The notes below the pieces were generated by a model. That model worked only from the letters and a program-made list of their open reading frames with translations. It searched no databases and was not told where the DNA came from. A program made the translations under genes and the position numbers. Positions 1 through 64,000 of a stretch of 64,000 nt of DNA are shown piece after piece. Where the stretch lies: the NCBI GenBank assembly GCA_965224105.1, contig CBDCYH010000002.1, positions 900,150-964,149 on the forward strand. The letters are read 5' to 3'. The DNA comes from Rhodothermales bacterium (GTDB lineage Bacteria > Bacteroidota > Rhodothermia > Rhodothermales > JABDKH01). How positions within the stretch are numbered: position 1 is the first letter of the stretch; every line of letters starts with the position of its first letter.

Positions 1-83
1 CCGGTAAACTCGGCCTGCGCTGTTGCCGTCCCCGCGTTGAGCCACGGTGACAGGATGATGAGTAAAAAGGTAAGGCGGGCCAT
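1..83 (-). CDS. 5'-partial secreted protein; only the N-terminal signal peptide lies in the window (MARLTFLLIILSPWLNAGTATAQA...). The gene continues leftward off the window.
   Basis: Reverse complement of positions 1-83 reads ATG followed by a typical signal peptide with an AQA cleavage site. Only about 27 codons are visible. Confidence 0.2.
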   Translation of the reverse strand, partial: MARLTFLLIILSPWLNAGTATAQAEFT

Positions 84-221
84 GGGAGCGTAGTTTGGGA
101 TTTCTGTAGACAACGGACAATCAACCCGACTGTTACAGCAGGTTGCTAATTTTTTAGCCGCAACCTACGTACAAGAACGGTCTTAGGCTGTTCCGCCGTA
201 CCGCCGAAGTGCCCTGCCCCC

Positions 222-959
222 TTAGAGCCTGATGAGAGAGTACTCGCGCCCATCGGGCGAGATGCGGAAAACCCGGTACCCGGCTTTCCGGAGCGCGTCG
301 ATGCTTCGGGCGGTTCGAGCGACCCCATCCTCGATAGCACCCGGGTGGTACTCCAGCAAAATCTGGTATACCTCCAGCCCCTCCCCAAGAATATCGTCAA
401 TGATTCCATACTCCGACCCTTCGACGTCCATCTTCAGCACATCGATGTGCAGATGATCCCGCTCGGCCATTAACGAAGAGACCCTCCGGACGGGCAGCGT
501 AAGCGTTTGTCGATCTTCCAGTATCGCCACCATCGAGTGCGACACGTGCTGTTCATTTTCCGGCGGGGAAAATGTCGCATCGCCATCAAAATGCGCAACG
601 CCGACTGCGCTGAAAATAAACTCTTGTGGTAGGTCCTGGCGCGAAACCCACGCAACCGATTCCGGGGTGGGGTCGAACGCAAAAACGGTGCATCCGAATT
701 CATTAATCAGCTCGAGATCAAACGAAACATCGCGCCCAACACCCAACGAGTACACGATTGAATCTGTCGAAAGCCCCTTTGGCGCAACGCAGTGCTCACC
801 GTAGTCCGAACCGAGCTGAAGGTAGGGAATGTTGAGATCCCTGCTCGCCCAAACCTCCCGCCCTGCCAGCTGTCTGCCGAGGCGTCGCACTCTTCGAACA
901 AACCAACGCAGTCGCGGCTCGACCGCACGCGCAACAAGTTTCAGATACGACCCGGACAT
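222..959 (-). CDS. FkbM-family SAM-dependent methyltransferase
   Basis: 245-aa ORF. It has the MDVEGSE(Y) motif and FGCTVFAFDP, which match the FkbM methyltransferase family. Confidence 0.7.
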   Translation of the reverse strand: MSGSYLKLVARAVEPRLRWFVRRVRRLGRQLAGREVWASRDLNIPYLQLGSDYGEHCVAPKGLSTDSIVYSLGVGRDVSFDLELINEFGCTVFAFDPTPESVAWVSRQDLPQEFIFSAVGVAHFDGDATFSPPENEQHVSHSMVAILEDRQTLTLPVRRVSSLMAERDHLHIDVLKMDVEGSEYGIIDDILGEGLEVYQILLEYHPGAIEDGVARTARSIDALRKAGYRVFRISPDGREYSLIRL

Positions 960-969
960 GCTACGCGTA

Positions 970-2100
970 TTATTCCCACGCAGAGTGATCTATGCCCGGA
1001 ATGATCCGTAGCGCGTTCTCGTAGTAGATGGCGCGCAAAACATCGTCGGGAAGACCCACTCCATAGATCTTCCAGTGTGCATGGCGTTTGCGGTAGTAGT
1101 CGAAGTAATCATCTTCTGTCTCGAGCACGCGGAAGTATACACGATACTCATCGACAGCCCACGAATCTTTTCCGAAGAGGATCCGATCCTTGTACTTAGT
1201 TAGCCACTCCTTTGCAAACCGCGGTTGCCGACCGATTTCTGCCACGACCGCTCCCATCTCGGCGTAGACGTTTGGCAATTCATCCAGGATTTTTCCTAGC
1301 GCTGGCAGATCGTTCGCCATCCATCCCATGTGGGCACTAATGAAGTTTGTCCCTGAATGTTTTCGGAAAACATTGTGCTGCTCGGCCATGATATCCGCCC
1401 ACGGAGGAAACTCACCCGGCCTGCGGATGCGTCGAGGACGTTCTTTTAGCTCAAACCACCTCTCGTTGAATCGATCGTGTGGATCCCAGAACGGCGCGGG
1501 GTCGGCCGTGTGAATCAAAACCGGTACCCCCATTTCACCACACAGCGCCCACACTGGATCTATCCGTTCGTCATCCACTCTTATTCTGTTCCCTTCGCTG
1601 TCAACCGCGCTCATGCCGAGATTCTTGTAAATCTTCAACCCTTGCGCACCATTCTCGATATCCGTTCTGAGTTGCCTCACCGTTCGCTCCGTCCAATCGT
1701 CGTCGTCGATCCCGGAAAAGTCCACGTTGGCGAAAACCACAAACCGATTCGGATATTTGCCTTTCATGTTGTCAACGGCAGCCTTGAGATCAGCACCGCG
1801 GCCGCCGCTCAGGTTAACCGCGACTGCCATATTCATCGCATCCATGTCCATGACGAGAGAATCCAGCCGTCCCTCGGAGTATCCCCCAGACCGCCAGTGA
1901 TGCGAGTGGACGTCGATGAATGGAAATTTGGATTTCTTCACCTCGCCGCCCGGTACAACTAGCGTCGACTTGGGTGCGTAGTCGTCCCAGTACATGCGCG
2001 GCTCTTGCGATCCCGTAAGACCTTCGTCCTGCGCATACGCAGCGGCGGGTGACAATGCGAATGTGGCAAACACAAGCGCAATAATATGTCGGACTCTCAT
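970..2100 (-). CDS. Secreted amidohydrolase-family metal-dependent hydrolase (TIM-barrel)
   Basis: 376 aa. N-terminal signal peptide (MRVRHIIALVFATFALSPAAAYAQ). HSHHW metal-binding His cluster near the N-terminus and HTADP/HMGW motifs typical of the amidohydrolase_2 fold. Confidence 0.7.
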   Translation of the reverse strand: MRVRHIIALVFATFALSPAAAYAQDEGLTGSQEPRMYWDDYAPKSTLVVPGGEVKKSKFPFIDVHSHHWRSGGYSEGRLDSLVMDMDAMNMAVAVNLSGGRGADLKAAVDNMKGKYPNRFVVFANVDFSGIDDDDWTERTVRQLRTDIENGAQGLKIYKNLGMSAVDSEGNRIRVDDERIDPVWALCGEMGVPVLIHTADPAPFWDPHDRFNERWFELKERPRRIRRPGEFPPWADIMAEQHNVFRKHSGTNFISAHMGWMANDLPALGKILDELPNVYAEMGAVVAEIGRQPRFAKEWLTKYKDRILFGKDSWAVDEYRVYFRVLETEDDYFDYYRKRHAHWKIYGVGLPDDVLRAIYYENALRIIPGIDHSAWE

Positions 2101-2170
2101 ACGAATGAGATTAAGTTGGAAAATTTCTTGAGGCCAAGATACGATGGTTGCGCTGAAGTACCGGGTTGGC

Positions 2171-2404
2171 TTATTCAGCTTTCAGGACTTCTTTCGCCAG
2201 TGTGTATGCCGCGATACCGAGAAATGCCCCGCTGTAGTAGCCGCCTATGACGGTGACTACGCGCAAACCCAGGGAAAGTGCAAGTTTTTGCGAAACGTAG
2301 GTGCCCATAACGCTTCCAGTAAGCCGGCCCATGACCTCGCTGGTCTGCTCCCAGTTGACGCCGTTCATGAAGTCAAAGGGTTGGGATTCCGTCTGATTTG
2401 CCAT
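2171..2404 (-). CDS. Small hydrophobic hypothetical protein (about 77 aa from the internal ATG)
   Basis: Open frame with a hydrophobic Gly-rich C-terminus (VVTVIGGYYSGAFLGIAAYTL). No recognisable family. Confidence 0.3.
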   Translation of the reverse strand: MANQTESQPFDFMNGVNWEQTSEVMGRLTGSVMGTYVSQKLALSLGLRVVTVIGGYYSGAFLGIAAYTLAKEVLKAE

Positions 2405-2586
2405 AAATAGAGTTGTCGCGATTCTGAATGCTCGTACGCGAATCATGTATCAAGGGTTGCAGATGGTGTGTATGCGCGCAGGAGACGAATCCGGCGCCGT
2501 TGAAACCCTCTTGCTGCTTATTGGATTTATTCCCGCGCATGGCAAAATAAATTAGCTTCCACGGAAAACACCCGATCGTTAACTCC

Positions 2587-2994
2587 ATGCCTATCCCGAA
2601 AGAAATTGAAGAATACGTGGCCGAAAAGTTCGTTCGTTCGTCGGGTCCTGGCGGTCAGCATGCGAACAAAGTATCCACAGGTGTCCGATTGGAGTTTGAT
2701 ATTGACGCGTGCCCAATCTTTGCAGACGATGTGCGTTCACGTCTGATTACTCTTGCGGGAAAGCGGTACGGTTCTGATGGCTCGATTGTAATAACATCGA
2801 CCCAGCATCGGAGCCAAAAGAAAAACCGGCGGGAGGTTCGACGCCGACTGGCGGACCTTATCGAGACTGCTCAAAAGAAGCCAAAGCTCCGAAAAAAAAC
2901 CCGCCGAACGTTAGCGTCCAAAGAGCGACGGCTGATTTCCAAAAAGCGACGCAGCGAAACCAAATTGATGCGCAGAAAACCCCCGATTGAATAA
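2587..2994 (+). CDS. arfB: Alternative ribosome-rescue factor ArfB (peptidyl-tRNA hydrolase, YaeJ family)
   Basis: 135 aa. GGQ motif in SGPGGQHANK. Lys/Arg-rich C-terminal tail typical of ArfB. Confidence 0.85.
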   Translation: MPIPKEIEEYVAEKFVRSSGPGGQHANKVSTGVRLEFDIDACPIFADDVRSRLITLAGKRYGSDGSIVITSTQHRSQKKNRREVRRRLADLIETAQKKPKLRKKTRRTLASKERRLISKKRRSETKLMRRKPPIE

Positions 2995-3006
2995 AATCTA
3001 CCACCG

Positions 3007-3486
3007 ATGTCCACCCTCAGAAAAATTGTAGTGCCCCTTGTGATGTTCGGAATAATCGGCATCCAACTGGTCTACACCGTAGCCAAACTACCCGAAGCCT
3101 GGCCGTTCTCAAACTATCCCATGTTCAGCAAAGCAAATGCGCGGACCACTGCAACTAACTATCCGCTTCAAGGAGTAACATCAGACGGACAAACTTTTGA
3201 GATATCGACGCGGAAGCACCTCGAACCGTTCAACGTCGCAAAGTTGCGCATTGGACTTGGTGGTCTTGTGCGGATCCCTGATTCTACGCGCAGGTCCGAG
3301 TCAATAGCGAATGCCCTTGCTTATCTCGACCAGGTCTACGAACGCAATCGCCTGGCTGGGCGGCACGATGGCCCCGCGATTACAGAGCTGCGCTTGTTCC
3401 GGCAATCATTCGACTGGACGAGCACCCCCATCCCCGATGTGGAGCCCACAAACGAGTTCCTGCAATCCTACAGGATTGGGAGGTAA
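3007..3486 (+). CDS. Hypothetical membrane-anchored protein, partner of the downstream HTTM protein
   Basis: 159 aa. N-terminal TM helix. A 2-bp gap to the next ORF suggests translational coupling. Confidence 0.45.
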   Translation: MSTLRKIVVPLVMFGIIGIQLVYTVAKLPEAWPFSNYPMFSKANARTTATNYPLQGVTSDGQTFEISTRKHLEPFNVAKLRIGLGGLVRIPDSTRRSESIANALAYLDQVYERNRLAGRHDGPAITELRLFRQSFDWTSTPIPDVEPTNEFLQSYRIGR

Positions 3487-3488
3487 CG

Positions 3489-4385
3489 ATGACCACGTTC
3501 AGGACAACCCTTTACGATTTCTTTTTCGCCAGCCAGAGTCCGATTGATCTCGGCCTCGGTCGACTTATTTTCCTGTCGATAATTTTCCTCTTGTATGCAG
3601 GCCAGGCATTCCCAAACTTCGGTGCCGTGCCGCCAGAGTTTTGGGAGCCCATCGCACTGTTTAAGTACCTGCCCATCCCGGTTCTCGACGGGCCGGTGTT
3701 GAAAATAGTATGGTATGCCTTCCTTGTGGGCCTCCTCTTTTCGGCCATCGGTTTGTTTACCCGCCCGGCTTTGTTGGTCACGCTGGTCTCAGGCGCATAC
3801 GTCCTGGGCTTTTCCAACAGCGTTGTTACGGCACAACATTTTGAGAGTCTGATGCTGCTTGCCATCGCAGCCCTGGCATTCTCACACTGCGGCGACGCAT
3901 ACTCCGTCGACAGTCTGCTCTTCCGGAATCGCGGCGATCTAATTTCGAAAAGACAATATCTGGGCGAGTATCGTTGGCCTATCCGAACCATCTGGGTGTT
4001 GTTCACCTTGGCCATGTGCGCGGCCGGTATATCCAAACTCCGAACGAGCGGACTCGGTTGGATATCTGAGGAGTATCTATCGTCGCTGATTGTGACCTAC
4101 AGCTTCATCGGAAATCGGGGAACGCCGCTGAGCCCCGAACTGTCGCTTTGGGTAGCCAACAAGCCAGCCCTCATGTATTTCATGGCCATCGGGACGTTGT
4201 TACTCGAGACATTCGCCCCACTCGCCTTGTTCTTCAAGCGCATCAGGTGGGTTATCGTGCTCGGTCTCTTGGCAATGCAATCAGGCATTTGGGCATTCAT
4301 GGGTATTCCCTTCCCGCAGATGATGGCGGTATATCTTTTCTGGGTTCCGTGGTCGCGATTGCTCAAGAAAGATCAGCCCTCGTAG
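3489..4385 (+). CDS. HTTM-domain (vitamin-K-dependent gamma-carboxylase-like) polytopic membrane protein
   Basis: 298 aa with multiple TM segments. The N-terminal LGxGRLIFLSIIFLLY...TRPALLVTL pattern resembles the HTTM domain. Confidence 0.5.
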   Translation: MTTFRTTLYDFFFASQSPIDLGLGRLIFLSIIFLLYAGQAFPNFGAVPPEFWEPIALFKYLPIPVLDGPVLKIVWYAFLVGLLFSAIGLFTRPALLVTLVSGAYVLGFSNSVVTAQHFESLMLLAIAALAFSHCGDAYSVDSLLFRNRGDLISKRQYLGEYRWPIRTIWVLFTLAMCAAGISKLRTSGLGWISEEYLSSLIVTYSFIGNRGTPLSPELSLWVANKPALMYFMAIGTLLLETFAPLALFFKRIRWVIVLGLLAMQSGIWAFMGIPFPQMMAVYLFWVPWSRLLKKDQPS

Positions 4386-4421
4386 TTCCAGCCCGGGAGA
4401 ACCGTTGCGCCGAATCCTCGT

Positions 4422-6491
4422 TTGTCTGCTCTTATCGCGCAGCAGAATATGACAGACTTCAAGCTCGAGGCCGAATTCACACCGACGGGTGATCAACCCA
4501 GCGCCATCGCAGAGTTGGTGGAGGGTCTGCAGAGGGGCGACAAACATCAAACACTCCTTGGTGCAACCGGTACCGGAAAAACCTTCACGATAAGCAACGT
4601 AATCAAGGAGATCGGAAAGCCTACACTGGTGATGAGTCACAACAAGACGTTGGCGGCTCAACTGTACGGCGAGTTCAAAGCGTTCTTTCCCGACAACGCA
4701 GTCGAGTTCTTTATCTCCTACTACGATTACTACCAACCCGAAGCGTACATCGTCCATTCGGATACGTACATCGAAAAGGATTTGAGCATCAACGATCGGA
4801 TCGACCGGCTGCGATTACGCACCACAAGCTCATTGATATCCGGAAGAAAAGATGTGATCGTGGTCGCGAGCGTCTCGTGCATCTACGGACTGGGTTCTCC
4901 TGATGATTACAAGTCACGGCTGGTGCAGGTGTACAAAGGCCAGGAAATTGAAAGGAATAAACTGCTACACGACCTCATCGCGGTTTACTACCGGAGGAAC
5001 GATATTGATTTCGCTCCCGGGGCATTTCGTGTTCGGGGCGACACGGTCGAGGTGTTTCCGGCTTACATGGAAGAAACCGCCTATCGGATTACGTTCTGGG
5101 GCGATGAGGTTGAAGAAATTTCGGTCTTTGAGCCTATCTCCGGTAAGAAGATTAGTAGTGAAGCCCGGGTTACAATTTTCCCCGCCAAGATTTTTGTCAC
5201 TCCGAAGGATGAGATGAAACGGGCGATAGGCTCGATCAAGGAGGAGCTGGATTGGCGGCTGGCGCACATGCGGTTGAACGAAATGATGCTCGAGGCGCAG
5301 CGTCTGGAGCAGCGGACTAATTTTGATATCGAGATGATGTCGGAAGTGGGATACTGTTCTGGTATCGAGAACTATTCGCGACACATGGACAATCGCGAGC
5401 CAGGCGAAAGGCCGTATTGTTTGTTTGATTACTTCCCCGAAGATTTCCTGCTGGTCATCGACGAGAGTCACGTGACCACTCCCCAGATCCGCGCCATGTA
5501 CAACGGTGATCGCGCGCGAAAACTGGTCCTGGTGGAGCACGGTTTCCGGTTGCCTTCCGCGCTCGACAATCGTCCGATGACGTTCGAAGAGTTTGAGTCG
5601 AAGACTAATCAGGTCATCTATGTCAGTGCTACTCCCGGTGATTATGAGTTGGAGAAATGCAGCGGTGTTTTTGTCGAGCAGGTGATCCGACCAACGGGGA
5701 TCCCTGACCCACCCGTACACATCCGACCTTCAGAGAATCAGATAGATGATTTGCTCGAGGAGATCCGGCTGACAATAGAGCGCGGAGAACGCGTACTCGT
5801 TACGACGCTAACCAAGCGGATGTCGGAAGATCTTGCCGATTACCTGGATTCCTACAGCATAAACGTGCGTTACTTGCATTCGGATATTGACGCTTTGGAG
5901 AGGGTGGAGATCTTGCGCGACTTGCGCCTCGGTGTCTTCGATGTGCTGGTAGGCGTTAACCTGCTGCGAGAAGGGTTGGACCTGCCCGAAGTGTCGCTGG
6001 TTGCGATTCTTGATGCCGACAAGGAAGGCTTTCTGCGTAGCGATCGTTCGCTTATTCAAACGGCGGGGCGCGCAGCACGAAACGTAAACAGCAGGATAGT
6101 GATGTACGCAGACAAGATAACCGGGTCCATGCAGCGAATGATCGAAGAAACCGAACGCCGACGTGAGATTCAGTTTGCGTATAACGAAGAACATGGGATC
6201 GTGCCGCGGTCGGTTAGCAAATCAAAGGATGAGATTCTCATGGGAACATCCCTCGTCGACGAAGAGCGCGAGGAGGGGTTTGCCGGAGTCGAGGTGTACG
6301 AACACCCTGAGCGCAGACCTGTAATTGCTGATCCGGTGGCGAGCTACCTCACTGACGAGCAGCGAAGCGATCTCATCGAGAATCTGCGAAAAGAGATGAT
6401 GGAGGCGAGCAAGAATCTCGAATATGAGCGTGCAGCGGAGTTGCGCGACAGCATTCTTCAGCTGGAAGCCTTCGGCGGGAAGAAAAATTGA
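4422..6491 (+). CDS. uvrB: Excinuclease ABC subunit B
   Basis: 689 aa. Walker A GATGTGKT. UvrB-type helicase motifs. C-terminal UVR domain ([16 protein letters not shown]). Confidence 0.97.
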
Positions 6492-6519
6492 AACAAACCC
6501 TGCTTCAGAGTATATTAGC
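6489..6519 (+). promoter_or_regulatory. Candidate Bacteroidota-type sigma-A promoter for rpmE (TTG-N20-TATATTAG, resembling the -33 TTG / -7 TAnnTTTG consensus)
   Basis: TTG at 6489-6491 and TATATTAG at 6512-6519, about 34 nt upstream of the rpmE ATG. Confidence 0.25.
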
Positions 6520-6552
6520 GGGCTAGCCAAATTCTCATCCCGAGTAAAGAGT

Positions 6553-6801
6553 ATGAAAAAAGGGATCCATCCAGATTACAAGGTTGTGGACGTCGTGCTG
6601 GCGGACGGAACGAAGGTAAAGATGCGCTCGACAATGGGCGTTGAGACGTATAACTCAGACGTCGACAGAACGAATCATCCGTTCTACACCGGCAAGCGGC
6701 AGTACGTTGACACCGCGGGCCGAGTTGAAAAATTTCGACGGCGATATGGCAAGAAGGGAGCGGACGACAGCGAGCAGGCAGCAGACGAAGAAAAATCCTA
6801 G
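6553..6801 (+). CDS. rpmE: 50S ribosomal protein L31
   Basis: MKKGIHPDYKVV... is the canonical L31 N-terminus. The true start is the internal ATG at 6553 of the listed ORF. Confidence 0.93.
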   Translation: MKKGIHPDYKVVDVVLADGTKVKMRSTMGVETYNSDVDRTNHPFYTGKRQYVDTAGRVEKFRRRYGKKGADDSEQAADEEKS

Positions 6802-6820
6802 AGCGTTCGTCTCGGATTTC

Positions 6821-6852
6821 AAAGGCGGTCCATTGCGGGTCGCCTTTTTTAT
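6821..6852 (+). terminator. Rho-independent terminator after rpmE
   Basis: AAAGGCG ... CGCCTTT stem followed by TTTTTTATTTT. Confidence 0.5.
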
Positions 6853-6921
6853 TTTACGACATTGCCAGACGCTCATGATGGACCGCGACGCGTCGACAAA
6901 AGGGTCAGCCACACTAAATAG

Positions 6922-8259
6922 ATGAACGTAGTCGAACTGATAATCACAAAGCGGGATGGAAATCCCGTTGAGCCGCACGACATCAGGCGGTTGGTGGACG
7001 ACTATACAGCAGGCAAGATTCCCGACTATCAGATGAGTGCATTTTTGATGGCATCTTTTCTACGCGGGATGAATGACGCCGAAGCAGGTGCTTTGGCAGA
7101 CGCCATGATTCGCTCCGGCGACATCCTGGATCTGTCCGCAACGCCTGGGCGCAAGGTTGACAAACACTCCACTGGCGGGGTCGGCGATAAAATTTCGCTG
7201 ATCCTCGCTCCTCTTGTTGCCAGCTGCGGGGTGCCCGTGCCAATGATTTCCGGGAGGGGCCTTGGACATAGCGGCGGGACGCTCGACAAGCTGGAGAGTA
7301 TCCCGGGCTTCAACACCTCGCTGAGCATTGACCAGTACAAGCAGCAGCTTGAAAAACTCGGAGTGGTGATGATCGGCCAGACAGACGAAATTGCGCCCGC
7401 CGATAAAAAGCTTTATGCGTTACGCGATGTTACCGGGACGGTTGAGTTTATTCCGTTCATTGCGGCGTCAATAATGAGCAAGAAGATTGCTGAGGGCATC
7501 GATGCTCTTGTGTTGGATGTGAAGTGTGGCAATGGCGCGTTCATGAAATCGGAAACGGACGCCCGGAGGTTGGCGGAAACCCTTGCGGCCGTTGGGAAGC
7601 GGTTCGACAAAGATGTGGTAGCATTGCTTACGGACATGAACGCCCCAATCGGATACGGAATTGGAAACTGGCCCGAAGTCCTGGAGTGCCTCGACTGCCT
7701 GCAGGGCGCGACTGTCCCTGACACGATGGAGTTGGTATATGCGCTAGCCGCGGAGATGCTGGTTCTGGGCGGGGCCTACACCAGCCTCACCGAAGCAGCT
7801 GCAGCCGCGCGGGCGTCGGTGGCAAGCGGTTCAGCCATGGAGAAACTGTCGGAGCTGGTGGCGGAGCAGGGAGGGGATGTGCGCCTGGTTGAGTCGCCGC
7901 GACCGCGGAAAGGCTTTGAGCCAGCGATGGAGGTGTTAGCTCCGCCGAGTTGGGAAGGATTCGTTGCTGGCATTGATGCGCTGGCGCTTGGCTACCTCTC
8001 CGTTGATCTGGGCGCCGGACGCAGGCAAAAAGAGGACCTCGTCGATCCACTGGCTGGGATAGTCCTACTGAAGAAAGTCGGTGATCCTGTGCAACCCGGA
8101 GAACCAGTGGCCCGTCTATACACCAAACGACACGATGAGCTACGCATCCACGAGGGGACCGTCCACAACGCATTTTCACTTTCCGCTACTCCCCCCGCAG
8201 TGTCCGGTCGCATTATCGATCGCCTGGAATCAGGTGTGTGGGACTCAGGTGCGCACTAA
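6922..8259 (+). CDS. deoA: Thymidine / pyrimidine-nucleoside phosphorylase
   Basis: 445 aa. HSTGGVGDK phosphate-binding motif. Glycosyl-transferase family 3 N-terminus. PYNP C-terminal domain. Confidence 0.9.
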   Translation: MNVVELIITKRDGNPVEPHDIRRLVDDYTAGKIPDYQMSAFLMASFLRGMNDAEAGALADAMIRSGDILDLSATPGRKVDKHSTGGVGDKISLILAPLVASCGVPVPMISGRGLGHSGGTLDKLESIPGFNTSLSIDQYKQQLEKLGVVMIGQTDEIAPADKKLYALRDVTGTVEFIPFIAASIMSKKIAEGIDALVLDVKCGNGAFMKSETDARRLAETLAAVGKRFDKDVVALLTDMNAPIGYGIGNWPEVLECLDCLQGATVPDTMELVYALAAEMLVLGGAYTSLTEAAAAARASVASGSAMEKLSELVAEQGGDVRLVESPRPRKGFEPAMEVLAPPSWEGFVAGIDALALGYLSVDLGAGRRQKEDLVDPLAGIVLLKKVGDPVQPGEPVARLYTKRHDELRIHEGTVHNAFSLSATPPAVSGRIIDRLESGVWDSGAH

Positions 8260-8347
8260 TTCGGGATCGACATCCATTTTCTGAATCCATTGGGCGACTT
8301 TGTTGTTATATTTAGTCTGCCCACGTTAAATAATTGAGGAGCTAACC

Positions 8348-9115
8348 ATGTCTGTGTTTTCAAGATTCAAGCGATGGCTTAAATCTATCTTTGGGGGAGC
8401 CATTTCGGCTCTTGAGGATCCGCGTCTAATACTTGAGCAGAATATTCGCGAGTTGAACGACCAGGTCCCGAAGATGAACGAAAACATCGCGACGGTGAAG
8501 GCCAACGTGATGCTCCTGCAGAAGGAAAATCGAAAGTACGAGCGGGAGATGGCAGACCTGACCGCGAAGATCCGCGCAGGCATTCAGGCGGGACGAGATG
8601 ATATCGCCGAGCAGTACGCACTCCGACTTGAGCAGGTGAAGGAAGCGATGAGCCGCACCAAAGAGCAGTTGCAGTATGCGACGGCCGCATACGATAAGTC
8701 GCTACAGGTGAAAAAAGCATTCATGCGCGAGAAGGAGCGGAAGATCGCGGAAGCCAAAGAAGCGCTCCGCGCGCACGACAGGGCCAAATGGCAGGCGAAA
8801 ATTGCGGACACGCTCGAGCAATTCGAAGTGGCTGGCGTTGACCAGACACACGACGAGATGATAACCAAGATTAACGAGCAAACAGCCAAAAGTGAGGCTC
8901 GGATGGAATTGGCTCTCGACTCCATCGACTCAGAAGCGATCCAGATTGAAGAGGATGCGCAGTCTATCCGGGCGAAAGAACTCGTCAAGCAGTTCAAGCT
9001 GGATATGGGCATGAGCACAGAGAGCGAAGGATCAGCAAAAATTGATTTGCCTGATGGCACCGAGCGCGAGTCTGGACAGAAGACAATTGGCAAGCAGAGA
9101 ACCCAGACCGACTAG
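8348..9115 (+). CDS. pspA: PspA/IM30 (phage-shock protein A / Vipp1) family coiled-coil protein
   Basis: MSVFSRFKRWLKSIFGGAISALEDPRLILEQNIRELNDQ matches the PspA N-terminus (MGIFSRF...AEDP). AGGA RBS 8 nt upstream. Confidence 0.85.
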   Translation: MSVFSRFKRWLKSIFGGAISALEDPRLILEQNIRELNDQVPKMNENIATVKANVMLLQKENRKYEREMADLTAKIRAGIQAGRDDIAEQYALRLEQVKEAMSRTKEQLQYATAAYDKSLQVKKAFMREKERKIAEAKEALRAHDRAKWQAKIADTLEQFEVAGVDQTHDEMITKINEQTAKSEARMELALDSIDSEAIQIEEDAQSIRAKELVKQFKLDMGMSTESEGSAKIDLPDGTERESGQKTIGKQRTQTD

Positions 9116-9126
9116 TTCAACCAGCC

Positions 9127-9681
9127 ATGACACCTGAAGAATTTGAGAAACTGAAAGAGGCGGAAAAGGAGCACCTCCGCTCGTTGCGGCGTCTCAAGAA
9201 GCTGGCCCGCGAGGTTGAGCGCAAGAAAAAACTTGCCGATGCCGTTAGCGGCATGACCGACGAGAAGACTAAGCTTTTTGATGAAAACGATCAGCTCATT
9301 GAAAAGCTGACATACGAGTCGGCACATCAGGAAGCACGAATGGAGTTGGCGATGGAGGCCGCTGCCGACGAGCTGGCGAAGTCGCCGGAAAATCCTCCCA
9401 GCGCAGAACTCGAAGAAGAGGTTCGTAAAGCGCGCGCCAAACTGCTTGTCGAAAGCATGAAGACGCAGATCGGAACGCCAACTGAATCTCGCGGCGATTC
9501 CACCGATACATCCGAAACAGAAGACAGCACTCCGACTGAAAAGGTCACCAAGACTATTGGTCGAATCGAATTGACTTCGGATGAAGCGCAGATAAGTGAC
9601 CCTGAGTCAGCCGAAGAGCCGTCGGCTGAAGAATCCCCCATGCCTGAAAAGACGATCGGACGAGTTAAGCGCAAGAAGTAA
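9127..9681 (+). CDS. Coiled-coil protein resembling the C-terminal half of PspA (paralogous fragment)
   Basis: 184 aa. Shares ARMELA...KTIG tail motifs with the C-terminus of the upstream PspA. 11-nt gap from the pspA stop. Confidence 0.5.
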   Translation: MTPEEFEKLKEAEKEHLRSLRRLKKLAREVERKKKLADAVSGMTDEKTKLFDENDQLIEKLTYESAHQEARMELAMEAAADELAKSPENPPSAELEEEVRKARAKLLVESMKTQIGTPTESRGDSTDTSETEDSTPTEKVTKTIGRIELTSDEAQISDPESAEEPSAEESPMPEKTIGRVKRKK

Positions 9682-9695
9682 CAGGCGAAAGCTGC

Positions 9696-10559
9696 ATGAG
9701 CAAAAAAGAGATCAACTTCACCAAGGAAGCGTTCTTGCATCCATGGAATCTTGCGTTTCTGATCGCCGCAATGTTCGTGACCGTTATGACCTCGGCGGTC
9801 GCAGGGGCCGCGTCCTGGCCGATTGACTCGCTGCTTGTTTTCGGGATGGCCATAGAACTTTTGTACCTCGGCATCATGCCGCGGCAGGAAAGGTTTCGAC
9901 GCGCGATAAGGTCGAAACAGGCAAAAGAACACGCGAAGCCGCCATCACAAAAAGAGGTCTTCCAGCATCTGACGAAGAACAGCCAGCGACGATACGCGCG
10001 ACTCCGGAAGCTGGGTAAAGACATCCAGGGTAACTACCGCAAGATGAGCTACGCTTCGCAGGGGATGCTCGATAGCCACGTAAAGAAAATAAACGGACTA
10101 CTGGATTCGTATTTGACTCTGCTGTATCAGCGGGAGCGATACGAGGTGTCATCCCACACAACGACAGAAGTCGAGGTTGTTCGGGCCATCGCTTCTTTGC
10201 GCGAAGACATGCTGGACGATCCCCCAAAAGTAAAAGCGATTAAGCAGCGACGCCTCAAGATTCTTGAGCAGCGCCTGAACCGTTTGAAAAAGGGCCACGA
10301 AAATCTGGAGGTGATTGACGCACAGCTGGCAACGATTGAGGACGTGGTAAAATACATCCACGAGCAGTCGATGACCCTCAGCAATCCTGAGGAGATTACT
10401 TTTCAGCTGGACACACTCCTGACCGAGGTGGAAGAAACCCAGCACTCCGTGCGCGAAATCGAAGAGGTGTTCGGCCGCGGTGCAGACATGCTCGATGATC
10501 TCGACACGTACGAGTCTGAGGATGAGGCTGTACGGCGCCGATCACGAGAACGAGAATAA
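9696..10559 (+). CDS. Two-TM membrane protein with a long cytoplasmic coiled-coil; likely PspA-associated membrane partner
   Basis: 287 aa. Two hydrophobic helices (residues about 15-60) followed by a Lys/Arg-rich coiled-coil and an acidic C-terminus. Same strand and tightly spaced after the pspA genes. Confidence 0.5.
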   Translation: MSKKEINFTKEAFLHPWNLAFLIAAMFVTVMTSAVAGAASWPIDSLLVFGMAIELLYLGIMPRQERFRRAIRSKQAKEHAKPPSQKEVFQHLTKNSQRRYARLRKLGKDIQGNYRKMSYASQGMLDSHVKKINGLLDSYLTLLYQRERYEVSSHTTTEVEVVRAIASLREDMLDDPPKVKAIKQRRLKILEQRLNRLKKGHENLEVIDAQLATIEDVVKYIHEQSMTLSNPEEITFQLDTLLTEVEETQHSVREIEEVFGRGADMLDDLDTYESEDEAVRRRSRERE

Positions 10560-10565
10560 CCCCAC

Positions 10566-11348
10566 ATGTCCGACACTCCTGTCGCCTTCGAGATTGTTGA
10601 ATCGTCTGTCGCAGTCATTACTATCAACCGCCCTGCCAAGCTGAACGCACTAGATGCGGATACCCTCGACGGACTTGAGGGAGCAATGCAAAAAGCCCTG
10701 CAGAACCCGGACGTGCGCGGCATCATGATCACAGGCGCAGGCGACAAAGCGTTTGTGGCCGGAGCTGACATTAGTCAGTTCACCTCGCTGGGATCTAAAG
10801 AAGCACGGACCTTCGCGCTTCGTGGACAACAACTGTTCTCGATGATCGAAGAATCCCCCAAGCCGGTCGTCGCTGCTGTCAACGGATTTGCACTGGGTGG
10901 CGGATGTGAACTCGCTCTGGCATGCCATTTCCGAATTGCATCATCCAACGCAATCTTCGGACAACCGGAAGTGAAGTTGGGTATCATCCCCGGATACGGC
11001 GGCACCCAGAGGCTGCCCCGTCTGGTTGGGACAGGAATAGCGACTGAGTTGATAATCTCAGGCGACACGATCGACGCCGCCAGGGCACTGGAAATTGGAC
11101 TCGTGAATGAAGTTGTAGAACCCGACCAGCTGAATGACGCGGTAGTGCGGAAACTGGTCCGAATTGGACGTAACGGACCCCTCGCCGTCGCCGCATCGCT
11201 CAAGGCCATTCGCGCATCGGTAAGCGGCCAAGCCGATGGGATGCAGGCAGAAGCTGATCTCTTCGGTGAAGTCTTCGATACGGAAGACATGGTGGAAGGA
11301 GTTACCGCCTTTCTGGAGAAAAGAATACCCTCGTTCAAAGCCCACTGA
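10566..11348 (+). CDS. Enoyl-CoA hydratase/isomerase (crotonase fold)
   Basis: 260 aa. ITINRPAKLNALD, GGGCELALACH and the oxyanion-hole motifs of the crotonase family. Confidence 0.9.
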   Translation: MSDTPVAFEIVESSVAVITINRPAKLNALDADTLDGLEGAMQKALQNPDVRGIMITGAGDKAFVAGADISQFTSLGSKEARTFALRGQQLFSMIEESPKPVVAAVNGFALGGGCELALACHFRIASSNAIFGQPEVKLGIIPGYGGTQRLPRLVGTGIATELIISGDTIDAARALEIGLVNEVVEPDQLNDAVVRKLVRIGRNGPLAVAASLKAIRASVSGQADGMQAEADLFGEVFDTEDMVEGVTAFLEKRIPSFKAH

Positions 11349-11356
11349 CACAAGCC

Positions 11357-12625
11357 ATGACGGCTATCATTGCGGTCACGCTCGCGCTATTATTGAGCGC
11401 ATTCTTCTCTGGATCAGAAATCGCGTTTGTTTCCTCAAACACGCTGCGAGTCGCGACCAAGGCTCAGTCAGGTGGATTCATTGGCCGAATCGTAAACACA
11501 TTCGTCGAGAACCCCGGCTCCCTTCTTACTACAACACTGGTCGGCAACAATCTGGCGCTTGTGATTTACTCGACGTTGATGGCCTTTGTGCTTGAGCCGC
11601 CACTGCACCACTTCGTCGAAACAAGTATTGGCCTGCATGGAGGAAGCGCGGCGCTGTTGGTGCTAGTATTCCAAACCGTCATCGCTTCACTGGTTGTTCT
11701 GTTTTTCGGTGAGATAATCCCGAAGTCGATTCTTCGCGAGGTTCCGGTGAGGGCCGTCTTTGCACTTGCCCTCCCGCTTCGAATAGTATACTATCTCCTG
11801 CTCCCACTGGTAAAGCTCGCTGAGGCGTCCAGCCGAGTGGTCGCGCGCGTATTTGGTTTCAACCCCGAAACTGCGTCGCGTGTGTTGCGCAAGGATTTTG
11901 AAATTGTAATCCAGGACAGCATCAGCAAAGGCGAACTTGCACTGGACGACGAAGAGCAAACCATCATCGCCAACCTGCTGGCGTTCGACTCGATGAAAGT
12001 GAAAGAATCGATGGTCCCTCGTACAGACATTATCGCAGTGGAAGAGTCAGCCTCTGTAGATGAAATCCGGTCGCTCCTTATTGAGTCCGGCTATTCCAAA
12101 CTGCCAGTGTTCGGTGAGAACATCGATTCCATCTCGGGCATCGTGTTCGCCAGGGACTTGTTCTCATTCCCCGAGACCGTCGCGGAAATACTCAAGCCTG
12201 TTCACTTCGTCCCCGAGTCCAAGCCCTCACGCGACCTGCTCCGCGAATTGCTCGACAACAACATTTCCGTCGCGGTGGTTTTGGATGAGTACGGTGGAGT
12301 ATCCGGACTCATTACGCTTGAGGACCTGCTCGAGGAATTGTTCGGAGACATTCAAGATGAATTTGACAACGACGAAGACATCGTGAGGAAGGTTGGTGAC
12401 AACACGTACATCCTTAGCGGCCGCGTTGAGATTGACGAGCTAAAAAGTAAAATTGACGTAGACCTCCCGGAGGGTGATTACGAAACCGTCGCGGGATTAA
12501 TCCTTGAGCGATCCGGCACGATCCCCACCTCCCGCGCCGAGATAGCCATCGACAACCTGCGGTTCACGATTCTTCAGTCGACTGCGAGTAGGATCGACCT
12601 TGTGCGATTGCGGATCGCCGACTAG
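11357..12625 (+). CDS. HlyC/CorC (CNNM) family transporter: DUF21 TM domain + CBS pair + CorC_HlyC C-terminal domain
   Basis: 422 aa. N-terminal multi-TM DUF21. The CBS pair region and C-terminal transporter-associated domain are clear by eye. Confidence 0.88.
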   Translation: MTAIIAVTLALLLSAFFSGSEIAFVSSNTLRVATKAQSGGFIGRIVNTFVENPGSLLTTTLVGNNLALVIYSTLMAFVLEPPLHHFVETSIGLHGGSAALLVLVFQTVIASLVVLFFGEIIPKSILREVPVRAVFALALPLRIVYYLLLPLVKLAEASSRVVARVFGFNPETASRVLRKDFEIVIQDSISKGELALDDEEQTIIANLLAFDSMKVKESMVPRTDIIAVEESASVDEIRSLLIESGYSKLPVFGENIDSISGIVFARDLFSFPETVAEILKPVHFVPESKPSRDLLRELLDNNISVAVVLDEYGGVSGLITLEDLLEELFGDIQDEFDNDEDIVRKVGDNTYILSGRVEIDELKSKIDVDLPEGDYETVAGLILERSGTIPTSRAEIAIDNLRFTILQSTASRIDLVRLRIAD

Positions 12626-13176
12626 CCCTGCTGGCGGACGAACCCGAGCACGAGTTTTGCGTGGGCAAGCACCTCCTCCACCCCGCCTATCCGGTCTAAT
12701 CTTTCCGCTGGGGTGGAATCGAGTCCGGGCACACTAATGCGCCCAATCCACAACAGCATTTTTTCCGACAACACACGTTTGCCGGGAAATTGCCCGGGAG
12801 CAAGGTGGGAAAAATAGAACTCCAGCCGATCTGCCAGGGAGTTGTATGCACCAACAAGATCATCGTTGGATGCACTATCGTCCCCATCCAGTAGGGCGCG
12901 ACCAAGCACGTAATCCCGGTATAAAAATGGCATCTCCGCGGATGCGGCCAACACCGATTGCGCGGATGGATTTCCCGCCAGTCCAAACTCCAACGATCGG
13001 GTGGTGACAACCGCGAGGAGGGCCATCGTCTCTTCCGATATTATCGTATGGTTGGCACCTGGAGTCACATCGGATGCTACAGCGATGAGGTGATTCGAGG
13101 TCGCGATCGCACCGAGCGTTGCGAAAGTCGAAACCTTGTTCAGGCCATCCGGGCCGGGTACAGGCGGTTTTTCCAA
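12622..13176 (-). CDS. Hypothetical protein (184 aa) immediately downstream of moaC
   Basis: Open frame 1 nt after the moaC stop and overlapping the corC stop by 4 nt. No recognisable motif. Confidence 0.35.
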   Translation of the reverse strand: MEKPPVPGPDGLNKVSTFATLGAIATSNHLIAVASDVTPGANHTIISEETMALLAVVTTRSLEFGLAGNPSAQSVLAASAEMPFLYRDYVLGRALLDGDDSASNDDLVGAYNSLADRLEFYFSHLAPGQFPGKRVLSEKMLLWIGRISVPGLDSTPAERLDRIGGVEEVLAHAKLVLGFVRQQG

Positions 13177-13177
13177 C

Positions 13178-13672
13178 CTAGTCGGATTCGGGTTTCAAAT
13201 AATCCCCGCTCTGTCCGCCAGTTTTGGCACGGAGGTGGATGTCGGTTATCTGAATCCCCTTCGAAATGCTTTTGCACATATCGTATATCGTAAGCGCGGC
13301 GATAGATACGGCAGTAAGCGCCTCCATCTCCACACCGGTCGGGCCAACGCTTTTCGCGAACGCGCGAATTTCCACGGCAGACATTTCTTCGACAAGCGTA
13401 AGCTCGATATCCACTCCCTTCAATGAAACATCGTGGCACAGCGGCACGAGCTTGCTCGTTTGTTTTGCACCCATGATGCCCGCGATCTGAGCTGTTGCAA
13501 GAACGTCTCCCTTCGCGATGGAGTTTTCAGATACGCGGTCGAAGGCTTCTTTACCCAGCAACACCCTTCCCGCCGCGACTGCCGTTCGCACACTCGACGG
13601 CTTATCGGTCACGTCAACCATTTTGACATTTCCATATTCATCAACGTGTGTGAGGAATGATGAATCGGACAT
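13178..13672 (-). CDS. moaC: Cyclic pyranopterin monophosphate synthase MoaC
   Basis: 164 aa. KLVPLCH and the MoaC fold signature. Confidence 0.93.
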   Translation of the reverse strand: MSDSSFLTHVDEYGNVKMVDVTDKPSSVRTAVAAGRVLLGKEAFDRVSENSIAKGDVLATAQIAGIMGAKQTSKLVPLCHDVSLKGVDIELTLVEEMSAVEIRAFAKSVGPTGVEMEALTAVSIAALTIYDMCKSISKGIQITDIHLRAKTGGQSGDYLKPESD

Positions 13673-13736
13673 AACAACTGGAGGTATCGATTGCTGAATG
13701 TAAAACCGTCGAACGTTACAACATTTGCGGAGGTTT

Positions 13737-14741
13737 CTAACCGCCGATGAGAATCATGGGTCGGTTTTCTGATGAGGCGATAGTATACATTCCATCATGT
13801 GAAAACTTTTTTCGTTTTACTGATGAAACAATTATTTGCGTGAGTTGCTCTTTTGTCGCCCCGGATCGAATCGCATCGCGCAAACTAACCTCAGCTTTTC
13901 CAAAGAGACACACCTTCAGATTTCCGTCGGCTGTCAGGCGCAGGCGATTGCATCCCCCACAGAAGTGCTCGCTCATGGAAGTGATGAATCCTATCGAACC
14001 TTTGTAACCCGGAATCCGGAAATTCTTTGCTGTGCTTGTCGCCGGAGAACTCCTCGCCTCTAAATCAGGGTACCGTTTGCTCACGTCCTCAAGGAGCGTT
14101 CGGTAGGGGATGAACTTTGCATCGGACCACTCATTCCCGGAAAAGGGCATGTACTCGATAAACCGCATTTCAAGGCCCCTTGAACTCGTTAGCTCGCAAA
14201 AATCAAGTACCTCGTCGTCGTTAACCCCCTTCATAACGACGCAATTTATTTTTACGTTTTGAATGCTGGATTGTAATGCCAGATCAATCGCCTCGATGGT
14301 TTTGTCCAGACCCCTGCGCCTGGTGATTTTCTCAAACCGGTCAGCCTGCAGGGTATCGAGGCTGATGTTGATGGTGTCCACTCCCGCCTCTTCCAGGGCC
14401 GGCAGACATCGCTGCAACAAAAGTCCGTTCGTGGTGATAGCGACGGATTTCAGTCCCGGGATCGCGCTGATTCTGTTGATTACATCCGTCGCATCTTTCC
14501 GCACCAATGGCTCGCCACCGGTAAATCGAATTTTGTCTATTCCCAGGTCGACGAAATGACGGGCGAGCAATTCCAGTTCATCAAACGTAAGGATCTCGGC
14601 CTTCGGAGACAGTGGCACCCCATCTGCCGGCATGCAATACGTGCATCGCAAGTTGCATCGTTCGGTTAACGAGATGCGCAAATAGGTGTGGTTGCGACCA
14701 AACGTATCGGTAAGAGCAAGATGTTGGTTGCCGTTATCCAT
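13737..14741 (-). CDS. moaA: GTP 3',8-cyclase MoaA (radical SAM)
   Basis: 334 aa. CNLRCTYC radical-SAM cluster motif. C-terminal second [4Fe-4S] cysteines CGGC. Confidence 0.93.
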   Translation of the reverse strand: MDNGNQHLALTDTFGRNHTYLRISLTERCNLRCTYCMPADGVPLSPKAEILTFDELELLARHFVDLGIDKIRFTGGEPLVRKDATDVINRISAIPGLKSVAITTNGLLLQRCLPALEEAGVDTINISLDTLQADRFEKITRRRGLDKTIEAIDLALQSSIQNVKINCVVMKGVNDDEVLDFCELTSSRGLEMRFIEYMPFSGNEWSDAKFIPYRTLLEDVSKRYPDLEARSSPATSTAKNFRIPGYKGSIGFITSMSEHFCGGCNRLRLTADGNLKVCLFGKAEVSLRDAIRSGATKEQLTQIIVSSVKRKKFSHDGMYTIASSENRPMILIGG

Positions 14742-15186
14742 CAGGGTTCTTTTCGAGAATGAGCGTCACCGGACCGTCGTTGACAAGCTCCACATCCATC
14801 ATTGCGCCAAAGACTCCGGTTTCCACTTTTTGTCCAATCTCAGAACCCAGGTGCCGGACGAATGACTCGTACAGGGGCTCGGCTATTTCCGGCCTCGCCG
14901 CCTCGATGTAAGAGGGTCGATTACCCTTGGCCGTATTGGCATAGAGCGTGAACTGAGACACTACCATTGCCTCCCCACCGCTCTCTGGAAGTGCCTTGTT
15001 CATTACTCCGTTTTCGTCTCTGAAGATTCTGATCTTTGCGCACTTTTTCGCCAACCACACAACCTCCTTCTCCGTGTCGTCGACACTAATACCCAGCAGA
15101 ATAAGATAGCCATGTCCGATTTGCCCAACGACCTGAGCATCGACTCTCACGCTTGCTCGCGAGACTCTTTGGATGAGTGCCTTCAT
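14734..15186 (-). CDS. dtd: D-aminoacyl-tRNA deacylase
   Basis: 150 aa. SQFTL and the GPVT motifs near the C-terminus. Confidence 0.92.
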   Translation of the reverse strand: MKALIQRVSRASVRVDAQVVGQIGHGYLILLGISVDDTEKEVVWLAKKCAKIRIFRDENGVMNKALPESGGEAMVVSQFTLYANTAKGNRPSYIEAARPEIAEPLYESFVRHLGSEIGQKVETGVFGAMMDVELVNDGPVTLILEKNPDG

Positions 15187-15841
15187 TGGTCCGTTTGTTT
15201 CAGCACGAATGATCGAAACTTTGCAATTGCTCTTCCACGATGGCTCACCGCATTCTTCTGTTGCAAATCCATCTGAGCAAAAGTAAACGGCTGTTTAGGG
15301 GCCGGAATATCGGATCATACCCAAACCCGCCATCTCCTGTCCGCTCCATCGCGATCTCGCCTTCACATTCACCTTCGAACAACCGGGTGCCCTCCGATGA
15401 CGTGAACGCCAGCACCGTCCGGAACCGGGCCGACCGGTCGGTCTTGTTTTCCAGATCCTTCAGCAGTTTCGAGCAGTTGGCTACGGCGTTGCACTCTGGG
15501 CCAGCATATCGGGCTGACATGACCCCGGGAGCACCCCCGAGTGCTTCGACCTCGAGGCCAGTGTCGTCGGCAAGAGTGGGAATGCCGAACCGCTCAAAGA
15601 TTTGCTCCGCCTTCAGTGCGGCGTTGCCCTCCAGGGTGTCGGCGGTTTCTTCAACATCCGGGGCGTCCGGGAAGGCCGATAGTGGTATAATTTCGATCCC
15701 AGTGTGCGAAAACTCAGACATCAGCTCTTCCACTTTTCCCGGATTCCGCGTCGAAAGGACTATTTTTGTCAGGTCGCTAATTACGATGGCGGTTTTTGTC
15801 GCGATACAGGGGTTACAAGAACAAACGTGGCGGATTATCAT
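15184..15841 (-). pseudogene. rdgB: dITP/XTP pyrophosphatase RdgB/HAM1 with an apparent single-base frameshift in a C4 run near 15297. The annotated frame stops at 15245. The -1 frame continues with the conserved PKQPFTFAQM...NAVSHRGRA C-terminus and ends in an ATGA overlap with dtd at 15184.
   Basis: The N-terminal two-thirds (KIVLSTRNPGKV, GFGYDPIF) are canonical RdgB. After DPIF the frame reads nonsense (RPLNSRLLLLRW*). The adjacent frame encodes the conserved SHR motif and terminates exactly at the dtd ATG. Confidence 0.65.
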
Positions 15842-15934
15842 TCCATGTTGGAATTGGCCACGTTCTTGCAGTAATTTGCTGGACTGGCTTTTTCCGAGCC
15901 CGACCGATTTTATAACAAACCAAAGAAATTCAGC

Positions 15935-16129
15935 GTGTCAGTAGGTATCAAGGTAAGAGATAACGAATCAATAGACCGCGCCCTGCGGCGATTCAAGCGA
16001 TCCGTAAACAGAAGCCGTGTATTGCGGATTTACAGGGCCAATATGGCGTTCACGAAACCATCGGAGGAGCGCCGGCTCGCGCGAGAGAAGGCCGCGAGAA
16101 ATTCCAGGAAGCGAAACCGATCCTACTAG
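15935..16129 (+). CDS. rpsU: 30S ribosomal protein S21
   Basis: 64 aa. IKVRDNESIDRALRRFKR matches S21. Confidence 0.93.
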   Translation: MSVGIKVRDNESIDRALRRFKRSVNRSRVLRIYRANMAFTKPSEERRLAREKAARNSRKRNRSY

Positions 16130-16145
16130 TCACAGCCGACTCCAC

Positions 16146-16178
16146 AAAGCCGCTCGATTCCACGGGCGGCTTTTTTTA
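16146..16178. terminator. Bidirectional rho-independent terminator between convergent rpsU (+) and the 2-oxoglutarate dehydrogenase gene (-)
   Basis: AAGCCGC-N12-GCGGCTT perfect 7-bp stem followed by TTTTTTT. An A-rich tract precedes it on the other strand. Confidence 0.6.
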
Positions 16179-19100
16179 TGCCAGGACCTCGTCAAGGATC
16201 GCCTGTTGCTGCAGTTGGTGTACCTTTGCGCTTCCTGTCGACGGACTCGCACTTGCATCTCGCCCCACATACCGCAGCTGCTTGGCGCCCGGCGCATCGG
16301 CCATCAGCCGTTCAATCCTCGGCGCAATGAATGTCCAAGCGCCCATATTCTTGGGCTCTTCCTGTAGCCACAGAACCTCAGACGCGTTGGCGTAACGCTG
16401 CAGCTCCGGCCCGACCTCATCCGACGGGAAAGGATAGAACTGCTCTATCCGAGTAATGGCAATTTCCGCCCGCAGGTCTTCGCTCTCCTCCATTCGCGCA
16501 AGCAGATCGAAATAGACCTTGCCGCTGCAGAAGACAAGCTTACGCGCTCGCGCCGGATCAGCCGTAGCGGGTATCATTCTTTGTACGGATCCAGCTACCA
16601 ATTCGCTAACAGGCGACACAGCCATTGGATGACGAAGCAAACTCTTTGGTGACATTACGACCAGCGGCTTGCGATTTCCGCGCATCATCTGCCGGCGTAG
16701 TGCATGGAAAAAATTGGCCGGTGACGTAAACGTGCAAACCGACATGTTGCCCTGGGCGCAGAGCTGCAGGAAGCGTTCGAGTCTTGCAGAGGAATGCTCT
16801 GGCCCCTGGCCCTCGTATCCATGCGGCAACAACAATACGAGACCGCTCTTCTGCCCCCACTTTTCTTCAGCCGCCGACATGAACTGGTCAAAGATTATTT
16901 GCGCTCCGTTGGCGAAGTCACCAAACTGTGCCTCCCACAGGACCAAAGTGTTAGGTGCCGCTACAGAGTAGCCGTACTCAAACCCACACGCGGCGTACTC
17001 CGACAGGAAGCTGTCATAGATAAGTAATGTGCCCTGCTCCTCCTGGATATGATTCAGCGGGATGTAGTCATCTCCTGTTGATTGGTCGACCAGTACACCG
17101 TGTCGATGGCTGAACGTACCCCGCTGTGAATCCTGTCCGGCAAGTCTAACGTTTTTCCCGTCAACGAGAAGTGAACCGTACGCAAGCGCCTCGGCCAATC
17201 CCCAGTCAACAATCTGCTTTTCCTTGTACAGGTTCTTGCGTCGCTCAAATTGGCGCACAAGCTTTTTGTGGATCCCGAAATCATCAGGCCACGAAACTAA
17301 TGCATCCAGGACCCGGTCGAGTCCTGACTCCGGAACGCCGGTATCGATCGAGCCAAAGGATTCCACTTCTTTGGAGCTCTCTGGTAGAGTGACGGTTTTC
17401 TCCGCATCCCTCTCGGCAATCTCCTTTGTTTCGTCGAATGCCTCCTGTAGTCGCGCTCGATAATCATCCAGCATCTTCTCCGCCTCCTCGAGACTCATCT
17501 CGCCGCGGGCAAGCAGCGCCTCGGTATAGAGTTTACGAACGGACCTTTTCGCTTCGATCTTTTCGTACAACAGTGGTTGTGTGTACGTCGGTTCGTCGCC
17601 CTCATTATGACCGTGGACCCGGTAACACAGCATGTCGATAACAACATCCTTGTCATACTCCTGTCGATAGTCGAACGCCATCCTCGCCACGCGAACGCAG
17701 GCCTCCGGATCGTCGCCGTTAACATGAAATATCGGCGCCTGAATCATGCGCGCAACATCCGTAGCGTACGTTGAGCTCCGCGCCTCTTCAGGTGTTGTGG
17801 TAAAGCCAATCTGGTTATTTATCACTACGTGGATGGTACCGCCCGTATGATAACCTGGCAGCTGGCTCAGATTAAGAGTCTCTGCAACCACCCCCTGGCC
17901 GGCAAAGGCAGCATCACCGTGAATGAGCAACGGCATCACCGCATCCCACGAATCAATTTCGTTCTCCTGCTCGCCCCGATCCATGCGCGTGCGCTGCTTC
18001 GCCCGGACCATCCCTTCGACCACAGGGTTGACTGCCTCGAGATGACTTGGATTGGACGCGAGCGTAATAGCCACCTCATTGCCTTCCGCGGAAACGTGGC
18101 TTCCCTCGAATCCCAGGTGGTACTTCACATCACCCGAGCCCTGCGTAGTATTGGGGTCGAGGCTTCCCTCGAACTCAGAGAAGATCACTTCGTACGGCTT
18201 GTGCAAAATATTGGCCAGCACGTTCAGCCGCCCGCGGTGGGCCATCCCGATCACCACCTCTTCTACCTTTCCATCTGCGGCACTCGACAGGATCGTGTCA
18301 ACCAATGGGATGACGGTCTCGGCACCTTCGAGTGAAAACCTTTTGTGGCCGATGTACTTGGTGTGTAGGAAGCGTTCAAAAGCCTCGGCGGCATTCATGT
18401 TGGAGAGAATTCTGCGCTTTTCTTCTGGCGGAAGCTCCTCGCTCGACCGGACGGGTTCAATACGCTCCTGCAACCACCGCTTTTCTTCTGGTGATGAGAT
18501 GTGCATGTACTCCACACCAATTTTCCTGGTGTAGGTATCGCGGATCACTTCCAGAATGTCTCTAAGCGGAAGCAGTGAGTCCATCCCACCGAGACCGCCT
18601 GTGTCAAACTCGCGGTCGAGGTCCCAGATGGTAAGCCCGTACGACGCCGGGTCCAGCTCCGGATGGTATTCCCACACGTGGCCCAGCGGGTTGACGTCTG
18701 CCTGAAGGTGTCCGCGAACACGATAGGCCCTGATAAGCTGCAGCACCCGGGCCTGCTTGTGGATCATCTCCTGATCCGAAGTCAACGCGGATCCGCCAAT
18801 CGCCGGCGTATTGTCAATTGCCAAACGATACGGCTGGTGTGGAATTCCCAACTCCGCGAACAACGTGTCGTAGAAGGTTTCCTTGCCGAGCAGGAGGTTG
18901 GTAACGTATGCCAGGAATGCTCCACTCTGCGCACCCTGGATAACGCGGTGATCGTATGTCGACGTGAGCGTCATCACCTGGGATATGCCGGTCTTGCTCA
19001 CAACTTCCGGCGGGAAGGCGTGATATTCCGGCGGATAACCGATCGACCCAACACCCACAATTAAGCCCTGTCCCTGCATTAGTCGCGGCACACTTAGCGA

Positions 19101-19856
19101 CGTGCCGATCATGCCCGGGTTGGTGAGGGAGACAGTCGTTCCTGTAAAATCAGATAGTTCGAGCTTGCTATCCCGAGCGCGCTTGACGAGGTCGTTGTAG
19201 ACACCAATGAATTGCGGAAAAGTCAGGTTGCCGCAGTCTTTGATGTTCGGTACAAGTAGAGTGCGTTTACCGCGGCGCTCGATATCGATTGCGATGCCCA
19301 TATTGATTCCGCCGGGCGTAACGTGTTCGAGGTTCTCACCCGACCGGCGGAAGTACGAATTCATGTTTGGGACTTCGAGCAGCCCTTTCACCACTGCCCA
19401 TCCGATGAGGTGCGTGTAGGAAACTTTGTCGCCACCGATGTTGCGCTGAAAATCGTTAATCAGCTTCCGGTTTTCCGCCATCAGTTTGACGGGGAAGGCT
19501 CTAACGGATGTTGCGGTAGGGACCTCGAGGCTGGCCTCCATGTTCTCCGCGATCTTTCCCGAAGGCCCGCGAAGCACTTTTACGTCTTCGGGTTCGCCCG
19601 GGGGCGCGGCCTCTGTTACGGCACCGTCTCCTCCCCGCACCTTGTCGTCCGCAGCAACCACTGCAACTGCATCGGATGTTTTTACGGCGGGCGCAACCGA
19701 CGGCGTGTTCTGCTTGCGCGCCTCTTCGGCTGCAGTGAACGATTCGGTCGGGGTATAATCAGCAAAGAAGTCCTGCCAGCTCTCGCTGACGCTCTTCGGA
19801 TCATCCAAATACTGCCGGTACAGTTCCTCTATATAGCCGGTGTTAAATCCTAACAT
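16176..19856 (-). CDS. sucA: Multifunctional 2-oxoglutarate dehydrogenase, OdhA/Kgd type: SucA N-terminus + lipoyl-less E2 catalytic domain + E1 ThDP domains
   Basis: 1226 aa. N-terminus MLGFNTGYIEELYRQYLDDP (SucA). Residues about 100-330 carry an acyltransferase catalytic domain with the DHRxxxG active site (TYDHRVIQGAQSGAFL). E1, transketolase-like and C-terminal OGDH domains follow. Confidence 0.9.
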   Translation of the reverse strand: MLGFNTGYIEELYRQYLDDPKSVSESWQDFFADYTPTESFTAAEEARKQNTPSVAPAVKTSDAVAVVAADDKVRGGDGAVTEAAPPGEPEDVKVLRGPSGKIAENMEASLEVPTATSVRAFPVKLMAENRKLINDFQRNIGGDKVSYTHLIGWAVVKGLLEVPNMNSYFRRSGENLEHVTPGGINMGIAIDIERRGKRTLLVPNIKDCGNLTFPQFIGVYNDLVKRARDSKLELSDFTGTTVSLTNPGMIGTSLSVPRLMQGQGLIVGVGSIGYPPEYHAFPPEVVSKTGISQVMTLTSTYDHRVIQGAQSGAFLAYVTNLLLGKETFYDTLFAELGIPHQPYRLAIDNTPAIGGSALTSDQEMIHKQARVLQLIRAYRVRGHLQADVNPLGHVWEYHPELDPASYGLTIWDLDREFDTGGLGGMDSLLPLRDILEVIRDTYTRKIGVEYMHISSPEEKRWLQERIEPVRSSEELPPEEKRRILSNMNAAEAFERFLHTKYIGHKRFSLEGAETVIPLVDTILSSAADGKVEEVVIGMAHRGRLNVLANILHKPYEVIFSEFEGSLDPNTTQGSGDVKYHLGFEGSHVSAEGNEVAITLASNPSHLEAVNPVVEGMVRAKQRTRMDRGEQENEIDSWDAVMPLLIHGDAAFAGQGVVAETLNLSQLPGYHTGGTIHVVINNQIGFTTTPEEARSSTYATDVARMIQAPIFHVNGDDPEACVRVARMAFDYRQEYDKDVVIDMLCYRVHGHNEGDEPTYTQPLLYEKIEAKRSVRKLYTEALLARGEMSLEEAEKMLDDYRARLQEAFDETKEIAERDAEKTVTLPESSKEVESFGSIDTGVPESGLDRVLDALVSWPDDFGIHKKLVRQFERRKNLYKEKQIVDWGLAEALAYGSLLVDGKNVRLAGQDSQRGTFSHRHGVLVDQSTGDDYIPLNHIQEEQGTLLIYDSFLSEYAACGFEYGYSVAAPNTLVLWEAQFGDFANGAQIIFDQFMSAAEEKWGQKSGLVLLLPHGYEGQGPEHSSARLERFLQLCAQGNMSVCTFTSPANFFHALRRQMMRGNRKPLVVMSPKSLLRHPMAVSPVSELVAGSVQRMIPATADPARARKLVFCSGKVYFDLLARMEESEDLRAEIAITRIEQFYPFPSDEVGPELQRYANASEVLWLQEEPKNMGAWTFIAPRIERLMADAPGAKQLRYVGRDASASPSTGSAKVHQLQQQAILDEVLA

Positions 19857-19965
19857 GCAATTGCCAGTAACTTCTCACTGATGATGACTTGATCCACGAG
19901 AACGTTTTGCCAGGCTGGAGGATTCGCGCAGATCTGGTTAAGGTACCACTCCAACGCTTCATCGG

Positions 19966-20958
19966 CTATAACCATCCGATGCGCCGGTACCAGTCAATCG
20001 TATCTCGTACTCCCTGTTCAATATCGGTTGACGGAGCGTATCCAAAATCGGATGCAGCTTTTGCAGATGAACACATTTTGCATGCGTGCACGATTTCGCG
20101 AGCTTTTTCAATATTTAGCGGAGGATACTTTCCAGTAAGTTTTCCTGCGGCCTCGCTAAGAAATCCGATGGGCTGCACCAGAAACTCGGGAACGGAAATT
20201 GACCGCACCTTTCTCCCAAGCGCCAACTCCGTTGCCTGGATGATTTCCCGCCAGCTCGATTGCGAACTTGGTCCCAGGAAATAGGTGCCACCAGCCGTGC
20301 CTGGTGTTTCCGCGGCCGCTATCATTCCGTCGACCAGATCAGAAACATAAACCAGGCTTATTTCGGGATCGCGACCGTGACCGATGAAGGGTCCAAAGCC
20401 TTTGCTTGCGGTCTGAAAAAATGTGAAGATGTCCTTTTCACGCGGGCCGTACACAGACGGTGGACGCACTACGACGACAGGTAACCCATTTTCGGATGCA
20501 ATCTCCCAAACCATCTCTTCCATCTCCACCTTGCTCCGCCCGTACATGCTCACAGGCGCAAGTGGAGTCTCCTCTGTAGCGATGCCTGAAGTCGCATCGC
20601 CCACCACGGCAAGCGAGCTGGTGATGAGAATATTTCTGGGTTGGGCGTTCGGATTTGTTGCTACCGCCTCGAGCAGATTGCGCGCTCCCTGTACATTGGC
20701 ACTATGAAACTCTTGCCACGTTTTACCACGAGTTTGCGCAGCTACATGGTAGACATAGTCGGCTGAAGTTACCGCCTCATAGAGGACGTCGCGTTCCAGA
20801 CCCCCCTTTACAATTTCAACATTGTATCCGTCGAGCCACTTCGGATCGCTCCGAACAAGACACACCACGTGTTTACCGAGCTCCAGTAATTTCTCGACAA
20901 GATGGCTGCCTACAAATCCGGTGCCGCCCGTTACCAAGACTCTTTCCGCGCCGGGCAT
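19966..20958 (-). CDS. NAD-dependent epimerase/dehydratase (extended SDR)
   Basis: 330 aa. TGGTGFVGSHL Rossmann motif. The Y..K catalytic motif is not located. Confidence 0.85.
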   Translation of the reverse strand: MPGAERVLVTGGTGFVGSHLVEKLLELGKHVVCLVRSDPKWLDGYNVEIVKGGLERDVLYEAVTSADYVYHVAAQTRGKTWQEFHSANVQGARNLLEAVATNPNAQPRNILITSSLAVVGDATSGIATEETPLAPVSMYGRSKVEMEEMVWEIASENGLPVVVVRPPSVYGPREKDIFTFFQTASKGFGPFIGHGRDPEISLVYVSDLVDGMIAAAETPGTAGGTYFLGPSSQSSWREIIQATELALGRKVRSISVPEFLVQPIGFLSEAAGKLTGKYPPLNIEKAREIVHACKMCSSAKAASDFGYAPSTDIEQGVRDTIDWYRRIGWL

Positions 20959-22382
20959 CAGGATCGACGCTCCAGTTGAACCACATTTTCGATATGATGG
21001 GTATGCGGAAACATGTCGACAGGCTGAATGGCGATGACGTCGTAATTTTCTGCCAGCACGCTCAGGTCCTTTGCCTGCGATTGTGGATTACAACTTACGT
21101 ATACGATCCTCCGCGGTCCGAAACCTGATAACCTGCGCACAACCTTTGGATGCATTCCTGCGCGCGGAGGGTCGGTGATGAGCACGTCCGGTTTGCCATG
21201 TTTTTCCAGAAACGACTCATTAAAAATTTCCAACACGTCCCCAAGCACAAATTCGCAATTCTCGACCCCATTCTCCTCCGCGTTCCGGCGAGCATCCAGC
21301 ACCGAGGCCTCAATCACCTCAATGCCAACAACTCTTTTGCAAAATTCGGACAGGAAAATCGAGATCGATCCAGCACCAGAAAAGAGATCGTAGACGACTT
21401 CACCGCCTTCGAGCTCCGCGAAATCTCTGGCAACGTCATACAGTACTTCTGCCTGCGTAGTATTCGTTTGGAAGAAGGCATTTGGTGCAAGCCCGAAGGA
21501 GTACTTCCCAATTTTGTCGACAATCCGGCCGCTGCCAAAAATAATGTCCGTTCGCTCTCCGTAGGATGTTTGCGCGACTCCACTGTTGATGGTGTTTACA
21601 AGGCTTGATACTCCATCAACTTGTTGCAGCGCCCCGGCAACTTTCGACATCCTCTCCTCGTCAGCGCGGTTAGTAACAAGGTTGACCAGATGATCTCCGG
21701 AACTCGTCGAAGAGCGGATCACCAGATGGCGTAAATAGCCTGTGTGGTTGCTCACGTCCCATGGCGTCCAGCCCTCCGATACGGCAAGCGATCGGATCAC
21801 GTTCAGGATCTCGACCGCCGTTTCCGTCTGCAGGTAGCATACATCCAGGTCCAGCACTCTCTTGTAAGAACCCGGCGCGTGCAACCCGAGCGCAAAGCCC
21901 CGCTCAAAAACCTCATCCGATTCGATTTCCTCCCGAGTCAACCAGCGGTGCGCGCTGAAAGAAAACTCCATCTTGTTTCTGTACCAGAGCGTTTTCGCTG
22001 ATGGGATCACCTGGCGCACCATGGATGCATCAATGCCGGGCACATTTCTCAGCGCTTCTTGAACGGCCTGCTGCTTGGCCTCCAGCTGATGTTCGTACTT
22101 AACGTGTTGCCACTTACAACCACCGCATGTACCGAAGTACTTGCAAGTGGGGGTCGTGTGTAAACTGCTTGGTTCGAGAATCTCCTCGAGCCTCGCTTCA
22201 GCATATTTGCGTTTCTTTTTGAAAATTCTGGCTCGGATGCGATCGCCCGGAGCGACTCCAGAAACGAAAACCACAAAATCATTCAGCCGCGTGACGGTCT
22301 TCCCCCTATCGGCAAACTTGTCTACGACAAACTCTATTGTTGCCCCTCGCTTTATTCTTGTCTCAGCGGTCGTTTCTGTCAT
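20958..22382 (-). CDS. rlmD: 23S rRNA (uracil-5-)-methyltransferase RlmD/RumA (TRAM + [4Fe-4S] + SAM MTase)
   Basis: 474 aa. CKYFGTCGGCKWQH cluster cysteines. C-terminal SAM-binding and catalytic Cys motifs. 1-nt overlap with the downstream gene. Confidence 0.9.
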   Translation of the reverse strand: MTETTAETRIKRGATIEFVVDKFADRGKTVTRLNDFVVFVSGVAPGDRIRARIFKKKRKYAEARLEEILEPSSLHTTPTCKYFGTCGGCKWQHVKYEHQLEAKQQAVQEALRNVPGIDASMVRQVIPSAKTLWYRNKMEFSFSAHRWLTREEIESDEVFERGFALGLHAPGSYKRVLDLDVCYLQTETAVEILNVIRSLAVSEGWTPWDVSNHTGYLRHLVIRSSTSSGDHLVNLVTNRADEERMSKVAGALQQVDGVSSLVNTINSGVAQTSYGERTDIIFGSGRIVDKIGKYSFGLAPNAFFQTNTTQAEVLYDVARDFAELEGGEVVYDLFSGAGSISIFLSEFCKRVVGIEVIEASVLDARRNAEENGVENCEFVLGDVLEIFNESFLEKHGKPDVLITDPPRAGMHPKVVRRLSGFGPRRIVYVSCNPQSQAKDLSVLAENYDVIAIQPVDMFPHTHHIENVVQLERRS

Positions 22383-22384
22383 AT

Positions 22385-24790
22385 TTAGAATGCGTGTCCG
22401 ATGCCAAAGTGAATTGTCGGTTTCGAGAGTCCATCGGGGAAGAGGCCACTCTCGGTGCGACTTGGATCATACCCCTTGTATGCAAAATCCAGACGAGCAA
22501 TGAAGTACTCCCACGCGATGCGAAGACCGACTCCAGTTCCTACCCCGATCTCTTTGTAGGCAGTTCCAAACCGAAATCGCCCAGACGGATCATCTGGATC
22601 GTCTTGCTGGAAACCAGGGTTTCGTGGGCCGAACCAGATGTTGCCTGCGTCCGCGAACGTAGCGAAAATCCACTCCGCCGCCAAGACGTTTCTGAAGATA
22701 CTTGACCGCAGCTCGGCGCTCGTCTCAATCTTAATGTCACCTCCAAGAATGTTCGCCTGCTCCAGAGCCGTAGTTTCGGAAAGAAGATCAATCGAGCCGG
22801 GCCCGAGCTCACCCAAGCTCCATCCTCGTACACTGAACGCGCCACCACTAAAGAATCGCCGGTCAAACGGAACGAGACGTGATCGACCGGTGGGATGAGA
22901 GTATCCCGCGAACGCTTTCCATGCCACGACATTCCACGAATTTAATGGTCGGTACGATCGATAGTCGCCCACAAACCGAACATACGGTCTGTAGTTAAGT
23001 CGACTTGTGTTGCCGCCAAAGAATGGGAGCCCCGGCAAGCTCTGCTCGATTGTCCCCGGCGAGAATACGGCGCGGTCCAGTAGCGATGGTACCGTCCCTC
23101 CAATTTCCGCCACCGATTCTCTCGAGTAACCGGTTTTCCTGCTTAGCGGATTCACCGTTACTGACCGCAGCGTGTATCGGAACGCATTGTTGACCTGCGG
23201 CTTCGTATAGTCCTCTATTATCTGGGCACGTTGGACAGGATCTCCCTCGATCGAGGACAGCAGCGGATCCAGAAATGTCTGACCAAATCCTTCGAGCGTG
23301 TCGGGATTGCTCACGCTGATGTCCACCAGATCCACCAACGACGAAACTGTTGGTGAGTGTTGCATATTTAGTCGGAGACGCATGTTGCCCCTGCCGCGGA
23401 CAATCAGCTTAAGCTCGTCACGTCGCGCAGTCAGGAGGGTGAGCGACCACCGCGCTGACGAATTATACAGACCCAGCCTGTCATCCAATCCGCCGAAAGG
23501 CCAGACCATGTACGGATACTGCAACGATGTGGAGACCTCGACCTGGGACGAAGTGAACAATCGGAAATCTGAATCCGCCGCTATCGATCCGGCCAATCGC
23601 AGTTGGAAAGCCTCGCCGGCTCCGAGCAGATTCGCATTGCGATACGACACCCCGACTCCGGTACCTAGCTCAGTATCGGCTCCCCCGATTACACCCCCTC
23701 GCTGTAACATAAATGTCTCGAACCGAACGCGGTGCCTGGACCGCGTTGCAAGCCGGATCTTGTGCGCAAGGTACAGCGATGTGTTGATCGTATCGACTCG
23801 TTGTGGATCAATGCTCGTATACAGAAAAGCGCCCGTCGCTTCCAGTCGTTTCTTTGTGTCGATGACGCGGGAATAATTGTACAGCTCGCCAGGCGAAAAT
23901 CGCGTAGTCCTTTCGAGCAGCGATGTCTTTAGTCTGCTATCGCCGGAAAAACTCGCAACAACCTCGCCGGCATCCGAATTATCCATCGTCTCGATGCGTT
24001 CTTCCGTCTCCGACTCAGGTCCCGAAACCTGGTATTCCGTCGAGCCAAAGTAATACTGCCTCCCCGGCCGGATGCGGAAATCGACATCGAACGAATCACT
24101 GCCTACCGGGATGATGACCGCCTGAATAGAATCCCGGTTAACCGACGCGTAACCGTTGTTGCGAAGGATCGAGAGCACCCGCGTCCTCTCACGTACCAGT
24201 TTCGGCTCGGAATAGCGTTCACCCTCAATTACTGGCGCACCCGCCCGTTCCTCCGGTTCTGTGATTTCCGCGCGCAAATCCTCGGTGATGTTATCGAGCC
24301 CCCCGTGCGTAAGCGTCCGCACGAACGTCGGCCGACCGGCCTGTATTACGAACGCAACTTCCACCCAGCGAGAATCAGACACCTCCCGAATGTCATACTC
24401 AACCGAAACCTGTCTGAATCCTTCCTGCAGGTAAAACTGGATGAGGCGCTCGCGATCAATCTCGAGATCCGAATGCAGCAAGTATGCCGGCGGTTCACCA
24501 CTCTTGCTGAGCGCCTTCCCGATCCGGCCATTGTCATTCAGGCGGTAAAGCCACAACCACCACCTGAAACCGGGAAGGCCGAGCAGCTCCCTGTTGGGGC
24601 GTGACCGGATACGCAGTAGTAGTTCGAGTGACGAGAACACTTTCTCACCCTCGAACGAAATCTCGCCGATTAGTTTTGTCGAATCAGCCGGAAAACCCGG
24701 AGTGGTCTGGGCAATAACCGATTCCTTCACGCAACTGCAAATCGCAATCGTCAGGAAGAACGTCCGTAAGAGTGCGCGTGCGGAAAACAC
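22385..24790 (-). CDS. Omp85-family outer-membrane protein (BamA/TamA-like; POTRA region + C-terminal beta-barrel)
   Basis: 801 aa. Signal peptide. C-terminal surface-antigen barrel ending ...HFGIGHAF (terminal aromatic). GxDxG-like barrel motifs. Confidence 0.78.
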   Translation of the reverse strand: MFSARALLRTFFLTIAICSCVKESVIAQTTPGFPADSTKLIGEISFEGEKVFSSLELLLRIRSRPNRELLGLPGFRWWLWLYRLNDNGRIGKALSKSGEPPAYLLHSDLEIDRERLIQFYLQEGFRQVSVEYDIREVSDSRWVEVAFVIQAGRPTFVRTLTHGGLDNITEDLRAEITEPEERAGAPVIEGERYSEPKLVRERTRVLSILRNNGYASVNRDSIQAVIIPVGSDSFDVDFRIRPGRQYYFGSTEYQVSGPESETEERIETMDNSDAGEVVASFSGDSRLKTSLLERTTRFSPGELYNYSRVIDTKKRLEATGAFLYTSIDPQRVDTINTSLYLAHKIRLATRSRHRVRFETFMLQRGGVIGGADTELGTGVGVSYRNANLLGAGEAFQLRLAGSIAADSDFRLFTSSQVEVSTSLQYPYMVWPFGGLDDRLGLYNSSARWSLTLLTARRDELKLIVRGRGNMRLRLNMQHSPTVSSLVDLVDISVSNPDTLEGFGQTFLDPLLSSIEGDPVQRAQIIEDYTKPQVNNAFRYTLRSVTVNPLSRKTGYSRESVAEIGGTVPSLLDRAVFSPGTIEQSLPGLPFFGGNTSRLNYRPYVRFVGDYRSYRPLNSWNVVAWKAFAGYSHPTGRSRLVPFDRRFFSGGAFSVRGWSLGELGPGSIDLLSETTALEQANILGGDIKIETSAELRSSIFRNVLAAEWIFATFADAGNIWFGPRNPGFQQDDPDDPSGRFRFGTAYKEIGVGTGVGLRIAWEYFIARLDFAYKGYDPSRTESGLFPDGLSKPTIHFGIGHAF

Positions 24791-24848
24791 TGAGCTGGGG
24801 AGGCGTTAACAACTAAGGGGACACTACAATGGCAGTATCGTGTTCCCT

Positions 24849-25067
24849 CTACTCGTCCTCGTAGTAGAAATCCTCATCCTGCATCGGATAGTCAGGCCAG
24901 ATCTCCTGGATACTCTCGTATGGCTCGCCCTCGTCTTCGATGGCCCGAAGGTTGTCGATCACCTCGAGCGGGCTTCCCGTTCGATCGGCATAATCGATCA
25001 ACTCTTCTTTCGAAGCAGGCCATGGGGCATCTTCGAGATGCGATGCTAATTCAAGGGTCCAGTACAT
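24849..25067 (-). CDS. DUF2795-family small acidic protein
   Basis: About 73 aa from the internal ATG. Acidic C-terminus (...DEDFYYEDE). The DUF2795 assignment is from pattern memory only. Confidence 0.5.
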   Translation of the reverse strand: MYWTLELASHLEDAPWPASKEELIDYADRTGSPLEVIDNLRAIEDEGEPYESIQEIWPDYPMQDEDFYYEDE

Positions 25068-25268
25068 GTATGCTTGTCTAGTATTCTCTATCAGTGAATG
25101 GGAACCGGCAATGCAACGTCGCCGCACCCGTCTGCAATTGAATAGTGCTTTCCTGAATGGAAGCAAGACTATAGGATGTGCCACTGAAAAAAGCAAGAAA
25201 TGTGAGCCAATATGGCTGACTTTCGCGCTGGGGAAGTGAATTTGGCGAAATTTGGCTGCTGATTCGCC

Positions 25269-26246
25269 CTAATCGAGCGAAATACCGTCCTTCTGGGACT
25301 CTACCAGGAGTTTTTGGAACTCGGTTGGCGTCATGCTGGGAGCGAAGAAAAGTACGGGGTTGAGAGGCTTGCCGTCCTCTTTGCGCACTTCGTAGTGGAG
25401 ATGCGGAGATTTGGAGAGCCCGGTGTTGCCACTTAGTCCAAGAACCTGGCCTCTCTTGACTTGAACACCCGGTTTAATGCCCTCGCCAATTTTCGACAGG
25501 TGGGCAAACGTTGTTACGTAACCTACTGTTGGATGGTGCACTCGAACATAGTTACCCAGTCCACCCCCAACTCCTGCCTCTTTCACCACGCCGTCGCCTG
25601 GTGCGACAATGGGAGTGCCCGTTCCAACAAGAATGTCTATCCCGTTATGTGGGCGCCTGATTTTCAGGATGGGATGCATTCGCGAACCGAATCCGGATAT
25701 CACCGGTCCGTCGGTAGGCAGTACTGCTGGCATTTCGTGCATCGCCGTTGCATGCCGTCGCGTAATGTCGGTTAGCTCCCGGTAGCTCGCATTTTGCAGG
25801 TCGATTCGTCGTTGTATTGCGTCGAGGGTCTCGGCAGACTCGGTCAGCAATTCGGAGGTTCGTTCTGGATACTTGGCAAACTCGGGGTAGGGTGCGGATC
25901 CTCCAACACCAACCTGGCGCACGTCATCGGAGATTGGGTCCGCCTGGAGTAGGGCCCGATAAAGATCACGATCCACGTCCGACAGACGGTCCAGCTCGTC
26001 GTTCAGGCTCGATATTTTTGAGGTAAACTGCTCTAGCTGTGCCTGCAATACCTCTTTTTCTGCCTGGAGGCTCGATTCTTCCGGTGATTGGATGATCGCG
26101 TCCAGAAGGAAGACGCCTATTGCGAATAGAAATACCAGTCCGACTACGGAAAGGGTGACAAGTTTAGGCGAGAGGTGAACAGTTTTGTCCATTTGGACAA
26201 ACTCATAGCGTTCCTCATCAAACTTGTAGATGTTCTCTGTGGACAT
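25269..26246 (-). CDS. Membrane-anchored M23-family metallopeptidase
   Basis: 325 aa. N-terminal TM plus coiled-coil. HxxxD (HNGIDI) and HxH (HLHYEV) M23 motifs. Confidence 0.88.
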   Translation of the reverse strand: MSTENIYKFDEERYEFVQMDKTVHLSPKLVTLSVVGLVFLFAIGVFLLDAIIQSPEESSLQAEKEVLQAQLEQFTSKISSLNDELDRLSDVDRDLYRALLQADPISDDVRQVGVGGSAPYPEFAKYPERTSELLTESAETLDAIQRRIDLQNASYRELTDITRRHATAMHEMPAVLPTDGPVISGFGSRMHPILKIRRPHNGIDILVGTGTPIVAPGDGVVKEAGVGGGLGNYVRVHHPTVGYVTTFAHLSKIGEGIKPGVQVKRGQVLGLSGNTGLSKSPHLHYEVRKEDGKPLNPVLFFAPSMTPTEFQKLLVESQKDGISLD

Positions 26247-26460
26247 TGCCGTCGCAACCCGAATATCCGAGCCATTGGGTGAAATAAAGCACAGGGTTAA
26301 GCACCCGGAAAGCGCACGTACAGATAGTTCTAGTCGCGGCTCCTCATCACAATAGACTCGAAATATATGAAAATTGGGCGTAGCACTACAAGCACCCGGT
26401 TGTAGTTATCGGCCGGTTCTAGCCTAAAATGAAGGACTTAGCCATAATGGAATTCACATT

Positions 26461-26841
26461 CTAGTCGTTGCCGATGACGAGCGCGTCCGGCAGGTCGTTC
26501 CTTTGCGCGTTCGGGTTCAATAGCGGACCGGTGAGCGGCAGCTCGAATGCGGTGAGGAAAGGCGCCATTGTCGAGAAGAATAGCTCCTGCTGCAATTCGA
26601 TCATATCGTCTGTGAAACCGTGCTTCTCATCAGCGTGACCGGCGATGTCGAGATAGAACATCCGCGGCCAATCGGGAAATTGCTTTTGGGCGCTTATGAT
26701 CAGCCCGAACATAGCCTGCGCGGCGGTATCAAAGCTATCGTCGGGTCCAACGATGTGATAGATCGATACGGTATTATCGAAATTCATCGCAATACCGGGC
26801 GACGATGGCTTGTTGTACTCAGGTGCGTTCGGCTGATTCAT
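26461..26841 (-). CDS. Hypothetical 126-aa protein translationally coupled to the uvrA stop
   Basis: ATG lies 3 nt after the uvrA TAA. No recognisable motif. Confidence 0.5.
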   Translation of the reverse strand: MNQPNAPEYNKPSSPGIAMNFDNTVSIYHIVGPDDSFDTAAQAMFGLIISAQKQFPDWPRMFYLDIAGHADEKHGFTDDMIELQQELFFSTMAPFLTAFELPLTGPLLNPNAQRNDLPDALVIGND

Positions 26842-26844
26842 GGT

Positions 26845-29800
26845 TTACTCGCTTTCTGCTGGATCCATTTCGAACAACTCTTCTTCGCCCTCGTCGGTGT
26901 CGTCATCCCCATTGCTGCTAATCTCATCAAACAGTTTTCCGAAGTCTTTGGCTTCTCCCTTCTCGCTCAGCGCGAGCTCTTCTTTCAGGTAAACTCCGGT
27001 CGGGGTTTTTTTGCGCGCCACTTGCTCGGGCGTTCCTTCACCGACAATGGTTCCACCTTTACTACCCCCCTCCGGGCCGAGGTCGATAACATGGTCGCAA
27101 ACTTTTATCACATCCATGTTGTGCTCGATTACCAGGACGGTGTTCCCCTTGTCAACCAGCGCGTGCAGGACGTTAAGTAACCTGCGCACATCTTCAAAGT
27201 GCAATCCCGTTGTGGGTTCATCCAGTATATACAGTGTGCTTCCGGTGCCCGGCCTCGAGAGCTCCTTACTAAGCTTCACCCGTTGCGCTTCGCCACCGGA
27301 AATGGTTGTTGCCTGTTGGCCAAGCCGAATGTAACCGAGACCAACAAGATCCAGTGTATGGAGTTTGCGTTGTATCCGCGGGATCTGCTCAAAAAACTGT
27401 AAAGCCTCGGACACCGTCATATTCAATACATCCGCAATCGATTTCCCTTTGAACGTCACCTCCAACGTCTCGGCGTTGTACCGCTTTCCCTTGCACGTAT
27501 CACACTCCACATAGACATCTGGCAGGAAATTCATTTCAAGCTTCGAAATGCCTGCGCCTTTGCATGTTTCGCATCTGCCACCTTTTACATTGAAGGAGAA
27601 TCTGCCTGGTTTGTAACCACGAATTTTTGATTCCGGAATCTCGGCAAACAAATCCCTGATATGGGTGAACAGCCCGGTGTACGTTGCAGGGTTGGACCGC
27701 GGGGTCCGTCCTATCGGCCGCTGATCGATTTCGATAACCTTGTCAATGTTGTCCAGGCCTTCTATCGCTGCATGCGGTAGGGGTACTTTTGATGCCTTGT
27801 GGTAGTGGCGCGCCAGGATAGGGTATAGGGTTTGGTTCACGAGCGTCGACTTGCCGGAACCGGATACTCCGGTTATTGCAACCAGTTTACCGAGCGGAAG
27901 TCGGAGGTCGACGTCTTTCAGATTGTGACCGCGAGCGCCTTTGAGCACTAGTGAAAGGCCGTTGCCTTTCCTCCTCCGCTTTGGAATGACAACCGACCTT
28001 TTCCGTGCCAGATATTGCGCGGTATAACCACGCGCTGATCCACCTCGAAGTAATTGTTTTGCCGTACCTGCAGAAATTACCTCGCCACCATATTCTCCTG
28101 CACCGGGACCGAGATCCACCACGTAGTCTGCAACCTCGATCATCTCTCGATCATGCTCAACAACGATGATGGTGTTGTCGAGGTCACGCAGTTGCATGAG
28201 CGAGTCAATGAGCTTGCTGTTGTCTCGTGCGTGCAGTCCGATGCTGGGTTCGTCCAGTACATACAGCACACCCGTCAGCTGCGTCCCGATTTGTGTAGCC
28301 AGTCGGATGCGTTGGCTCTCTCCACCTGAGAGCGTCCGGGCGGGTCTGTCTAAAGTGAGGTAGTCGATGCCGACGTTGAGAATAAAATCCAGTCGCTCCG
28401 TTATTTCCTTTACGATCGGTTTTGCAATTACGGCCTGCCGCTTTGTCAATTTCAATTCAGAAAAGAATGCGCGCAGAGAACCGAGATCCATTTGAACCAA
28501 ATCATGAATATTCTTCCCCCCCACTCGAAAAGACAGGCTCTGCTGCTTTAACCGCCCGCCGCCACATTCTGAGCACTTGTCTGAGCGCATGAAAGACTCG
28601 GCCCAACGTCGCAGGTGCGGCGAGCTCGTCTGATCCAGAACGTGCTGGATATGACCATAGACGCCAGCAAACCGGTGTTTGTATTTTACTGTGCGCGATT
28701 TGTACTTGTACTCAATGTCAAACTGCTTCTCCCCGGCACCATCAAGCAGTACCTCCAGTTGGTCGGTCGTGAACTCCGACAGGGGAGTATCGAAAGTAAA
28801 TTTGTACGCATTCGCAACAGCTCCAAGCTGGCTGAACATCCAGATGTCGCGCGGTTTTCCCAGCGACTGGATCCCACCCTCGTTGATGGTCTTCGAGTAA
28901 TCCGGAATCACCAGCTCGGGGTCTATTTCCTTCGTGTAGCCGAGGCCGTTGCAATGCGGGCACGCGCCGTACGGTGAATTGAACGAAAACGTGTTCGGCG
29001 AAGGGTCGTCATACGAGATGCCGTCTGTCGGAGAAAACAGGTGCCTACTGAACAACAAATCATCCGCGCCACCCGCTTCATCCAGAACCGCTGCGATTAC
29101 GGCCCCATTGCCAATTCCTAGTCCTACCTCGACTGACTGTGCAACCCGCGTTCGGACCCCGGGCTTAATGATGATCCGGTCGACAACCACTTCGATGTCA
29201 TGCGTCTTGTACCGATCGACTTTCAGTCCCTTTTGGATTTCGACGACTTCCCCGTCGATGCGCACCCGGTTGAATCCCTGTTTCGCAATTTGCTCGAACA
29301 GCTCGCGGTAATGACCCTTGCGTCCTTTCACGACGGGAGCAAGCAAGAGAAGTCGCGTACCATCGGGAAGGTTGCTGATGCCATCGATAATCTCATCATC
29401 AGACTGCCTGCGCATTTCTTCGCCGGAGATGTATGAGTGAGCGGTTCCAGCGCGGGCAAACAAGAGTCGAAGGAAATCATAAATCTCCGTGACTGTCCCA
29501 ACTGTCGAGCGCGGATTACGGCTTACGGTTTTCTGCTCAATCGCAATCACCGGTGAGAGGCCGTCGATGAAATCCACGTCCGGCCGCTCCATCATCCCGA
29601 GGAATTGCCGCGCGTACGCGCTCAGGCTCTCCATGTACCGGCGCTGGCCCTCGGCATAGATTGTATCGAAGGCAAGACTCGACTTACCCGATCCGGACAG
29701 TCCCGTCACAACCGTAAGCTGGTTGCGGGGGATGTCGACGTCGATGTCTTTGAGGTTGTGCTCGCGGGCGCCTCGGATTACAATCTTTTCGTCCATGCAG

Positions 29801-29850
29801 CTTGGAGGATAGACTGTGGCAAACTGAACCGCCGAATCTTCGTTCCTCAT
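26845..29850 (-). CDS. uvrA: Excinuclease ABC subunit A
   Basis: 1001 aa. Two ABC ATPase modules ([20 protein letters not shown]). Zn-finger Cys clusters. Signature LSGGE motifs. Confidence 0.97.
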
Positions 29851-29879
29851 TTACACGGACTTGTTTGTCGGTGCGTGAT

Positions 29880-30440
29880 CTAGCTTGCTTTTCTTTTCGG
29901 CTGACGCCGAGGGGCCGGAGCTTGATTCGGTTTCCTGTTGCGCGTCTGTCCAACTACAACGAATGGCTCCAGGTGCGGCTGCGTTGCAATCCCATCGCCA
30001 GACATCCCTGGTAAGAAAGCAGCTGGAATTTTCGGTTCGTGGACAAACTGCTTTCGTTCGTCCACCTCCTCCCATCGCTGCGGTATCCGGTACAAATATC
30101 TGCCGATACCCCACTGCACGGCCGCACGTCGCATGCTACTGCTAAGGCCACCTTTGACGGATGCGAGTTTTGTGTTGGGCGCTCCATCCCATTTTGTTAT
30201 CCACTCCCCATCAACGCAGATGGAAATCCCACACAGCACGCCGCCGCCCGGGCCGCGCTGAAATTCGTTGCGCCAGTTGGCCGGTCCGCACACCTGGTCC
30301 AGTCGATCCATGATGGCGCGGTTGGTTACGTAGGGTACCGCCAGCGCACGTTTGAGGTCGGTCGTGAATCTTACCGGCTTCCATTCAATGTCTGTGCTCG
30401 TGAAGTATTCCGAGAGGCGAGAGAGATCAGGTCGCGACAT
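29880..30440 (-). CDS. Rad52/Rad22-family single-strand annealing protein (DdrA / phage Sak-like)
   Basis: 186 aa. GPANW...C...GEW...KGGLSSSMRRAAVQWGIGRYLY matches the Rad52-family hallmark (AxSDALKRAAVxFGIGRYLY). Basic Pro-rich C-terminal tail. Confidence 0.8.
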   Translation of the reverse strand: MSRPDLSRLSEYFTSTDIEWKPVRFTTDLKRALAVPYVTNRAIMDRLDQVCGPANWRNEFQRGPGGGVLCGISICVDGEWITKWDGAPNTKLASVKGGLSSSMRRAAVQWGIGRYLYRIPQRWEEVDERKQFVHEPKIPAAFLPGMSGDGIATQPHLEPFVVVGQTRNRKPNQAPAPRRQPKRKAS

Positions 30441-30495
30441 GTTTTACCCCGGTTAGGCTCATTTTGTTGGTCTGATGCAACATAACGGGGGTGGG

Positions 30496-30511
30496 TGACA
30501 ACCGTTTGTCA
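30496..30511. promoter_or_regulatory. Inverted repeat TGACAA-N4-TTGTCA in the divergent promoter region upstream of the Rad52-like/uvrA operon; candidate operator
   Basis: Perfect 6-bp arms, about 55 bp upstream of the Rad52-like start codon. Confidence 0.25.
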
Positions 30512-30776
30512 TAGGTTAGGAAGGAGGATTATCAGCCACATGGGCTTCTGTGACTCTTGAGTCTCTCCGATCCGCATTAGTGCCACAGTCTCTGCCATTA
30601 AGCTGCCGATCGCAGCCTAGCTCTGGCAAAAGAAAACGGTGAAGATTTATCTACCCCAGGACAGTTCTTGACCAGAAAAACCTCCATCCGGAAATTTCCA
30701 CCTCCGAAGCGTGCTTTTTTGCAACAGCTACGCTATATACCTACGTATACAATAGCATACTTGCCGGGCGGTTGCC

Positions 30777-31373
30777 ATGAGTACAATCTATCTGATTAGC
30801 CTTATCGTCGGGGGATTCTTCGTAATCCTGTCTATGATCGGCGGCGACAGCGATGCCGACGTCGACGTCGGTGGAGATGTGGATCTCGAAGTTGACTTCG
30901 ACACCGACTTTGATGCCGACGCAGACATGGGCGCGGATGCGGGGCTGGATGCATCGGGAGTTGGATTCATAGATCTGCTGTCTGTTCGAACGCTGTTCTT
31001 TTTCCTGGCATTTTTTGGCCTCACCGGGACACTGTTCAACATGATGGGTACCGCAGAACCCCTTGCGGCAATATTATCCCTGGCCACGGGCGCTGTAATT
31101 GGACTCGGCGCTAACTACATCATTAAAACCATCGGATACAAATCTGTAACCAGCAACGCCACAACCCGTGAGCTGAAGGGCGCAACCGGCAAGGTCTTGC
31201 TCCCATTTGACGGCGCGGCAAAAGGAAAAATTTCAGTCGTTGCTAAAGGTCAGCGGTTGCAGCTCGTTGCGCGCTCGCTCGACGAAACGACAAAGGAATC
31301 GTTTGACAAAGGAGAGGAAATCGTAATCGTTCGGATGAACGGCTCGATAGCGGAAGTTGTAAAACCCAATTAA
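30777..31373 (+). CDS. NfeD-family membrane protein (TM + C-terminal OB-fold) with an acidic Asp-rich repeat insert
   Basis: 198 aa. N-terminal TM. (D-A/V-D) low-complexity stretch. Second TM. C-terminal beta-rich domain. Immediately precedes the flotillin gene. Confidence 0.72.
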   Translation: MSTIYLISLIVGGFFVILSMIGGDSDADVDVGGDVDLEVDFDTDFDADADMGADAGLDASGVGFIDLLSVRTLFFFLAFFGLTGTLFNMMGTAEPLAAILSLATGAVIGLGANYIIKTIGYKSVTSNATTRELKGATGKVLLPFDGAAKGKISVVAKGQRLQLVARSLDETTKESFDKGEEIVIVRMNGSIAEVVKPN

Positions 31374-31382
31374 GAGGAAATC

Positions 31383-32618
31383 ATGGAAGTTTTAGTAATA
31401 CCGTTTGCCATTATCGTTGCCGCGATGGCTGTGATTGGCGTTATCCGCGCCAACCTGAAGATCTGCCAGCCGAACGAAGTGCTGATCTTCAGTGGTAGGC
31501 AGAACAAGCTGTCAGACGGCAGCACCGTTGGCTATCGCGTCATCCGCGGAGGTAGGGGTTTTCGGATTCCCATCATCGAAAAGGTTGACCGGTTATTCCT
31601 GAACACCATTCCCCTCGATCTTACCATCAACAACGCATATTGCCGTGGCGGTATTCCACTCACCGTCCGCGCTATTGCGAACGTAAAGGTTGCGTCAACA
31701 GAGGCGGAACTGAACAACGCGGTTGAACGATTGCTGGGCAAACCCTGGGAAGAAATCCAGATGATTGCCAAGGAAACGCTTGAAGGAAACTTGCGCGGTG
31801 TAATCGCAAAGCTTACTCCAGAGGAGGTGAACGAAGACCGCCTGAAGTTCGCGCGCGAACTGCTTGATGAAGCCGACTCGGACATGAATGCGCTGGGATT
31901 GCAACTTGATACGCTCAAGATCCAGAGTGTCGAGGACGACCGCGGATATCTTGACGCGATTGGACGGCAGAGTTCGGCAAACGTGATTGCCGCCGCCGAA
32001 ATTGTTGAAGCGCAAAAACTTGAAGCTGCGAAGCTCGCACAAGCCAAGGCAGACAAGTCCATTGTCGAGGCCGAGAACGATGTTCGTCTCGTGCGTGCAA
32101 GGTTAGATGCCCAGGCAGTAGCCGAAGAAGCGAAGGTAGCAGTTGCGGCCAAAGTCGCCGAGGCAAAGGCCGAGCAGGAGCTGGCGCAGCAGGAAATTAT
32201 GCTTGCCGAAAAACGCCAACGTGCAGAGATCATCGTTGCCGCGGAGGCCGAGCGCCAGGCCAAAGAGGAAATTGCCAAAGGCAACGCTGCGAGAATCTTC
32301 GAGGACGGTAACGCCGAAGTGGAGGTTCTCAAGAAAAAACTCGAGCTGTGGCACGAGGCCGGATCGGAAGCCGAGAAACTATTCCTCATCCAGATGCTGC
32401 CGGACATTCTGAGTCAGGTAGTTAAGACGGTCGACAATCTGCAGATCGACAAGATCACAGTCGTGGACAGCGGCCAGGGAAGTGGAGGTGGAGTACCAGC
32501 AGTGTTTAGTCAGATTGCAGGCTCGACGCCGGCGTTACTGGAAAGCTTGAAGGCGAGCACAGGTGTGGACATTGCGGGGATGTTGAGCAAGGTAAACCCC
32601 GAGGATGAGGCCGGATAA
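31383..32618 (+). CDS. Flotillin-like SPFH/band-7 protein (FloT/YqiK family)
   Basis: 411 aa. N-terminal TM. SPFH domain. Long Ala/Glu-rich coiled-coil (EA repeats). C-terminal flotillin region. Confidence 0.88.
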   Translation: MEVLVIPFAIIVAAMAVIGVIRANLKICQPNEVLIFSGRQNKLSDGSTVGYRVIRGGRGFRIPIIEKVDRLFLNTIPLDLTINNAYCRGGIPLTVRAIANVKVASTEAELNNAVERLLGKPWEEIQMIAKETLEGNLRGVIAKLTPEEVNEDRLKFARELLDEADSDMNALGLQLDTLKIQSVEDDRGYLDAIGRQSSANVIAAAEIVEAQKLEAAKLAQAKADKSIVEAENDVRLVRARLDAQAVAEEAKVAVAAKVAEAKAEQELAQQEIMLAEKRQRAEIIVAAEAERQAKEEIAKGNAARIFEDGNAEVEVLKKKLELWHEAGSEAEKLFLIQMLPDILSQVVKTVDNLQIDKITVVDSGQGSGGGVPAVFSQIAGSTPALLESLKASTGVDIAGMLSKVNPEDEAG

Positions 32619-32919
32619 GTAGATGCTCCGCAGACTGTCGATCGAGTTGCGAGGGAAAGTAGAACTTTAGCGAATTGGGACAAGTACATTCCACCCGGGC
32701 CAACGCAAGGATCGAAAATGTTTACGTTCTCACGTAGGTAACCGATCCTTTTGATTGGCTTTCGACAAAAATATAGTCTGGTTTGGTTCGGTAGGTAGGG
32801 GTTCCGCCGTCTCAAAGGAACAATATTGTCGACACTGCTGATTGTAGGTGATAAGTCGCGATCCCGCCCATACATTCGTGACATCAGTTGGAATAGGCGA
32901 AACACGTAAGACCATAGGT

Positions 32920-34035
32920 ATGAAAAAGGCCTTGATTACTGGCATTACGGGACAAGACGGCTCATACCTCGCCGAATTCCTGCTTGCCAAGGGATACGAA
33001 GTTCATGGCATCAAACGACGGGCGTCCTCGTTTAATACTGATCGGATTGATCACATTTACGAAGATCCCCACATTGAGAACGCCCGTTTCTACCTTCACT
33101 ATGGCGATCTGACAGACACATCGAACCTGATCCGGCTGGTCGGAGAAATCGAGCCGGATGAGATATACAACCTGGGTGCACAATCCCATGTTGCTGTTTC
33201 TTTCGCCACTCCTGAATACACGGCTGACGTTGACGCAATCGGAGCACTGCGGTTGCTGGAGGCAATCAGATTTTTGGGTCTCGAAGATAAAACGCGTTTC
33301 TACCAGGCATCGACATCCGAGCTGTATGGGGACGTGCGGGAGAGCCCTCAAAACGAGGAAACTCCGTTCTATCCAAGATCGCCATATGCTGTTGCAAAGC
33401 TGTATGCATTTTGGATCACAGTAAATTACAGAGAGGCCTACGGTATCTACGCCTGCAATGGGATACTTTTTAACCACGAATCACCAAGGCGAGGCGAAAC
33501 GTTCGTCACCCGTAAAATCACAAGAGCGATAGCCAACATCGCGCATGGCCTTGAGCCATGCCTATACCTTGGGAATATGGACGCCCTCAGAGACTGGGGA
33601 CATGCCAGAGACTATGTCCGAATGCAATGGATGATGCTGCAGCAGGATGAGCCCGAAGACTTTGTTATCGCCACAGGAAGACAGCTGTCCGTTCGTGAGT
33701 TTGTGAAGATGTCGGCCAACGAGTGTGGGATCGGCCTGAAGTTTTCCGGTGACGGTCGCGACGAAATTGCAACAGTCGTTTCAGTAGATGGTTCGCTTGC
33801 ACCCCACGTTAACGTTGGGGATGTAATAGTAAAGGTTGACCCCAGATACTTCCGACCGGCCGAAGTAGAAACACTTCTAGGCGACCCAACGAAAGCAAGA
33901 AGCAAGCTGGGCTGGATTCCCGAGATCACAGTAGAAGAAATGTGCGCAGAGATGGTTGCCCACGACCTTGATCAGGCGCGGCGCCATTCTTTACTTCGAT
34001 CGCACGGCTTCGAGGTTGCTGTCACAAAAGCATAG
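32920..34035 (+). CDS. gmd: GDP-mannose 4,6-dehydratase
   Basis: [22 protein letters not shown]...; true start at the internal ATG at 32920. Confidence 0.95.
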
Positions 34036-34091
34036 GAATTGATTCTCACATCGACCAACGTACGACGTTTTTCGGATCGGCTGAACCATTT

Positions 34092-35033
34092 ATGAAACGA
34101 CTCCTTGTACTCGGGGCAAGCGGAATGGTAGGCTCGGCATTAGTTCGGGCTGCCGAAGACCGCGGCTATCAAAGCATCTCGGCGCCCCGCAGCCGCGAAC
34201 TGGATTTGACAAACCAGGCTGAAACGGCTCAGTATTTTGATCACCACAAACCCGAGTTCGTAATTGTGGCGGCCGCTAAAGTCGGAGGGATTCATGCGAA
34301 TGACACGTATCCAGCTGAGTTCCTCTATCAAAATTTGATGATCGCGGCAAACTCAATAGAAGCTGCTCATTCTTCTGGAGTGTTGCGACTCCTCTTTCTC
34401 GGAAGCTCGTGCATATACCCAAAGCATGCGCCACAACCAATGGCCGAGAATAGTTTGCTGACATCCGAGCTTGAGCCAACGAACGAAGCATACGCCGTTG
34501 CAAAAATAGCCGGCTTGAAATTATGCCAGTATTATCGGAAGCAATTTGGTGTGCTCTTCCATTCGGCCATGCCGACTAACCTCTACGGCCCCGGCGATAA
34601 CTATCATCCTGAAAATTCGCACGTCATTCCCGCCCTAATCCGGCGGTTCCACGAAGCGAAAATGGCAAACAAGGAATCCGTAACGATTTGGGGAACGGGT
34701 ACTCCCCAGCGAGAATTTCTGTATGTTGACGATCTCGCAGACGCGTGCTTCCATTTGATTAATTTGGAGGATCCACCAGACTGGGTAAACATTGGCTACG
34801 GCTCCGATGTATCTATCTTGAAACTGGCGAAGGCCGTCGCCACTGCAATAGGATTTGAGGGAGAAATAGTGACAGATCCCTCAAAGCCTGACGGCGCGCC
34901 CAGAAAACTGATGGACAGTTCAGTACTCAGGGGTCTGGGCTGGACTCCAAAAGTAGATCTTCCCAAAGGCCTTGCGAAAACGTATAAAACTTTCCTGGAA
35001 GAGTTAGCGGATGGTCGAATTCGCTCCCGATAG
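34092..35033 (+). CDS. fcl: GDP-L-fucose synthase (GDP-4-keto-6-deoxymannose 3,5-epimerase/4-reductase)
   Basis: 313 aa. [17 protein letters not shown] and SDR-fold motifs typical of Fcl/WcaG. Confidence 0.92.
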
Positions 35034-35053
35034 CATTACAGGGGAATATCAGA

Positions 35054-35845
35054 GTGACTGCAGCCAAAAAATTGGATAACGTGACGCTGCCTGAAAATAT
35101 AACCGTTCCGGTTATTGGTCTGCCAGTCGCCGTTACCACCTATGAGAAAGCAATCCAGTGGATCAAGGCGGCCGCAGTTCGGGGTGATCGTGCATACGCG
35201 GTCGAGGCTGCCAACACACATGTGGCAGCACTGGCAAGACACGACAAGTCGTTTGAGGATGTCATGACCAAGTTTGACTTGATTACTCCAGACGGGATGC
35301 CCTTGGTGTGGTCTGTAAATCGACAAGTTGACCAGGAAACCAGACTTAAAGATCGGGTCTACGGACCAACCCTGATGCTCAAATGCATTGAAGAAAGTCA
35401 GAACGATAGCAGCGTCAAGCACTTTTTCTTCGGAGGCTCGCAATCCACTCTAGAAAAACTGGCTCATCGTTTCTCATACGAATATCCTGATGCCGACATA
35501 GTTGGCTCTTATTCACCCCCATTTGGAGATTGGCCAGCAGACGAGTTCGATCGCATCTGTGGTCACATTCGCGACGCGAGAGCGAATGTAGTCTGGGTGG
35601 GATTGGGTTGTCCCAAACAAGAAAAATGGATTGCAGACCACAAAGATCGATTACCACCGGCTGTATATCTGGGAATCGGCGCGGCCTTCGCCTTCCACGC
35701 TGGCGAAGTAAAACAAGCACCAGACTGGATCCAGCGTTCAGGTATTGAGTGGTTTTATAGGCTCTTTAGAGAACCCCGGCGCTTGTTTAGACGATACCTG
35801 ACTTACAACTCACTTTTCCTTTGGTATAGCTTTTGGGACAAGTAG
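35054..35845 (+). CDS. WecB/TagA/CpsF-family glycosyltransferase (GT26)
   Basis: 263 aa. Family-typical ...ITPDGMPLVW..., ...FFFGG... and ...WVGLGCPKQE... motifs. Confidence 0.88.
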   Translation: MTAAKKLDNVTLPENITVPVIGLPVAVTTYEKAIQWIKAAAVRGDRAYAVEAANTHVAALARHDKSFEDVMTKFDLITPDGMPLVWSVNRQVDQETRLKDRVYGPTLMLKCIEESQNDSSVKHFFFGGSQSTLEKLAHRFSYEYPDADIVGSYSPPFGDWPADEFDRICGHIRDARANVVWVGLGCPKQEKWIADHKDRLPPAVYLGIGAAFAFHAGEVKQAPDWIQRSGIEWFYRLFREPRRLFRRYLTYNSLFLWYSFWDK

Positions 35846-35982
35846 TTATCCGATCCCGGAATCGCAGAAGGAATTTCTATTTCACAGCCCAATCAAGCGT
35901 TGGCTCTATCCAGTCGTCAAGTGGTTTGTATACAATTCCATGCCTGAGACCAACGTCGAGCGTGATCTCCTTGTAATCTTAT

Positions 35983-36831
35983 TTGCTCGCATTTGATTTA
36001 GAGATGGCAACTCATCACTCTCCTGCTCCTGGGTCTGACGAAACAGATACTCCGCTGGATGAATTTGAAGACGCATTCCTCGCTCTCAGGGATTCCCTGC
36101 ATTCATTCCTGCTCAGAACTACTGCCAATAGGGCAGATGCAGACGATCTGGTACAAGATACCTATGTGAGGGCCCGCAACAGCATTGAGCAATTTGCAGG
36201 TAGGTCAAGTTTGAAAACGTGGATTTTTAGAATTGGCTACAATCTCGCCCGCGACAATGCAAGAACCAGGCAGCGATGGCGTGATGACATTCAAGACCGC
36301 TGCCGAGCAAGCACGCAAGCAGCGCCAGAAAAGGTTGCCAAAATGCGAGCACTAGTCGCGAATTCGCCCGCGGATCAGTACGAGTTCCGGGAGCACATCG
36401 ATTATTGTTTTACCTGCCTGGGTAAGACGCTCCCCATCGAAAACCAGGTAACGCTCATTCTTAAAACTATTTACGGCTTCAAGATTAGCGATATTTGCGA
36501 TATCGTTGAATTGTCAGAAGGAAAAGTAAAGCACGCACTGGCTAACGCCCGCCAAACACTAACCGAAATCTTCGACCGCCGATGTTCACTTATCAACTCC
36601 CAGGGGATTTGCCACCAGTGTTCGGAAATGAGCGGCTTTTTCAATCCCAAACAGGATGCCCAACAGCGGAAAATGCAATTGCACTTGGTTCAGCAAGCAC
36701 AAAAAGGAGTGGATACAAACAGACTGCTGAGTCTCCGGTTGGCGCTTATTGCTGGAGTAGACCCGAACCATGCACCGGGGTCCAGCCTCCATGCCTATCT
36801 ACTAGATCTTATGCAAGACCACGTAGACTAA
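35983..36831 (+). CDS. ECF-type sigma-70 factor with a Cys-rich C-terminal extension (CFTC...CHQC)
   Basis: 282 aa. Region 2 (DLVQDTYVRA) and region 4 present. About 90 extra C-terminal residues carry two CxxC pairs. Confidence 0.68.
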   Translation: MLAFDLEMATHHSPAPGSDETDTPLDEFEDAFLALRDSLHSFLLRTTANRADADDLVQDTYVRARNSIEQFAGRSSLKTWIFRIGYNLARDNARTRQRWRDDIQDRCRASTQAAPEKVAKMRALVANSPADQYEFREHIDYCFTCLGKTLPIENQVTLILKTIYGFKISDICDIVELSEGKVKHALANARQTLTEIFDRRCSLINSQGICHQCSEMSGFFNPKQDAQQRKMQLHLVQQAQKGVDTNRLLSLRLALIAGVDPNHAPGSSLHAYLLDLMQDHVD

Positions 36832-36835
36832 ATAT

Positions 36836-37528
36836 TCATTCTGATTCGTTACCCGCAAGGTATTCGTCCAACCGTTTTATCAGGTCAGCTTCGGCCTCTT
36901 CGATAAGGAGTCGCTCTTTTTCTCCCACCGGTGCTACCATTACGGCCGACGGTAGACCCGGCGCCTGAACAAACGGAACGTAGTCAAACCGATCGTCGCT
37001 TGCACCGACAGCATCGTCGGTCATGTATGGACCATAGAACATCAGGTGCGGTACATATCCACCCATCCGCCCATTCACTCGGAAAACCGGCGACAACATG
37101 TAGGATATTCCATGGCCAGGAAGATCATAATCTCCGTTCGTCCAGCGCTCCGTGATTATTGATTTGACCTCTTCACGGTCCATGTTCAATTCCAACATTG
37201 CAACCTCATCAATAACCGCCTGCAAGACCGACTTACTACCAACTTTGTCGTAACAGATGGGTAAGATTGCGTCGCTGTAATTTCCGGGGATGACGCCACT
37301 CCGGCGAACGAGGCATTCGAATCCGTTGGACGATTCTCTTATCAAGGCGTAGCCGCCTCGTTCCAGCAGATACAGACCTGCGTCCGCGCGAAGGTGAGCT
37401 GGAAGTGCACTAAGTGCGAGATCGGTTTCGAGATCTTTCGGCAGAATCTCGGGAAGGGCTTGTGTCTGAGACCAGCAAACATCCGTCGCAAAAACGGAGA
37501 GAACAGTAAGGATAAGAATCAGCTTCAT
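36836..37528 (-). CDS. Secreted hypothetical protein (signal peptide MKLILILTVLSVFA)
   Basis: Open frame with a clear signal peptide. No family assigned. Confidence 0.5.
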   Translation of the reverse strand: MKLILILTVLSVFATDVCWSQTQALPEILPKDLETDLALSALPAHLRADAGLYLLERGGYALIRESSNGFECLVRRSGVIPGNYSDAILPICYDKVGSKSVLQAVIDEVAMLELNMDREEVKSIITERWTNGDYDLPGHGISYMLSPVFRVNGRMGGYVPHLMFYGPYMTDDAVGASDDRFDYVPFVQAPGLPSAVMVAPVGEKERLLIEEAEADLIKRLDEYLAGNESE

Positions 37529-37644
37529 TTTAACGGTCCTGATGTGGTACCAATCGGGCAACGCGATGGTCGCCCATATCTTAGACGAATGACCGTTCGA
37601 AAACGGACGAGTCCGGAATAGCTCGCTAAAACCCCGCTTCCTAC

Positions 37645-39483
37645 TTACTCCCGCTCCAGCTGCACACCCTCAATCTTCCGTTTCGCGGAGAGTCCCACGC
37701 TCAAACGGAAAATCCCATCAGCTCCACGTACTCGGGCATCGATCTCCCACGGTGAGGGCATATCCACATCCAACACCTCGGGCGAACCCCCAAGGTCCGC
37801 GTGCATATTTCCAAAGGCTGCCAGATGGGTTTCCATCGGAATATCATCCCGAAACTGCGGGTCCAGATCTGCCCCAATGAACTCGCGGTAAACATCCTCG
37901 TCGCCACTGCCGATGGCCGCGACTAGCCTCTCAACAAGCTCATCAGGATTCACCTCAACAACAGAATCTCCTCTGTTTTCGCCAGCAGAACGCGACGGCT
38001 CGGTTGCTTCATCCATCAAGAAACCAGTAATCAAGTGCGGCGGCTCTTCCGCAGCAATAACCGTTAGTGCAAACCACTCTTGCGCTATGTGAGATTTAAC
38101 CGTTACCCGGTGCCGATTTTCATCCAGCACTTCGATCTTCCCGATCATCACTTCCCCAAGCCGTTCCTGCTCAGCCAAGAGGATCACTTTCAGGCGATCC
38201 TCCCCGACTTTTTCGATCAGCGCTTCCGCGACATGCACGTCCACAAATCGCTCAACATCTTCCGGCGAGCTGGCGAAAACACGGAGTAATTCCATGCCCC
38301 GCGACCCTACTACTGACTCCTGCCAGACATCTGGTTCCATCTCCGGAATGCTCAATGGCGGCAGCCCCACCGGATCTCCAAAAACTATCTTCGCAAGATC
38401 GCGCATGACAGCCATCGCTTTGTGGTCACCGGTATTTGACGTTACAATGATCACCACGTCTTCGTCCACATACCGCCGCATGTCTGAGCTGAAGTACGGG
38501 TTGCCTCCATCATGCCAAATTAGCCGACCGTAGTCGCTGTCCTGCGTAACCCACCCATATCCATAATAGGACTGCGCGCCATCACCCTCCTGCACGTGTG
38601 GCGCAAAGTAGTCCCGCTTCGCCTCATCAGATAAAACCTCCTCACCCAAAAGCGCAACGTGCCACCGATACATGTCCGTGAGCGTCGAGTGTATCCCACC
38701 GTTGCCTCGAAGATGCCAGTAGGGACCATCGTCAGCCCAGGCCTTGTCCGCCATGGTCCCCCAATCCTGCTCGTCTCGATAGCCGTGAGCCAGGCGAGAT
38801 GGCTCGGCAGCCAAAATATGATAACCCGTGTCCTGCATCCCCGACGGCACAAAAAGCTTTGCCGTTACATATTCGTTGTACGACATCCCGCTAACATCCT
38901 CTACGATAGCCGCGAGTAGGGAATATCCCACGTTGGAGTAGCTGTAGGTCGAACCAGGCGCAGTCTCCAGTTCGCTCTGTAGTGCCTGTGCGATGAAGTC
39001 CTGTTTTTCGATTGGCGCAAAATCAAAACCTATCGCGTCGACGAGCCCAGACGAGTGCGTGAGAAGTTGGTGCAGCGTAATGGCACGTTTGTCGGCGGGT
39101 ACAGATTCGAAATAGTCCGGCAGCGTGTCATCAAAACTCAGCAATCCACCTGATGCGAGTTTAACAATAGCCGCACCCGTGAACTGCTTGGTAAGCGAAC
39201 CTACCGGGAAGATGGTGGTCGGCGCGAATGATATTTGCCCGTCGCGGTCTGCAAATCCGTAGCCTTTCGAATGAATCACCTCTCCATCTCGTGCGATCAA
39301 AACGCCCCCCGAAAATCCCAGTTCGACCATTCGTTCCATGTAGGAGTCTACGGTTATCATATTGGCTCCGTCGGAAACCGATGGTTGTGCTTCCAATCCT
39401 CGCTCGCACCCGGCAACAGAAACAACGAGGATCAATACGGAGAGATAGCGCAATTTTCTTTTTTTCTGATGATATGTTTTCAT
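37645..39483 (-). CDS. Secreted serine hydrolase of the beta-lactamase/PBP4* family with an extra C-terminal domain
   Basis: 612 aa. Signal peptide. S-x-x-K active-site motif (SLTKQ). Beta-lactamase fold followed by a roughly 200-aa extension. Confidence 0.83.
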   Translation of the reverse strand: MKTYHQKKRKLRYLSVLILVVSVAGCERGLEAQPSVSDGANMITVDSYMERMVELGFSGGVLIARDGEVIHSKGYGFADRDGQISFAPTTIFPVGSLTKQFTGAAIVKLASGGLLSFDDTLPDYFESVPADKRAITLHQLLTHSSGLVDAIGFDFAPIEKQDFIAQALQSELETAPGSTYSYSNVGYSLLAAIVEDVSGMSYNEYVTAKLFVPSGMQDTGYHILAAEPSRLAHGYRDEQDWGTMADKAWADDGPYWHLRGNGGIHSTLTDMYRWHVALLGEEVLSDEAKRDYFAPHVQEGDGAQSYYGYGWVTQDSDYGRLIWHDGGNPYFSSDMRRYVDEDVVIIVTSNTGDHKAMAVMRDLAKIVFGDPVGLPPLSIPEMEPDVWQESVVGSRGMELLRVFASSPEDVERFVDVHVAEALIEKVGEDRLKVILLAEQERLGEVMIGKIEVLDENRHRVTVKSHIAQEWFALTVIAAEEPPHLITGFLMDEATEPSRSAGENRGDSVVEVNPDELVERLVAAIGSGDEDVYREFIGADLDPQFRDDIPMETHLAAFGNMHADLGGSPEVLDVDMPSPWEIDARVRGADGIFRLSVGLSAKRKIEGVQLERE

Positions 39484-39611
39484 GGCTCGGTTAAACCCCT
39501 CGGTTTGCTGCGTACAAGATCTTAATAATAACGGAGACGGCTTCGCGTTTAACAGGTCAGGAGTATTACCATACTCTCCGAAGTTTATTACCAGATGATC
39601 CAGGAGGCAAA

Positions 39612-40241
39612 ATGGAGATTAGCAGTACGGTTCTAGTGGGTGACTATACAGTTGAGCCGCTTCGGCGGGTGATCAAGCATGGCAACGTGGAAAATATCGT
39701 GGATCCGCTTGTGATGCGCTTGCTCACGTGTCTGATTGCGCAGGCAGGAAAAGTCGTTACCCGAGAAGAGCTCATCGCAACCACGTGGCCAGACGGCATT
39801 GCCGCTGATCAAAACTTGTCGCGCGCAATCTGGGGTTTGCGCAGAGCGTTGGCCGACGACGCAGACAATCCGAAATACGTGGAGACCGTTCCGCGCATCG
39901 GCTACCGTCTTATTGCTGATGTTACCCTTGTTAACGATGCGGCGGATACGGAGCGATCACGTAAAGCAGATGCAGGTCCCCCGGTGCCAGAGATACACTC
40001 TGGTGGGCAACTCCTCGCCGCCACTGCGCAACTCCGACAAACCATTCGTCGGTTGCAATTCGCGGTTGGGATCCTCGCCGGGATCGTGCTTCTTCTCGTG
40101 GGTGCCATGCTTCGCGGCCCCGAACGGCAGCAGTCCAATTACGATGTCGTGAAAACCCGCAACAACGATGGCTCTGTTGACTCGGTGATCGTCCAAAATG
40201 GTGATCCGGAGGAGTTTGAGCACCTCCTAACAGAGCAGTAA
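39612..40241 (+). CDS. Membrane-anchored winged-helix (OmpR/PhoB-type trans_reg_C) transcriptional regulator, CadC/ToxR-like
   Basis: 209 aa. N-terminal DNA-binding wHTH (...VETVPRIGYRL). A single TM (ILAGIVLLLVGAML). Short periplasmic tail. Confidence 0.68.
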   Translation: MEISSTVLVGDYTVEPLRRVIKHGNVENIVDPLVMRLLTCLIAQAGKVVTREELIATTWPDGIAADQNLSRAIWGLRRALADDADNPKYVETVPRIGYRLIADVTLVNDAADTERSRKADAGPPVPEIHSGGQLLAATAQLRQTIRRLQFAVGILAGIVLLLVGAMLRGPERQQSNYDVVKTRNNDGSVDSVIVQNGDPEEFEHLLTEQ

Positions 40242-40345
40242 TAACAGTGACTTAGCGTGCTATTTCTCATCCGCGCTGAACCCGACATGTCGCTCGCCGA
40301 TTAAATGCGTGTCAGATGTGCCGTTTCACTGATTCTGTTAGTACC

Positions 40346-41089
40346 ATGCTATCGCCTCGTTTCCTTCCCAAATCTCTGACGGGATTTTGTCTCGCCGCGA
40401 TGTTATTAGTCGCCGGGTGCTTCCCGCACTACTACGTGCCGAACACCCAAAACACGCCGATGATTAGGACCGAAGGCGATGTTTCCGGTAGCTTCCACGT
40501 GTCTACAGGAAACCTGTCGGAATTTCACGGCGCCTATGGAATAACAGAAAATGTAGCTGTTCAGATCAATGGCGGATTTGCAAGTTTCGGTAATGACGTT
40601 GATGGTGATGGAGGTTCGGGCAAATACTTCCAACTTGGGATTGGATATTATAGTAACCCATCAGACCACGTGCTCTTTGATGTGTACAGTCTTGCCGCAT
40701 TCGGTGACTTAGAAAACCACTTTCCATCCACACTACGGTCGAATCCCGGCACGACGGGGAAGATCACTGCCAATGCGATCCGGATTGGAATTCAGCCGTC
40801 CATCAGTTTGTATAACGACTACCTTTCAATTACAGGTTCTGCCCAGCTCTCCAGTCTGAACTTTTCATCCATTGACGGGAGCCTGATCTTCGCCGGCGAG
40901 AATCAGATTGAGTACTTGATGTCAAACAACAAGAATATTCTATTCGAACCTGCTGTTACCCTTCGAGCTGGAATCAAGAATGTGAAGCTTCAGACTCAAG
41001 TCGCCCAGAGTTTCAACTTGAGCAACCCAGATTTCAGCCAGGTTCCGGCTATAATGTCGGTTGGCGTTACGTTTCAGATTGGCAAGTAG
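40346..41089 (+). CDS. Lipoprotein / probable outer-membrane beta-rich protein, hypothetical
   Basis: Lipobox LLVAGC. Beta-strand-rich composition. Confidence 0.45.
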   Translation: MLSPRFLPKSLTGFCLAAMLLVAGCFPHYYVPNTQNTPMIRTEGDVSGSFHVSTGNLSEFHGAYGITENVAVQINGGFASFGNDVDGDGGSGKYFQLGIGYYSNPSDHVLFDVYSLAAFGDLENHFPSTLRSNPGTTGKITANAIRIGIQPSISLYNDYLSITGSAQLSSLNFSSIDGSLIFAGENQIEYLMSNNKNILFEPAVTLRAGIKNVKLQTQVAQSFNLSNPDFSQVPAIMSVGVTFQIGK

Positions 41090-41491
41090 TTATTGCTCGT
41101 TGCCATTTCGAATCCATCGTCCTTCCAGGAATCCCGCTCTGTTGCAGTTATCCTGTACGGGTGAAAGCAGGAGCGCGCCCTCCTCAATTTCGAAGTTATA
41201 TAATCCAACTCCCGCGCACGCGAAGTCTTCGACGGCAAGCAGCTCGCGGTCATCAAAGGTCCAGGTGCCGGTCACCGTTCGCAATCCCACGATTTCCAGT
41301 TCGTAGCGACCATCGTGCCGCAGGAGCATCTCCAGATGAGAGTCGACATACGGTCGGCTCCAGTCTCCGAGGACGGAAGCACGCTGAAGGCTTAGCGCTT
41401 CCCGCTGCGGATCGGATGAATCACAGCCCGAAACCACAACGATCAAAACGAGGACTGCGCCTAATAGGCCATTTGCAAGGAAAAACCGCAT
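41090..41491 (-). CDS. Hypothetical lipoprotein
   Basis: Signal peptide plus lipobox (VVVSGC). Confidence 0.45.
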   Translation of the reverse strand: MRFFLANGLLGAVLVLIVVVSGCDSSDPQREALSLQRASVLGDWSRPYVDSHLEMLLRHDGRYELEIVGLRTVTGTWTFDDRELLAVEDFACAGVGLYNFEIEEGALLLSPVQDNCNRAGFLEGRWIRNGNEQ

Positions 41492-41635
41492 GAGCTGTGC
41501 GAATGGAGATATGGCAATATATGATAAGATCAGCCTAAAACATGGGCCCAAATTTGTGACCTTATGAGGATACCGGCGGAACCTCCGGCGATGATCGGTC
41601 TAGCACGAAACCACTATCCACTTGAAGGTTCAAAC

Positions 41636-42136
41636 ATGCGACATCATATTCGTTTTCTAGTCGGAATTGTCATTGTAATCCTCGGCACGTCGGCGCTCGT
41701 GGGGTGCGCGTCCTCGAACGGCGGCTCTAGCCAGGCGAGCATGGACGCCATCGCTCCCGACTTAGAAGCAATAGCAGCCCAATCCAGGGCGCTGTCGGAA
41801 GCGTACATAGAAGGCGACATCGATGCACTCGTCAACATCTATAGATCAGATGGTATCGCAGCTCCCGCAGGCATGGACTTCGTTCGCGGACACAAAGACC
41901 TGCACGACCTGTGGACGCTGCAGGACGGTGTGAAGGTTGTCCGTCACAAAGCGATCCCAACGGAACTGAAGGTCGATGGCGACCATGCGTATGATTGGGG
42001 ATACTACGAAGGTCAGACGACTAAAGACGGAGAGCTGCGCGAGCCCTTTCGGGGCACGTACGTAATTGTTTGGTCTCGCGGATCCGACGGAGTTTGGCGG
42101 ATAGCAGTCGACATGTGGGCGGCCCTTCGGGGTTAG
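41636..42136 (+). CDS. Lipoprotein with SnoaL/NTF2-like (DUF4440-like) fold
   Basis: Lipobox ALVGCAS. Size and composition consistent with an NTF2-like fold. Confidence 0.45.
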   Translation: MRHHIRFLVGIVIVILGTSALVGCASSNGGSSQASMDAIAPDLEAIAAQSRALSEAYIEGDIDALVNIYRSDGIAAPAGMDFVRGHKDLHDLWTLQDGVKVVRHKAIPTELKVDGDHAYDWGYYEGQTTKDGELREPFRGTYVIVWSRGSDGVWRIAVDMWAALRG

Positions 42137-42154
42137 TTGAATCTAGTTTGCGTT

Positions 42155-42685
42155 TTACGCTGCACGCGCCCTGCCCCTGTTGCTGTCTTGCGTTAGAGAC
42201 ATTAAGAGCGGGGGAGCTTCATCGACCGTCGCAACCAACTCGTATCGATGAAGCATTTCCCCGGAACGACGGAGCCGCACCGTCGTCGTAGTCGCGCCGA
42301 CTCGCGCGAACAACTCAGGATGCCTGATAAGCAGCACCTCGATAATAGCGTCCAAATGGTATGCAACGTCCAGTGCTCCGATCTCGTAAAACGAATGCAC
42401 CAAACGCGTGGGATGCGTTGCAAAATCCGTCGCATCTACCGCCCGGAACGCCCCTCGCTGGATCGAGATTGCAACACCTCCACCAATACCCATCAGAAAC
42501 AAATCAATATTTACACGGCCATGCGCTGTGGGCAACGGCAAGTTGGACTCTATTATTACCCCTTCAGCGAGCATTCCGGACAACTCCGCTGCCAGGATGT
42601 CTATCCCCGGACTTACTTGCCCACATACAGGAATACCATTTGGATCGAGCGTACTTTGAGTGGTGCTTACGAGTAAATTTTTCAT
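42155..42685 (-). CDS. Hypothetical protein
   Basis: Open frame with good coding composition. No motif recognised. Confidence 0.35.
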   Translation of the reverse strand: MKNLLVSTTQSTLDPNGIPVCGQVSPGIDILAAELSGMLAEGVIIESNLPLPTAHGRVNIDLFLMGIGGGVAISIQRGAFRAVDATDFATHPTRLVHSFYEIGALDVAYHLDAIIEVLLIRHPELFARVGATTTTVRLRRSGEMLHRYELVATVDEAPPLLMSLTQDSNRGRARAA

Positions 42686-42851
42686 GGCAGTGAGTCGTTT
42701 AGTAGTGAGGCGTCTTAGCATACTTTGATTGCGTATATCCCAATCTATACCCCAGGGGTGACAACTGAGTGTCATACCCTGGAATCATTTTTTTGAGGGC
42801 CGTATCAGCCGATTTCCTGTTCAGCAACCAAGCCAATCAACATCTTTCTCC

Positions 42852-45785
42852 GTGCTTCGTAACCGCCTCCTGCCTTTCCTTCTCGCATTATTGCTGTGCA
42901 TTCCCGTTCGCGCATGGGGACAGGGTTACTCTTCGTTCAATGGCCGGAACCATCCGGAGCTGAAATGGCAGTTTGTGGAGTCCGAACACTTTCGGATCAT
43001 GTTCCCACAACGAATTGCCGGGATCGAAAACCAGGCTGCGCAGATTGCTGAGGAGTCCTACGAGGCTCTCAGCAAAAACCTCGACGTAACATTTGATCGG
43101 AAAATCCGCATTTACCTCTCAGACGAGGACGAGATAACCAATGGATTCGCGGTTCCCATCCAAAGCGGGCACACCAACATTTGGGTGAACCTCAACGACG
43201 CGCTCAACAGCTGGACCGGCGAGGAAAAATGGATGCGCAAGGTCATCGCCCACGAGCTCGGTCACATCTTTCATTACCGCGCAATCCGCTCCAACATTCA
43301 CCCAATCGACTTCGCAATCTCAAACCCGATCCCCAGCTTTTGGGCAGAGGGACTCGCCCAGTACCAGACCGAAAAATGGGATGCATTCCGGGGCGACCGT
43401 TGGCTCAGAACCGCAGTCCTGGATGACAAACTCTCGTACAACGATGGCCGCTCATCCTGGAACGGCCGGCTCCTGTATTCCGTCGGCAACTCGCAGCTTC
43501 GATATTTTGCCGACCGCTTCGGCGACTCCACCCTCACCGCCCTGCTAAAGCACCGTGAACCGGCTCTCCTCGGCCTCGCCAAGGTGCACAACTTCGAGTC
43601 GGCCTTCGAAGCTGTGACCGACATGAAGTACCCCGAATTCTATGACGACTGGAGAAGGCACATCAATATCTACTACAATTCCATCGCGTCACAAATGGAG
43701 AATGCAGATTCTCTCCGCGCGGATGAGGTAAATCTCCCCGGCCAATATTTGTACGACGTCAAGATCTCCCCCGACTCAAGCAAGGTAGCGATTGTCGCTC
43801 TCACCAGCCTCAACCGGCCGGTGCGCAGGTTATACATTCTCGACACGCACACAGAGGAGACTATCATAGCGGCCGAAGGAAATATCCGCGTGCCCGTGGC
43901 GTGGAGTCCCGACAGCAGGCGGGTGTTTTATGCGAGCCAGGTGCGAAGTCAGCATGGTTCGTTGTTAAACGACGTGTTTGTCTATGATGTGCCAACGAAG
44001 ACCGACCTACGCCTAACCACCGGCAGGCGCGCGAATTTCCCCACGGCAAGCCCCGATGGCCTGCAGATTGCATACGCCGCAACCAATGGTCCAACCACAA
44101 ACATCTACACCGCGCAACTCTCCAACCTGCAAGAGAAACAGGTGACACGCTACAGCGGGGACGTACAGATAGGCCATCTCGCATGGAGCCCTAACGGCTC
44201 AAGCATAGCATACTCTCTTTTTGATCAGGCCGGAGAGCGCACCATTCAGACGGTCGATGTAAGGTCGCTGCAAACAAGAGCGATCACCGGTGGGCAACAC
44301 GATGACCGGCAGCCGACCTGGTCACCGTCTGGAGACCGCATCGCTTTCACGTCATATCGGGACGGCGTTCCAAACGTGTTCACCATGCGGGTGGACACGG
44401 TGGATTCGGTCAAGCGAGTTACCAATCTGGTCACTGGTGCGACTATTCACGACTGGTTGCCCGGCGGAGTGGAGCACACTCGCGGACTGCTCGCCGTTAT
44501 CGTTGGTGAAAGTAAAACATCCGATACTGCTTACCTGGTGGACGCGGCGCGCGTGCCATACACCAGAGAGATCCAACTGCCAGCCCAGTATGACAGATGG
44601 ACACGGGTGGCTCCGGAGCAAACGATCCCGTCGTTCGTGCATCGACCAGATGTCAAGATATCTGCTCCCAAACGGTATCGATCTGTAAGCAACATTTCGC
44701 ATGTCTTTTCGCTACCGTTCCCTTACTACGGAACGGCTGAAAATTGGGGGATCGGCGGAGTAACTTCCTGGACTGAGCCCTTATCACGTCACTCGATTTT
44801 TGCTGGAGGACTGTTTAGCATACCGAAGCCAGCGAACTCGACCCTGTACATCGCTTACGTTAACAACACACTTGCGCCTTCTATACAAACCGAGGTTAGC
44901 TACATCCCGGGAGCGGCGCGACCCTACGAAAACACCATCCTGGAAGAAAGAGCTTCTCAGGCTGAGGTAAAAATTCGCTGGCCTATCAGTTCGGGAATCA
45001 GCCCCTACCGGCAAACCTATTTTTCTGTACGCTCCCGATTCCTGAATGTTGACATTCGCAATCCGGAGGACTTCATTGATCAAGATTCCGGACTGCCGGT
45101 CCCGGAGTCGGGAGAGCAGTATGACCTGCGCGTTTCGTTCACCCGAAAGTTTCAGCGTCCGTACCGCTTCAATGTTGTGCATCCTCTTGACGGCTCCGGC
45201 ATCCGGGTTCGACTGTCGGGAGGATTTTTGCGTACTGATGAGAATCGAAGATTCGTCCAGCTGGATCTGAGCGCATACCGCATCTTCCCGGCGCTGGGCC
45301 TAAACCGGATTTTGGTTTATTCGCGTATGCAGACGCAGAGGGGTCGTGGTCTAGCCCAGAATTTCCAGGGCCTGTCGCGATACGATGCCCTGCAAATACA
45401 CTCGCCGAATTTTGTTCAGGCAGAATTTTCCAATTCGGAACGCGTTCGTGGCTACCGGTCCTTCGCTTTGGGCCAAACGGTTGTATTTGGTTCGTTGGAA
45501 TACCGGATTCCAGTGGTTCCAAGCCTCAGAACAACACTTTTGGGCTCGGTATCCCTTGGCAGCACGAGCCTGGCTCTTTTCGCCGATGGAGGCCTGGTTT
45601 TTGATGATGTAGATTACGGAGACGCGATCAAGAGACTGGGCGTGGGAATGGAACTCAAGAATGAACTCCGACTGGGGAGCAACATCCGCTTTATGCACGC
45701 CGTTGGTATTGCCGGACCCGCGAACGACCTCGGCAGAGATACGTACGATCTCTACTACCGGATTCGCACTACCCTCCCGTTCTAA
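42852..45785 (+). CDS. Chimeric outer-membrane protein: signal peptide + HExxH zinc-metallopeptidase-like domain + PD40/TolB beta-propeller repeats + C-terminal Omp85 (surface antigen D15) beta-barrel
   Basis: 977 aa. IAHELGHIFHY. Repeated WSPDS / SPDGLQIAYAA / WSPNGSSIAYS / WSPSGDRIAFTS blades. C-terminal VRGY...SLEYRIP...LFADGG...TLPF resembles the end of the BamA barrel, with a terminal Phe. Confidence 0.7.
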   Translation: MLRNRLLPFLLALLLCIPVRAWGQGYSSFNGRNHPELKWQFVESEHFRIMFPQRIAGIENQAAQIAEESYEALSKNLDVTFDRKIRIYLSDEDEITNGFAVPIQSGHTNIWVNLNDALNSWTGEEKWMRKVIAHELGHIFHYRAIRSNIHPIDFAISNPIPSFWAEGLAQYQTEKWDAFRGDRWLRTAVLDDKLSYNDGRSSWNGRLLYSVGNSQLRYFADRFGDSTLTALLKHREPALLGLAKVHNFESAFEAVTDMKYPEFYDDWRRHINIYYNSIASQMENADSLRADEVNLPGQYLYDVKISPDSSKVAIVALTSLNRPVRRLYILDTHTEETIIAAEGNIRVPVAWSPDSRRVFYASQVRSQHGSLLNDVFVYDVPTKTDLRLTTGRRANFPTASPDGLQIAYAATNGPTTNIYTAQLSNLQEKQVTRYSGDVQIGHLAWSPNGSSIAYSLFDQAGERTIQTVDVRSLQTRAITGGQHDDRQPTWSPSGDRIAFTSYRDGVPNVFTMRVDTVDSVKRVTNLVTGATIHDWLPGGVEHTRGLLAVIVGESKTSDTAYLVDAARVPYTREIQLPAQYDRWTRVAPEQTIPSFVHRPDVKISAPKRYRSVSNISHVFSLPFPYYGTAENWGIGGVTSWTEPLSRHSIFAGGLFSIPKPANSTLYIAYVNNTLAPSIQTEVSYIPGAARPYENTILEERASQAEVKIRWPISSGISPYRQTYFSVRSRFLNVDIRNPEDFIDQDSGLPVPESGEQYDLRVSFTRKFQRPYRFNVVHPLDGSGIRVRLSGGFLRTDENRRFVQLDLSAYRIFPALGLNRILVYSRMQTQRGRGLAQNFQGLSRYDALQIHSPNFVQAEFSNSERVRGYRSFALGQTVVFGSLEYRIPVVPSLRTTLLGSVSLGSTSLALFADGGLVFDDVDYGDAIKRLGVGMELKNELRLGSNIRFMHAVGIAGPANDLGRDTYDLYYRIRTTLPF

Positions 45786-45816
45786 AATCGATTGCCATCA
45801 GACGTGGCATTCTGGC

Positions 45817-48800
45817 ATGGCCGAAGTAACATCCGATAACAAAATAGTCGAACAGTCCGATACGGACGCTCGAGCATCCGCCACGAACGGATCGGCGTCT
45901 CCCCAACAAACGCTCCTCGCAATTTCCACGGAGATGTCGGATGAGGTTGCGCGCTTTCGCAGTGTGTGGAGCGAGGAGGTCGACACAAAAATTCGCACAC
46001 CTCTGAAAGAGCTTTTTCAAAATGCTCTGCTGGCGCACGCTGATCACCGCGCTGAACTGTATAACACCACATCAGACAATTTCACCATTGCGGCGCTGGA
46101 CAACTATATCACCGGGACTCGCGCAGATGTGTTGCAGCCAATATTCTCCTTCTTCTCTGAAAAGAATTGCGCGGATGTGGTGGGAGATGCGTTTGCCTCC
46201 GGCTTGGAGGTAGTTAAAACTCTAGAGGGGCGATATCCATCTGAAATTGTCGTGGACGAGACGCCGGATATTTTTCGCCCCGCACCTTCGGACAGCTGGT
46301 CCACATTCTTTAGAAAACGAGCGGCACGGTTAAAGCGGATGTTTGGTGGCAGCAAGCGTCGCGTCCGCCGCGTACCGATCTTCGCGATTACGCAATACCA
46401 CCTCCATCGACGATTACCCATTATCGCCTCACCCCTCCACGATGATTTGCAAGAGTCGCTGGCAAATATCGTTGGCCTTGTCGAATCAACGGCGTCGCAC
46501 TGGATCCACGACACACTCGCAAGCACCCGACAGGTGCGCAGGCGAATGTTGTCGCAAGAGTCAGCGGACAACCCTGAGGGAACGGAGGAGCAGGAGGAGC
46601 CCAACCACCCCGCTGCCGATGTTTTCGAATCAGGCGAGGCATTTCAAAACAGATTGCTGCAGCTGGTCGATCTGTGTGAGCAGATAAGAGCTGAATCGGA
46701 TAAGGTCACTGTTAAATTCGACATGGCGCAAAGCCTGTTTGATACCGATCTGCGAGATGGCGGCACGTTCCTGCTTCCCTTGTCGGATCGCCGCCTCCGC
46801 AAGGGTGAGTATCAGGCTGGTGAGATTCTTAATTCGAAACGCGAAACCTGGCACGCTTGGCATTCGGCAGCGCAAGATCGATTCAAACTCCTGGATCGCC
46901 TTCTCGCTCTGCGCGCCACAGTGTACCAGCTGGCCAGGCGTGTCCTGGATAGAATCGACCGGACGTCGCTCCAACCTGCGCACCGCGCTTTTGCCAAGAT
47001 CCGTGAGGGAATTGTCGCATCGAAAACGGAGATCGAATCAGCTAAAGAAACCGCGACGATTGAATCCCTCCAGGAACTCATCACCGGGCAACACAAAAAG
47101 TTGACACGACTATTTGATCGGGCAATTGCGAGCCTGCCGGGTTTGGTATCGCGAGAAAATGCACTAACCGAACCTGGAAAAGAAGAGTGGAAAGCGTTTT
47201 CTCGTTTTGTTGACACCTTGCCCGAAAAGTTGGTCGTCCACCCGCTCAAGGAGGATCATCAAATGGTTGACCCGCTCTTATGGGAGCGGGAGATAGAATT
47301 CCAGCATGGCGTACGGGGTGTTGTCTTTGATTCGATTGCCGCGCCGCTAAGGCAGAGCGCTTCGAAGTTGCAGCAGGGCCTGGTTCGGGCGTGGACTGAA
47401 TTCGAACAGGTTCGACACATCTCGCTGTTTAATCTTGAAGCTGCAGCAGCGGAGCTGTCGGGCGAGAATATCGATGAGGAGGTGGAGGCCGGAGAATCCG
47501 AAGAACCCGTTGACAACTTTACCGCGGGTTACGAGCTGGCGGTTGTCGGGGCCGATCGAGCAGTGGCCGCGCTCGACGAGCTGGTACAAAAACTGGAAAA
47601 CCCGTGGCGTGAGTTTTCGAACACGGTGGATAAGGAGTTCTTCGAGGAGTGGAACGCGATTCACATCCGCGTGCGCACTCTGGACCAGTCATCTGGCCGG
47701 ATGGCCGACCTCAACACCAGGATTGATCGACTCCGTGAACGTTCTCTTGCAAACCTTCGGGCGGGCTGGGCCGAGACCAAACTCAGGTGGGCCGTTACGG
47801 CACGAGCGGTTACCAGGAGAATCAATCGGCTCATCCGCAAGGGTCGAACCGCGGTGGGTGCCGTTAAGGACGACCAGGCTTTGCGTGCCCAAACGGTCGA
47901 GGCCATTTCCAGCGTCGTTGAGTTTAAAAGCACGCTACCGCTCGTTTACAGACGATTGTTTTCTTTTGATGCGCTTGAAGATTCTTCCTTGCTGGAAGGC
48001 AGGAGCGAAGACATTGACTGGGCCCGCAATCACTACGAGCGCTGGCAAACAGGTCACCACGTTGGATTGGCGGTTGTTGTCGGGATGCCAGGTTCGGGAC
48101 GGACAAGTTTTCTGAACGCACTTGCGTCAACTACCTTTGAGGATGTCGTTGTTCACAAACTTACACTGAGCCATCGGATTGAGGACGAGGCGACACTGAT
48201 TCGCGCCCTGACCGAAACGGCAGAGCTATCGGGCGACATTTCTACTTTTGCCGAGCTTGAAAACGCGCTGCAAACTCTTGCTGGTGACTTGCGGCCGATA
48301 TATCTCATCGACAATGTCGAGCATCTGATGCTGAACTGCGCCCGCGGTCGGGAGCTCATTGAGGAGTTTCTGCTCTTCTTGTCCCGATCAGACACGCGTA
48401 TCTGTTGGATCATGTCCATCGCAGCGCCTGCCTGGAAGTATCTACGTAAGACTGCACCGGCTGCTGCTGGGTTTGTCGTCTCCCGACATCTCGATGATCT
48501 TGGGAAGTTTGACTACGAATCCCTGATAATGAACCGGCACAGACGAAGTGGCATGCCCGTTCATTTTCTGGAGCCGGCAACGTCTACGGCCCTTGCCCGC
48601 CAACGCCTACGCAAAGCCTCTACGGACGAGGAAAAGCAGGAGATCCTGCGCGAGAATTATTTCGACCGGTTAAGCAAACTGTGTGGGCAAAATGTAATGC
48701 TCGGCTTATTCTACTGGCTGAGGTCAGCGGATTTTGAAGCGGACGCGGGCGTACTTACCGTCAAGCCGATAGTACCCTTATACTTCGATTTCCTGAACAA

Positions 48801-49080
48801 GATGGAGCAGCCGTTGGCCTTCACGCTTCGCGCTATGCTTGTTCACAACACGTTGAACGTCGAGGAGCACAACAAAATTTTCCGGTTGGGTTCGGACGAG
48901 ACCACGTTTATCCTGGACACGCTACTGAATGGAGGGTTGGTGCACGCATCTGATATTGCGTTGGATCGGACCAAAGCCACCGACAGAAATTTCTTTGATC
49001 CCACGAAGCGCTACCGCATTCACCCACTGGTGATCCACAACATCGTGCAGTTCTTGAGGGGGCGGAATATTCTGCACTAG
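45817..49080 (+). CDS. Large (about 1087 aa) P-loop NTPase of unknown function: long alpha-helical N-terminal region plus an AAA_16/STAND-like ATPase module
   Basis: Walker A VVVGMPGSGRTS. Walker B-like IYLIDNVEH about 95 aa later. Start taken at the ATG at 45817 to avoid overlapping the upstream gene. Confidence 0.6.
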   Translation: MAEVTSDNKIVEQSDTDARASATNGSASPQQTLLAISTEMSDEVARFRSVWSEEVDTKIRTPLKELFQNALLAHADHRAELYNTTSDNFTIAALDNYITGTRADVLQPIFSFFSEKNCADVVGDAFASGLEVVKTLEGRYPSEIVVDETPDIFRPAPSDSWSTFFRKRAARLKRMFGGSKRRVRRVPIFAITQYHLHRRLPIIASPLHDDLQESLANIVGLVESTASHWIHDTLASTRQVRRRMLSQESADNPEGTEEQEEPNHPAADVFESGEAFQNRLLQLVDLCEQIRAESDKVTVKFDMAQSLFDTDLRDGGTFLLPLSDRRLRKGEYQAGEILNSKRETWHAWHSAAQDRFKLLDRLLALRATVYQLARRVLDRIDRTSLQPAHRAFAKIREGIVASKTEIESAKETATIESLQELITGQHKKLTRLFDRAIASLPGLVSRENALTEPGKEEWKAFSRFVDTLPEKLVVHPLKEDHQMVDPLLWEREIEFQHGVRGVVFDSIAAPLRQSASKLQQGLVRAWTEFEQVRHISLFNLEAAAAELSGENIDEEVEAGESEEPVDNFTAGYELAVVGADRAVAALDELVQKLENPWREFSNTVDKEFFEEWNAIHIRVRTLDQSSGRMADLNTRIDRLRERSLANLRAGWAETKLRWAVTARAVTRRINRLIRKGRTAVGAVKDDQALRAQTVEAISSVVEFKSTLPLVYRRLFSFDALEDSSLLEGRSEDIDWARNHYERWQTGHHVGLAVVVGMPGSGRTSFLNALASTTFEDVVVHKLTLSHRIEDEATLIRALTETAELSGDISTFAELENALQTLAGDLRPIYLIDNVEHLMLNCARGRELIEEFLLFLSRSDTRICWIMSIAAPAWKYLRKTAPAAAGFVVSRHLDDLGKFDYESLIMNRHRRSGMPVHFLEPATSTALARQRLRKASTDEEKQEILRENYFDRLSKLCGQNVMLGLFYWLRSADFEADAGVLTVKPIVPLYFDFLNKMEQPLAFTLRAMLVHNTLNVEEHNKIFRLGSDETTFILDTLLNGGLVHASDIALDRTKATDRNFFDPTKRYRIHPLVIHNIVQFLRGRNILH

Positions 49081-49490
49081 GTGGGTGGGCTCTCATCCCA
49101 GTGATCACCTGGCAGGTATGTACTGAAGTACCACAGTTGGCCTTCGGGATCTTCAGTGAGGTAGCCGCGGGCACCGTACTCCTCATCTTTCAACTCTTGC
49201 ACGACCTTGGCACCAGATGCAACCGCGTGATCGTAGTGGCTATCCGGATCGCTCACGTACACGCATACGCAGGAACTCCTCTGCACGGAACGACCATTAT
49301 AGTCCTTGGGTGAGCTAACGAACACGACGGCATTGCCTAGACTGAGTTCTGAGTGGGCAATGGAATCACCCGCTCCAGGAACGATCAACCTGGTCTGGAA
49401 TCCGAACGACGAGCAGAGCCACTCTATGGCTTTCTTTGCGTCTCCGTACGCGAGTGAAGCGACGACATAACATGGCGCTACTTTTGACAT
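49077..49490 (-). CDS. VOC-family (glyoxalase/bleomycin-resistance fold) protein
   Basis: 137 aa. Size and beta-alpha-beta-beta-beta pattern consistent with the VOC fold. Confidence 0.7.
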   Translation of the reverse strand: MSKVAPCYVVASLAYGDAKKAIEWLCSSFGFQTRLIVPGAGDSIAHSELSLGNAVVFVSSPKDYNGRSVQRSSCVCVYVSDPDSHYDHAVASGAKVVQELKDEEYGARGYLTEDPEGQLWYFSTYLPGDHWDESPPT

Positions 49491-49552
49491 AAGATTGCTT
49501 GTGCGGGTTATGGTACGCTACAAGCTAGCGAATGCCTGGCTATCCTGCCTGA

Positions 49553-49594
49553 TCGGGTCCGACAAAAAAGAAAGGCCCACCCGGGCAAATGTGG
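49553..49594 (-). terminator. Rho-independent terminator downstream of rpoD
   Basis: On the minus strand: AAAGGTCCACCC-loop-GGGTGGGCCTTT stem (1 mismatch) followed by CTTTTTTGTC. Confidence 0.55.
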
Positions 49595-49651
49595 GTGGAC
49601 CTTTCCTGGTCAGCATGCCTTCTTCGAACATGCTTCTATAGGTGCGTAGCC

Positions 49652-50491
49652 TCAGCCGATATGCATCTGTAGCTCTTCGCGACGGTGCTTCTGGCGGAGT
49701 TTGCGTAGCGCCTTTTCCTTTATCTGCCGTACGCGTTCGCGTGTGAGGCCGAACCGCTGTCCTATTTCCTCCAGCGTAAGAGGATGCTCACGGCCGATTC
49801 CAAAGTACAGCCGTGTGATCTCCGCTTCCCGGGGATGCAGCAGGCTTAGTGCACGCTCAATGTCGATCTTTAGCGATTCATCCATGAGCGTCTCATCCGG
49901 CGAAAGATCTTCGTCGTTGGGAAGCACATCGAGAAGGCTGTTGTCGTCATCTTCGTTGAACGGAGCGTCCATCGAAAGGTGACGGCCGGTGTGCTGCATT
50001 GCCTCTCTCACCTTGCCCACGTCTACTTCGAGCTCCTTGGCGAGCTCCTCAATGTTGGGCTGCCTTTCGTGGACCTGAGACAACTTCGCACTCGTCTTCC
50101 TGATTTTCGAAATGGTCCCGATTCTGTTAAGCGGCAACCGCACGACGCGGCTCTGCTCGGCGAGGGCCTGCAGAATCGCCTGACGAATCCACCAGACCGC
50201 GTACGAGATGAACTTGAAACCTCTCGTCTCATCAAAACGCTGGGCGGCTTTAATAAGACCGTAGTTTCCTTCATTGATCAGGTCGGCCAGAGTTAAACCC
50301 TGACCCTGATACTTCTTCGCAACCGATACCACAAATCGCAGGTTTGCGCGTGTGAGCCGGTGAAGGGCATCTTGATCGTTCTGTTTTATTCTGCGCGCAA
50401 GCTCAACTTCCTCAGCAGGTGTGAGGAGGGGGATCTGACCAATCTCCTGGAGATACTGGTCAAGCATACGTTGCTGGCGAGGGACGTACAT
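49652..50491 (-). CDS. rpoD: Primary sigma-70 factor (short Bacteroidota-type RpoD/SigA; regions 1.2-4)
   Basis: 279 aa. Regions 2.4 and 4.2 are highly conserved. Confidence 0.92.
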
Positions 50492-50989
50492 ATAGCTAAT
50501 GCCTAAATGGACTGAATTTAATTTTACCGGTCCTAATGTGGACTACGCTCTCAGGGGCTTCGCGTTTCGAAAACGGCTCGGAATCACGCGCACCAAGGGC
50601 ATGTTGTTCCCGCAACTTCGGACCTATTTCGCAGGTTGGCGAAGTTAAACCGCTGGGCACCTTTTTTGGCCGTGCGGGGACGAACTTTGTCGCGTTGGGC
50701 GCAACATTTTTTGCACGACTGCGACAGCGATTTACTTGAGTTCGCGACCCGAAAAAATAGTGCCAGAAACCTGTTGTACTCGTCGGATGAGCGGGCACTT
50801 CGCCTCCGCTATAACTTTCTACCTCGCCGACTCGCATGTACTTCAGACTACTACTTGGTGATGGATTGGGGGCCTTGCGATCCCTGTAGTTTCTGGTACG
50901 CACAAAAGCTGGAAAGTTGTTACTTCACCCCTACTCCTTCACCACAAACCGTATCATGAAACTCGCTAACGGTTCAGGACGGTGATCCA

Positions 50990-51886
50990 ATGACAACAAC
51001 CATTCTAAACATAGGCGCACTCACCATCGAGCCGCCTCTGGTCCGAGAGCGCCCGGCCTATACCATGGGCATCCTGAATGTGACCCCGGATTCCTTCTCC
51101 GATGGCGGCCTGTACGAATCCGTTGGCGCGGCCGTTGATCGCGTCGGCGTGATGATCGAGCAGGGCGCCGACTGCATCGACATTGGCGGAGCCTCCTCCA
51201 GACCCAGGGGATCAGCGTACGGCAAAGGCGCAGCTGTCCTCTCGGCGGAAGAAGAAGCAGAACGGGTAGTCCCCAGCCTGGTGGCTATTCGCTCTACATT
51301 CCCAACCGTACCCATTTCCGTTGATACCTACCATGCTTTGGTCGCTCGGGAAGCTATCGCAGCGGGCGCCGACGCCATCAACGACATCACGGCCCTCCAA
51401 TTCGATCCAGACATGATCGATGTTGTTGCAAAATCATCCGTTCCGGTCATCCTGATGCACTCGGTGGGGTCCCCGGGAGCCATGCCGCACGAACATCTCG
51501 AGCAAGACGTCGAACATGTTGTTGCTGATTCTCTGTCCGCATCCATCAGCCAGGCTCAAGCGGCGGGCATCTCCGACATCATCGTCGATCCGGGTTTTGG
51601 GTTTGGCAAAACCGAGCGTGGCAACTTTCGACTCTTGAGGAATCTGGATTACCTCCGAAAACTTAATAGACCGATTCTTGTTGGACTATCTAGGAAAACA
51701 ATGATCGGCCAAGGCATCGGTAAACAGAGCGAGCATCCGAAGCATCGGGTCGTTGGCTCCGTCGCCGCGGCCGTACTCGCAGTTACCAACGGCGCATCAA
51801 TTGTCCGCACGCACGATGTCGCCGAAACATCCGAGGCATTACAGATTGTATACGCAACGCAGCTTGAACAGCATGAACAGGAATAG
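50990..51886 (+). CDS. folP: Dihydropteroate synthase
   Basis: 298 aa. GILNVTPDSFSDGG and pterin-binding motifs. Confidence 0.93.
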   Translation: MTTTILNIGALTIEPPLVRERPAYTMGILNVTPDSFSDGGLYESVGAAVDRVGVMIEQGADCIDIGGASSRPRGSAYGKGAAVLSAEEEAERVVPSLVAIRSTFPTVPISVDTYHALVAREAIAAGADAINDITALQFDPDMIDVVAKSSVPVILMHSVGSPGAMPHEHLEQDVEHVVADSLSASISQAQAAGISDIIVDPGFGFGKTERGNFRLLRNLDYLRKLNRPILVGLSRKTMIGQGIGKQSEHPKHRVVGSVAAAVLAVTNGASIVRTHDVAETSEALQIVYATQLEQHEQE

Positions 51887-51910
51887 GACTGAGAGACCAC
51901 CGCGTTTTGC

Positions 51911-52750
51911 ATGACCATCTTTCAATGGGTCATACCGATACGACTTCAGGATATCGCCGAGATACTCATCTTCGCGTACATCCTTTACAAGTTGTACACG
52001 TTCATGCGGGGCACCATCGCCGTACAAATCTTTCTCGGTCTCATGGCGCTCCTTGTTGCACAGCTCGTCGTATCCGCCCTCGACATGACGATGCTTGGTT
52101 CGCTGTTCGGCATCATTGGAGAAGTCTTCGTCCTCGCCATCATCATTCTTTTTCAGCCGGAAATTAGACGACTGCTACTTGTGTTGGGGCAGAACCCTCT
52201 CATACGAAGGTTTGTCCCACCCAGCGCTCATTCGCAACTCATCGACAATGTGGTTGAAGCAGTCGACGAGCTGAGCGCGAACCGCACCGGCGGACTAATT
52301 GCATTCGAACGTGGAATCGGTCTTCGCAACTACATCGAAACAGGCGTATCCATACAGGCGAAAGTCACCAAGGAGCTCCTGATTGCAATGTTCTATTCGC
52401 AAAGCCCTCTACATGACGGAGCGGTGATTATCCGAAACAAAAGAATTGCTTCAGCCAGAAGTATCCTCCCCGTCTCTGCCAACATGAAGCTCAGTCCGCA
52501 CCTTGGACTCCGGCATCGAAGCGCGGTAGGTCTCTCGGAAGTAACCGATGCCTTCGTGATCACTATATCAGAAGAAACCGGCCAGATCTCCGTGGCCGAC
52601 GCCGGAAATTTGCGAACCGGATTGTCTCTACCACAACTGCATGACCTCCTGTCCGACGCGCTAAGTCCTAACGAAGAGCAGCACGTCGATGAAAATAGTT
52701 CAATGGAACTCCCTATCTTGGAATCTCAGGCAGCCATCTCCGAAGCTTGA
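51911..52750 (+). CDS. cdaA: Diadenylate cyclase CdaA/DacA (c-di-AMP synthase)
   Basis: 279 aa. Three N-terminal TM helices. DisA_N domain with the DGA (LHDGAVII) and RHR motifs. Confidence 0.9.
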   Translation: MTIFQWVIPIRLQDIAEILIFAYILYKLYTFMRGTIAVQIFLGLMALLVAQLVVSALDMTMLGSLFGIIGEVFVLAIIILFQPEIRRLLLVLGQNPLIRRFVPPSAHSQLIDNVVEAVDELSANRTGGLIAFERGIGLRNYIETGVSIQAKVTKELLIAMFYSQSPLHDGAVIIRNKRIASARSILPVSANMKLSPHLGLRHRSAVGLSEVTDAFVITISEETGQISVADAGNLRTGLSLPQLHDLLSDALSPNEEQHVDENSSMELPILESQAAISEA

Positions 52751-52762
52751 CGTCCGAGACAA

Positions 52763-53416
52763 TTGAGCGATTGGAAATTTCAAAAAAGACGAAGCAGGTT
52801 AGTGCGCCAACTTCGGAGCAAAGGTATCTCCAACGAGCGGGTCCTCGCGGCTGTTGAGTCCGTCCCACGCCATCGCTTCGTCGATAACGGACTTGTCGCA
52901 CGCGCATATCAGGATGAAGCGCTTCCCATAGGTTTGGGCCAGACCATCTCTCAACCTTTTACCGTCGCCTATCAATCCAGCCTGTTGCAGATTGAACCTG
53001 GCGACACCGTGTTGGAAATTGGCACCGGCAGCGGCTATCAGGCCGCAATCCTTGCCGAGATGGGCGCCACCGTATACTCGATCGAGCGACTTGAACCGCT
53101 CCTGCGTCGAACCAAGGAGCTTTTGGCGGAGCTCGGATACCGGGTAATTTCGAAACTCGCAGACGGAGGAGAGGGGTGGCCCGCGTTTGCTCCGTTCGAT
53201 GCGATCATCGTCACCGCCGCTGCCATCTCGATACCCGAACCACTGCTCGAACAACTTCGCGAACCTGACGAAGACCGGACAGGTGGTGTGCTGGTAATAC
53301 CTGTTGGAGGACAGGAAGGCCAGACCATGTGGCGAATAACCTGCACCGGAAGCGGCACGTATGAGCGCGAAGAGTTGCACGGATTTCGCTTCGTGCCACT
53401 GGTTACTGAAAGCTGA
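52763..53416 (+). CDS. pcm: Protein-L-isoaspartate O-methyltransferase
   Basis: 217 aa. GQTISQP and VLEIGTGSGYQAA SAM motifs. Confidence 0.92.
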   Translation: MSDWKFQKRRSRLVRQLRSKGISNERVLAAVESVPRHRFVDNGLVARAYQDEALPIGLGQTISQPFTVAYQSSLLQIEPGDTVLEIGTGSGYQAAILAEMGATVYSIERLEPLLRRTKELLAELGYRVISKLADGGEGWPAFAPFDAIIVTAAAISIPEPLLEQLREPDEDRTGGVLVIPVGGQEGQTMWRITCTGSGTYEREELHGFRFVPLVTES

Positions 53417-54042
53417 TGTCCCTCGACGTCTGGGCTGCCTTAGTCGCGACCCTGCTCATCTTGATGCTTTCGCCCGGGCCCAGTCATCTGTTGATGCTCT
53501 CCAACTCGCTTACCCACGGATTCAGACCATCACTGGCAACCGCACTGGGAGACCTGACCGCCAACACGTTGCAGATGCTCGCCGCTGGCCTGGGTGTCGC
53601 CGCAGTCTTGCAAGCGATGCCGCGAACGTTTATCGCAATGCAGATTGTAGGAGTTTTCTACTTGCTCTTTCTCGGTGTTCGACAGCTTGCGCCACGCAAC
53701 CCACCAAACACATCAGCCGAAACGGCTAAACAATCCGGCCGCTCCCTGTTCGCCCAGGGCTTTTTGAACTCTTCTCTCAACCCACGTGTGATCATTTTTT
53801 TTGCAGCCCTTTTTCCGCAGTTCATCTCTGCAGGTGAACGTCTGGCCCCACAGTTAACCATACTCATGGTTACATTCTTAACGATCGACGCTCTGTTCCT
53901 CACTGCCTACGGAATTGCAGCAGAAAAACTGCGTAGTCGTTTTGCAGGTGGTATGCGAAAACTCCAGTTGCTGGGAGCAGGTGCGCTAATTGTAGCCGCG
54001 CTGCTACTCGCCGCAAAACTGGCAGTTAGTTTTGGGAATTAG
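53416..54042 (+). CDS. LysE/RhtB-family amino-acid exporter
   Basis: 208 aa. Six TM segments. LSPGP motif near the N-terminus. TGATG overlap with the pcm stop. Confidence 0.85.
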   Translation: MSLDVWAALVATLLILMLSPGPSHLLMLSNSLTHGFRPSLATALGDLTANTLQMLAAGLGVAAVLQAMPRTFIAMQIVGVFYLLFLGVRQLAPRNPPNTSAETAKQSGRSLFAQGFLNSSLNPRVIIFFAALFPQFISAGERLAPQLTILMVTFLTIDALFLTAYGIAAEKLRSRFAGGMRKLQLLGAGALIVAALLLAAKLAVSFGN

Positions 54043-54335
54043 TCCTCGTCGCTTGTGGACCAACTCCACTGCTCCGTGGTCAGTTCATCCACCACCCCAA
54101 CGACCGTCGCGTCGGTTGGCGTGAGATTTGGTTTGAATGGAATTGCCGCCTCGGCGGAGGTGGCATAGATAACCACATCACCTTCGCCACTATCCACTGT
54201 GTCGAGAGCGACAATGGGAGTCCCCAACTTTTTCCCCGAAAACGTTAGTGGCTGTATGATGAGATGTCTCCGGCCCTGCAGCGTCCCGTATTTCCGCGTG
54301 GCCCAGATGTTACCCACAACCTTGGCTAGCTTCAT
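54039..54335 (-). CDS. BMC vertex (pentamer) protein, EutN/CcmL/PduN family, paralog 1
   Basis: 98 aa. MKLAKVVGNIWATRK...G..L.IIQPL...G..IVALDTVDSGEGDVVIYATSAEAA...TDATVVGVVDEL matches the EutN/CcmL pattern. ATGA start/stop overlap with paralog 2. Confidence 0.8.
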   Translation of the reverse strand: MKLAKVVGNIWATRKYGTLQGRRHLIIQPLTFSGKKLGTPIVALDTVDSGEGDVVIYATSAEAAIPFKPNLTPTDATVVGVVDELTTEQWSWSTSDED

Positions 54336-54631
54336 CCGTCGTACTCCGCGAGCAGTTCTTCCATGCGGGAGTAGTCAAGCTTGTCGACGATAGCCATTAT
54401 CACCGCATCGATGGGTCGATTCCGGGTCATCTCCGTTTGCCGAGCGCTTGATCCCTGCGCGACAAGCACCGTTTCCCCTTCCCCTGCGCCAACGCTGTCC
54501 ACCGCGACGACAAATTTGGACTTTGGGGACTCGTCGAGATTAATCTCCCTTACGATCTGGAGCTTCATGCCCACCAGTTGCTCGTCCTTCCTGGTGGCCC
54601 AGACCGTGCCGATTACCTTACCCAATATCAT
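54332..54631 (-). CDS. BMC vertex (pentamer) protein, EutN/CcmL/PduN family, paralog 2
   Basis: 99 aa. MILGKVIGTVWATRKDEQLVGMKLQIVREI...VVAVDSVGAGEGETVLVAQGSSARQ...IDAVIMAIVDKL is a textbook EutN/CcmL signature. AGGA-like RBS. Confidence 0.85.
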   Translation of the reverse strand: MILGKVIGTVWATRKDEQLVGMKLQIVREINLDESPKSKFVVAVDSVGAGEGETVLVAQGSSARQTEMTRNRPIDAVIMAIVDKLDYSRMEELLAEYDG

Positions 54632-54688
54632 GCGTCCTTAAACTCGTGCGGTGTGAATTGATCACTCAGAATATACGCACGGCAACCA

Positions 54689-55858
54689 TCACAAACGGTG
54701 GTGAAACGACGTGCCCTCGCCTACGACAGGTATTCCGAAATAATCACAAACGGTTGCGGCGTGATCCGCGAACGATTGGCGGGTCCCAATATCACGGCCC
54801 TCCATGCCTGCCGCGAAATACAATACCGGTGCGTATTCACGCGTGTGATCCGTTCCGGGAAATGTCGGATCGTTACCATGGTCCGCAGTAATGCAGAGTG
54901 CCGAACCTTCCGGAAGCGCCTGCCGAATTTTCGGCAACGAAGCATCGAAATCCTCCAGTGCCTGGGCGAAACCTTGTGGATTGTTTCGGTGACCAAACTC
55001 CTGATCGAAGTCGACCAAATTTACCCAGATGAAGCAATCTCCATGTGCCGAATTGATTACCTCCAAGGTCCTGTCAATCCCGTCGGCATTGTCTAATGTC
55101 TTGACTGATTCATCAAATCCAACAGCTCCGAACAAATCTGATACCTTCCCCACGGAAATCGTGTGCACGCCGTGATCCTGAAGGCGCGATTGCAACACTT
55201 CGGAGGGCGGTAGATAAGAGAAATCTTTTCTTTCTGATGATACACGAGTGAAGGCCCCGTCCTTCTTGACAAAAGGACGCGCGATTACTCTGCCCACGGC
55301 ATGATCATCGACGCATATCTCGTCACGCGCTATGCGGCACCATTCGTAGAGTGTTTCTAATGGAACCGTCTCTTTATCAGCGGCAATTTGGAAAACGCTA
55401 TCCGCCGAGGTGTACACGATGGGCCAGCCAGTTTCTATATGCCGGTCGCCCAGTTTCTGTATGATGTCCGTTCCGGATGCCGCGACGTTTCCAAGCACGC
55501 CCTCACTTCCAATAGCCTGGCTGAATCTTGATAGTACGTCTTCGGGGAATCCGTTTGGGTATGTCGGAAATGGTCGAGACAATACTATCCCGGCCAGTTC
55601 CCAATGTCCCGTTGTGCTGTCTTTGCCGCTTGAGCGTTCTATCATCCGTCCGAAGGCGGCGGAGGGTGCCGAAGACGGTGGAGTGCCATTCAATGGCAGG
55701 ATGTTTCCAAGACCAGCCCGTGAAAGATTCGGCAAATGGGGCCTGCACCGGTCGCACACATGTGAGAGTGTGTTGCTTCCTTCATCGCCGTAGGAGACCG
55801 CATCAGGGAGAAATCCAACACCGACCCCGTCCAACACAATCGTGACGAAAAGAGCCAC
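54689..55858 (-). CDS. deoB: Phosphopentomutase
   Basis: 389 aa, GTG start. DxxG metal site (VLDGVG). SGKDSTTGHWE. IVYTSADSVFQIA. VDFD and ADHGNDPT...GTDHTRE motifs. Confidence 0.9.
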   Translation of the reverse strand: MALFVTIVLDGVGVGFLPDAVSYGDEGSNTLSHVCDRCRPHLPNLSRAGLGNILPLNGTPPSSAPSAAFGRMIERSSGKDSTTGHWELAGIVLSRPFPTYPNGFPEDVLSRFSQAIGSEGVLGNVAASGTDIIQKLGDRHIETGWPIVYTSADSVFQIAADKETVPLETLYEWCRIARDEICVDDHAVGRVIARPFVKKDGAFTRVSSERKDFSYLPPSEVLQSRLQDHGVHTISVGKVSDLFGAVGFDESVKTLDNADGIDRTLEVINSAHGDCFIWVNLVDFDQEFGHRNNPQGFAQALEDFDASLPKIRQALPEGSALCITADHGNDPTFPGTDHTREYAPVLYFAAGMEGRDIGTRQSFADHAATVCDYFGIPVVGEGTSFHHRL

Positions 55859-55864
55859 TCGCGT

Positions 55865-57103
55865 CTATTCCAGGATAGTGCAAGATCCGGTCTCAAATGC
55901 CTCGCGCAGTGCGGCTGTGGCATCGGCCCTGAATTCCTGGGGAGTTTTGTGACGATCTCGAAGCATCGCAACCCCTACGCTGATCCCGTCAAGAAAATCG
56001 TCTTCATCTTGGGGAGTCAGCACTGACTGGATGTTCAGGACCCACTCCTCTGCATCGTGCACATCACCCGGAATAAAAATACCAAACGTCAACTCTCCGA
56101 ATTGCTCGATGCGCCCGTGGTTGGTGTGGCGATACAGTCGGTCTCGTACCTCGTTCTCGCAGCGTTTCACTTCTTCGGGACCTTTCTTGGCGATCGCCTC
56201 AGCGTTGTTCAGATAAACAAGCGCGAGTGCGAGAGGTCTCTGTGTCCTGCGGGCAATAGTAATTTCGTCACCAATAATTTCCCGCCGCGGCTTTATCACA
56301 ATACTGTCTCCAGCGAGACCGTCCTGCTCAGCCTTGTGACCGAGGTATGTCGAAACGTAGTACACGGCCTGGCGCAGCATCTTCAGCTTGTAATCTGAAT
56401 CGAAGACACCCCTGTGCATGGAATCGGCGACCAGCAGATAGCGCTGCTTCTTCACGTCCACCCGTGCAACAAGCATCTCTCTTATAGCGAGACGTTCGCG
56501 ATAATATCTAACGGACTCACTGGGGTTTCTGCCGACTTCGACAATGGCGACGTTGTCCTTCGCTTCCGCAGGAAAAATGGATGACTTGGTCATGAACCTG
56601 CCTGCCGTCCGCGCATAGCTTGAACGAGACACCGTGCCCATGATACGATAGCGCGTGGGCGATCCATCCTGCAATAGAAGACAGACTGTATGCGCTTCGA
56701 GAACCGCTCGAATAGACGAAAGGCATGGAATAAGAAACGCCTCGTCAAACGGATCTCCGACTGCTTCAACCGCGAGCGTGCGAGCTGATTCCCTGGCGCG
56801 TATCGAGATAACGTCACGCCGCGAGGGCTCTGCCGCATCGGTTTCAACATCTACCGCCCGTTTCGACGATGCCCCTTCGTCTGCAGCAAGCTGGAAAGAA
56901 TCATCGTCATCCTCTCCGCCGCTTTCTTCCGAGATCGGCAGGGTTTCGTCCCGGTCCGTAGTGGCTGAAGCTTTTTCTTTCGGCCTGATCTCCAGGATGC
57001 CCAGCGAACCAAGGTCGGGACTGGGAGGGGCCTGGAGAGGAAATTCTTCAGACGCGTTGAGTTCGCGCGCCCGGGCAATTAGTGACTGGAGGAAGCCTGC
57101 CAA
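55865..57103 (-). CDS. GAF-domain protein with a degenerate (GGDEF-to-FGELTF) diguanylate-cyclase-like domain and an acidic disordered N-terminus
   Basis: 412 aa. GAF-like core at about residues 120-230. The C-terminus aligns to GGDEF (ALALVYLNN..., RIEQFGELTFGIFIPG, ISVGVAML, ADATAALREAFETG) but lacks the GG(D/E)EF catalytic residues. 6-nt gap to deoB. Confidence 0.62.
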   Translation of the reverse strand: MAGFLQSLIARARELNASEEFPLQAPPSPDLGSLGILEIRPKEKASATTDRDETLPISEESGGEDDDDSFQLAADEGASSKRAVDVETDAAEPSRRDVISIRARESARTLAVEAVGDPFDEAFLIPCLSSIRAVLEAHTVCLLLQDGSPTRYRIMGTVSRSSYARTAGRFMTKSSIFPAEAKDNVAIVEVGRNPSESVRYYRERLAIREMLVARVDVKKQRYLLVADSMHRGVFDSDYKLKMLRQAVYYVSTYLGHKAEQDGLAGDSIVIKPRREIIGDEITIARRTQRPLALALVYLNNAEAIAKKGPEEVKRCENEVRDRLYRHTNHGRIEQFGELTFGIFIPGDVHDAEEWVLNIQSVLTPQDEDDFLDGISVGVAMLRDRHKTPQEFRADATAALREAFETGSCTILE

Positions 57104-57582
57104 TGGGAAACAAAGTTATTTAGTCGTAGCACGTTGCGAAGAGTGAGACCCTCACGGCGTCATGAGAATCAACAGGATACTCCCCAGCAACACGAATCTA
57201 GGCCTGTAATCGGGCCAAGTCAACAAATCAACTGCCCTGAGGTGCATTTGGGTTCCATTTAAGCCGATTATTCTCAAAGTCGGGGTCAGCCTGAACCGGT
57301 CCCGCAATGAGACTTCGCAGGAAACCTTTTCTTGTGGGCGCACCCCGACAGGCCCAAACGCCTCATAATGAACGATTTGGATTTAGGCACGGCATTTGGA
57401 GTGACTCCCCGTACCGGTTGGGCACCTATCGTTGTGTTGCCAGGTGATTCTCCCCGGCCGGTTTACAAAATGGTTTGCTTGAGCGACAGCTCATTGTTCG
57501 AGGGTCCCGGATACGGTTGTTGTGATCGAATCCGGGATTTTCTCTTTTTGGTCGTTAATCATTTGTACGTGAAGCTCGCCAA

Positions 57583-58743
57583 ATGGAAAAAGGCATCTCA
57601 GTGAAATTCTTTTCGTTACTACTCGTAGGCCTGATCTCGACTTCCTTCGTACGCACAGTAGAAGGTCAGGCCGGTTCCGATGTTTGCTACCTGGTCGCCG
57701 ATAACGATGGCACAGAAACAGGTGAAGACGTTCTTGTAGCCGTCAACAGGACTTCCGGGGTTGAATCCGTAATCGGTCCCCTCGGTACCCTGTTCGTAGA
57801 GGCCATAGCGTTTAGTCCGTACGAACCCGTGCTGTTTGCTGCCAACGGCGGAGCGCTTGGACGCGTGGATTTGCAGTCCGGATATTTCACTACGAACGGC
57901 CCCATCGGAAGAGGCAACGGAATACACGGTGAGATATTTTTCGACGATGTCGATGGTCTTGCTTTCGACGCATCAACCGCAGTCCTTTATGGCACCGTTA
58001 GAGCCGACCCATACAACCTGCTTATCCAGTTGAATCCAGACACCGGGCTTCCGGTTAAACACGGCTTCGATATTTCGAATGACTACGTTGAGATCGAGCT
58101 GGATTCACTGAGCGCACCTGGATCCTTTGTTGACGATATAGCAATCGATCCTCAGTCGGGTACCGCCTACCTGGTCGTGAACGCCGACACCGGATCGACA
58201 GTCCTTCATAACCTCAACCTCCGAACCGGCGCGACAACAAGCGTCGCCACGCTTGATGCTTCCAACGTCGAGGGGCTTAGTTTTTTTCCGGGAATAGGGC
58301 TTGTCGGATCCATCGGTGATTCTGGACGGCGGATTGTCGCAATTGATGTTGCCACGGGGGCCACACAAACAATCGCATCGCTTGGAGAAGGTAACAACCG
58401 AGATTACGAGTCGCTGAGCTGCTCAACCGATGCTAATGTCTCCCGTCCTACGTTCACTCCTTCGTTTACCTTCGAGCCCGGAGACATTACGCTCATGCAG
58501 AATGCACCAAACCCGGCAAACGACTACACCGCCATCCCGTTTGTCGTTAGCAAAACGCTCACTGTGGAAGTTGCCGTGTACGACATGCTGGGAAGAGAGG
58601 TTATTTCTGTGGGCGGGCAACAGTTTGGACCGGGGGCGCACAGTTTAAACATCTCGACGGTGGATATTCCGAACGGAGTCTACTTCTACCGTTTGGCTTC
58701 CCGAGTGCAGAGCGAGTCACTCAAGATGGTCGTTGCCCACTAG
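57583..58743 (+). CDS. Secreted protein with a T9SS C-terminal sorting domain (type-A CTD)
   Basis: 386 aa. Signal peptide. The C-terminal about 80 aa (TVEVAVYDMLGREV...GVYFYRLASRVQSESLKMVVAH) is typical of the Por secretion CTD. Confidence 0.7.
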   Translation: MEKGISVKFFSLLLVGLISTSFVRTVEGQAGSDVCYLVADNDGTETGEDVLVAVNRTSGVESVIGPLGTLFVEAIAFSPYEPVLFAANGGALGRVDLQSGYFTTNGPIGRGNGIHGEIFFDDVDGLAFDASTAVLYGTVRADPYNLLIQLNPDTGLPVKHGFDISNDYVEIELDSLSAPGSFVDDIAIDPQSGTAYLVVNADTGSTVLHNLNLRTGATTSVATLDASNVEGLSFFPGIGLVGSIGDSGRRIVAIDVATGATQTIASLGEGNNRDYESLSCSTDANVSRPTFTPSFTFEPGDITLMQNAPNPANDYTAIPFVVSKTLTVEVAVYDMLGREVISVGGQQFGPGAHSLNISTVDIPNGVYFYRLASRVQSESLKMVVAH

Positions 58744-59618
58744 TGTAAGGCGACGTTCTTCAGGAATCGCCTAACGGCAAAATACGATCCACCAAATCCC
58801 AGCAAAACGCCGATCAGAATAAGCGAGAAGATGATCAGTAGCGCGTTGTTGTCCATGTGATCCAGCAGGGTGACATTGTTCACGATCACCGAGTAGATAG
58901 AGCTCACCACTACCACCGCAACGATTCCAGCGACAAAACCCTGGGTAACCCCCTCAACGACAAAAGGCCGGCGGATGAACGCATCCGTTGCGCCGACGAG
59001 TTTCATGGTTCGGATGAGCAAGCGGCGGGCATAGATGGTGAGGCGGACGGTATTTGCCACAAGGAAGATCGCTGCCAGAACAACGAGTGACCCGAGCCAG
59101 AATCCGAACGATCGCACGAGGAATTCGCTTCGCTCGATGCTCCGGAGCAGTCGGGCCTCGTATTGCGCGTCGTTGACGCGTGGCAGGGCCTCGATCGTGG
59201 CCTTTACTGCCAGGACGCTATCCGAGTTTGCGTAGCGCGGCAGGACTTTCACTTTCACCGACGCCGGAAGAAAAGGCGAATCGTAAAAATCGGTCGCATC
59301 CTCCCCAAACTCCTCCTGGAAAATAAGCATCGCCTCCGTCTTCGAAACATACGTTGCTTCCTGTACGCCGTCCAGTACGGAAATCTGATCCCGAACCACG
59401 CGACCTAGCTCGTCTGTTATGTCGTCAACCAGAAATACCTCGATCTCCCCAATCCTCTGACGCATGTAATCGGTGAGCTGGCTCCCGTGGTAGCTCACCA
59501 GAAAGAACAATCCGATGAGGATAAGGGCAACGGCGATTGCGCTTGTCGATGCAAACGACGAAAACTTTGTCCGTCGGATGCCCGCAAGACCTTCCTTGAT
59601 TACATATGACCAGGACAC
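58740..59618 (-). CDS. ftsX: FtsX-like permease (cell-division ABC transporter permease family)
   Basis: 292 aa. TM1, a large extracytoplasmic loop and three C-terminal TMs. No adjacent ftsE. Confidence 0.78.
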   Translation of the reverse strand: MSWSYVIKEGLAGIRRTKFSSFASTSAIAVALILIGLFFLVSYHGSQLTDYMRQRIGEIEVFLVDDITDELGRVVRDQISVLDGVQEATYVSKTEAMLIFQEEFGEDATDFYDSPFLPASVKVKVLPRYANSDSVLAVKATIEALPRVNDAQYEARLLRSIERSEFLVRSFGFWLGSLVVLAAIFLVANTVRLTIYARRLLIRTMKLVGATDAFIRRPFVVEGVTQGFVAGIVAVVVVSSIYSVIVNNVTLLDHMDNNALLIIFSLILIGVLLGFGGSYFAVRRFLKNVALH

Positions 59619-59691
59619 GAGCGAGAGGTGTTAGTGGAGTACGTCACAGCAAAACGGCAACATCCTTACGCTGCCATGTGGGATCGGTTCG

Positions 59692-60546
59692 CTATCCCAC
59701 AAAACCACTTTGCTCGTAGCAACCTAGCACGCGTACGAACGAAGTAATCTCCTCCAGATGATCCAGCGCTTTTGCCATGGCCTCGTCCTCCAGGTGAGCA
59801 CGCACATCGAGAAAAAACTGGTATTCACCCGGACTCCCGGGGTTCGGGCGGCTCTCGATCTTAAGCAAGTCGATTTCTCGCAATGCAAAAACGGCAAGGC
59901 ATTTAAAAAGCGCTCCCGGCACGTTGCTCAGAATGGACAGCGTAACGGATGTCTTCACCGAAACACCCCGCGGAGGCACGGGCGGCGTTCCATTGGATTG
60001 AGCGACATAGAAAAATCTCGTATAGTTCTTTTCGTGCGACTGCAGCTGTGTGCCGAGAATTTTCAATCCGTAAATATCGGCTGATTCTTTGCTCGCAACC
60101 GCCGCGGTGGTTGCAAGGCGTTTTTCGGCTATAGTCTTAGCCGCCCCGGCCGTATCGTAGAACGGCCTTCTCTCCACGCCGGGATAGTTTTTCGCCAGGT
60201 AGTTCCTGCACTGCCCAAGGGCCTGTGGATGGGAGATGATCTCGTCCACGTCTTTCGCCAGCGTATCCGGAAGGCACATCAGACAGTGACTAATGCGCAG
60301 TTGAAGCTCACGATGGATAGTCACTCCTTTGCGGCTGAGCAAATCGTAGTTCGCGTGTACCGCACCATGGACTGAGTTCTCGATGGGAATCACGCCTCCC
60401 GCAACCGCCCCGGATTCTACCGCATCAAACACGTCCTCAAATGTTGGAAAGGGTATTGCCTTGTATTCGGGAGCTAGCATCGATGCTGCCCGTTCACTGT
60501 AGGCGCCGGGAACGCCCTGATACCCAACTCGATAGTCTGCCATCAC
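59692..60546 (-). CDS. pheA: Prephenate dehydratase (PDT catalytic domain + ACT domain)
   Basis: 284 aa. YQGVPGAYSE N-terminus. ESRP motif in the ACT region. ATGA overlap with argS. Confidence 0.9.
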   Translation of the reverse strand: MMADYRVGYQGVPGAYSERAASMLAPEYKAIPFPTFEDVFDAVESGAVAGGVIPIENSVHGAVHANYDLLSRKGVTIHRELQLRISHCLMCLPDTLAKDVDEIISHPQALGQCRNYLAKNYPGVERRPFYDTAGAAKTIAEKRLATTAAVASKESADIYGLKILGTQLQSHEKNYTRFFYVAQSNGTPPVPPRGVSVKTSVTLSILSNVPGALFKCLAVFALREIDLLKIESRPNPGSPGEYQFFLDVRAHLEDEAMAKALDHLEEITSFVRVLGCYEQSGFVG

Positions 60547-62213
60547 ATCCTCTCGGGCGCCGTTATCCCGAGCACCGTCAAACCGTTAGACAGCACCACC
60601 CTTGTCGCCCGTGCCAACTGCAAGCGCGCTGAGGCGAGTCCTTTGTCCTGCCCGATAATTCTGCAGTTCTGGTAGAAAGTTGAAAAAGCAACCGCAACAT
60701 CCCGCAGATAGGCTGCGAGCCGGTGGGGCGCCAAAGCGTCCGCAACAGATTGAACGGTCGTCGGAAAATCCAGAAGTGTCTTGATGAGAACAAGCTCTTC
60801 AGGAGTGGACAGCAGGCTTAGGTCCGGATCAAGCGCCAGCTCCATTTCTGTCTCCTCGACTTTTCGAACGACTGAGCAGATCCTGGCGTGCGCATATTGC
60901 AAATAGAACACCGGGTTTTTTTCTGATGCTTCCCTGGCTAGGTCCAAATCAAATTCCAGGTGCGTTGTCGGCGACCTCATCAGAAAAAAGAATCTCGCAA
61001 CGTCCGCCCCCACCTCATCGATTAGTTCGTCGAGCGTAACATAGTTTGCTTTGCGTGTACTCATTTTTACAGGTTGCCCGCCGCGCACAAGTGTCACAAA
61101 CTGATAAATAACAACATCGATTACGCTGGTGTTGTATCCCAAAAGCTTGACCCCGTTTATCACGTCTGGAAAAGTGGCGATGTGATCCGCCCCAAAGATG
61201 TCTATCACCTTATCGAACGCGCGACCAAGCTTGTCGGCATGATATGCAATATCGGGTAGGCGATACGTTGGCTCGCCGGTGCTTTTGACAAGTACCGTGT
61301 CTTTGTCCTTTCCAAGTTCGGTGGTTCTGAACCATACCGCGCCGTCGTTATCGTAAACAAATCCCTTTTCGCGAAGTTTGTCGACAACATCCCACACGGC
61401 GCCGCTGTCATAGAGCGAACGCTCGTTAAAGTATTCGTCCATTCGGATGTTGATTCTTCCGAGCGTCGATTCGATATCTGCGAAGATGGCCGCTACGGCT
61501 GCGTCCCGGAAAACTTCACTGTCTTCTGGTAGATCATCACCATGTTCCTGGCGGATAGACTCTGCGATGCTGACGATATACTCACCCAGATATCCATCTT
61601 CCGGGAACCCCTCCGGAAGATCTTTTGCCGCGATCGTCGACACATCATCCGATGAACCTATGAGCTGCAAATAGCGCGCTCGAACTGATTCGCCGAGCAC
61701 GCGCATCTGCCGACCCGCGTCGTTGAAATAGTACTCCCGTGTAACATCGTAGCCCGACCACGATAGGAGGTTCGCGATCGTGTCACCAAGTACAGCATTC
61801 CTTCCGTGGCCAACAGTGAGCGGGCCTGTCGGATTTGCGCTAACAAACTCGACCAGCGCTGTACCGCTACTTGCTTCTGCTCGGCCGAAGTCCCGACCTC
61901 GTTGCAACAAGCTGCGCAACTCATCGATCAAGTATGCATCGTCGAACACAAAATTGATAAACCCAGCGCCGGCGATCGTCACCTCCTTTATCCTCGTTGG
62001 ATCGAGGGGAAGGTTGGACAGGCGTTTGACTAGATCGTCTGCGATTTCACGCGGCGACCTGCGGAGGTGCCGCGCCAGCTGCATGGCGATGTTCGTCGAC
62101 AGATCCCCGTGGTCCGGGTTCTTCGGCTCTTCCAGCACCACCTCAATACCGTCGGGTACACCATCGATGCTGCGGAGCACATCAGAAATTTCAGTTTTTA
62201 GATACTCTCTCAT
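60543..62213 (-). CDS. argS: Arginine--tRNA ligase
   Basis: 556 aa. The class I HIGH motif is not located; KMSTRK matches the KMSKS motif. DALR anticodon-binding C-terminus. Confidence 0.95.
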   Translation of the reverse strand: MREYLKTEISDVLRSIDGVPDGIEVVLEEPKNPDHGDLSTNIAMQLARHLRRSPREIADDLVKRLSNLPLDPTRIKEVTIAGAGFINFVFDDAYLIDELRSLLQRGRDFGRAEASSGTALVEFVSANPTGPLTVGHGRNAVLGDTIANLLSWSGYDVTREYYFNDAGRQMRVLGESVRARYLQLIGSSDDVSTIAAKDLPEGFPEDGYLGEYIVSIAESIRQEHGDDLPEDSEVFRDAAVAAIFADIESTLGRINIRMDEYFNERSLYDSGAVWDVVDKLREKGFVYDNDGAVWFRTTELGKDKDTVLVKSTGEPTYRLPDIAYHADKLGRAFDKVIDIFGADHIATFPDVINGVKLLGYNTSVIDVVIYQFVTLVRGGQPVKMSTRKANYVTLDELIDEVGADVARFFFLMRSPTTHLEFDLDLAREASEKNPVFYLQYAHARICSVVRKVEETEMELALDPDLSLLSTPEELVLIKTLLDFPTTVQSVADALAPHRLAAYLRDVAVAFSTFYQNCRIIGQDKGLASARLQLARATRVVLSNGLTVLGITAPERM

Positions 62214-62555
62214 TCAGGTGCAAACTCGTGCCGGGTTCCAAGGCCGCCCAAACTATGAAATAATTGTCAGCGGCATCGAAGCGCCATGCCTGTTTCGGAG
62301 GCAATTCTTTCCGCCTTGCTGCAACCTTCCAACGGCGGGCGTTGGCGCTCAATCGTGATTCTCACCCATCTGGCTTGCGCGGACGCCCGTTTTGAAGTCG
62401 TATGGCACCTTTGCCGACCTCATTTGCATAGGGAGCGATTTATTTCGATCGCGAGCACAATCGGCATACGAATGGCACTACCTGGCCCTGGGAAGTTGTA
62501 TTCCTGTGCCACATGAGACATCTGATCGCCTCGGACGTCCCCAAAACGATACTAA

Positions 62556-63989
62556 GTGAACATTCTCGCTATCGGGTTTTTGCTATTCTCGATTGCCGTC
62601 GGTCCGACTGTGACCGATGACCAGGCTTCTATGCCCGCCAGTATTCCGGGTAGCCACACGGTTGACGTATCGTCGGCGCCCTGGATCGAGGCGGATGTTG
62701 ATTTCGGGCTCTTTGCCTTCGGCGGAAGGGATCGTCCCCTGGCGCTCCGGATCATCGCGATAGCGCTGTATGTCATCGTCGTTCTCATCATCATCTATGG
62801 TGCACGTCACTACGCGTTTACCCTTAACCGCCTGTTCGGCAGACAACGGCACCCGTACCTAACGATCGACACGGCTGCCTGGCCAAAGCTCACCGTGCTC
62901 ATCCCGGCGCACAACGAGGAGCTTGTGATCTCGTCAATCCTCACTGCACTCCTTCGAGCCGACTATCCGCGCGAGCGTTTAACGATCATACCCATCAACG
63001 ATCGATCTACGGATCAGACTGCCGAGATCATCGATGAGTTTGTTGCTCTTCACGGCGACATAATTCAACCATTCCATAGGAACACCGGCAAGCCCGGAAA
63101 GGCCGCGGCCCTCGCCGACGCACTGCAGCTGGTTAAGTCAGAAATCGCCCTCGTTTTCGATGCAGATTATGTTCCTGGCAAAGATCTGCTCAAACAACTG
63201 GTCGCACCGTTCTTCGATCCAGAGGTTGGCGCCGTCATGGGCCGGGTTGTGCCGGTCAACACCGGTCGAAACTTGTTAACGCGAATGTTGGATATGGAGC
63301 GTTCGGGTGGTTATCAGGTGGACCAGCAAGCACGCATGAATCTGGGACTTGTGCCGCAATATGGCGGCACCGTTGGTGGAGTCCGCATCGCCGCTGTCAA
63401 TGATACCGGAGGGTGGAACAACAACTCCCTCACCGAAGACACCGACATGACCATCCAGATGGTTCTGAAGGGTTGGAAGATCGCATACTCCAACAGATAC
63501 GAGTGCTACGAGGAGGTGCCAGAAGATTGGTCGGTGAGGATAAAGCAAATCAAACGGTGGGCGAGCGGCCACACCGAGGCATGTTTGCAATACACATGGC
63601 GACTGTTGCGCAACAGCTCCCTACCCCTACGCACACGTATCGACGGCACACTATTGCTCGGTGTCTTCCTCATGGCCCCCATCCTTCTCATTGGGTGGGT
63701 GTTTGCGATTATACTGTTCTATGCGGATGTCCAGCCTTTCCACGGCGTGCTCGCGCTACTGGCAGTTACATCCTATAACACGGTCGGCAATTTTGCCTCG
63801 TTTTTCGAGATCGCTACAGCCGTGAGACTTGATGGCAACGAGAAAAGAATCCAACTGCTGCCGCTGAACTTGTTGTCGTTTGTTGTAAGTCTCCTCGTTG
63901 TCTCGAGTGCTATCGTTTCTCACACAGTAGGCATGCTACGCAAGAAAGATCTGGTCTGGGATAAAACGCAGAGGTACCGCCAGACATGA
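62556..63989 (+). CDS. Family-2 glycosyltransferase, processive type (cellulose-synthase/NodC-like; TM + GT-A + C-terminal TMs)
   Basis: 477 aa. D, DxD (FDADY) and Q(R)xRW (IKRWASGH) motifs. Multiple TM helices. Confidence 0.83.
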   Translation: MNILAIGFLLFSIAVGPTVTDDQASMPASIPGSHTVDVSSAPWIEADVDFGLFAFGGRDRPLALRIIAIALYVIVVLIIIYGARHYAFTLNRLFGRQRHPYLTIDTAAWPKLTVLIPAHNEELVISSILTALLRADYPRERLTIIPINDRSTDQTAEIIDEFVALHGDIIQPFHRNTGKPGKAAALADALQLVKSEIALVFDADYVPGKDLLKQLVAPFFDPEVGAVMGRVVPVNTGRNLLTRMLDMERSGGYQVDQQARMNLGLVPQYGGTVGGVRIAAVNDTGGWNNNSLTEDTDMTIQMVLKGWKIAYSNRYECYEEVPEDWSVRIKQIKRWASGHTEACLQYTWRLLRNSSLPLRTRIDGTLLLGVFLMAPILLIGWVFAIILFYADVQPFHGVLALLAVTSYNTVGNFASFFEIATAVRLDGNEKRIQLLPLNLLSFVVSLLVVSSAIVSHTVGMLRKKDLVWDKTQRYRQT

Positions 63990-64000
63990 TGTTGCTCCTT

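Follow-up and report, generated by a model that had tools for sequence, protein, structure and literature searches.

A phage-type Rad52/Sak annealing gene kept on the chromosome of Rhodothermales, with a predicted promoter of its own and a conserved partner gene

Bacterial annealases of the Rad52 type are usually regarded as phage baggage. To our knowledge, Deinococcus DdrA is the only studied example that is owned by a bacterial host. The presence of a Rad52-like gene directly upstream of uvrA in a Rhodothermales bacterium raises the question of whether the gene is a phage leftover, part of a DNA-repair operon or a host gene with a regulation of its own. The window analysed here is the whole stretch of 64 kb that contains the locus, and its relevant features are collected in Table 1. 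A first-pass annotation of this DNA had given ORF sizes of 186 and 126 aa for the Rad52-like gene and orf126, together with a gap of 3 nt between the end of uvrA and the beginning of orf126, and these figures are borne out. The conclusions on other loci rest on tblastn and HMM matches.

Table 1. Features of the window discussed in the text
Feature	Position	Strand	Remarks
Rad52/Sak-type single-strand annealing protein (SSAP) gene	29880-30440	-	186-aa ORF
Predicted palindromic regulator site TGACAAACGGTTGTCA, TGACA-N6-TGTCA	30496-30511	-	56-71 nt 5' of the Rad52-like start codon
-10-like hexamer TATGTT	30479-30484	-	Exactly 10 nt past TGTCAC; no -35 at standard spacing
uvrA (canonical excinuclease ABC subunit A)	26845-29796	-	Start is Met19 of the long ORF (26845-29850, 1001 aa)
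uvrA promoter-like element GGAACGAAGATTCGGCGGTTCAGTT (GGAAC-N17-GTT, ECF-sigma-like)	29822-29846	-	Within the 83-nt spacer
orf126	26461-26841	-	126 aa, small α/β protein
Partner-family gene	42155-42685	-	~176 aa from Met31 of a 206-aa ORF; second window gene with the same promoter architecture
Second promoter-architecture copy TATGACACTCAGTTGTCAcccctggggtaTAGATT	42742-42774	-	Palindrome 42759-42774, -10-like hexamer 42742-42747

The 186-aa protein is a member of the Rad52/Rad22 (Sak-like) family, as had been proposed. The Rad52 motif quoted for it (GPANW...KGGLSSSMRRAAVQWGIGRYLY) is found in the ORF, and the suggested profile search gave a match to PF04098 of 51.2 bits (E 1.7e-13) over profile positions 94-145, well above the cutoff of 20.3 bits; the same domain is carried by all 120 homologs listed. 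The match to PHROG 1097 reached 185.9 bits, which places the protein among the phage Sak-type SSAPs. Its identity to SSAPs of cultured phages is 52-61%, and 185 relatives are encoded on viral contigs. No match was obtained when PDB sequences were searched with the family profile, and thus a fold prediction was required. The folded core comprises residues ~5-135, with the β-sheet, helix and β-hairpin of the annealase fold, and the C-terminal tail is disordered and rich in Pro, Arg and Lys. The core is almost unchanged with respect to phage recombinases, with 34 columns in which the two sets have the same residue at a conservation of at least 90%. By homology, the protein would be expected to form rings and to anneal ssDNA. 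Of the label "DdrA/Sak-like", the second half stands, whereas the likeness to DdrA is one of analogy: identity is 33-38% to plasmid-borne Rad52/22 proteins of Deinococcota, which are proxies for DdrA and not DdrA itself.

In spite of this phage-type sequence, the gene is chromosomal and lies outside any prophage, in agreement with the initial description. Its surroundings are of the housekeeping type: no phage gene was found among ~45 profiled ORFs of the window, and the window contains neither a tRNA nor a GC anomaly. It does not form part of a phage or prophage recombination module, and in other loci its neighbours are Amt, BrkB, SDR, AKR, esterase, sigma-70, DUF819 and ArgH genes. Among the 81 chromosomal sources compared (the window and loci L001-L080), 61 have no ORF other than the SSAP in common with 80 viral loci; extra Rad52-like copies without the upstream motif described below (L036, L048, L056) do share such ORFs with them. 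In a neighbour-joining tree of 131 columns, the window and 75 Rhodothermales copies form one clade with zero viral sequences inside, at an only moderate bootstrap support of 23/30 and with both the Rhodothermales and the viral sets pre-selected by similarity to the query. Moreover, the gene is present clade-wide in Rhodothermales with synteny at the family level, and its dN/dS of 0.006-0.077 indicates strong purifying selection. The phage-type Rad52/Sak annealing protein is now a permanent, strongly conserved and vertically inherited chromosomal gene of Rhodothermales.

The region upstream of the gene also separates host copies from viral ones. The palindrome TGACA-N6-TGTCA, with at most one mismatch, precedes the Rad52-like start in 64 of 75 Rhodothermales loci versus 0 of 80 viral loci, mostly at 55-79 nt in the Rhodothermales ones. 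In those 64 loci, the full architecture, TGACA-N6-TGTCAC-N10-(T/G)AnnnT, keeps a fixed register: in the anchored matrix, position +18 is A in 58/64 and position +22 is T in 63/64, with a variable N10 spacer. A scan for this architecture gave 66 occurrences over 0.87 Mb from Rhodothermales versus a single one over 1.05 Mb from viruses. Scans of the 26-31 kb region for sigma-70 consensus promoters and for Rfam elements gave nothing, and no report of TGACA-N6-TGTCA was found in a literature search. The motif is presumably not a Deinococcus RDRM/DdrO site. From these data we infer that the Rad52-like gene is transcribed from its own regulated promoter.

This predicted promoter, in which the spacing of site and -10 is constant and a -35 is lacking, has the layout of promoters served by WYL activators, and this layout is kept in the 64 loci as well as in the partner-gene promoters described below. 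The consensus of PafBC is tGTCgg(N10)tA(N3)T (PMC8635444), and the Rhodothermales site likewise contains TGTC, spaced by precisely N10 from a -10 of the form tA(N3)T and without a -35, although it is fully palindromic, unlike that of PafBC. In DriD promoters, the palindrome is ATACGAC-N7-GTCGTAT; its spacing to the -10 is constant, and a -35 is lacking (PMC13004042). The Rhodothermales site shares with homodimeric DriD the palindrome in fixed register, whereas the half-site sequence is different. PafBC (Actinobacteria) and DriD (Caulobacter), which sense ssDNA and activate DNA-damage regulons that do not depend on LexA, come from other phyla, and the likeness is one of promoter layout. The fixed register and the lack of a -35 fit a dimeric activator docking on RNA polymerase. 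No WYL-domain gene appears among the profiled ORFs of the window; a damage-response role of the Rad52-like gene remains plausible because its promoter architecture resembles that of known DNA-damage activator promoters.

Only two exact copies of the palindrome are present in the window, and the second one, which passes the scan for the full architecture, precedes what we call the partner gene. The family HMM finds this gene in the window and in 15 Rhodothermales loci, co-oriented with the Rad52-like gene in every case, and in four genomes (L015, L029, L049, L055) it lies directly 5' of it, the two apparently forming an operon. The homologs P0242 and P0243 have 177 and 179 aa. The same HMM detects no member in viral loci, profile searches of the family against Pfam (E ≤10), NCBIfam, PADLOC and PDB gave no match, and an HMM search of 1.84 billion proteins had just two matches, a trivial relative and a repetitive protein. 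In hhalign comparisons with 15 clusters of phage SSAP neighbours, the probability was <1% for all, and no phage-neighbour cluster resembles the partner. Two candidate identities were rejected: the 206-aa ORF is not LexA, having no Pfam match and no HTH or S24 domain, and a PD-(D/E)xK/Vsr-like reading of the core motif was dropped since the residues that would have to be catalytic vary between family members.

We think that these observations are best explained jointly by a domesticated phage SSAP with its own activator-type promoter, a partner that shares this promoter type and an accidental adjacency to uvrA, a reading to which we give a probability of about 0.7. A phage-derived Rad52/Sak-type SSAP would have been captured by an ancestor of Rhodothermales and then inherited vertically under purifying selection. 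At the palindrome (TGACA-N6-TGTCAC) located 10 nt from the -10-like hexamer, a dimeric activator would recruit RNA polymerase, as the ssDNA-sensing WYL regulators PafBC and DriD do, and the same type of promoter would drive the fast-evolving partner gene, which is the conserved genomic partner of the SSAP. The regulator would most plausibly be activated through DNA damage or ssDNA. The SSAP rings would then bind ssDNA and anneal complementary strands, so that double-strand breaks or gaps would be repaired independently of RecA, and the partner protein may assist or control the SSAP. It can be tentatively proposed, as a doubtful extension, that Rhodothermales possess a hitherto undescribed LexA-independent DNA-damage regulon, in which a homodimeric PafBC/DriD-like WYL activator would act on TGACA-N6-TGTCA and the effectors would be the domesticated annealase and its novel partner, as a host-owned module for RecA-independent repair by strand annealing.

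The palindrome could instead be the operator of a repressor, such as a so far unnoticed SOS repressor of Rhodothermales that resembles LexA or phage CI, with the SSAP and its partner being de-repressed; we consider this unlikely, though worth serious attention. The 16-bp palindrome overlaps the promoter core, as LexA boxes do, and LexA motifs are known to differ greatly from one phylum to another (PMC8565304), those of Bacteroidetes being GGA-N5-TCC and CTAA-N5-TTAG. In addition, L037 has a radical SAM gene of the PA0069 family facing a copy of the motif, and the LexA regulon of Balneolaeota, whose motif is a direct repeat, also lists a radical SAM gene (PMC7739468). However, the palindrome matches none of these described Bacteroidetes and Balneolaeota motifs, which were rejected as its source, and it is absent at uvrA (8 loci) and at uvrB, contrary to what a LexA/SOS operator would suggest. 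Moreover, the invariant register to the -10 in the 64 loci and the partner promoters, without a -35, is what is expected of activators such as PafBC and DriD and would not be needed by a repressor.

The SSAP might serve a role other than repair, which we judge to be improbable; it could, for instance, process incoming DNA during natural transformation, keep mobile elements or phages in check, or help to restart replication. The rapid evolution of the partner gene, with 2 close homologs and 2 library-wide matches, is of the kind often seen in conflict-related genes, and this gene often forms a divergent pair with an M48-peptidase/PD40 gene. Against such a role stand the lack of any PADLOC match for the partner family, a promoter layout that is that of known DNA-damage activators, and an SSAP core that has hardly departed from that of phage recombinases.

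Still less probable is the proposal of the first-pass annotation, namely a dedicated DNA-damage operon in which the Rad52-like gene would share both transcript and function with uvrA and orf126, combining annealing with nucleotide excision repair. The definition of the uvrA start bears on the apparent coupling. The UvrA equivalog NF001503 matches with 1408.7 bits (cutoff 1147) from residue 19 onwards, TIGR00630 matches with 1350 bits, the UvrA_inter, UvrA_DNA-bind and ABC_tran domains are present, and all the relatives start at the Met corresponding to Met19 (MD[EQD]x...). The 18 extra codons of the long ORF (ATG AGG AAC GAA GAT...) correspond to an invariant non-coding element, GGAACGAAG-N13-GTW. 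Because this element sits inside the over-long ORF, the real spacer is that given in Table 1 and not the 29 bp first reported, a value that stems from the longest uvrA ORF. The element is found 5' of uvrA in the window and in L001, L002, L003, L004, L006 and L013, whatever gene lies 5'; it has a single exact copy in the window and, among 163 loci, occurs only at those six uvrA positions. Thus, uvrA seems to have its own ECF-like putative promoter element in the spacer.

In favour of the operon, the genes run in one direction, separated by a short spacer, and the order Rad52-like gene, uvrA and orf126 recurs in L001 and L002. Since no terminator-like site is predicted on the minus strand between 26000 and 31000, some read-through from the Rad52-like gene into uvrA may occur in the window genome. 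Nevertheless, L001 and L002, the closest relatives, are the only loci in which the direct adjacency is kept, so that the expected conservation of synteny does not hold. A convergent esterase gene separates the two genes in L003-L006, the order is also interrupted in L013, uvrA is missing within 8 kb of the Rad52-like gene in ~65 further loci of Rhodothermales, and ~1.1 Mb lies between the two genes in Roseithermus. The palindrome of the Rad52-like gene was never found 5' of uvrA in the 8 loci, and uvrB, in the same window, has neither the palindrome nor the GGAACGAAG element upstream. We take the position of the Rad52-like gene beside uvrA to be a lineage-specific accident of gene order. As to orf126, whose homologs are named only from Rhodothermales/Bacteroidota, it is probably co-transcribed with uvrA in the window lineage only, and it is a separate Rhodothermales-specific gene that is tied to uvrA just loosely.

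Finally, the idea that the Rad52-like gene is a degraded-prophage leftover without host function is scarcely credible and already largely refuted: the family is indeed common to phages, and some genomes have extra copies with phage-like neighbours, but the strong purifying selection, the clade-wide presence with family-level synteny, the clade-specific promoter missing from 80/80 viral loci, the window free of phage genes and the 61/81 chromosomal sources sharing no other gene with viral loci all stand against it.

The closest known systems are the phage Sak-type SSAPs of PHROG 1097 (lactococcal ul36, staphylococcal 80α, the P22-like/lambdoid mEp235, SE1 and IME10). The Rhodothermales gene differs from them in lying outside a phage without an exonuclease, SSB or Arf neighbour, in having a promoter specific to the host clade, and in being inherited vertically under purifying selection. 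Eukaryotic RAD52 and mitochondrial Mgm101 are more distant, with 10-17% identity; the β-sheet is shorter in the Rad52-like protein, which also lacks the C-terminal Rad51/RPA-binding region of RAD52. Deinococcus DdrA is described as a chromosomal Rad52-family protein that shields the ends of ssDNA and is induced by radiation and desiccation (Harris et al. 2004, as reported in PMC10140301). The Rhodothermales protein resembles it in being a bacterial, chromosomal and non-prophage member of the Rad52/Rad22 family that is plausibly regulated by stress or damage, and it looks like a domestication of a phage-type protein that is independent of DdrA.

Besides correcting an annotation trap, by which the longest uvrA ORF swallows the uvrA promoter element and gives a false look of operon coupling, the analysis points to a whole bacterial order in which a phage-type annealase is a strongly selected core gene with a clade-specific promoter and a dedicated partner. 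If the proposed reading is true, a Rad52-like protein has been domesticated for the maintenance of the host genome a second time, independently of the first. It would also offer the first view of DNA-damage regulation in Rhodothermota, for which we know of no described LexA motif or WYL regulon. In addition, the protein might be a source of a thermostable or halotolerant recombineering tool.

The three minus-strand ORFs recorded in the first-pass annotation (186, 1001 and 126 aa) are present, and its assignment of the first to the Rad52/Rad22 family holds, the 186-aa protein scoring 51.2 bits against Pfam Rad52_Rad22 (cutoff 20.3). The match to PHROG 1097, a phage single-strand annealing protein (SSAP) family, is much stronger (185.9 bits). 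The family comprises 4,922 matches and is also found in phages: viral contigs encode 185 relatives with identities up to 62%, and 168 matching records from cultured phages, including P22-like/lambdoid, Lactococcus and Salinibacter phages, are 52–61% identical across residues 5–138 and labelled 'Erf-like SSAP' or 'Rad52/22 family'. In contrast, Deinococcota plasmid-borne Rad52/22 proteins are only 33–38% identical. We therefore place the protein among the Sak-type members of the Rad52 superfamily, and the label 'DdrA-like' is an analogy rather than a demonstrated relationship. Since a PDB sequence search using the family profile gave no match, the structure was predicted with AlphaFold, which yielded a confident core (pLDDT >90 over residues ~10–130); the top 16 Foldseek matches of this model were all human RAD52 or yeast Mgm101, with probabilities of 0.98–0.99 and E of only ~1e-3. 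Moreover, 34 core columns conserved at ≥90% show the same residue in chromosomal and viral copies, which means that the annealase core is preserved. By homology, we infer an annealing activity for the protein. As for the C-termini, 11 of the 76 Rhodothermales copies in the homolog alignment (A1) have a terminal acidic-aromatic peptide, [DE]x[FY]xxP (e.g. EDFMMP, DEFLMPG), which may be a protein-docking peptide. Examples are the homologs P0040, P0044, P0063, P0110, P0113 and P0023, the last of which ends in ...GDLPF, similar to the C-terminal tip of SSB. Such an end peptide is missing from the window protein and its nearest relatives, which have a short basic tail.

Positions of the annealase gene, its partner, uvrA and other genes of the window
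Feature	Position	Strand	Remarks
Rad52-like gene	29880-30440	-	186 aa
uvrA, long ORF	26845-29850	-	1001 aa; start by UvrA profile 29796
uvrA upstream element	29822-29846	-	GGAACGAAG-N13-GTW, invariant in alignment upstream of uvrA Met
orf126	26461-26841	-	126 aa
Partner gene	42155-42685	-	~176-aa ORF downstream of second motif copy
Second motif copy	42759-42774	-	Palindrome TGACA-N6-TGTCA, within the same extended architecture (TGACA-N6-TGTCAC-N10-TAnnnT)
uvrB	4422-6491	+	
2-oxoglutarate dehydrogenase	16176-19856	-	1226 aa
NfeD-like gene	30777-31373	+	
Flotillin/SPFH gene	31383-32618	+	
M48-peptidase/PD40 gene	42852-45785	+	977 aa
AAA_22/AAA_16 ATPase ORF	45661-49080	+	1139 aa

All lines of evidence indicate that the annealase is encoded by a host gene. 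The earlier view that no prophage is involved was borne out, the ~45 profiled ORFs across the 64-kb window being all housekeeping (among them uvrB, PspA, 2-oxoglutarate dehydrogenase, BamA-like Omp85, M23 peptidase, NfeD/flotillin, GDP-mannose dehydratase, sigma factors and ArgRS), and neither a tRNA nor a compositional step was found in the window. In the 2-oxoglutarate dehydrogenase, residues 97-322 are the catalytic domain of an E2 acyltransferase fused to E1, an arrangement best known from actinobacterial OdhA/Kgd. Species-representative genomes hold 235 loci encoding a relative of the Rad52-like protein, the best 75 of which all belong to Rhodothermales, Rubricoccaceae or 'Bacteroidota' genomes, including Roseithermus sacchariphilus, Rubrivirga spp. 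and one Rhodothermus MAG. In a neighbour-joining tree on the 131-residue core, these 75 and the window protein make up a single clade free of viral sequences (23/30 bootstraps), and the five non-Rhodothermales genomic copies group among viral sequences. The core is under selection, with dN/dS of 0.006-0.077 in eight pairs. Besides the SSAP, 61 of 81 chromosomal sources (the window and 80 loci of relatives) have no ORF in common with 80 viral loci used for comparison; the window itself has two, a sigma factor and the M23 peptidase. Elsewhere in the Rhodothermales, the gene repeatedly lies near Amt, BrkB/YihY, SDR, aldo-keto reductase, esterases, a sigma-70 factor, DUF819 and ArgH. The most widely conserved neighbour, at about 14 loci and more conserved than uvrA, is the NfeD-flotillin pair that adjoins the gene divergently in the window, with no evident functional link to it. 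Our literature search found no paper connecting Rad52 with Rhodothermales.

Surveying k-mers and inverted repeats upstream of the Rad52-like genes, we found a palindrome, TGACA-N6-TGTCA. With ≤1 mismatch it occurs in 64 of the 75 Rhodothermales loci, usually 55-79 nt ahead of the start codon, and is absent from all 80 viral loci. A second Rad52-like copy is present in some Rhodothermales genomes (L026/L048 on one contig; L009/L031 and L017/L056 in the same MAGs), and the copies at L031, L048 and L056 are without the motif. Phage-like neighbours were met at L036, L048 and L056, all of them extra or motif-less copies; their neighbours have viral-contig homologs, and L036 has an HNH-endonuclease-like ORF. 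The extra copies with virus-related neighbours appear to be true prophage or mobile copies beside the domesticated one.

Anchoring on the site gives the consensus T(G/A)TGACA-N4-G-N-TGTCAC-N10-(T/G)A-N3-T, with A at +18 in 58/64 and T at +22 in 63/64 loci, a variable spacer sequence and no -35 element at standard spacing. Scanning for the complete layout gave 66 matches in the Rhodothermales loci (0.87 Mb) and a single one in the viral loci (1.05 Mb), and the window contains only two exact motif copies. This geometry equals that of the PafBC consensus, tGTCgg(N10)tA(N3)T. At -35-less promoters, this WYL-domain activator, once bound to ssDNA, inserts between sigma and the '-26 element' (PMC8635444). 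DriD promoters also have a palindrome at a set distance from the -10 and lack a -35 (PMC13004042). The main rival explanation is that the palindrome is a repressor operator. As for LexA, the palindrome fits neither the LexA-like motifs of Bacteroidetes nor the direct repeat of Balneolaeota LexA. Given the PafBC-like geometry and the lack of a LexA match, we favour a site for a putative dimeric activator of the PafBC/DriD kind; the promoter would be activated by a WYL-type regulator and induced by damage. No published description of the motif was found in our literature search. One-mismatch copies were also seen elsewhere. At L037, one at ~7894(-), with the -10 register and divergent from the Rad52-like gene (at 8001), lies opposite a divergent PA0069-family radical SAM gene (NF033668, 449.8 bits; related to the Rv2578c family). 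The described Balneolaeota LexA regulon contains a radical SAM gene (PMC7739468). At L066, another at ~282(+), with correct -10 register and 48 nt before holA (DNA polymerase III delta), could be due to chance or mark a further regulon member.

The motif copies not associated with Rad52-like genes precede members of one fast-evolving family (transitive BLAST matches, alignment A3). Its HMM finds this partner in the window and 15 Rhodothermales loci, always co-oriented with the Rad52-like gene, and has no match in the viral loci. In four of the loci whose Rad52-like gene has no motif immediately ahead of it (L015, L029, L049, L055), the partner lies directly upstream of that gene with gaps of 7-147 nt; the motif precedes the partner gene in L015, L049 and L055, and neither gene in L029. 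The two genes thus apparently form an operon in some genomes. On the basis of this arrangement, the common promoter and the kept vicinity, it is the partner family, not uvrA, that we regard as functionally associated with the SSAP in a conserved way. Partner proteins terminate in ...AA, ...SA or ...AS, an ending similar to that of ssrA-type degradation tags. The only distant library match of the partner profile is P0244 (1101 aa), a repeat protein, since query positions 93-138 are matched in eight separate stretches. Divergent from the partner gene in the window is an M48-peptidase/PD40 β-propeller gene, overlapped and followed by the ATPase ORF; homologs of the former adjoin the partner gene or a motif copy in L002, L006, L015, L034 and L055.

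What found no support from the first-pass annotation, otherwise largely real in its observation, is the Rad52-like/uvrA operon. The uvrA gene is canonical (NF001503, 1408.7 bits versus a cutoff of 1147), but the proposed 29-bp spacer is really 83 nt: the UvrA profile alignment begins at residue 19 of the long ORF, whose first 18 'codons' (MRNED...) are a conserved non-coding element misread as coding. Across related loci there is no conserved operon. The order Rad52-like gene, uvrA, orf126, M23, DUF2795, Omp85 with direct adjacency recurs only in L001 and L002; a ~380-aa opposite-strand esterase gene separates the first two in L003-L006, 1.2 kb lies between them in L013, and the remaining ~65 loci have no uvrA within 8 kb. 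In the complete Roseithermus genome the Rad52-like gene lies at ~0.87 Mb and uvrA at ~1.98 Mb. All 7 aligned uvrA upstream regions carry GGAACGAAG followed after 13 nt by GTT or GTA, irrespective of the upstream gene, and the element is single-copy in the window and found among the 163 fetched loci only at six uvrA positions. A typical ECF-sigma promoter has the layout GGAAC-N17-GTT, which the element shares, and we infer an ECF-sigma-like promoter. No terminator was predicted between the Rad52-like gene and uvrA, and some read-through may occur in the window genome. The upstream region of uvrB, ~22 kb from uvrA, has neither the palindrome nor the GGAACGAAG element.

The product of orf126 has no match in Pfam, PHROGs or NCBIfam. 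It is part of a compact family with 331 members (57-76% identity, no Pfam domain) whose source names are only Rhodothermales or Bacteroidota. The gene follows uvrA in close relatives and is probably co-transcribed with it in the window genome. In Roseithermus sacchariphilus (L161, CP030158, 1975002-1989418), an 890-aa multi-PAS sensor gene stands between uvrA and the orf126 homolog, so that the vicinity survives at greater distance and the direct coupling does not; in Rhodothermus profundus and a 5.9-Mb genome the two are unlinked. The uvrA-orf126 pair would be an independently promoted unit that happens to adjoin the Rad52-like gene in this lineage.

In our opinion, the locus represents a domesticated, clade-wide phage-type Rad52/Sak annealase with a conserved promoter of PafBC/DriD layout, putatively regulator-dependent, and with a putatively co-regulated partner.

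Follow-up and report, generated by a model that had tools for sequence, protein, structure and literature searches.

An outer-membrane WD40-Omp85 gene beside a probable pseudo-ATPase gene in a Rhodothermales genome, an adjacency best explained by loss of a channel gene

Analysis of a 64,000-nucleotide stretch of DNA from a Rhodothermales bacterium (the window) suggests that two neighbouring genes, ORF1 and ORF2 (Table 1), are likely to be independent Rhodothermales genes: ORF1 encodes a WD40-Omp85 protein and ORF2 a channel-partner pseudo-ATPase that has been stripped of its channel gene. The best explanation of their adjacency is that a channel gene once lay between them and was lost from a block that is collinear among Rhodothermales. 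The interesting lead in this region is the undescribed module of an MscS-like channel and a pseudo-ATPase.

Table 1. Positions in the window of ORF1, ORF2, the spacer between them and their features.
Feature	Position	Strand	Remarks
ORF1, outer-membrane protein of the WD40-Omp85 subfamily	42852..45785	+	977 aa; GTG start; stop codon counted in
ORF1 signal peptide, residues 1-22, VLRNRLLPFLLALLLCIPVRAW	42852..42917	+	hydrophobic; disordered in the AlphaFold2 (AF2) model
ORF1 divergent clan-MA (gluzincin, M1-like) zinc-peptidase domain, residues ~32-290	42945..43721	+	Pfam and AF2
ORF1 predicted zinc site, H134-E135-x-x-H138 (+ H141) and E166 in FWAEGLAQY	43251..43349	+	
ORF1 TolB/PD40-type beta-propeller, about six blades, residues ~295-565	43734..44546	+	
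ORF1 16-stranded Omp85 barrel, residues 616-977	44697..45782	+	last residue Phe
ORF1 Omp85 loop-6 motif RVRGY, residues 864-868	45441..45455	+	
ORF1 Omp85 FxDxG motif (FADGG), residues 910-914	45579..45593	+	
Spacer of 31 bp between ORF1 and ORF2	45786..45816	.	marks the site of the mscS-like gene in relatives
ORF2, cytoplasmic protein of an uncharacterised family	45817..49080	+	1087 aa; usually encoded right behind an MscS-like channel gene
ORF2 long-helix region, residues ~29-715	45901..47961	+	helices of up to 113 residues each; AF2
ORF2 AAA+ core of AAA_22 / Orc1-Cdc6 / TnsC type, residues ~745-895	48049..48501	+	
ORF2 degenerate Walker A, GMPGSGRTS	48082..48108	+	Arg762 replaces Lys
ORF2 Walker B-like YLIDNVEH	48301..48324	+	acid D832 retained; catalytic Glu replaced by Asn
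ORF2 lid and winged-helix-like C-terminal region, residues 896-1087	48502..49077	+	AF2 secondary structure
ORF2 near-invariant RH(R)RSG in the C-terminal region	48535-48552	+	

The initial annotation had read ORF1 as a 977-residue protein that combines a signal peptide, an HExxH metallopeptidase-like module, at least four TolB/PD40-type blades and a 16-stranded Omp85/BamA barrel which ends in Phe and is devoid of POTRA domains, and every element of this anatomy is recovered in our analysis. ORF1 has more than 1100 full-length homologues, mostly from Rhodothermales, with 45-68% identity, and its AF2 model has a pLDDT of 86.9 and a pTM of 0.85. The N-terminal VLRNRLLPFLLALLLCIPVRAW is the sole hydrophobic segment of the protein, and the invariant residues Q24 and G25 come shortly behind it. 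The peptidase domain, in which a beta-sheet precedes helices in the model, carries HELGH at 43251-43265, and H134, E135, H138, H141, E166, G167, Q170 and Y171 are kept in all 35 family sequences compared. Peptidase_M48 matches with 24.9 bits against a cut-off of 20.3, although over just a part of the Pfam model, while every other peptidase score of ORF1 misses the curated cut-off; Peptidase_MA_2, M61 and M1 match weakly in 8-10 of 10 family members and in 21 of 35 members. No PDB sequence match was obtained for this domain, profile search included.

Assignment of the propeller is based on PD40 (E 1e-16), DPPIV_N and TIGR02800 TolB (2.7e-27), on a match to TolB at 1e-18 in a PDB profile search and on Foldseek, where TolB gives the top matches; about 23 strands are present in this part of the AF2 model. 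Further downstream, 16 long strands span residues 616 to 972, and Foldseek aligns ORF1 with BamA chain 8qn4_A (E 1.7e-8). PF01103 (Omp85) matches the isolated C-terminal 378 residues with E 3.6e-5 and 23.9 bits, 0.1 bit short of the curated cut-off of 24, and is matched by 29 of the 35 family members, at best with 1.2e-10. RVRGY is located in the long loop (832-875) that joins strands 11 and 12, where R864, V865, R866 and G867 are kept in 35/35 sequences; in the FxDxG motif, F910 is kept in 35, D912 in 34 and G914 in 29 of them. The translation in the list of open reading frames ends in ...TTLPF*, which places Phe as the final residue. No POTRA profile match was found in ORF1 or in any of the 35 family members, and none is seen in the AF2 model.

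Although the architecture of ORF1 had been taken as an unrecognised one, it is already catalogued. Heinz and Lithgow 2014 (PMC4104836) named the WD40-Omp85 ('WD40-like') subfamily of the Omp85/TpsB superfamily, and their list of members takes in proteins of Rhodothermus marinus; their Table S3 reports Phyre matches to BamA/TamA, TolB and aminopeptidases for these members. The propeller was treated there as a 'BamA-BamB fusion' and the peptidase active site was not analysed. The subfamily name has been used again in PMC5582053. Like ORF1, the members of this subfamily have a POTRA-less Omp85 barrel behind a PD40/TolB-like propeller and an aminopeptidase-like domain, and no architectural difference is seen when the comparison is made by the described fold matches and not by direct alignment to the listed UniProt entries. 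No experimental study of any WD40-Omp85 member was found in the searchable literature.

Comparison with better known proteins gives a picture of what each part of ORF1 might do. M1-type gluzincin aminopeptidases, such as tricorn-interacting factor F3 and aminopeptidase N, and Peptidase_MA_2 proteins also have an HExxH followed by a Glu in W-x-EG-x-A-x-Y, a motif which in ORF1 we take to resemble the third-ligand motif of M1. The spacer between HExxH and this Glu is 27 residues long in ORF1 and 18 residues long in M1 enzymes, and ORF1, unlike the M1 aminopeptidases, shows no clear GxMEN exopeptidase motif. For the propeller, TolB is the best match in both sequence and fold, and matches to Tricorn_N and Tricorn_2nd of Pfam are on record for the family. 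A propeller beside a peptidase domain is also found in prolyl oligopeptidase, DPP-IV and tricorn, but these are serine peptidases, whereas the predicted peptidase of ORF1 is a zinc gluzincin. ORF1 further differs from TolB in the absence of the TolB N-terminal domain and of a Pal-binding context, and from both TolB and the propeller-gated peptidases in being anchored in the membrane by a barrel.

Our statements on the topology and mechanism of ORF1 stand on predicted structures and analogy. The models suggest that ORF1 would be exported by the Sec pathway and that its C-terminal 16-stranded Omp85 barrel would serve as the outer-membrane anchor of the TolB-like propeller and the M1-like zinc peptidase. 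Both N-terminal domains probably face the periplasm, because strand 1 of a barrel with an even number of strands is entered from the periplasm, the side from which POTRA domains also lead into it, and because TolB-type propellers are periplasmic. The propeller might select or gate the peptides or proteins on which the peptidase acts, since propellers do so in the prolyl-oligopeptidase, DPP-IV and tricorn enzymes, and ORF1 would then be an envelope protease tethered to the outer membrane. An alternative is self-translocation, with display of the N-terminal domains at the cell surface. In PlpD of type Vd secretion (patatin-Omp85), as in ORF1, an enzyme domain lies N-terminal to an Omp85-type 16-stranded barrel, and by analogy a barrel that exports its own passenger is possible for both. 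In PlpD the passenger is still separated from the barrel by a POTRA domain. ORF1, in contrast, has none, and its putative passenger is about 570 residues long and includes a folded propeller in addition to the peptidase.

ORF2 starts 31 bp downstream of ORF1 on the same strand and is 1087 residues long, as initially annotated. The proposal that 45817 is the real start is supported by an orthologue from the metagenomic relative L001, whose alignment begins at residue 1, and by the near-invariance of Met1 among 34 homologues; a start at the ATG at 45661 was rejected, as the frame would then share 125 nt with the conserved coding sequence of ORF1. The family has 1687 representatives at E <= 1e-3, and neither a transmembrane segment nor a signal peptide was found in ORF2. 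The AF2 model (pLDDT 84.3) is helical almost throughout residues 29-715, a region for which Pfam and PDB gave no sequence match beyond compositional helical-bundle matches and which evolves fastest within the protein, dN falling from 0.70 to 0.26 along its length. The earlier description of a mostly helical protein that ends in an NTPase is thus right in its first part and wrong in its second, as about 190 lid and winged-helix-like residues follow the NTPase-like core.

Assignment of that core to the AAA_16/STAND type does not agree with our results. AAA_22 matches with E 4e-7 and 30.8 bits against a cut-off of 27, whereas AAA_16 reaches 20.4 bits, far under its threshold of 32.6, and the best structural matches of ORF2 are Cdc6, Orc1 and TnsC, with Foldseek alignments to Cdc6/Orc1 of about 420 columns. 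Residues ~745-1087 share their fold, namely an AAA+ core, a lid and a winged-helix-like end, with Orc1/Cdc6, TnsC/MuB and AAA_22-type proteins. However, in contrast to Orc1/Cdc6 and TnsC/MuB, neither the Walker A Lys nor the catalytic Glu of Walker B is conserved in the ORF2 family. Among 151 members, the Lys position is occupied by R in 76, H in 18, L in 15, V in 13, A in 7, K in 5, I in 5 and M in 3, although the G, G, T and S around it are near-invariant. An acidic residue (D or E) occupies position 832 in 147 of them, while position 833, that of the catalytic Glu, is N in 57, H in 33, R in 18, D in 17, G in 16, Q in 6 and E in one. E835 (147/151) and H836 (124/151) are highly conserved, as are R907, H908, R910, S911 and G912 in the C-terminal region, each present in 138-150 of the 151 sequences. 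These substitutions indicate that ORF2 is probably a non-hydrolysing pseudo-ATPase and not a STAND NTPase. Orc1/Cdc6 and TnsC/MuB also have nothing comparable to its helical N-terminal region of 700 residues, and the genomic partner of the ORF2 family is a membrane channel instead of DNA-transaction genes.

A different view would make ORF2 an active STAND/AAA_16- or defence-type NTPase switch, comparable to BREX BrxC/BrxF, Avs or PARIS AriA, with the helical region sensing a signal. We consider this highly improbable in view of the profile scores, structural matches and Walker substitutions given above, and ORF2 also has no C-terminal repeat sensor domain. Neighbourhoods of the family, in addition, consist of vertically conserved housekeeping genes (Complex I, AspRS, pyruvate dehydrogenase, sigma-70 and folP), no copy was detected in 72,556 plasmids and 50,697 phages, and a PADLOC defence search returned faint matches only.

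What this probable pseudo-ATPase family does have is a near-constant neighbour. A gene for an MscS-like channel lies directly 5' of the ORF2-family gene in 10 of 10 loci (L002 and L017-L025) whose neighbourhoods are otherwise unrelated, and the stop codon of the former often overlaps the start codon of the latter. When the search was reversed and started from the channel, all 36 loci with a downstream flank of 600 nt or more had an ORF2-family gene, 35 of them detected by HMM and the 36th by its motif, by eye. The channel partners are 50-65% identical to each other and carry a signal or lipobox-like sequence at the N-terminus together with about 100 extracytoplasmic residues. In one relative, P0123, a CPA-type exchanger (Na_H_Exchanger) is fused with an ORF2-like region (hhalign E 4.8e-34). 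Judged from sequence and gene order, the ORF2 family may supply a stoichiometric cytoplasmic subunit that regulates or scaffolds a specific MscS-like channel, and it might bind a ligand instead of hydrolysing it. The position directly behind the channel gene is reminiscent of systems such as KefC-KefF, in which a cytoplasmic ancillary subunit is translationally coupled to a channel or transporter. Literature searches revealed no MscS channel with a giant AAA+-like partner.

In contrast to such channel/ancillary-subunit systems, the window has no channel gene next to ORF2, and its 64 kb gave no MscS-family match by either tblastn or profile search. In L022 and L023, two loci of related Rhodothermales, the order is ORF1, mscS-like, ORF2, sigma-70, GH3, folP, cdaA, PCMT, and an MscS-like gene encoding 372-416 aa separates the homologue of ORF1 from that of ORF2. 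Gene order in the window follows that of these loci (identities of 98% for sigma-70, 52% for folP, 63-71% for cdaA, 62-66% for PCMT, 48-49% for ORF1 and 33% for ORF2) except that the channel gene is absent, and therefore ORF1 and ORF2 lie 31 bp apart. L001, the closest relative, also has no channel gene and keeps the ORF1-ORF2 pair.

The same arrangement had led to the suggestion that both genes form one envelope-associated system, in which a surface or outer-membrane protease-transporter is under the control of a cytoplasmic NTPase. The two genes are on the same strand, and the short spacer holds no promoter or terminator signal above chance, which is compatible with co-transcription and with a lineage-specific functional link; the pair is conserved in L001, and the order ORF1, mscS-like, ORF2 recurs in L002, L022, L023 and L046. 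Given the signal or lipobox-like sequence and extracytoplasmic residues of the channels, an ancestral form might even have been a trans-envelope trio of ORF1, an MscS-like inner-membrane lipoprotein channel and ORF2. We nevertheless regard one system as very unlikely. Every locus with this order comes from a single clade of order rank, and in this clade collinearity extends to at least eight flanking genes, so that the shared order follows from shared ancestry. Outside this clade, the channel/ORF2 pair stands without ORF1 at 27 of the 29 loci with enough upstream flank, ORF1 being upstream at just two of 29, and ORF1 is likewise missing from the pair in L017-L021, L024 and L025. From the other side, among 14 loci of representative species that carry an ORF1 homologue, 13 have neither an ORF2 nor an MscS-like gene. 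Two Rhodocaloribacter-named sequences, the ORF1 homologue P0007 and P0273, which is close to the ORF2 homologue of L017, are on contigs of different lengths and hint at unlinked genes in that genus, and an outer-membrane protein would not be directly reachable for a cytoplasmic one. The conserved partner of ORF2 is the channel gene and not ORF1.

If two independent genes are present, as we favour, ORF2 may still have lost its function upon deletion of the channel gene and be a decaying relic. Its otherwise obligate upstream partner is missing both here and in L001, and it is the fastest-evolving gene of the block, as seen from its identity to L022 and L023 compared with those of ORF1 and the sigma factor. 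However, decay appears very unlikely, as a frame of more than 1080 codons has stayed open in two lineages despite differences at 42% of residues, and dN between window and L001 is 0.36 with dS saturated (>2 where computable), conservation rising towards the AAA+ end. Because ORF2 is intact and constrained, it is concluded that it still functions, and its partner is presumably encoded elsewhere in the genome. The divergence of ORF2 relative to ORF1 does not exceed that between genomes which keep the channel partner, the ratio of ORF2 to ORF1 identity being no lower than theirs, and ORF2 keeps all near-invariant residues of its family (G759, G761, T763, S764, R787, E835, W864 and RHRRSG).

Both reading frames are present as the initial annotation described them, according to the ORF list and to translation, and they lie in an ordinary chromosomal region. 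The GC content of the window is even (52–55%), and among its genes are uvrA, uvrB, argS, folP, cdaA and those for 2-oxoglutarate dehydrogenase, a sigma-70 factor and a TamL-like Omp85 protein. Judged by homologues of its proteins, the organism belongs to the Rhodothermales. The spacer between ORF1, which encodes the peptidase, propeller and barrel protein, and ORF2, which encodes the long-helix protein, is exactly 31 bp. The start earlier assigned to ORF2 is borne out by its orthologue in L001 (the metagenomic locus most closely related to the window), which aligns from residue 1, and by Met1, which is nearly invariant in 34 homologues. A start at 45661 was rejected because it would overlap the conserved coding sequence of ORF1 by 125 nt and is given no support by the homologues. 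Scanning for promoters and terminators revealed nothing above shuffled expectation, and no tRNA or Rfam matches were found in the window. A small inverted repeat, TGCCA-N7-TGGCA, is located inside the spacer; the scan registered it as no more than a weak hairpin of terminator type on the minus strand, and shuffled sequence contains such sites at least as often. The ORF divergent from ORF1 has no Pfam or NCBIfam match; its counterpart at the corresponding position is 66% identical in L001 and only weakly conserved (27%) in L022, another related locus. In five relatives (L002, L007, L010, L012 and L015) an upstream gene of 550–790 aa on the plus strand adjoins the ORF1 homologue. Upstream of the ORF1 homologue in L002, 3526–5895 (+) encodes a protein with VIT and von Willebrand A domains, which has no counterpart in the window. 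In the 2-oxoglutarate dehydrogenase E1 of the window, residues 97–322 form a 2-oxoacid acyltransferase (E2 catalytic) domain; we take this fused E1/E2 arrangement to resemble the actinobacterial OdhA/Kgd type.

Positions of ORF1, its domains, ORF2 and other features of the window
Feature	Position	Strand	Remarks
2-Oxoglutarate dehydrogenase E1	16176–19856	−	1226 aa
TamL-like Omp85 with POTRA	22385–24790	−	801 aa
ORF divergent from ORF1	42155–42775	−	206 aa
ORF1	42852–45785	+	GTG start, 977 aa
Zinc-peptidase domain	ORF1 residues ~32–290		divergent clan MA
TolB/PD40 propeller	ORF1 residues ~295–565		about six blades
Omp85 barrel	ORF1 residues 616–977		
Inverted repeat	45793–45809		
ORF2	45817–49080	+	ATG start, 1087 aa
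Sigma-70 factor	49652–50491	−	279 aa, RpoD-like
cdaA	51911–52750	+	c-di-AMP synthase

The N-terminal 22 residues of ORF1 form a signal peptide, which is the sole hydrophobic segment of the protein. In the zinc-peptidase domain, residues H134, E135, H138, H141 and E166 (in FWAEGLAQY) are invariant in all 35 relatives at 44–69% identity. Profile support for this domain is weak but consistent, with a match to part of the M48 model (24.9 bits) and with Peptidase_MA_2, M61 and M1 matching many members; a PDB sequence search with the profile of the domain gave no match. The propeller is recognised by PD40 (1e-16), by the TolB equivalog model (2.7e-27) and by PDB TolB chains (~1e-18). TolB is also the top Foldseek match of ORF1, and the profile of the whole protein retrieves nothing but propeller proteins from the PDB. 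The AlphaFold2 model (pLDDT 86.9, pTM 0.85) displays 16 long strands over residues 616–972, and the junction between propeller and barrel is a linker with one short helix only. The Omp85 profile PF01103 matches the isolated C-terminal 378 aa with an E-value of 3.6e-5 (23.9 bits against a cut-off of 24; model positions 56–312 of 325) and also matches 29 of the 35 close relatives, at best with 1.2e-10; judged by these scores, the match is marginal for the window protein alone and solid at the level of the family. The BamA chain 8qn4_A is among the Foldseek matches of the model (E 1.7e-8), and a PDB sequence search with the barrel alone gave no match. Hallmarks of Omp85 proteins are a (V/I)RG(Y/F) motif in loop 6 and an (F/Y)xDxG strand motif. 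The first is present as an invariant RVRGY (residues 864–868) placed in the long loop between strands 11 and 12, the second as F910-A-D912-G-G914, with F in 35, D in 34 and G in 29 of the 35 sequences, and the C-terminal Phe is conserved. No match to POTRA (PF07244) was obtained in ORF1 or in the 35 relatives. Profiles, invariant motifs and the model therefore agree with the initial description of ORF1 as a peptidase, a propeller and an Omp85 barrel lacking POTRA.

The architecture had been described as no textbook family, but it is already catalogued. Heinz and Lithgow (2014, PMC4104836) split the Omp85/TpsB superfamily into ten subfamilies, one of which, WD40-Omp85, is defined by a TolB-like propeller instead of POTRA. 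Their Table S3 lists BamA/TamA barrel and TolB propeller matches for WD40-like members, including Rhodothermus marinus, and gives 1z5h, 4kxd, 4fgm and 3qnf under best aminopeptidase hit (PMC4104836); the subfamily name has been taken up in later papers (PMC5582053). ORF1 likewise has a PD40/TolB-like propeller N-terminal to a POTRA-less barrel and an aminopeptidase-like domain before the propeller (invariant HExxH and E166, clan-MA profile matches), and its homologues at 45–50% identity come from Rhodothermales and Rhodothermaceae genomes. In contrast, BamA, TamA and TamL carry at least one POTRA, and the PlpD-like type Vd autotransporters consist of a passenger, which is exported to the surface, a POTRA and an Omp85 barrel. 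ORF1 is thus a further member of the known, uncharacterised WD40-Omp85 subfamily and nothing new in kind. The literature searched yielded no experimental work on any member, and this widespread subfamily has stayed experimentally untouched for more than ten years after it was named. More than 1100 relatives of ORF1 were retrieved in our homologue search, and the zinc site is fully conserved. In Rhodothermota and Bacteroidota-like bacteria the protein is a candidate for an envelope protease anchored in the outer membrane.

About 18 kb from ORF1, the TamL-like Omp85 of the window is matched best by NF052279, a TamL lipoprotein model, at 324 bits with a cut-off of 400. Since this separate, POTRA-bearing protein is present, ORF1 is an additional paralogue and not the essential assembly factor. 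A barrel-less relative, covering ORF1 residues 26–531 at 23.5% identity, is encoded on a Salinibacter ruber plasmid (NZ_CP030365.1, 81418–82968) and annotated as ‘basic secretory protein-like protein’, which indicates that the peptidase-propeller unit also occurs without an Omp85 anchor.

After Sec export of ORF1 and assembly of its barrel, peptidase and propeller would most likely be held at the periplasmic face of the outer membrane, because the chain enters strand 1 from the periplasm, like the POTRA of other Omp85 proteins, and because propellers of the TolB type reside in the periplasm. Like its counterparts in propeller-gated peptidases, the propeller of ORF1 probably limits which substrates reach the zinc site or presents them to it. 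Alternatively, by analogy with type Vd secretion, ORF1 might display these domains at the surface by self-export.

No signal peptide or transmembrane segment was found in ORF2. Its AlphaFold2 model has a pLDDT of 84.3 and a pTM of 0.53, the latter as expected for an elongated multidomain protein. Residues 29–715 are modelled almost wholly as long helices, the longest of which spans 113 residues, followed by an alpha/beta AAA+ core at about 745–895 and then by a lid and a winged-helix-like end. AAA_22 alone is recognised by Pfam (30.8 bits), the helical region has no informative match, and fold and profiles both place the module in the AAA_22/Orc1-Cdc6/TnsC group of AAA+ proteins. The earlier reading of ORF2 as a helical giant with a P-loop module is therefore retained on the model and the AAA_22 match, whereas its assignment to the STAND or AAA_16 type is not: AAA_16 reaches 20.4 bits against a cut-off of 32.6, nSTAND matches are faint or absent, no repeats that could form a STAND-type sensor follow the ATPase module, and Cdc6 and TnsC are better structural matches than NLR and Avs proteins.

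The canonical GxxxxGK[ST] and hhhhDE motifs are lacking in ORF2, which has GSGRTS, with Arg for the Walker A Lys, and IDNVEH, with Asn for the catalytic Glu. Among 151 aligned members of the family, the Walker A Lys position is occupied by R in 76, H in 18, L in 15, V in 13, A in 7, K in 5, I in 5 and M in 3, and the position of the Walker B catalytic Glu by N in 57, H in 33, R in 18, D in 17, G in 16, Q in 6 and E in only 1. Nearly invariant in the family are G-x-G-x-T-S, the Walker B acid, R787, E835-H836, W864 and an RH(R)RSG motif. These patterns suggest that the AAA+ fold has probably been kept for structure or ligand binding and not for ATP hydrolysis. The family would then illustrate cleanly how an AAA+ fold can be turned to a non-catalytic use, the Walker Lys and the catalytic Glu having been lost systematically. 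An active STAND or defence NTPase is extremely unlikely given these motif statistics, the housekeeping contexts of the family and its absence from mobile elements: no copies were found in 72,556 plasmids or in 50,697 phage genomes.

Word-indexed searches with ORF2, either as a single sequence or as a 34-sequence profile, retrieved no more than ORF2 itself, an orthologue and a fusion protein; the family came to light only through an exhaustive HMMER search. This search gave 1687 representative relatives at E ≤ 1e-3 and 457 at E ≤ 1e-30, the best-scoring of which are mostly full-length and 23–35% identical; the family measures about 1000–1150 aa. A metagenome locus search with ORF2 alone found nothing. 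In all ten readable contexts (loci L002 and L017–L025), a gene with an MscS beta-domain (PF00924) is located directly upstream on the same strand, in otherwise unrelated neighbourhoods that contain Complex I, aspartyl-tRNA synthetase, pyruvate dehydrogenase, two-component systems or IS elements. The stop of the channel gene and the start of the ORF2-family gene usually overlap, as in L022 (6883–8001 and 8001–11234). The partner channels are 50–65% identical to one another, far more conserved than the relatives of ORF2, and their scores against the named models MscS, MscK and MscM stay well short of the curated thresholds.

The reverse test was a metagenome scan with an alignment of the ten partner channels, in which loci with at least 600 nt downstream were counted. 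An ORF2-family HMM match lies directly downstream of the channel in 35 of the 36 loci, and the N-terminal family motif could be recognised by eye in the remaining one; more distant MscS paralogues have no ORF2-family gene in any of 31 loci. Within the 10 and 36 loci sampled, out of about 1700 family clusters at 50% identity, ORF2 appears to represent an undescribed family on a known fold which is almost obligately coupled to one subfamily of MscS-like channels. The family has no name and no Pfam model over two-thirds of its length, and we found no literature on it; nor is its coupling to the channel found in the searchable literature, which is not the whole literature. In L002, two MscS-family genes are situated between the homologues of ORF1 and ORF2; the one on the opposite strand (8885–9820, −) is complete and canonical-looking, and the other (9923–11026, +) is the dedicated partner overlapping the start of the ORF2 homologue. 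L017 has no ORF1 homologue in the vicinity, and its ORF2 homologue is at least 90% identical to an NCBI-named Rhodocaloribacter sp. protein; after its channel/ORF2 pair, and on the opposite strand, come a different Omp85 of 724 aa with POTRA (11403–13577, −) and a BrkB-family gene.

The ORF2 of the window itself has no MscS gene upstream and is an orphan at its locus. No MscS-like sequence was detected in the 64-kb window by tblastn with six partners or by a six-frame profile search, and none in L001, where ORF1 and ORF2 also adjoin. L022 (GCA_013002165.1) and L023 share the order of a gene of about 200 aa (−), the ORF1 homologue, the mscS-like gene, the ORF2 homologue, a 279-aa sigma-70 factor (−), GH3 (−), folP, cdaA and PCMT. 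The window is collinear with these loci (sigma factor 98%, folP 52%, cdaA 63–71%, PCMT 62–66%, ORF1 48–49% and ORF2 33% identical), except that the channel gene is missing and a glyoxalase gene stands in place of GH3. Most simply, the channel gene between the two was lost in an ancestor that the window organism shared with L001.

The initial annotation had suggested that ORF1 and ORF2 form one envelope-associated system, for example of protease-transporter and NTPase. However, of the 14 species-representative loci that carry an ORF1 homologue, 13 (from Balneolaceae, Cyclonatronaceae, Rhodohalobacter and other Rhodothermales) have flanks with neither an ORF2-family gene nor a channel gene of the partner type (A4, our profile of these channels), and an ORF1 homologue lies upstream in only 2 of the 29 channel loci with enough upstream sequence. 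The conserved genomic partner of the ORF2 family is the channel gene, and on these counts, together with the L022/L023 synteny and the missing channel gene, the pairing is best explained as clade-level synteny plus a deletion and not as a conserved two-gene system. The WD40-Omp85 protease could, much less likely, serve in Rhodothermales as a third, envelope-spanning component beside ORF2 and the channel, but a true ORF1–ORF2 or three-part system is favoured only by the clade-restricted gene order and the short spacer, and we consider it very unlikely. Tight adjacency on the same strand can arise from deletion of an intervening gene, and a synteny check is needed before such a pair is called a system.

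As far as sequence can tell, the orphaned ORF2 is still functional. Although their proteins differ at 42% of residues, the window and L001 each keep an open frame of more than 1080 codons; dN between the two is 0.36 and dS is saturated, so that no dN/dS ratio can be given. Along the protein dN falls from 0.70 at the N-terminus to 0.18 at the AAA+ end, with conservation rising accordingly. The ratio of ORF2 to ORF1 identity against other genomes, 0.58–0.70, does not fall below the 0.53–0.60 seen between genomes that keep the channel. In view of the intact, constrained frames, a pseudogene was rejected and a decaying relic is highly improbable.

We propose that members of the ORF2 family are cytoplasmic, elongated, non-hydrolysing AAA+-like proteins produced in a constant ratio to a dedicated MscS-like channel. 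They probably dock on the cytoplasmic side of this channel and either regulate it or act as its scaffold. P0123, an ENA metagenome protein of 1493 aa in which a Na+/H+-exchanger membrane domain (PF00999, residues 55–449) is fused to an ORF2-like region (599–1468; hhalign E 4.8e-34), supports a role on the cytoplasmic side of membrane transport proteins. In this fusion, unlike in nearly all free-standing members, the Walker A is canonical (GVGKS). That MscS-type channels are regulated by cytoplasmic proteins dedicated to them is, to our knowledge, not textbook knowledge. Tentatively, and with somewhat less than even confidence, we suggest that family and channel may form an undescribed two-component device, in which the channel is gated or tethered by a giant coiled-coil pseudo-AAA+ protein docked beneath its cytoplasmic cage, the module being housekeeping and vertically inherited. 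An Orc/Cdc6/TnsC-like pseudo-AAA+ ring might match the heptameric channel. If such a device exists, the window lineage is a natural experiment, with a pseudo-ATPase under selection without an adjacent channel gene. The pair offers a directly testable hypothesis and is a more useful result than ORF1.

About 3 kb downstream of ORF2, cdaA is syntenic with the channel/ORF2 pair in L018, L022 and L023. Since c-di-AMP controls osmolyte and K+ transport, it is conceivable that the cdaA product is a clue to the ligand of the degenerate P-loop, although its position may be mere clade-level synteny. The sigma-70 factor of the window is 96–98% identical to its copies in the same three loci, whose other proteins are only 33–70% identical to those of the window, which makes this factor unusually conserved.

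Follow-up and report, generated by a model that had tools for sequence, protein, structure and literature searches.

A deoB-linked pair of BMC vertex paralogues in a Rhodothermales genome, probably a satellite locus of a FRAG1-type fragmented microcompartment

Two adjacent genes encoding bacterial microcompartment (BMC) pentamer-family proteins (BMC-P) are located on the minus strand of the window, a 64-kb stretch of DNA from a Rhodothermales bacterium. They probably represent two vertex paralogues of a FRAG1-type fragmented BMC, placed together at a satellite vertex locus. FRAG1 is a fragmented BMC type that consists of shell genes alone and occurs chiefly in Ignavibacteria, with further cases in Rhodothermaeota and their relatives (Sutter et al. 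2021, Nat Commun 12:3809, Supplementary Data 2), and the window is largely ordinary as a further instance of this catalogued arrangement. The pair is also linked to deoB, a conserved and in some loci translationally coupled association that seems to have gone undescribed so far and is absent from the searchable text of both BMC catalogues.

Two vertex paralogues in tandem

Paralogue A (54332-54631, minus strand, 99 aa) is a canonical vertex pentamer protein, and paralogue B (54039-54335, minus strand, 98 aa) is a diverged yet conserved second member of the vertex family. Profile searches matched both to EutN_CcmL (PF03319; gathering cut-off 25 bits) over profile positions 1-83 of 83, with an E-value of 4.5e-32 (110.9 bits) for A and 1.2e-23 (83.8 bits) for B. 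The closest PDB structure to A is the shell BMC-P of Haliangium ochraceum, 5V74 (E 2.3e-25), to which it aligns without gaps across residues 1-86 at approximately 60% identity, and the alignment shows that GAGxGE, GSSARQ and DAxIxAIVD are kept. By this gapless identity to the 5V74 pentamer, A is predicted to form a pentamer at shell vertices. Judged by similarity and by the catalogue text rather than by a tree, A also resembles the catalogued 98-99-aa 'viridian3' (green) members of FRAG1 and the main pentamer of H. ochraceum. Paralogue B matches 5V74 with an E-value of 2.7e-10 and belongs to a family with a signature of its own (WATRKY, VQP, DTxGAGPGE, SEAVIP and PVDAxIVGIVD). It is a fixed, specialised second copy of the pentamer family, conserved separately from A. 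The full-length PF03319 matches, which an earlier sequence-only reading of this DNA had named as the check on its call of two minus-strand EutN/CcmL paralogues, bear out that call together with the BMC-P structure matches.

The genes are tightly packed. Reading of the sequence showed that the stop codon of A and the ATG of B share the letters ATGA, that 57 bp separate the stop of deoB from the start of A, and that 6 bp separate the stop of the next gene upstream, ORF4, from the GTG start of deoB, all as previously noted.

deoB and a GAF-GGDEF-like gene upstream of the pair

The gene at 54689-55858 (minus strand) is deoB, and its earlier identification as a phosphopentomutase gene is confirmed by the NCBIfam equivalog NF003766 (475 bits against a cut-off of 256) and by TIGR01696 (395 bits). 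Residues 4-387 of DeoB align to profile positions 6-393 of 396, and the protein carries no terminal extension fit for an encapsulation peptide.

ORF4 (55865-57103, minus strand) has no Pfam or NCBIfam match in profile searches. Because direct Pfam search detected GAF or GGDEF in 0 of 15 members of its Rhodothermales family, profile-profile comparison and structure were needed. Against a Pfam-positive Ignavibacterial GAF-GAF-GGDEF counterpart, hhalign gave 85% overall, 94.8% for the C-terminal GGDEF domain and 79.6% for the N-terminal GAF domain. The AlphaFold (AF2) model has a pLDDT of 81.5 overall and above 90 in both domains, and its top PDB match in Foldseek is the GAF-GGDEF cyclase Dcsbis (4ZMU, E 2e-10). 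These three lines of evidence show that the product of ORF4 is a GAF plus GGDEF-like protein. It is without the N-terminal membrane anchor of its orthologues, and in-frame stops lie upstream. At the GGDEF motif the window protein has GELTF, and both ORF4 families have GE(L/R)(T/L)(F/Y); the GG(D/E)EF active-site motif of active diguanylate cyclases is thus absent although the fold is that of GGDEF, in agreement with the earlier call of an inactive domain. The further proposal that this protein could be a cyclic-dinucleotide receptor is unsupported by sequence, because direct reading of the alignment found no RxxD I-site ahead of the degenerate motif.

Conservation of the block in Rhodothermia and Ignavibacteria

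The locus was compared with 80 related loci from Rhodothermales, Melioribacteraceae and Ignavibacteria, giving 81 sequences with the window. Exactly two BMC-P genes stand together in all 80 related loci and in the window, and both ORFs are intact in 81 of 81 sequences. deoB is located within 2.5 kb upstream of the pair on the same strand in 53 of the 58 informative loci, so that the deoB-eutN-eutN order, for which the earlier reading had suggested a neighbourhood comparison, is indeed conserved. In three loci (L081-L083) deoB overlaps A by 4 bp, and independent gene calls with precomputed Pfam annotation gave the same order with 4-bp overlaps at both the deoB/A and A/B junctions. Two loci (L021 and L022) have the pair away from deoB, with no BMC-type enzymes among its neighbours.

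Housekeeping genes flank the pair, with rpoA-rplQ-engB on one side and sigA on the other. In Ignavibacteria-type loci, sigA lies downstream of B at a distance of 31-49 bp in 47 of 49 cases (range 7-128 bp), and in Rhodothermales-type loci it is 4-5 kb downstream. The downstream anchor of this syntenic block in the window is a sigA-like gene for the primary sigma factor (49652-50491, minus strand), which is 97% identical to sigA of Rhodothermales MAGs and stands outside the functional BMC module. Across the loci, the median identity of A, with orthologues in 80 loci and two classes, is 74%, compared with 64% for sigA and 51% for deoB. The GAF-GGDEF-like gene, deoB, A and B, followed by sigA, are best read as an ancient, vertically inherited block common to Rhodothermia and Ignavibacteria. 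The arrangement is not peculiar to the source genome: relatives of the pair occur in at least 256 species-level genomes, and these belong to Rhodothermales, Rubricoccaceae, Melioribacteraceae, Ignavibacteria and Chlorobiota MAGs.

A satellite locus of FRAG1 type

No BMC-H or BMC-T gene was detected in the 64 kb by tblastn or by HMM search with filters off (E<=1), as the sequence-only reading had stated, and an HMM search at E<=1 likewise found none within 10 kb of the pair in the 80 related loci and the window. DERA (PF01791), RpiB (PF02502), aldehyde dehydrogenase (AldDH) and PTAC are missing among the approximately 40 window ORFs scanned, the AldDH result again matching the earlier statement, and none of these enzymes was found beside the pair in related loci. 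The thymidine phosphorylase reported elsewhere in the window is present at 6922-8259. The stretch at 42.8-45.6 kb is one 977-aa gene.

According to Sutter et al. (2021), FRAG1 occurs in Ignavibacteria, Kryptonia, Bacteroidetes, Chlorobi and Rhodothermaeota, with 57 entries in the catalogue, and by definition its genomes are without a complete BMC locus. The shell genes of this type are a BMC-P triplet (green, grey and orange clades) and two BMC-H, one bearing a long C-terminal extension, sometimes together with PduS/T. The same catalogue assigns Rubricoccus and Ignavibacterial 98-99-aa BMC-Ps of this clade to FRAG1 satellites, a type with no main locus. Axen et al. (2014) report that Melioribacter roseus has seven BMC-P genes at five loci, four of these being satellite or satellite-like. 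The window and its relatives fall within this taxonomic range, and neither BMC-H/T nor any recognisable encapsulated enzyme adjoins the pair, whose neighbours are housekeeping or unrelated genes. Two BMC-P genes are seen per locus, a count that covers the locus only, against the triplet expected genome-wide for FRAG1.

In such an organism, the shell genes would be scattered over several chromosomal sites, clustered neither with each other nor with cargo enzymes. A would cap the shell vertices as a canonical pentamer, B would perhaps provide an alternative or mixed vertex, and the hexamer genes and a third BMC-P would be expected elsewhere in the source Rhodothermales genome. The pair is probably co-transcribed with deoB, to whose product it may also be linked metabolically. 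With the H. ochraceum BMC-H as query, the sequences retrieved were all near-identical, Haliangium-like ones. When the 229-aa extended FRAG1 BMC-H was sought among 50%-identity representatives, the extended matches inspected included no FRAG1-type extension, and most of them had Arg/Pro-rich tails of the kind produced artefactually by frameshift or read-through. Given the at least 256 carrier genomes against 57 FRAG1 entries, some carriers could therefore lack hexamers. The sequence-only reading had offered a remnant or satellite of a sugar-phosphate-utilising (SPU) BMC as one of its alternatives; the satellite part is the better supported, with FRAG1 and not a remnant of a compact SPU locus as the matching type.

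Alternative explanations

The pair may instead be a satellite of a compact, enzyme-bearing BMC encoded elsewhere (of SPU, PVM-like or MIC type), adding vertices to a conventional metabolosome. M. roseus carries a MIC4/PVM-like main locus in addition to its satellites. In H. ochraceum-type (HO) BMCs two BMC-P genes reside at a satellite locus, and the DeoB product (deoxy)ribose-5-phosphate is the substrate of the SPU signature aldolase. However, the catalogue places the 98-99-aa BMC-Ps of this clade in FRAG1, and the pair has been kept by vertical descent in two classes, whereas the main-locus types are patchy, which makes this explanation unlikely.

It is also quite improbable that A and B act without any hexamer shell, for example as an oligomeric scaffold or regulator working with DeoB or the GAF-GGDEF-like protein in nucleoside/pentose-phosphate metabolism. 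This use would accord with the lack of BMC-H/T within 10 kb in 81 sequences, and with a housekeeping setting and tight, in some loci translationally coupled, deoB linkage unlike those of substrate-induced BMC operons. Moreover, genomes with the pair seem to outnumber the FRAG1 genomes of the catalogue, and the multiplicity of BMC-P paralogues has been remarked to hint at an additional role (Sutter et al. 2021). The shell-independent use put forward in the sequence-only reading nevertheless gained no positive support: A retains the canonical motifs of a pentamer known from a shell structure, its conservation exceeds that of sigA, which is what contacts with several structural partners would impose on a protein, and DeoB has neither an extension nor another sign of a dedicated partner. 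In addition, catalogued FRAG1 genomes of the same taxa contain BMC-H (Sutter et al. 2021), and M. roseus has its main BMC locus as well.

That the pair is a functionless, decaying leftover of a microcompartment since lost is very unlikely, because even though shell and cargo genes are lacking nearby and the window's B reads DSGEGD where the B-family consensus has the GAGPGE loop, the strong purifying selection apparent from the conservation of A above that of sigA contradicts it, as do the intact ORFs in 81 of 81 sequences, the mean pairwise identities of 76% for A and 57% for B, each with its family-specific motif, and the preserved 4-bp overlap architecture.

Possible meaning of the deoB link

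Within the FRAG1 assignment, the deoB link is a hint of an SPU-like part in the catabolism of pentose phosphates. A bolder and rather doubtful extension is that the GAF-GGDEF-like gene, deoB, A and B form a functional unit beyond their inherited order, the FRAG1 organelle being an SPU-like compartment that handles (deoxy)ribose-phosphate derived from nucleosides. In this scheme DeoB would be a cytosolic feeder and the degenerate GGDEF sensor a regulator, while the vertex pair would be made constitutively beside the sigA-proximal housekeeping genes; in a stronger version, the A/B pentamers might do more than cap shells. FRAG-type BMCs are widespread in environmental bacteria of the Bacteroidota group and in candidate phyla, but no function has been assigned to them and no cargo is known. 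The linkage of the A/B pair to a phosphopentomutase and a GAF-GGDEF-like sensor across two classes provides a testable lead to deoxyribose/ribose phosphate catabolism, which could be followed in tractable cultured organisms (M. roseus, Rubricoccus marinus and possibly Rhodothermus).

Comparison with known systems

Among known systems, the carboxysomal CsoS4A and CsoS4B are likewise two BMC-P paralogues that are always adjacent, but they lie within a complete carboxysome operon and form a clade of their own, and A and B score far under the cut-offs of the NCBIfam carboxysome equivalogs. The tie to SPU systems is biochemical: the signature enzymes of SPU loci, DERA and RpiB, act on (deoxy)ribose-5-phosphate, which is the product of DeoB. 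Moreover, SPU enzymes adjoin BMC-P genes in FRAG3, FRAG5 and FRAG8 (Sutter et al. 2021). Unlike in SPU loci, DERA, RpiB, AldDH, PTAC and the hexamer are all absent from the window and from the vicinity of the pair in relatives, and the combination that marks an SPU metabolosome, a DERA-type aldolase with RpiB and AldDH clustered with shell genes, occurs neither among the window ORFs scanned nor among the neighbours of related loci.

The HO satellite loci resemble the pair in layout, their two BMC-P genes being likewise encoded together at a distance from those for the hexamers, and the solved-shell HO pentamer (5V74) is the nearest to A. The HO satellite pair, however, occurs with a class II aldolase and complements a main locus of BMC-H, BMC-T and AldDH, whereas the pair here has deoB and the gene for the degenerate GGDEF protein as neighbours and no known main locus. 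FRAG1 and the pair have in common their taxa (Ignavibacteria, Rhodothermaeota and related Bacteroidota classes), shell genes set apart from others of their kind and from any recognisable BMC enzyme, and 98-99-aa BMC-P genes that by similarity belong to one closely knit clade; it differs in that three BMC-P are expected, of which two are in view here. What the pair adds to the FRAG1 description is its place almost always beside, and sometimes overlapping, deoB together with the GAF-GGDEF-like gene.

Gene content of the locus

The sequence-only reading had proposed four minus-strand genes, and all four ORFs are present exactly where it placed them: the vertex pentamer (BMC-P) paralogues B (54039-54335, 98 aa) and A (54332-54631, 99 aa), the phosphopentomutase gene deoB (54689-55858) and ORF4 (55865-57103, 412 aa), assigned as GAF plus degenerate GGDEF by profile-profile comparison and structure modelling. 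The junctions were also read as described: the stop of A and the start of B overlapping in an ATGA, 57 bp from the deoB stop to the start of A, and 6 bp from the ORF4 stop to the GTG start of deoB. Both A and B match EutN_CcmL over all 83 profile positions (PF03319, E 4.5e-32 and 1.2e-23, respectively) as well as solved BMC-P structures, supporting their assignment to the EutN/CcmL family. Their scores against the CcmL, EutN and CsoS4 NCBIfam equivalogs fall far under the cut-offs, so that neither is a carboxysome or Eut orthologue. DeoB matches the phosphopentomutase model NF003766 with 475 bits (cut-off 256) from end to end, and therefore has no terminal extension able to serve as an encapsulation peptide.

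The 64 kb had been said to lack shell hexamer-type (BMC-H/T) genes. In agreement, tblastn of four BMC-H proteins against the window gave no match, and an HMM built from five BMC-H sequences, searched without filters against every stop-to-stop ORF of at least 40 aa, gave nothing at E <= 1; the BMC-H queries were hand-entered rather than database-derived sequences. About 40 ORFs of the window were scanned with Pfam, which revealed housekeeping genes and located the expected thymidine/pyrimidine-nucleoside phosphorylase at 6922-8259. DERA, RpiB, aldehyde dehydrogenase and phosphotransacylase were not found among these ORFs, consistent with the reported lack of an encapsulated aldehyde dehydrogenase.

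Two other regions of the window were also recorded. A Rad52/Rad22-family domain (PF04098, E 1.7e-13) occurs in a 186-aa protein (29880-30440, minus strand) encoded directly downstream of a 1001-aa ORF (26845-29850) that is uvrA-like by eye; this family is less usual on bacterial chromosomes than among phages and eukaryotes. The gene at 45661-49080 (plus strand) encodes a 1139-aa protein whose sole Pfam match is a weak AAA_22 (residues 801-921), and shares about 125 bp with the end of the gene for a 977-aa PD40/DPPIV-like beta-propeller protein at 42852-45785.

Conservation of the vertex pair and its neighbourhood

Relatives of A were sought in one genome per GTDB species, yielding at least 256, of which the best 80 loci were compared. 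These come from Rhodothermales and Rubricoccaceae (two loci from the latter), and from Melioribacteraceae, Ignavibacteria and Chlorobiota MAGs. Exactly two side-by-side BMC-P genes occur in all 80, as in the window, and a BMC-H/T domain was found in none within up to 10 kb on each side of the pair. Among the 58 loci whose upstream sequence spans 3.5 kb or more, deoB lies on the same strand within 2.5 kb upstream in 53, farther away in 2 and out of view in 3, showing that the deoB-eutN-eutN arrangement is conserved.

The Ignavibacteria carry, on one strand, rpsD, rpoA, rplQ, engB, a GAF-GAF-degenerate GGDEF gene, deoB, A, B, the primary sigma factor gene sigA, an NlpC/P60 gene and fumC (rpsD, rpoA, rplQ and fumC named by sequence reading, the rest Pfam-backed), with a small ORF and a PIN-domain gene optional between deoB and A. 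The Rhodothermales order is GAF-degenerate GGDEF, deoB, A, B, with the opposite strand then holding pcm, cdaA and folP, and sigA lying 4-5 kb downstream (49652-50491, minus strand, in the window). This order was seen again on three metagenome contigs with independent gene calls and precomputed Pfam annotation (L081-L083:8784-10632), where deoB overlaps the A orthologue, and that in turn the B orthologue, by 4 bp each, implying translational coupling of the three genes; the 57-bp gap in the window is looser.

Between deoB and the A orthologue, about half the Ignavibacteria-type loci have a PIN-domain gene encoding some 129 aa (PF01850, E 6e-6; L002, L005, L008-L010, L015, L017, L028-L030, L036, L044, L049, L057, L062-L065, L068, L071, L073, L076 and L080), often preceded by an ORF of about 98 aa with no Pfam match; together they resemble a toxin-antitoxin cassette. 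Directly ahead of the pair, Rubricoccaceae-type loci and some others from Rhodothermales carry a co-directional 4HBT hot-dog thioesterase (plus strand; L014:1663-2070, PF03061, E 4e-16; by similarity to this copy, L004:7590-7997, L025:8176-8577, L033:7264-7671 and L040:2569-3168). An acyl-CoA thioesterase in this position could bear on a metabolosome, or its presence could be incidental. The folP, cdaA (c-di-AMP synthase, DAC domain) and pcm trio is a kept block between the pair and sigA in Rhodothermales, located in the window at 50990-53416 (plus strand, opposite to the pair); beside it, a convergent LysE exporter gene overlaps the 3' end of B by 4 bp with its own.

A is strikingly conserved, more so than the primary sigma factor. 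Over the best 80 loci, orthologues of A match the window copy with a median identity of 74%, compared with 64% for sigA, 51% for deoB and 47% for B; in the Ignavibacteria-type loci alone, A reaches 73% versus 63% for the primary sigma factor. A aligns ungapped over residues 1-86 with the Haliangium ochraceum shell pentamer (5V74) at about 60% identity, keeping its GAGxGE, GSSARQ and DAxIxAIVD segments, at all of which B deviates. B orthologues share a signature of their own (WATRKY, VQP, DTxGAGPGE, YxTxSEAVIP, PVDAxIVGIVD) and a mean pairwise identity of 57%; B is therefore no decaying copy but a stably kept, specialised paralogue.

The GAF-degenerate GGDEF protein

Neither ORF4 nor any of 14 orthologues scanned one by one has a Pfam or NCBIfam match, even at E <= 1. 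The Ignavibacteria gene in the same position, directly upstream of deoB, encodes a protein of about 625 aa in which two GAF domains and then a GGDEF domain are clear (Pfam GAF_2, E 1.2e-20; GGDEF, E 7.4e-12). In profile-profile comparison the two families match at 85% (E 6e-6), the C-terminal domain of the ORF4 family matching GGDEF at 94.8% (E 5e-8) and its N-terminal domain matching the first of the two GAF domains at 79.6%; every cross-comparison falls below 1%, so the link is domain-specific. An AlphaFold model of ORF4 built with 56 database homologues has pLDDT >90 over both domains; its top PDB match is the GAF-GGDEF diguanylate cyclase Dcsbis (4ZMU, E 2e-10), and it superposes on isolated GGDEF domains at about 3 Å (target TM-scores 0.65-0.76). 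The active-site motif is GELTF, with GE(L/R)(T/L)(F/Y) in both families. Together, these matches and the motif bear out the reading as GAF plus inactive GGDEF. The suggested role as a cyclic-dinucleotide receptor finds no support in sequence: the alignments of both families show no RxxD I-site ahead of the degenerate motif, at the position expected from the PleD motif spacing.

Orthologues of ORF4 open with a transmembrane helix (MLRVLFIILAVVS...), after which the window copy begins. Upstream in the same frame (57104-57343, minus strand) a hydrophobic remnant (...FVLLGSILLILMTP) precedes two stop codons, suggesting a membrane anchor lost or split, or a sequencing error.

Interpretation of the locus

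The most economical interpretation is a satellite vertex locus of the catalogued fragmented BMC type FRAG1, in which A would be the canonical capping pentamer and B a specialised second paralogue, with hexamers and a third BMC-P predicted to be encoded elsewhere in the genome. A shell-independent role of the pair, proposed from the lack of shell genes nearby, appears improbable. The other proposal, a decaying BMC remnant, is contradicted by the conservation of A and B and effectively excluded.

The product of DeoB is (deoxy)ribose-5-phosphate, on which the signature enzymes of sugar-phosphate-utilising (SPU) BMCs act. In the text of a BMC survey (Sutter et al. 2021, PMC8217296), those enzymes occur next to BMC-P genes in FRAG3, FRAG5 and FRAG8. 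Together with the conserved, at times overlapping deoB-A junction, this makes an SPU-like function of FRAG1 a reasonable lead. A real functional coupling of deoB to the vertex pair is nevertheless doubtful, because the whole block including sigA, itself unlikely to be tied functionally to deoB, is ancient synteny beside core housekeeping genes, because deoB and A tolerate inserted genes between them (among these the PIN-domain cassette of about half the Ignavibacterial loci, an opposite-strand T9SS-sorted gene and the Rubricoccaceae-type 4HBT thioesterase), and because the few rearranged loci keep A and B together with deoB gone from the neighbourhood. The conserved link of the GAF-degenerate GGDEF gene, deoB and the vertex pair remains of value as a clue to what this organelle, which has no assigned function, may do; it is not mentioned in the searchable text, figures excluded, of two BMC catalogues (PMC8217296; Axen et al. 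2014, PMC4207490), where phosphopentomutase, deoB, GGDEF and nucleosides are absent.

Later papers on FRAG1 or on the function of the BMC-P triplet were not found in the literature searched. As the survey text describes them, FRAG BMCs have shell genes at up to six genomic sites, mostly apart from recognisable enzymes; FRAG1 (57 entries, "shell protein only") is most prominent in Ignavibacteria and also occurs in Kryptonia, Bacteroidetes, Chlorobi and Rhodothermaeota, with two BMC-H genes, one bearing a long C-terminal extension, often a PduS/T pair, no detected encapsulation peptides and no known function (PMC8217296). For Melioribacter roseus, five loci with a total of seven BMC-P genes had already been described, four of them satellite or satellite-like, in addition to a main locus of PVM-like type (PMC4207490). 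FRAG1 satellites in the BMC-P tree include a 99-aa Rubricoccus marinus and a 98-aa Ignavibacterial protein, near each other in one green-clade group (PMC8217296), and A agrees with these satellites in its length, in the taxa that carry it and in how highly it is conserved. The original observation thus holds and its annotation is largely correct; the arrangement adds another member to a class already catalogued and does not represent a new kind of system.
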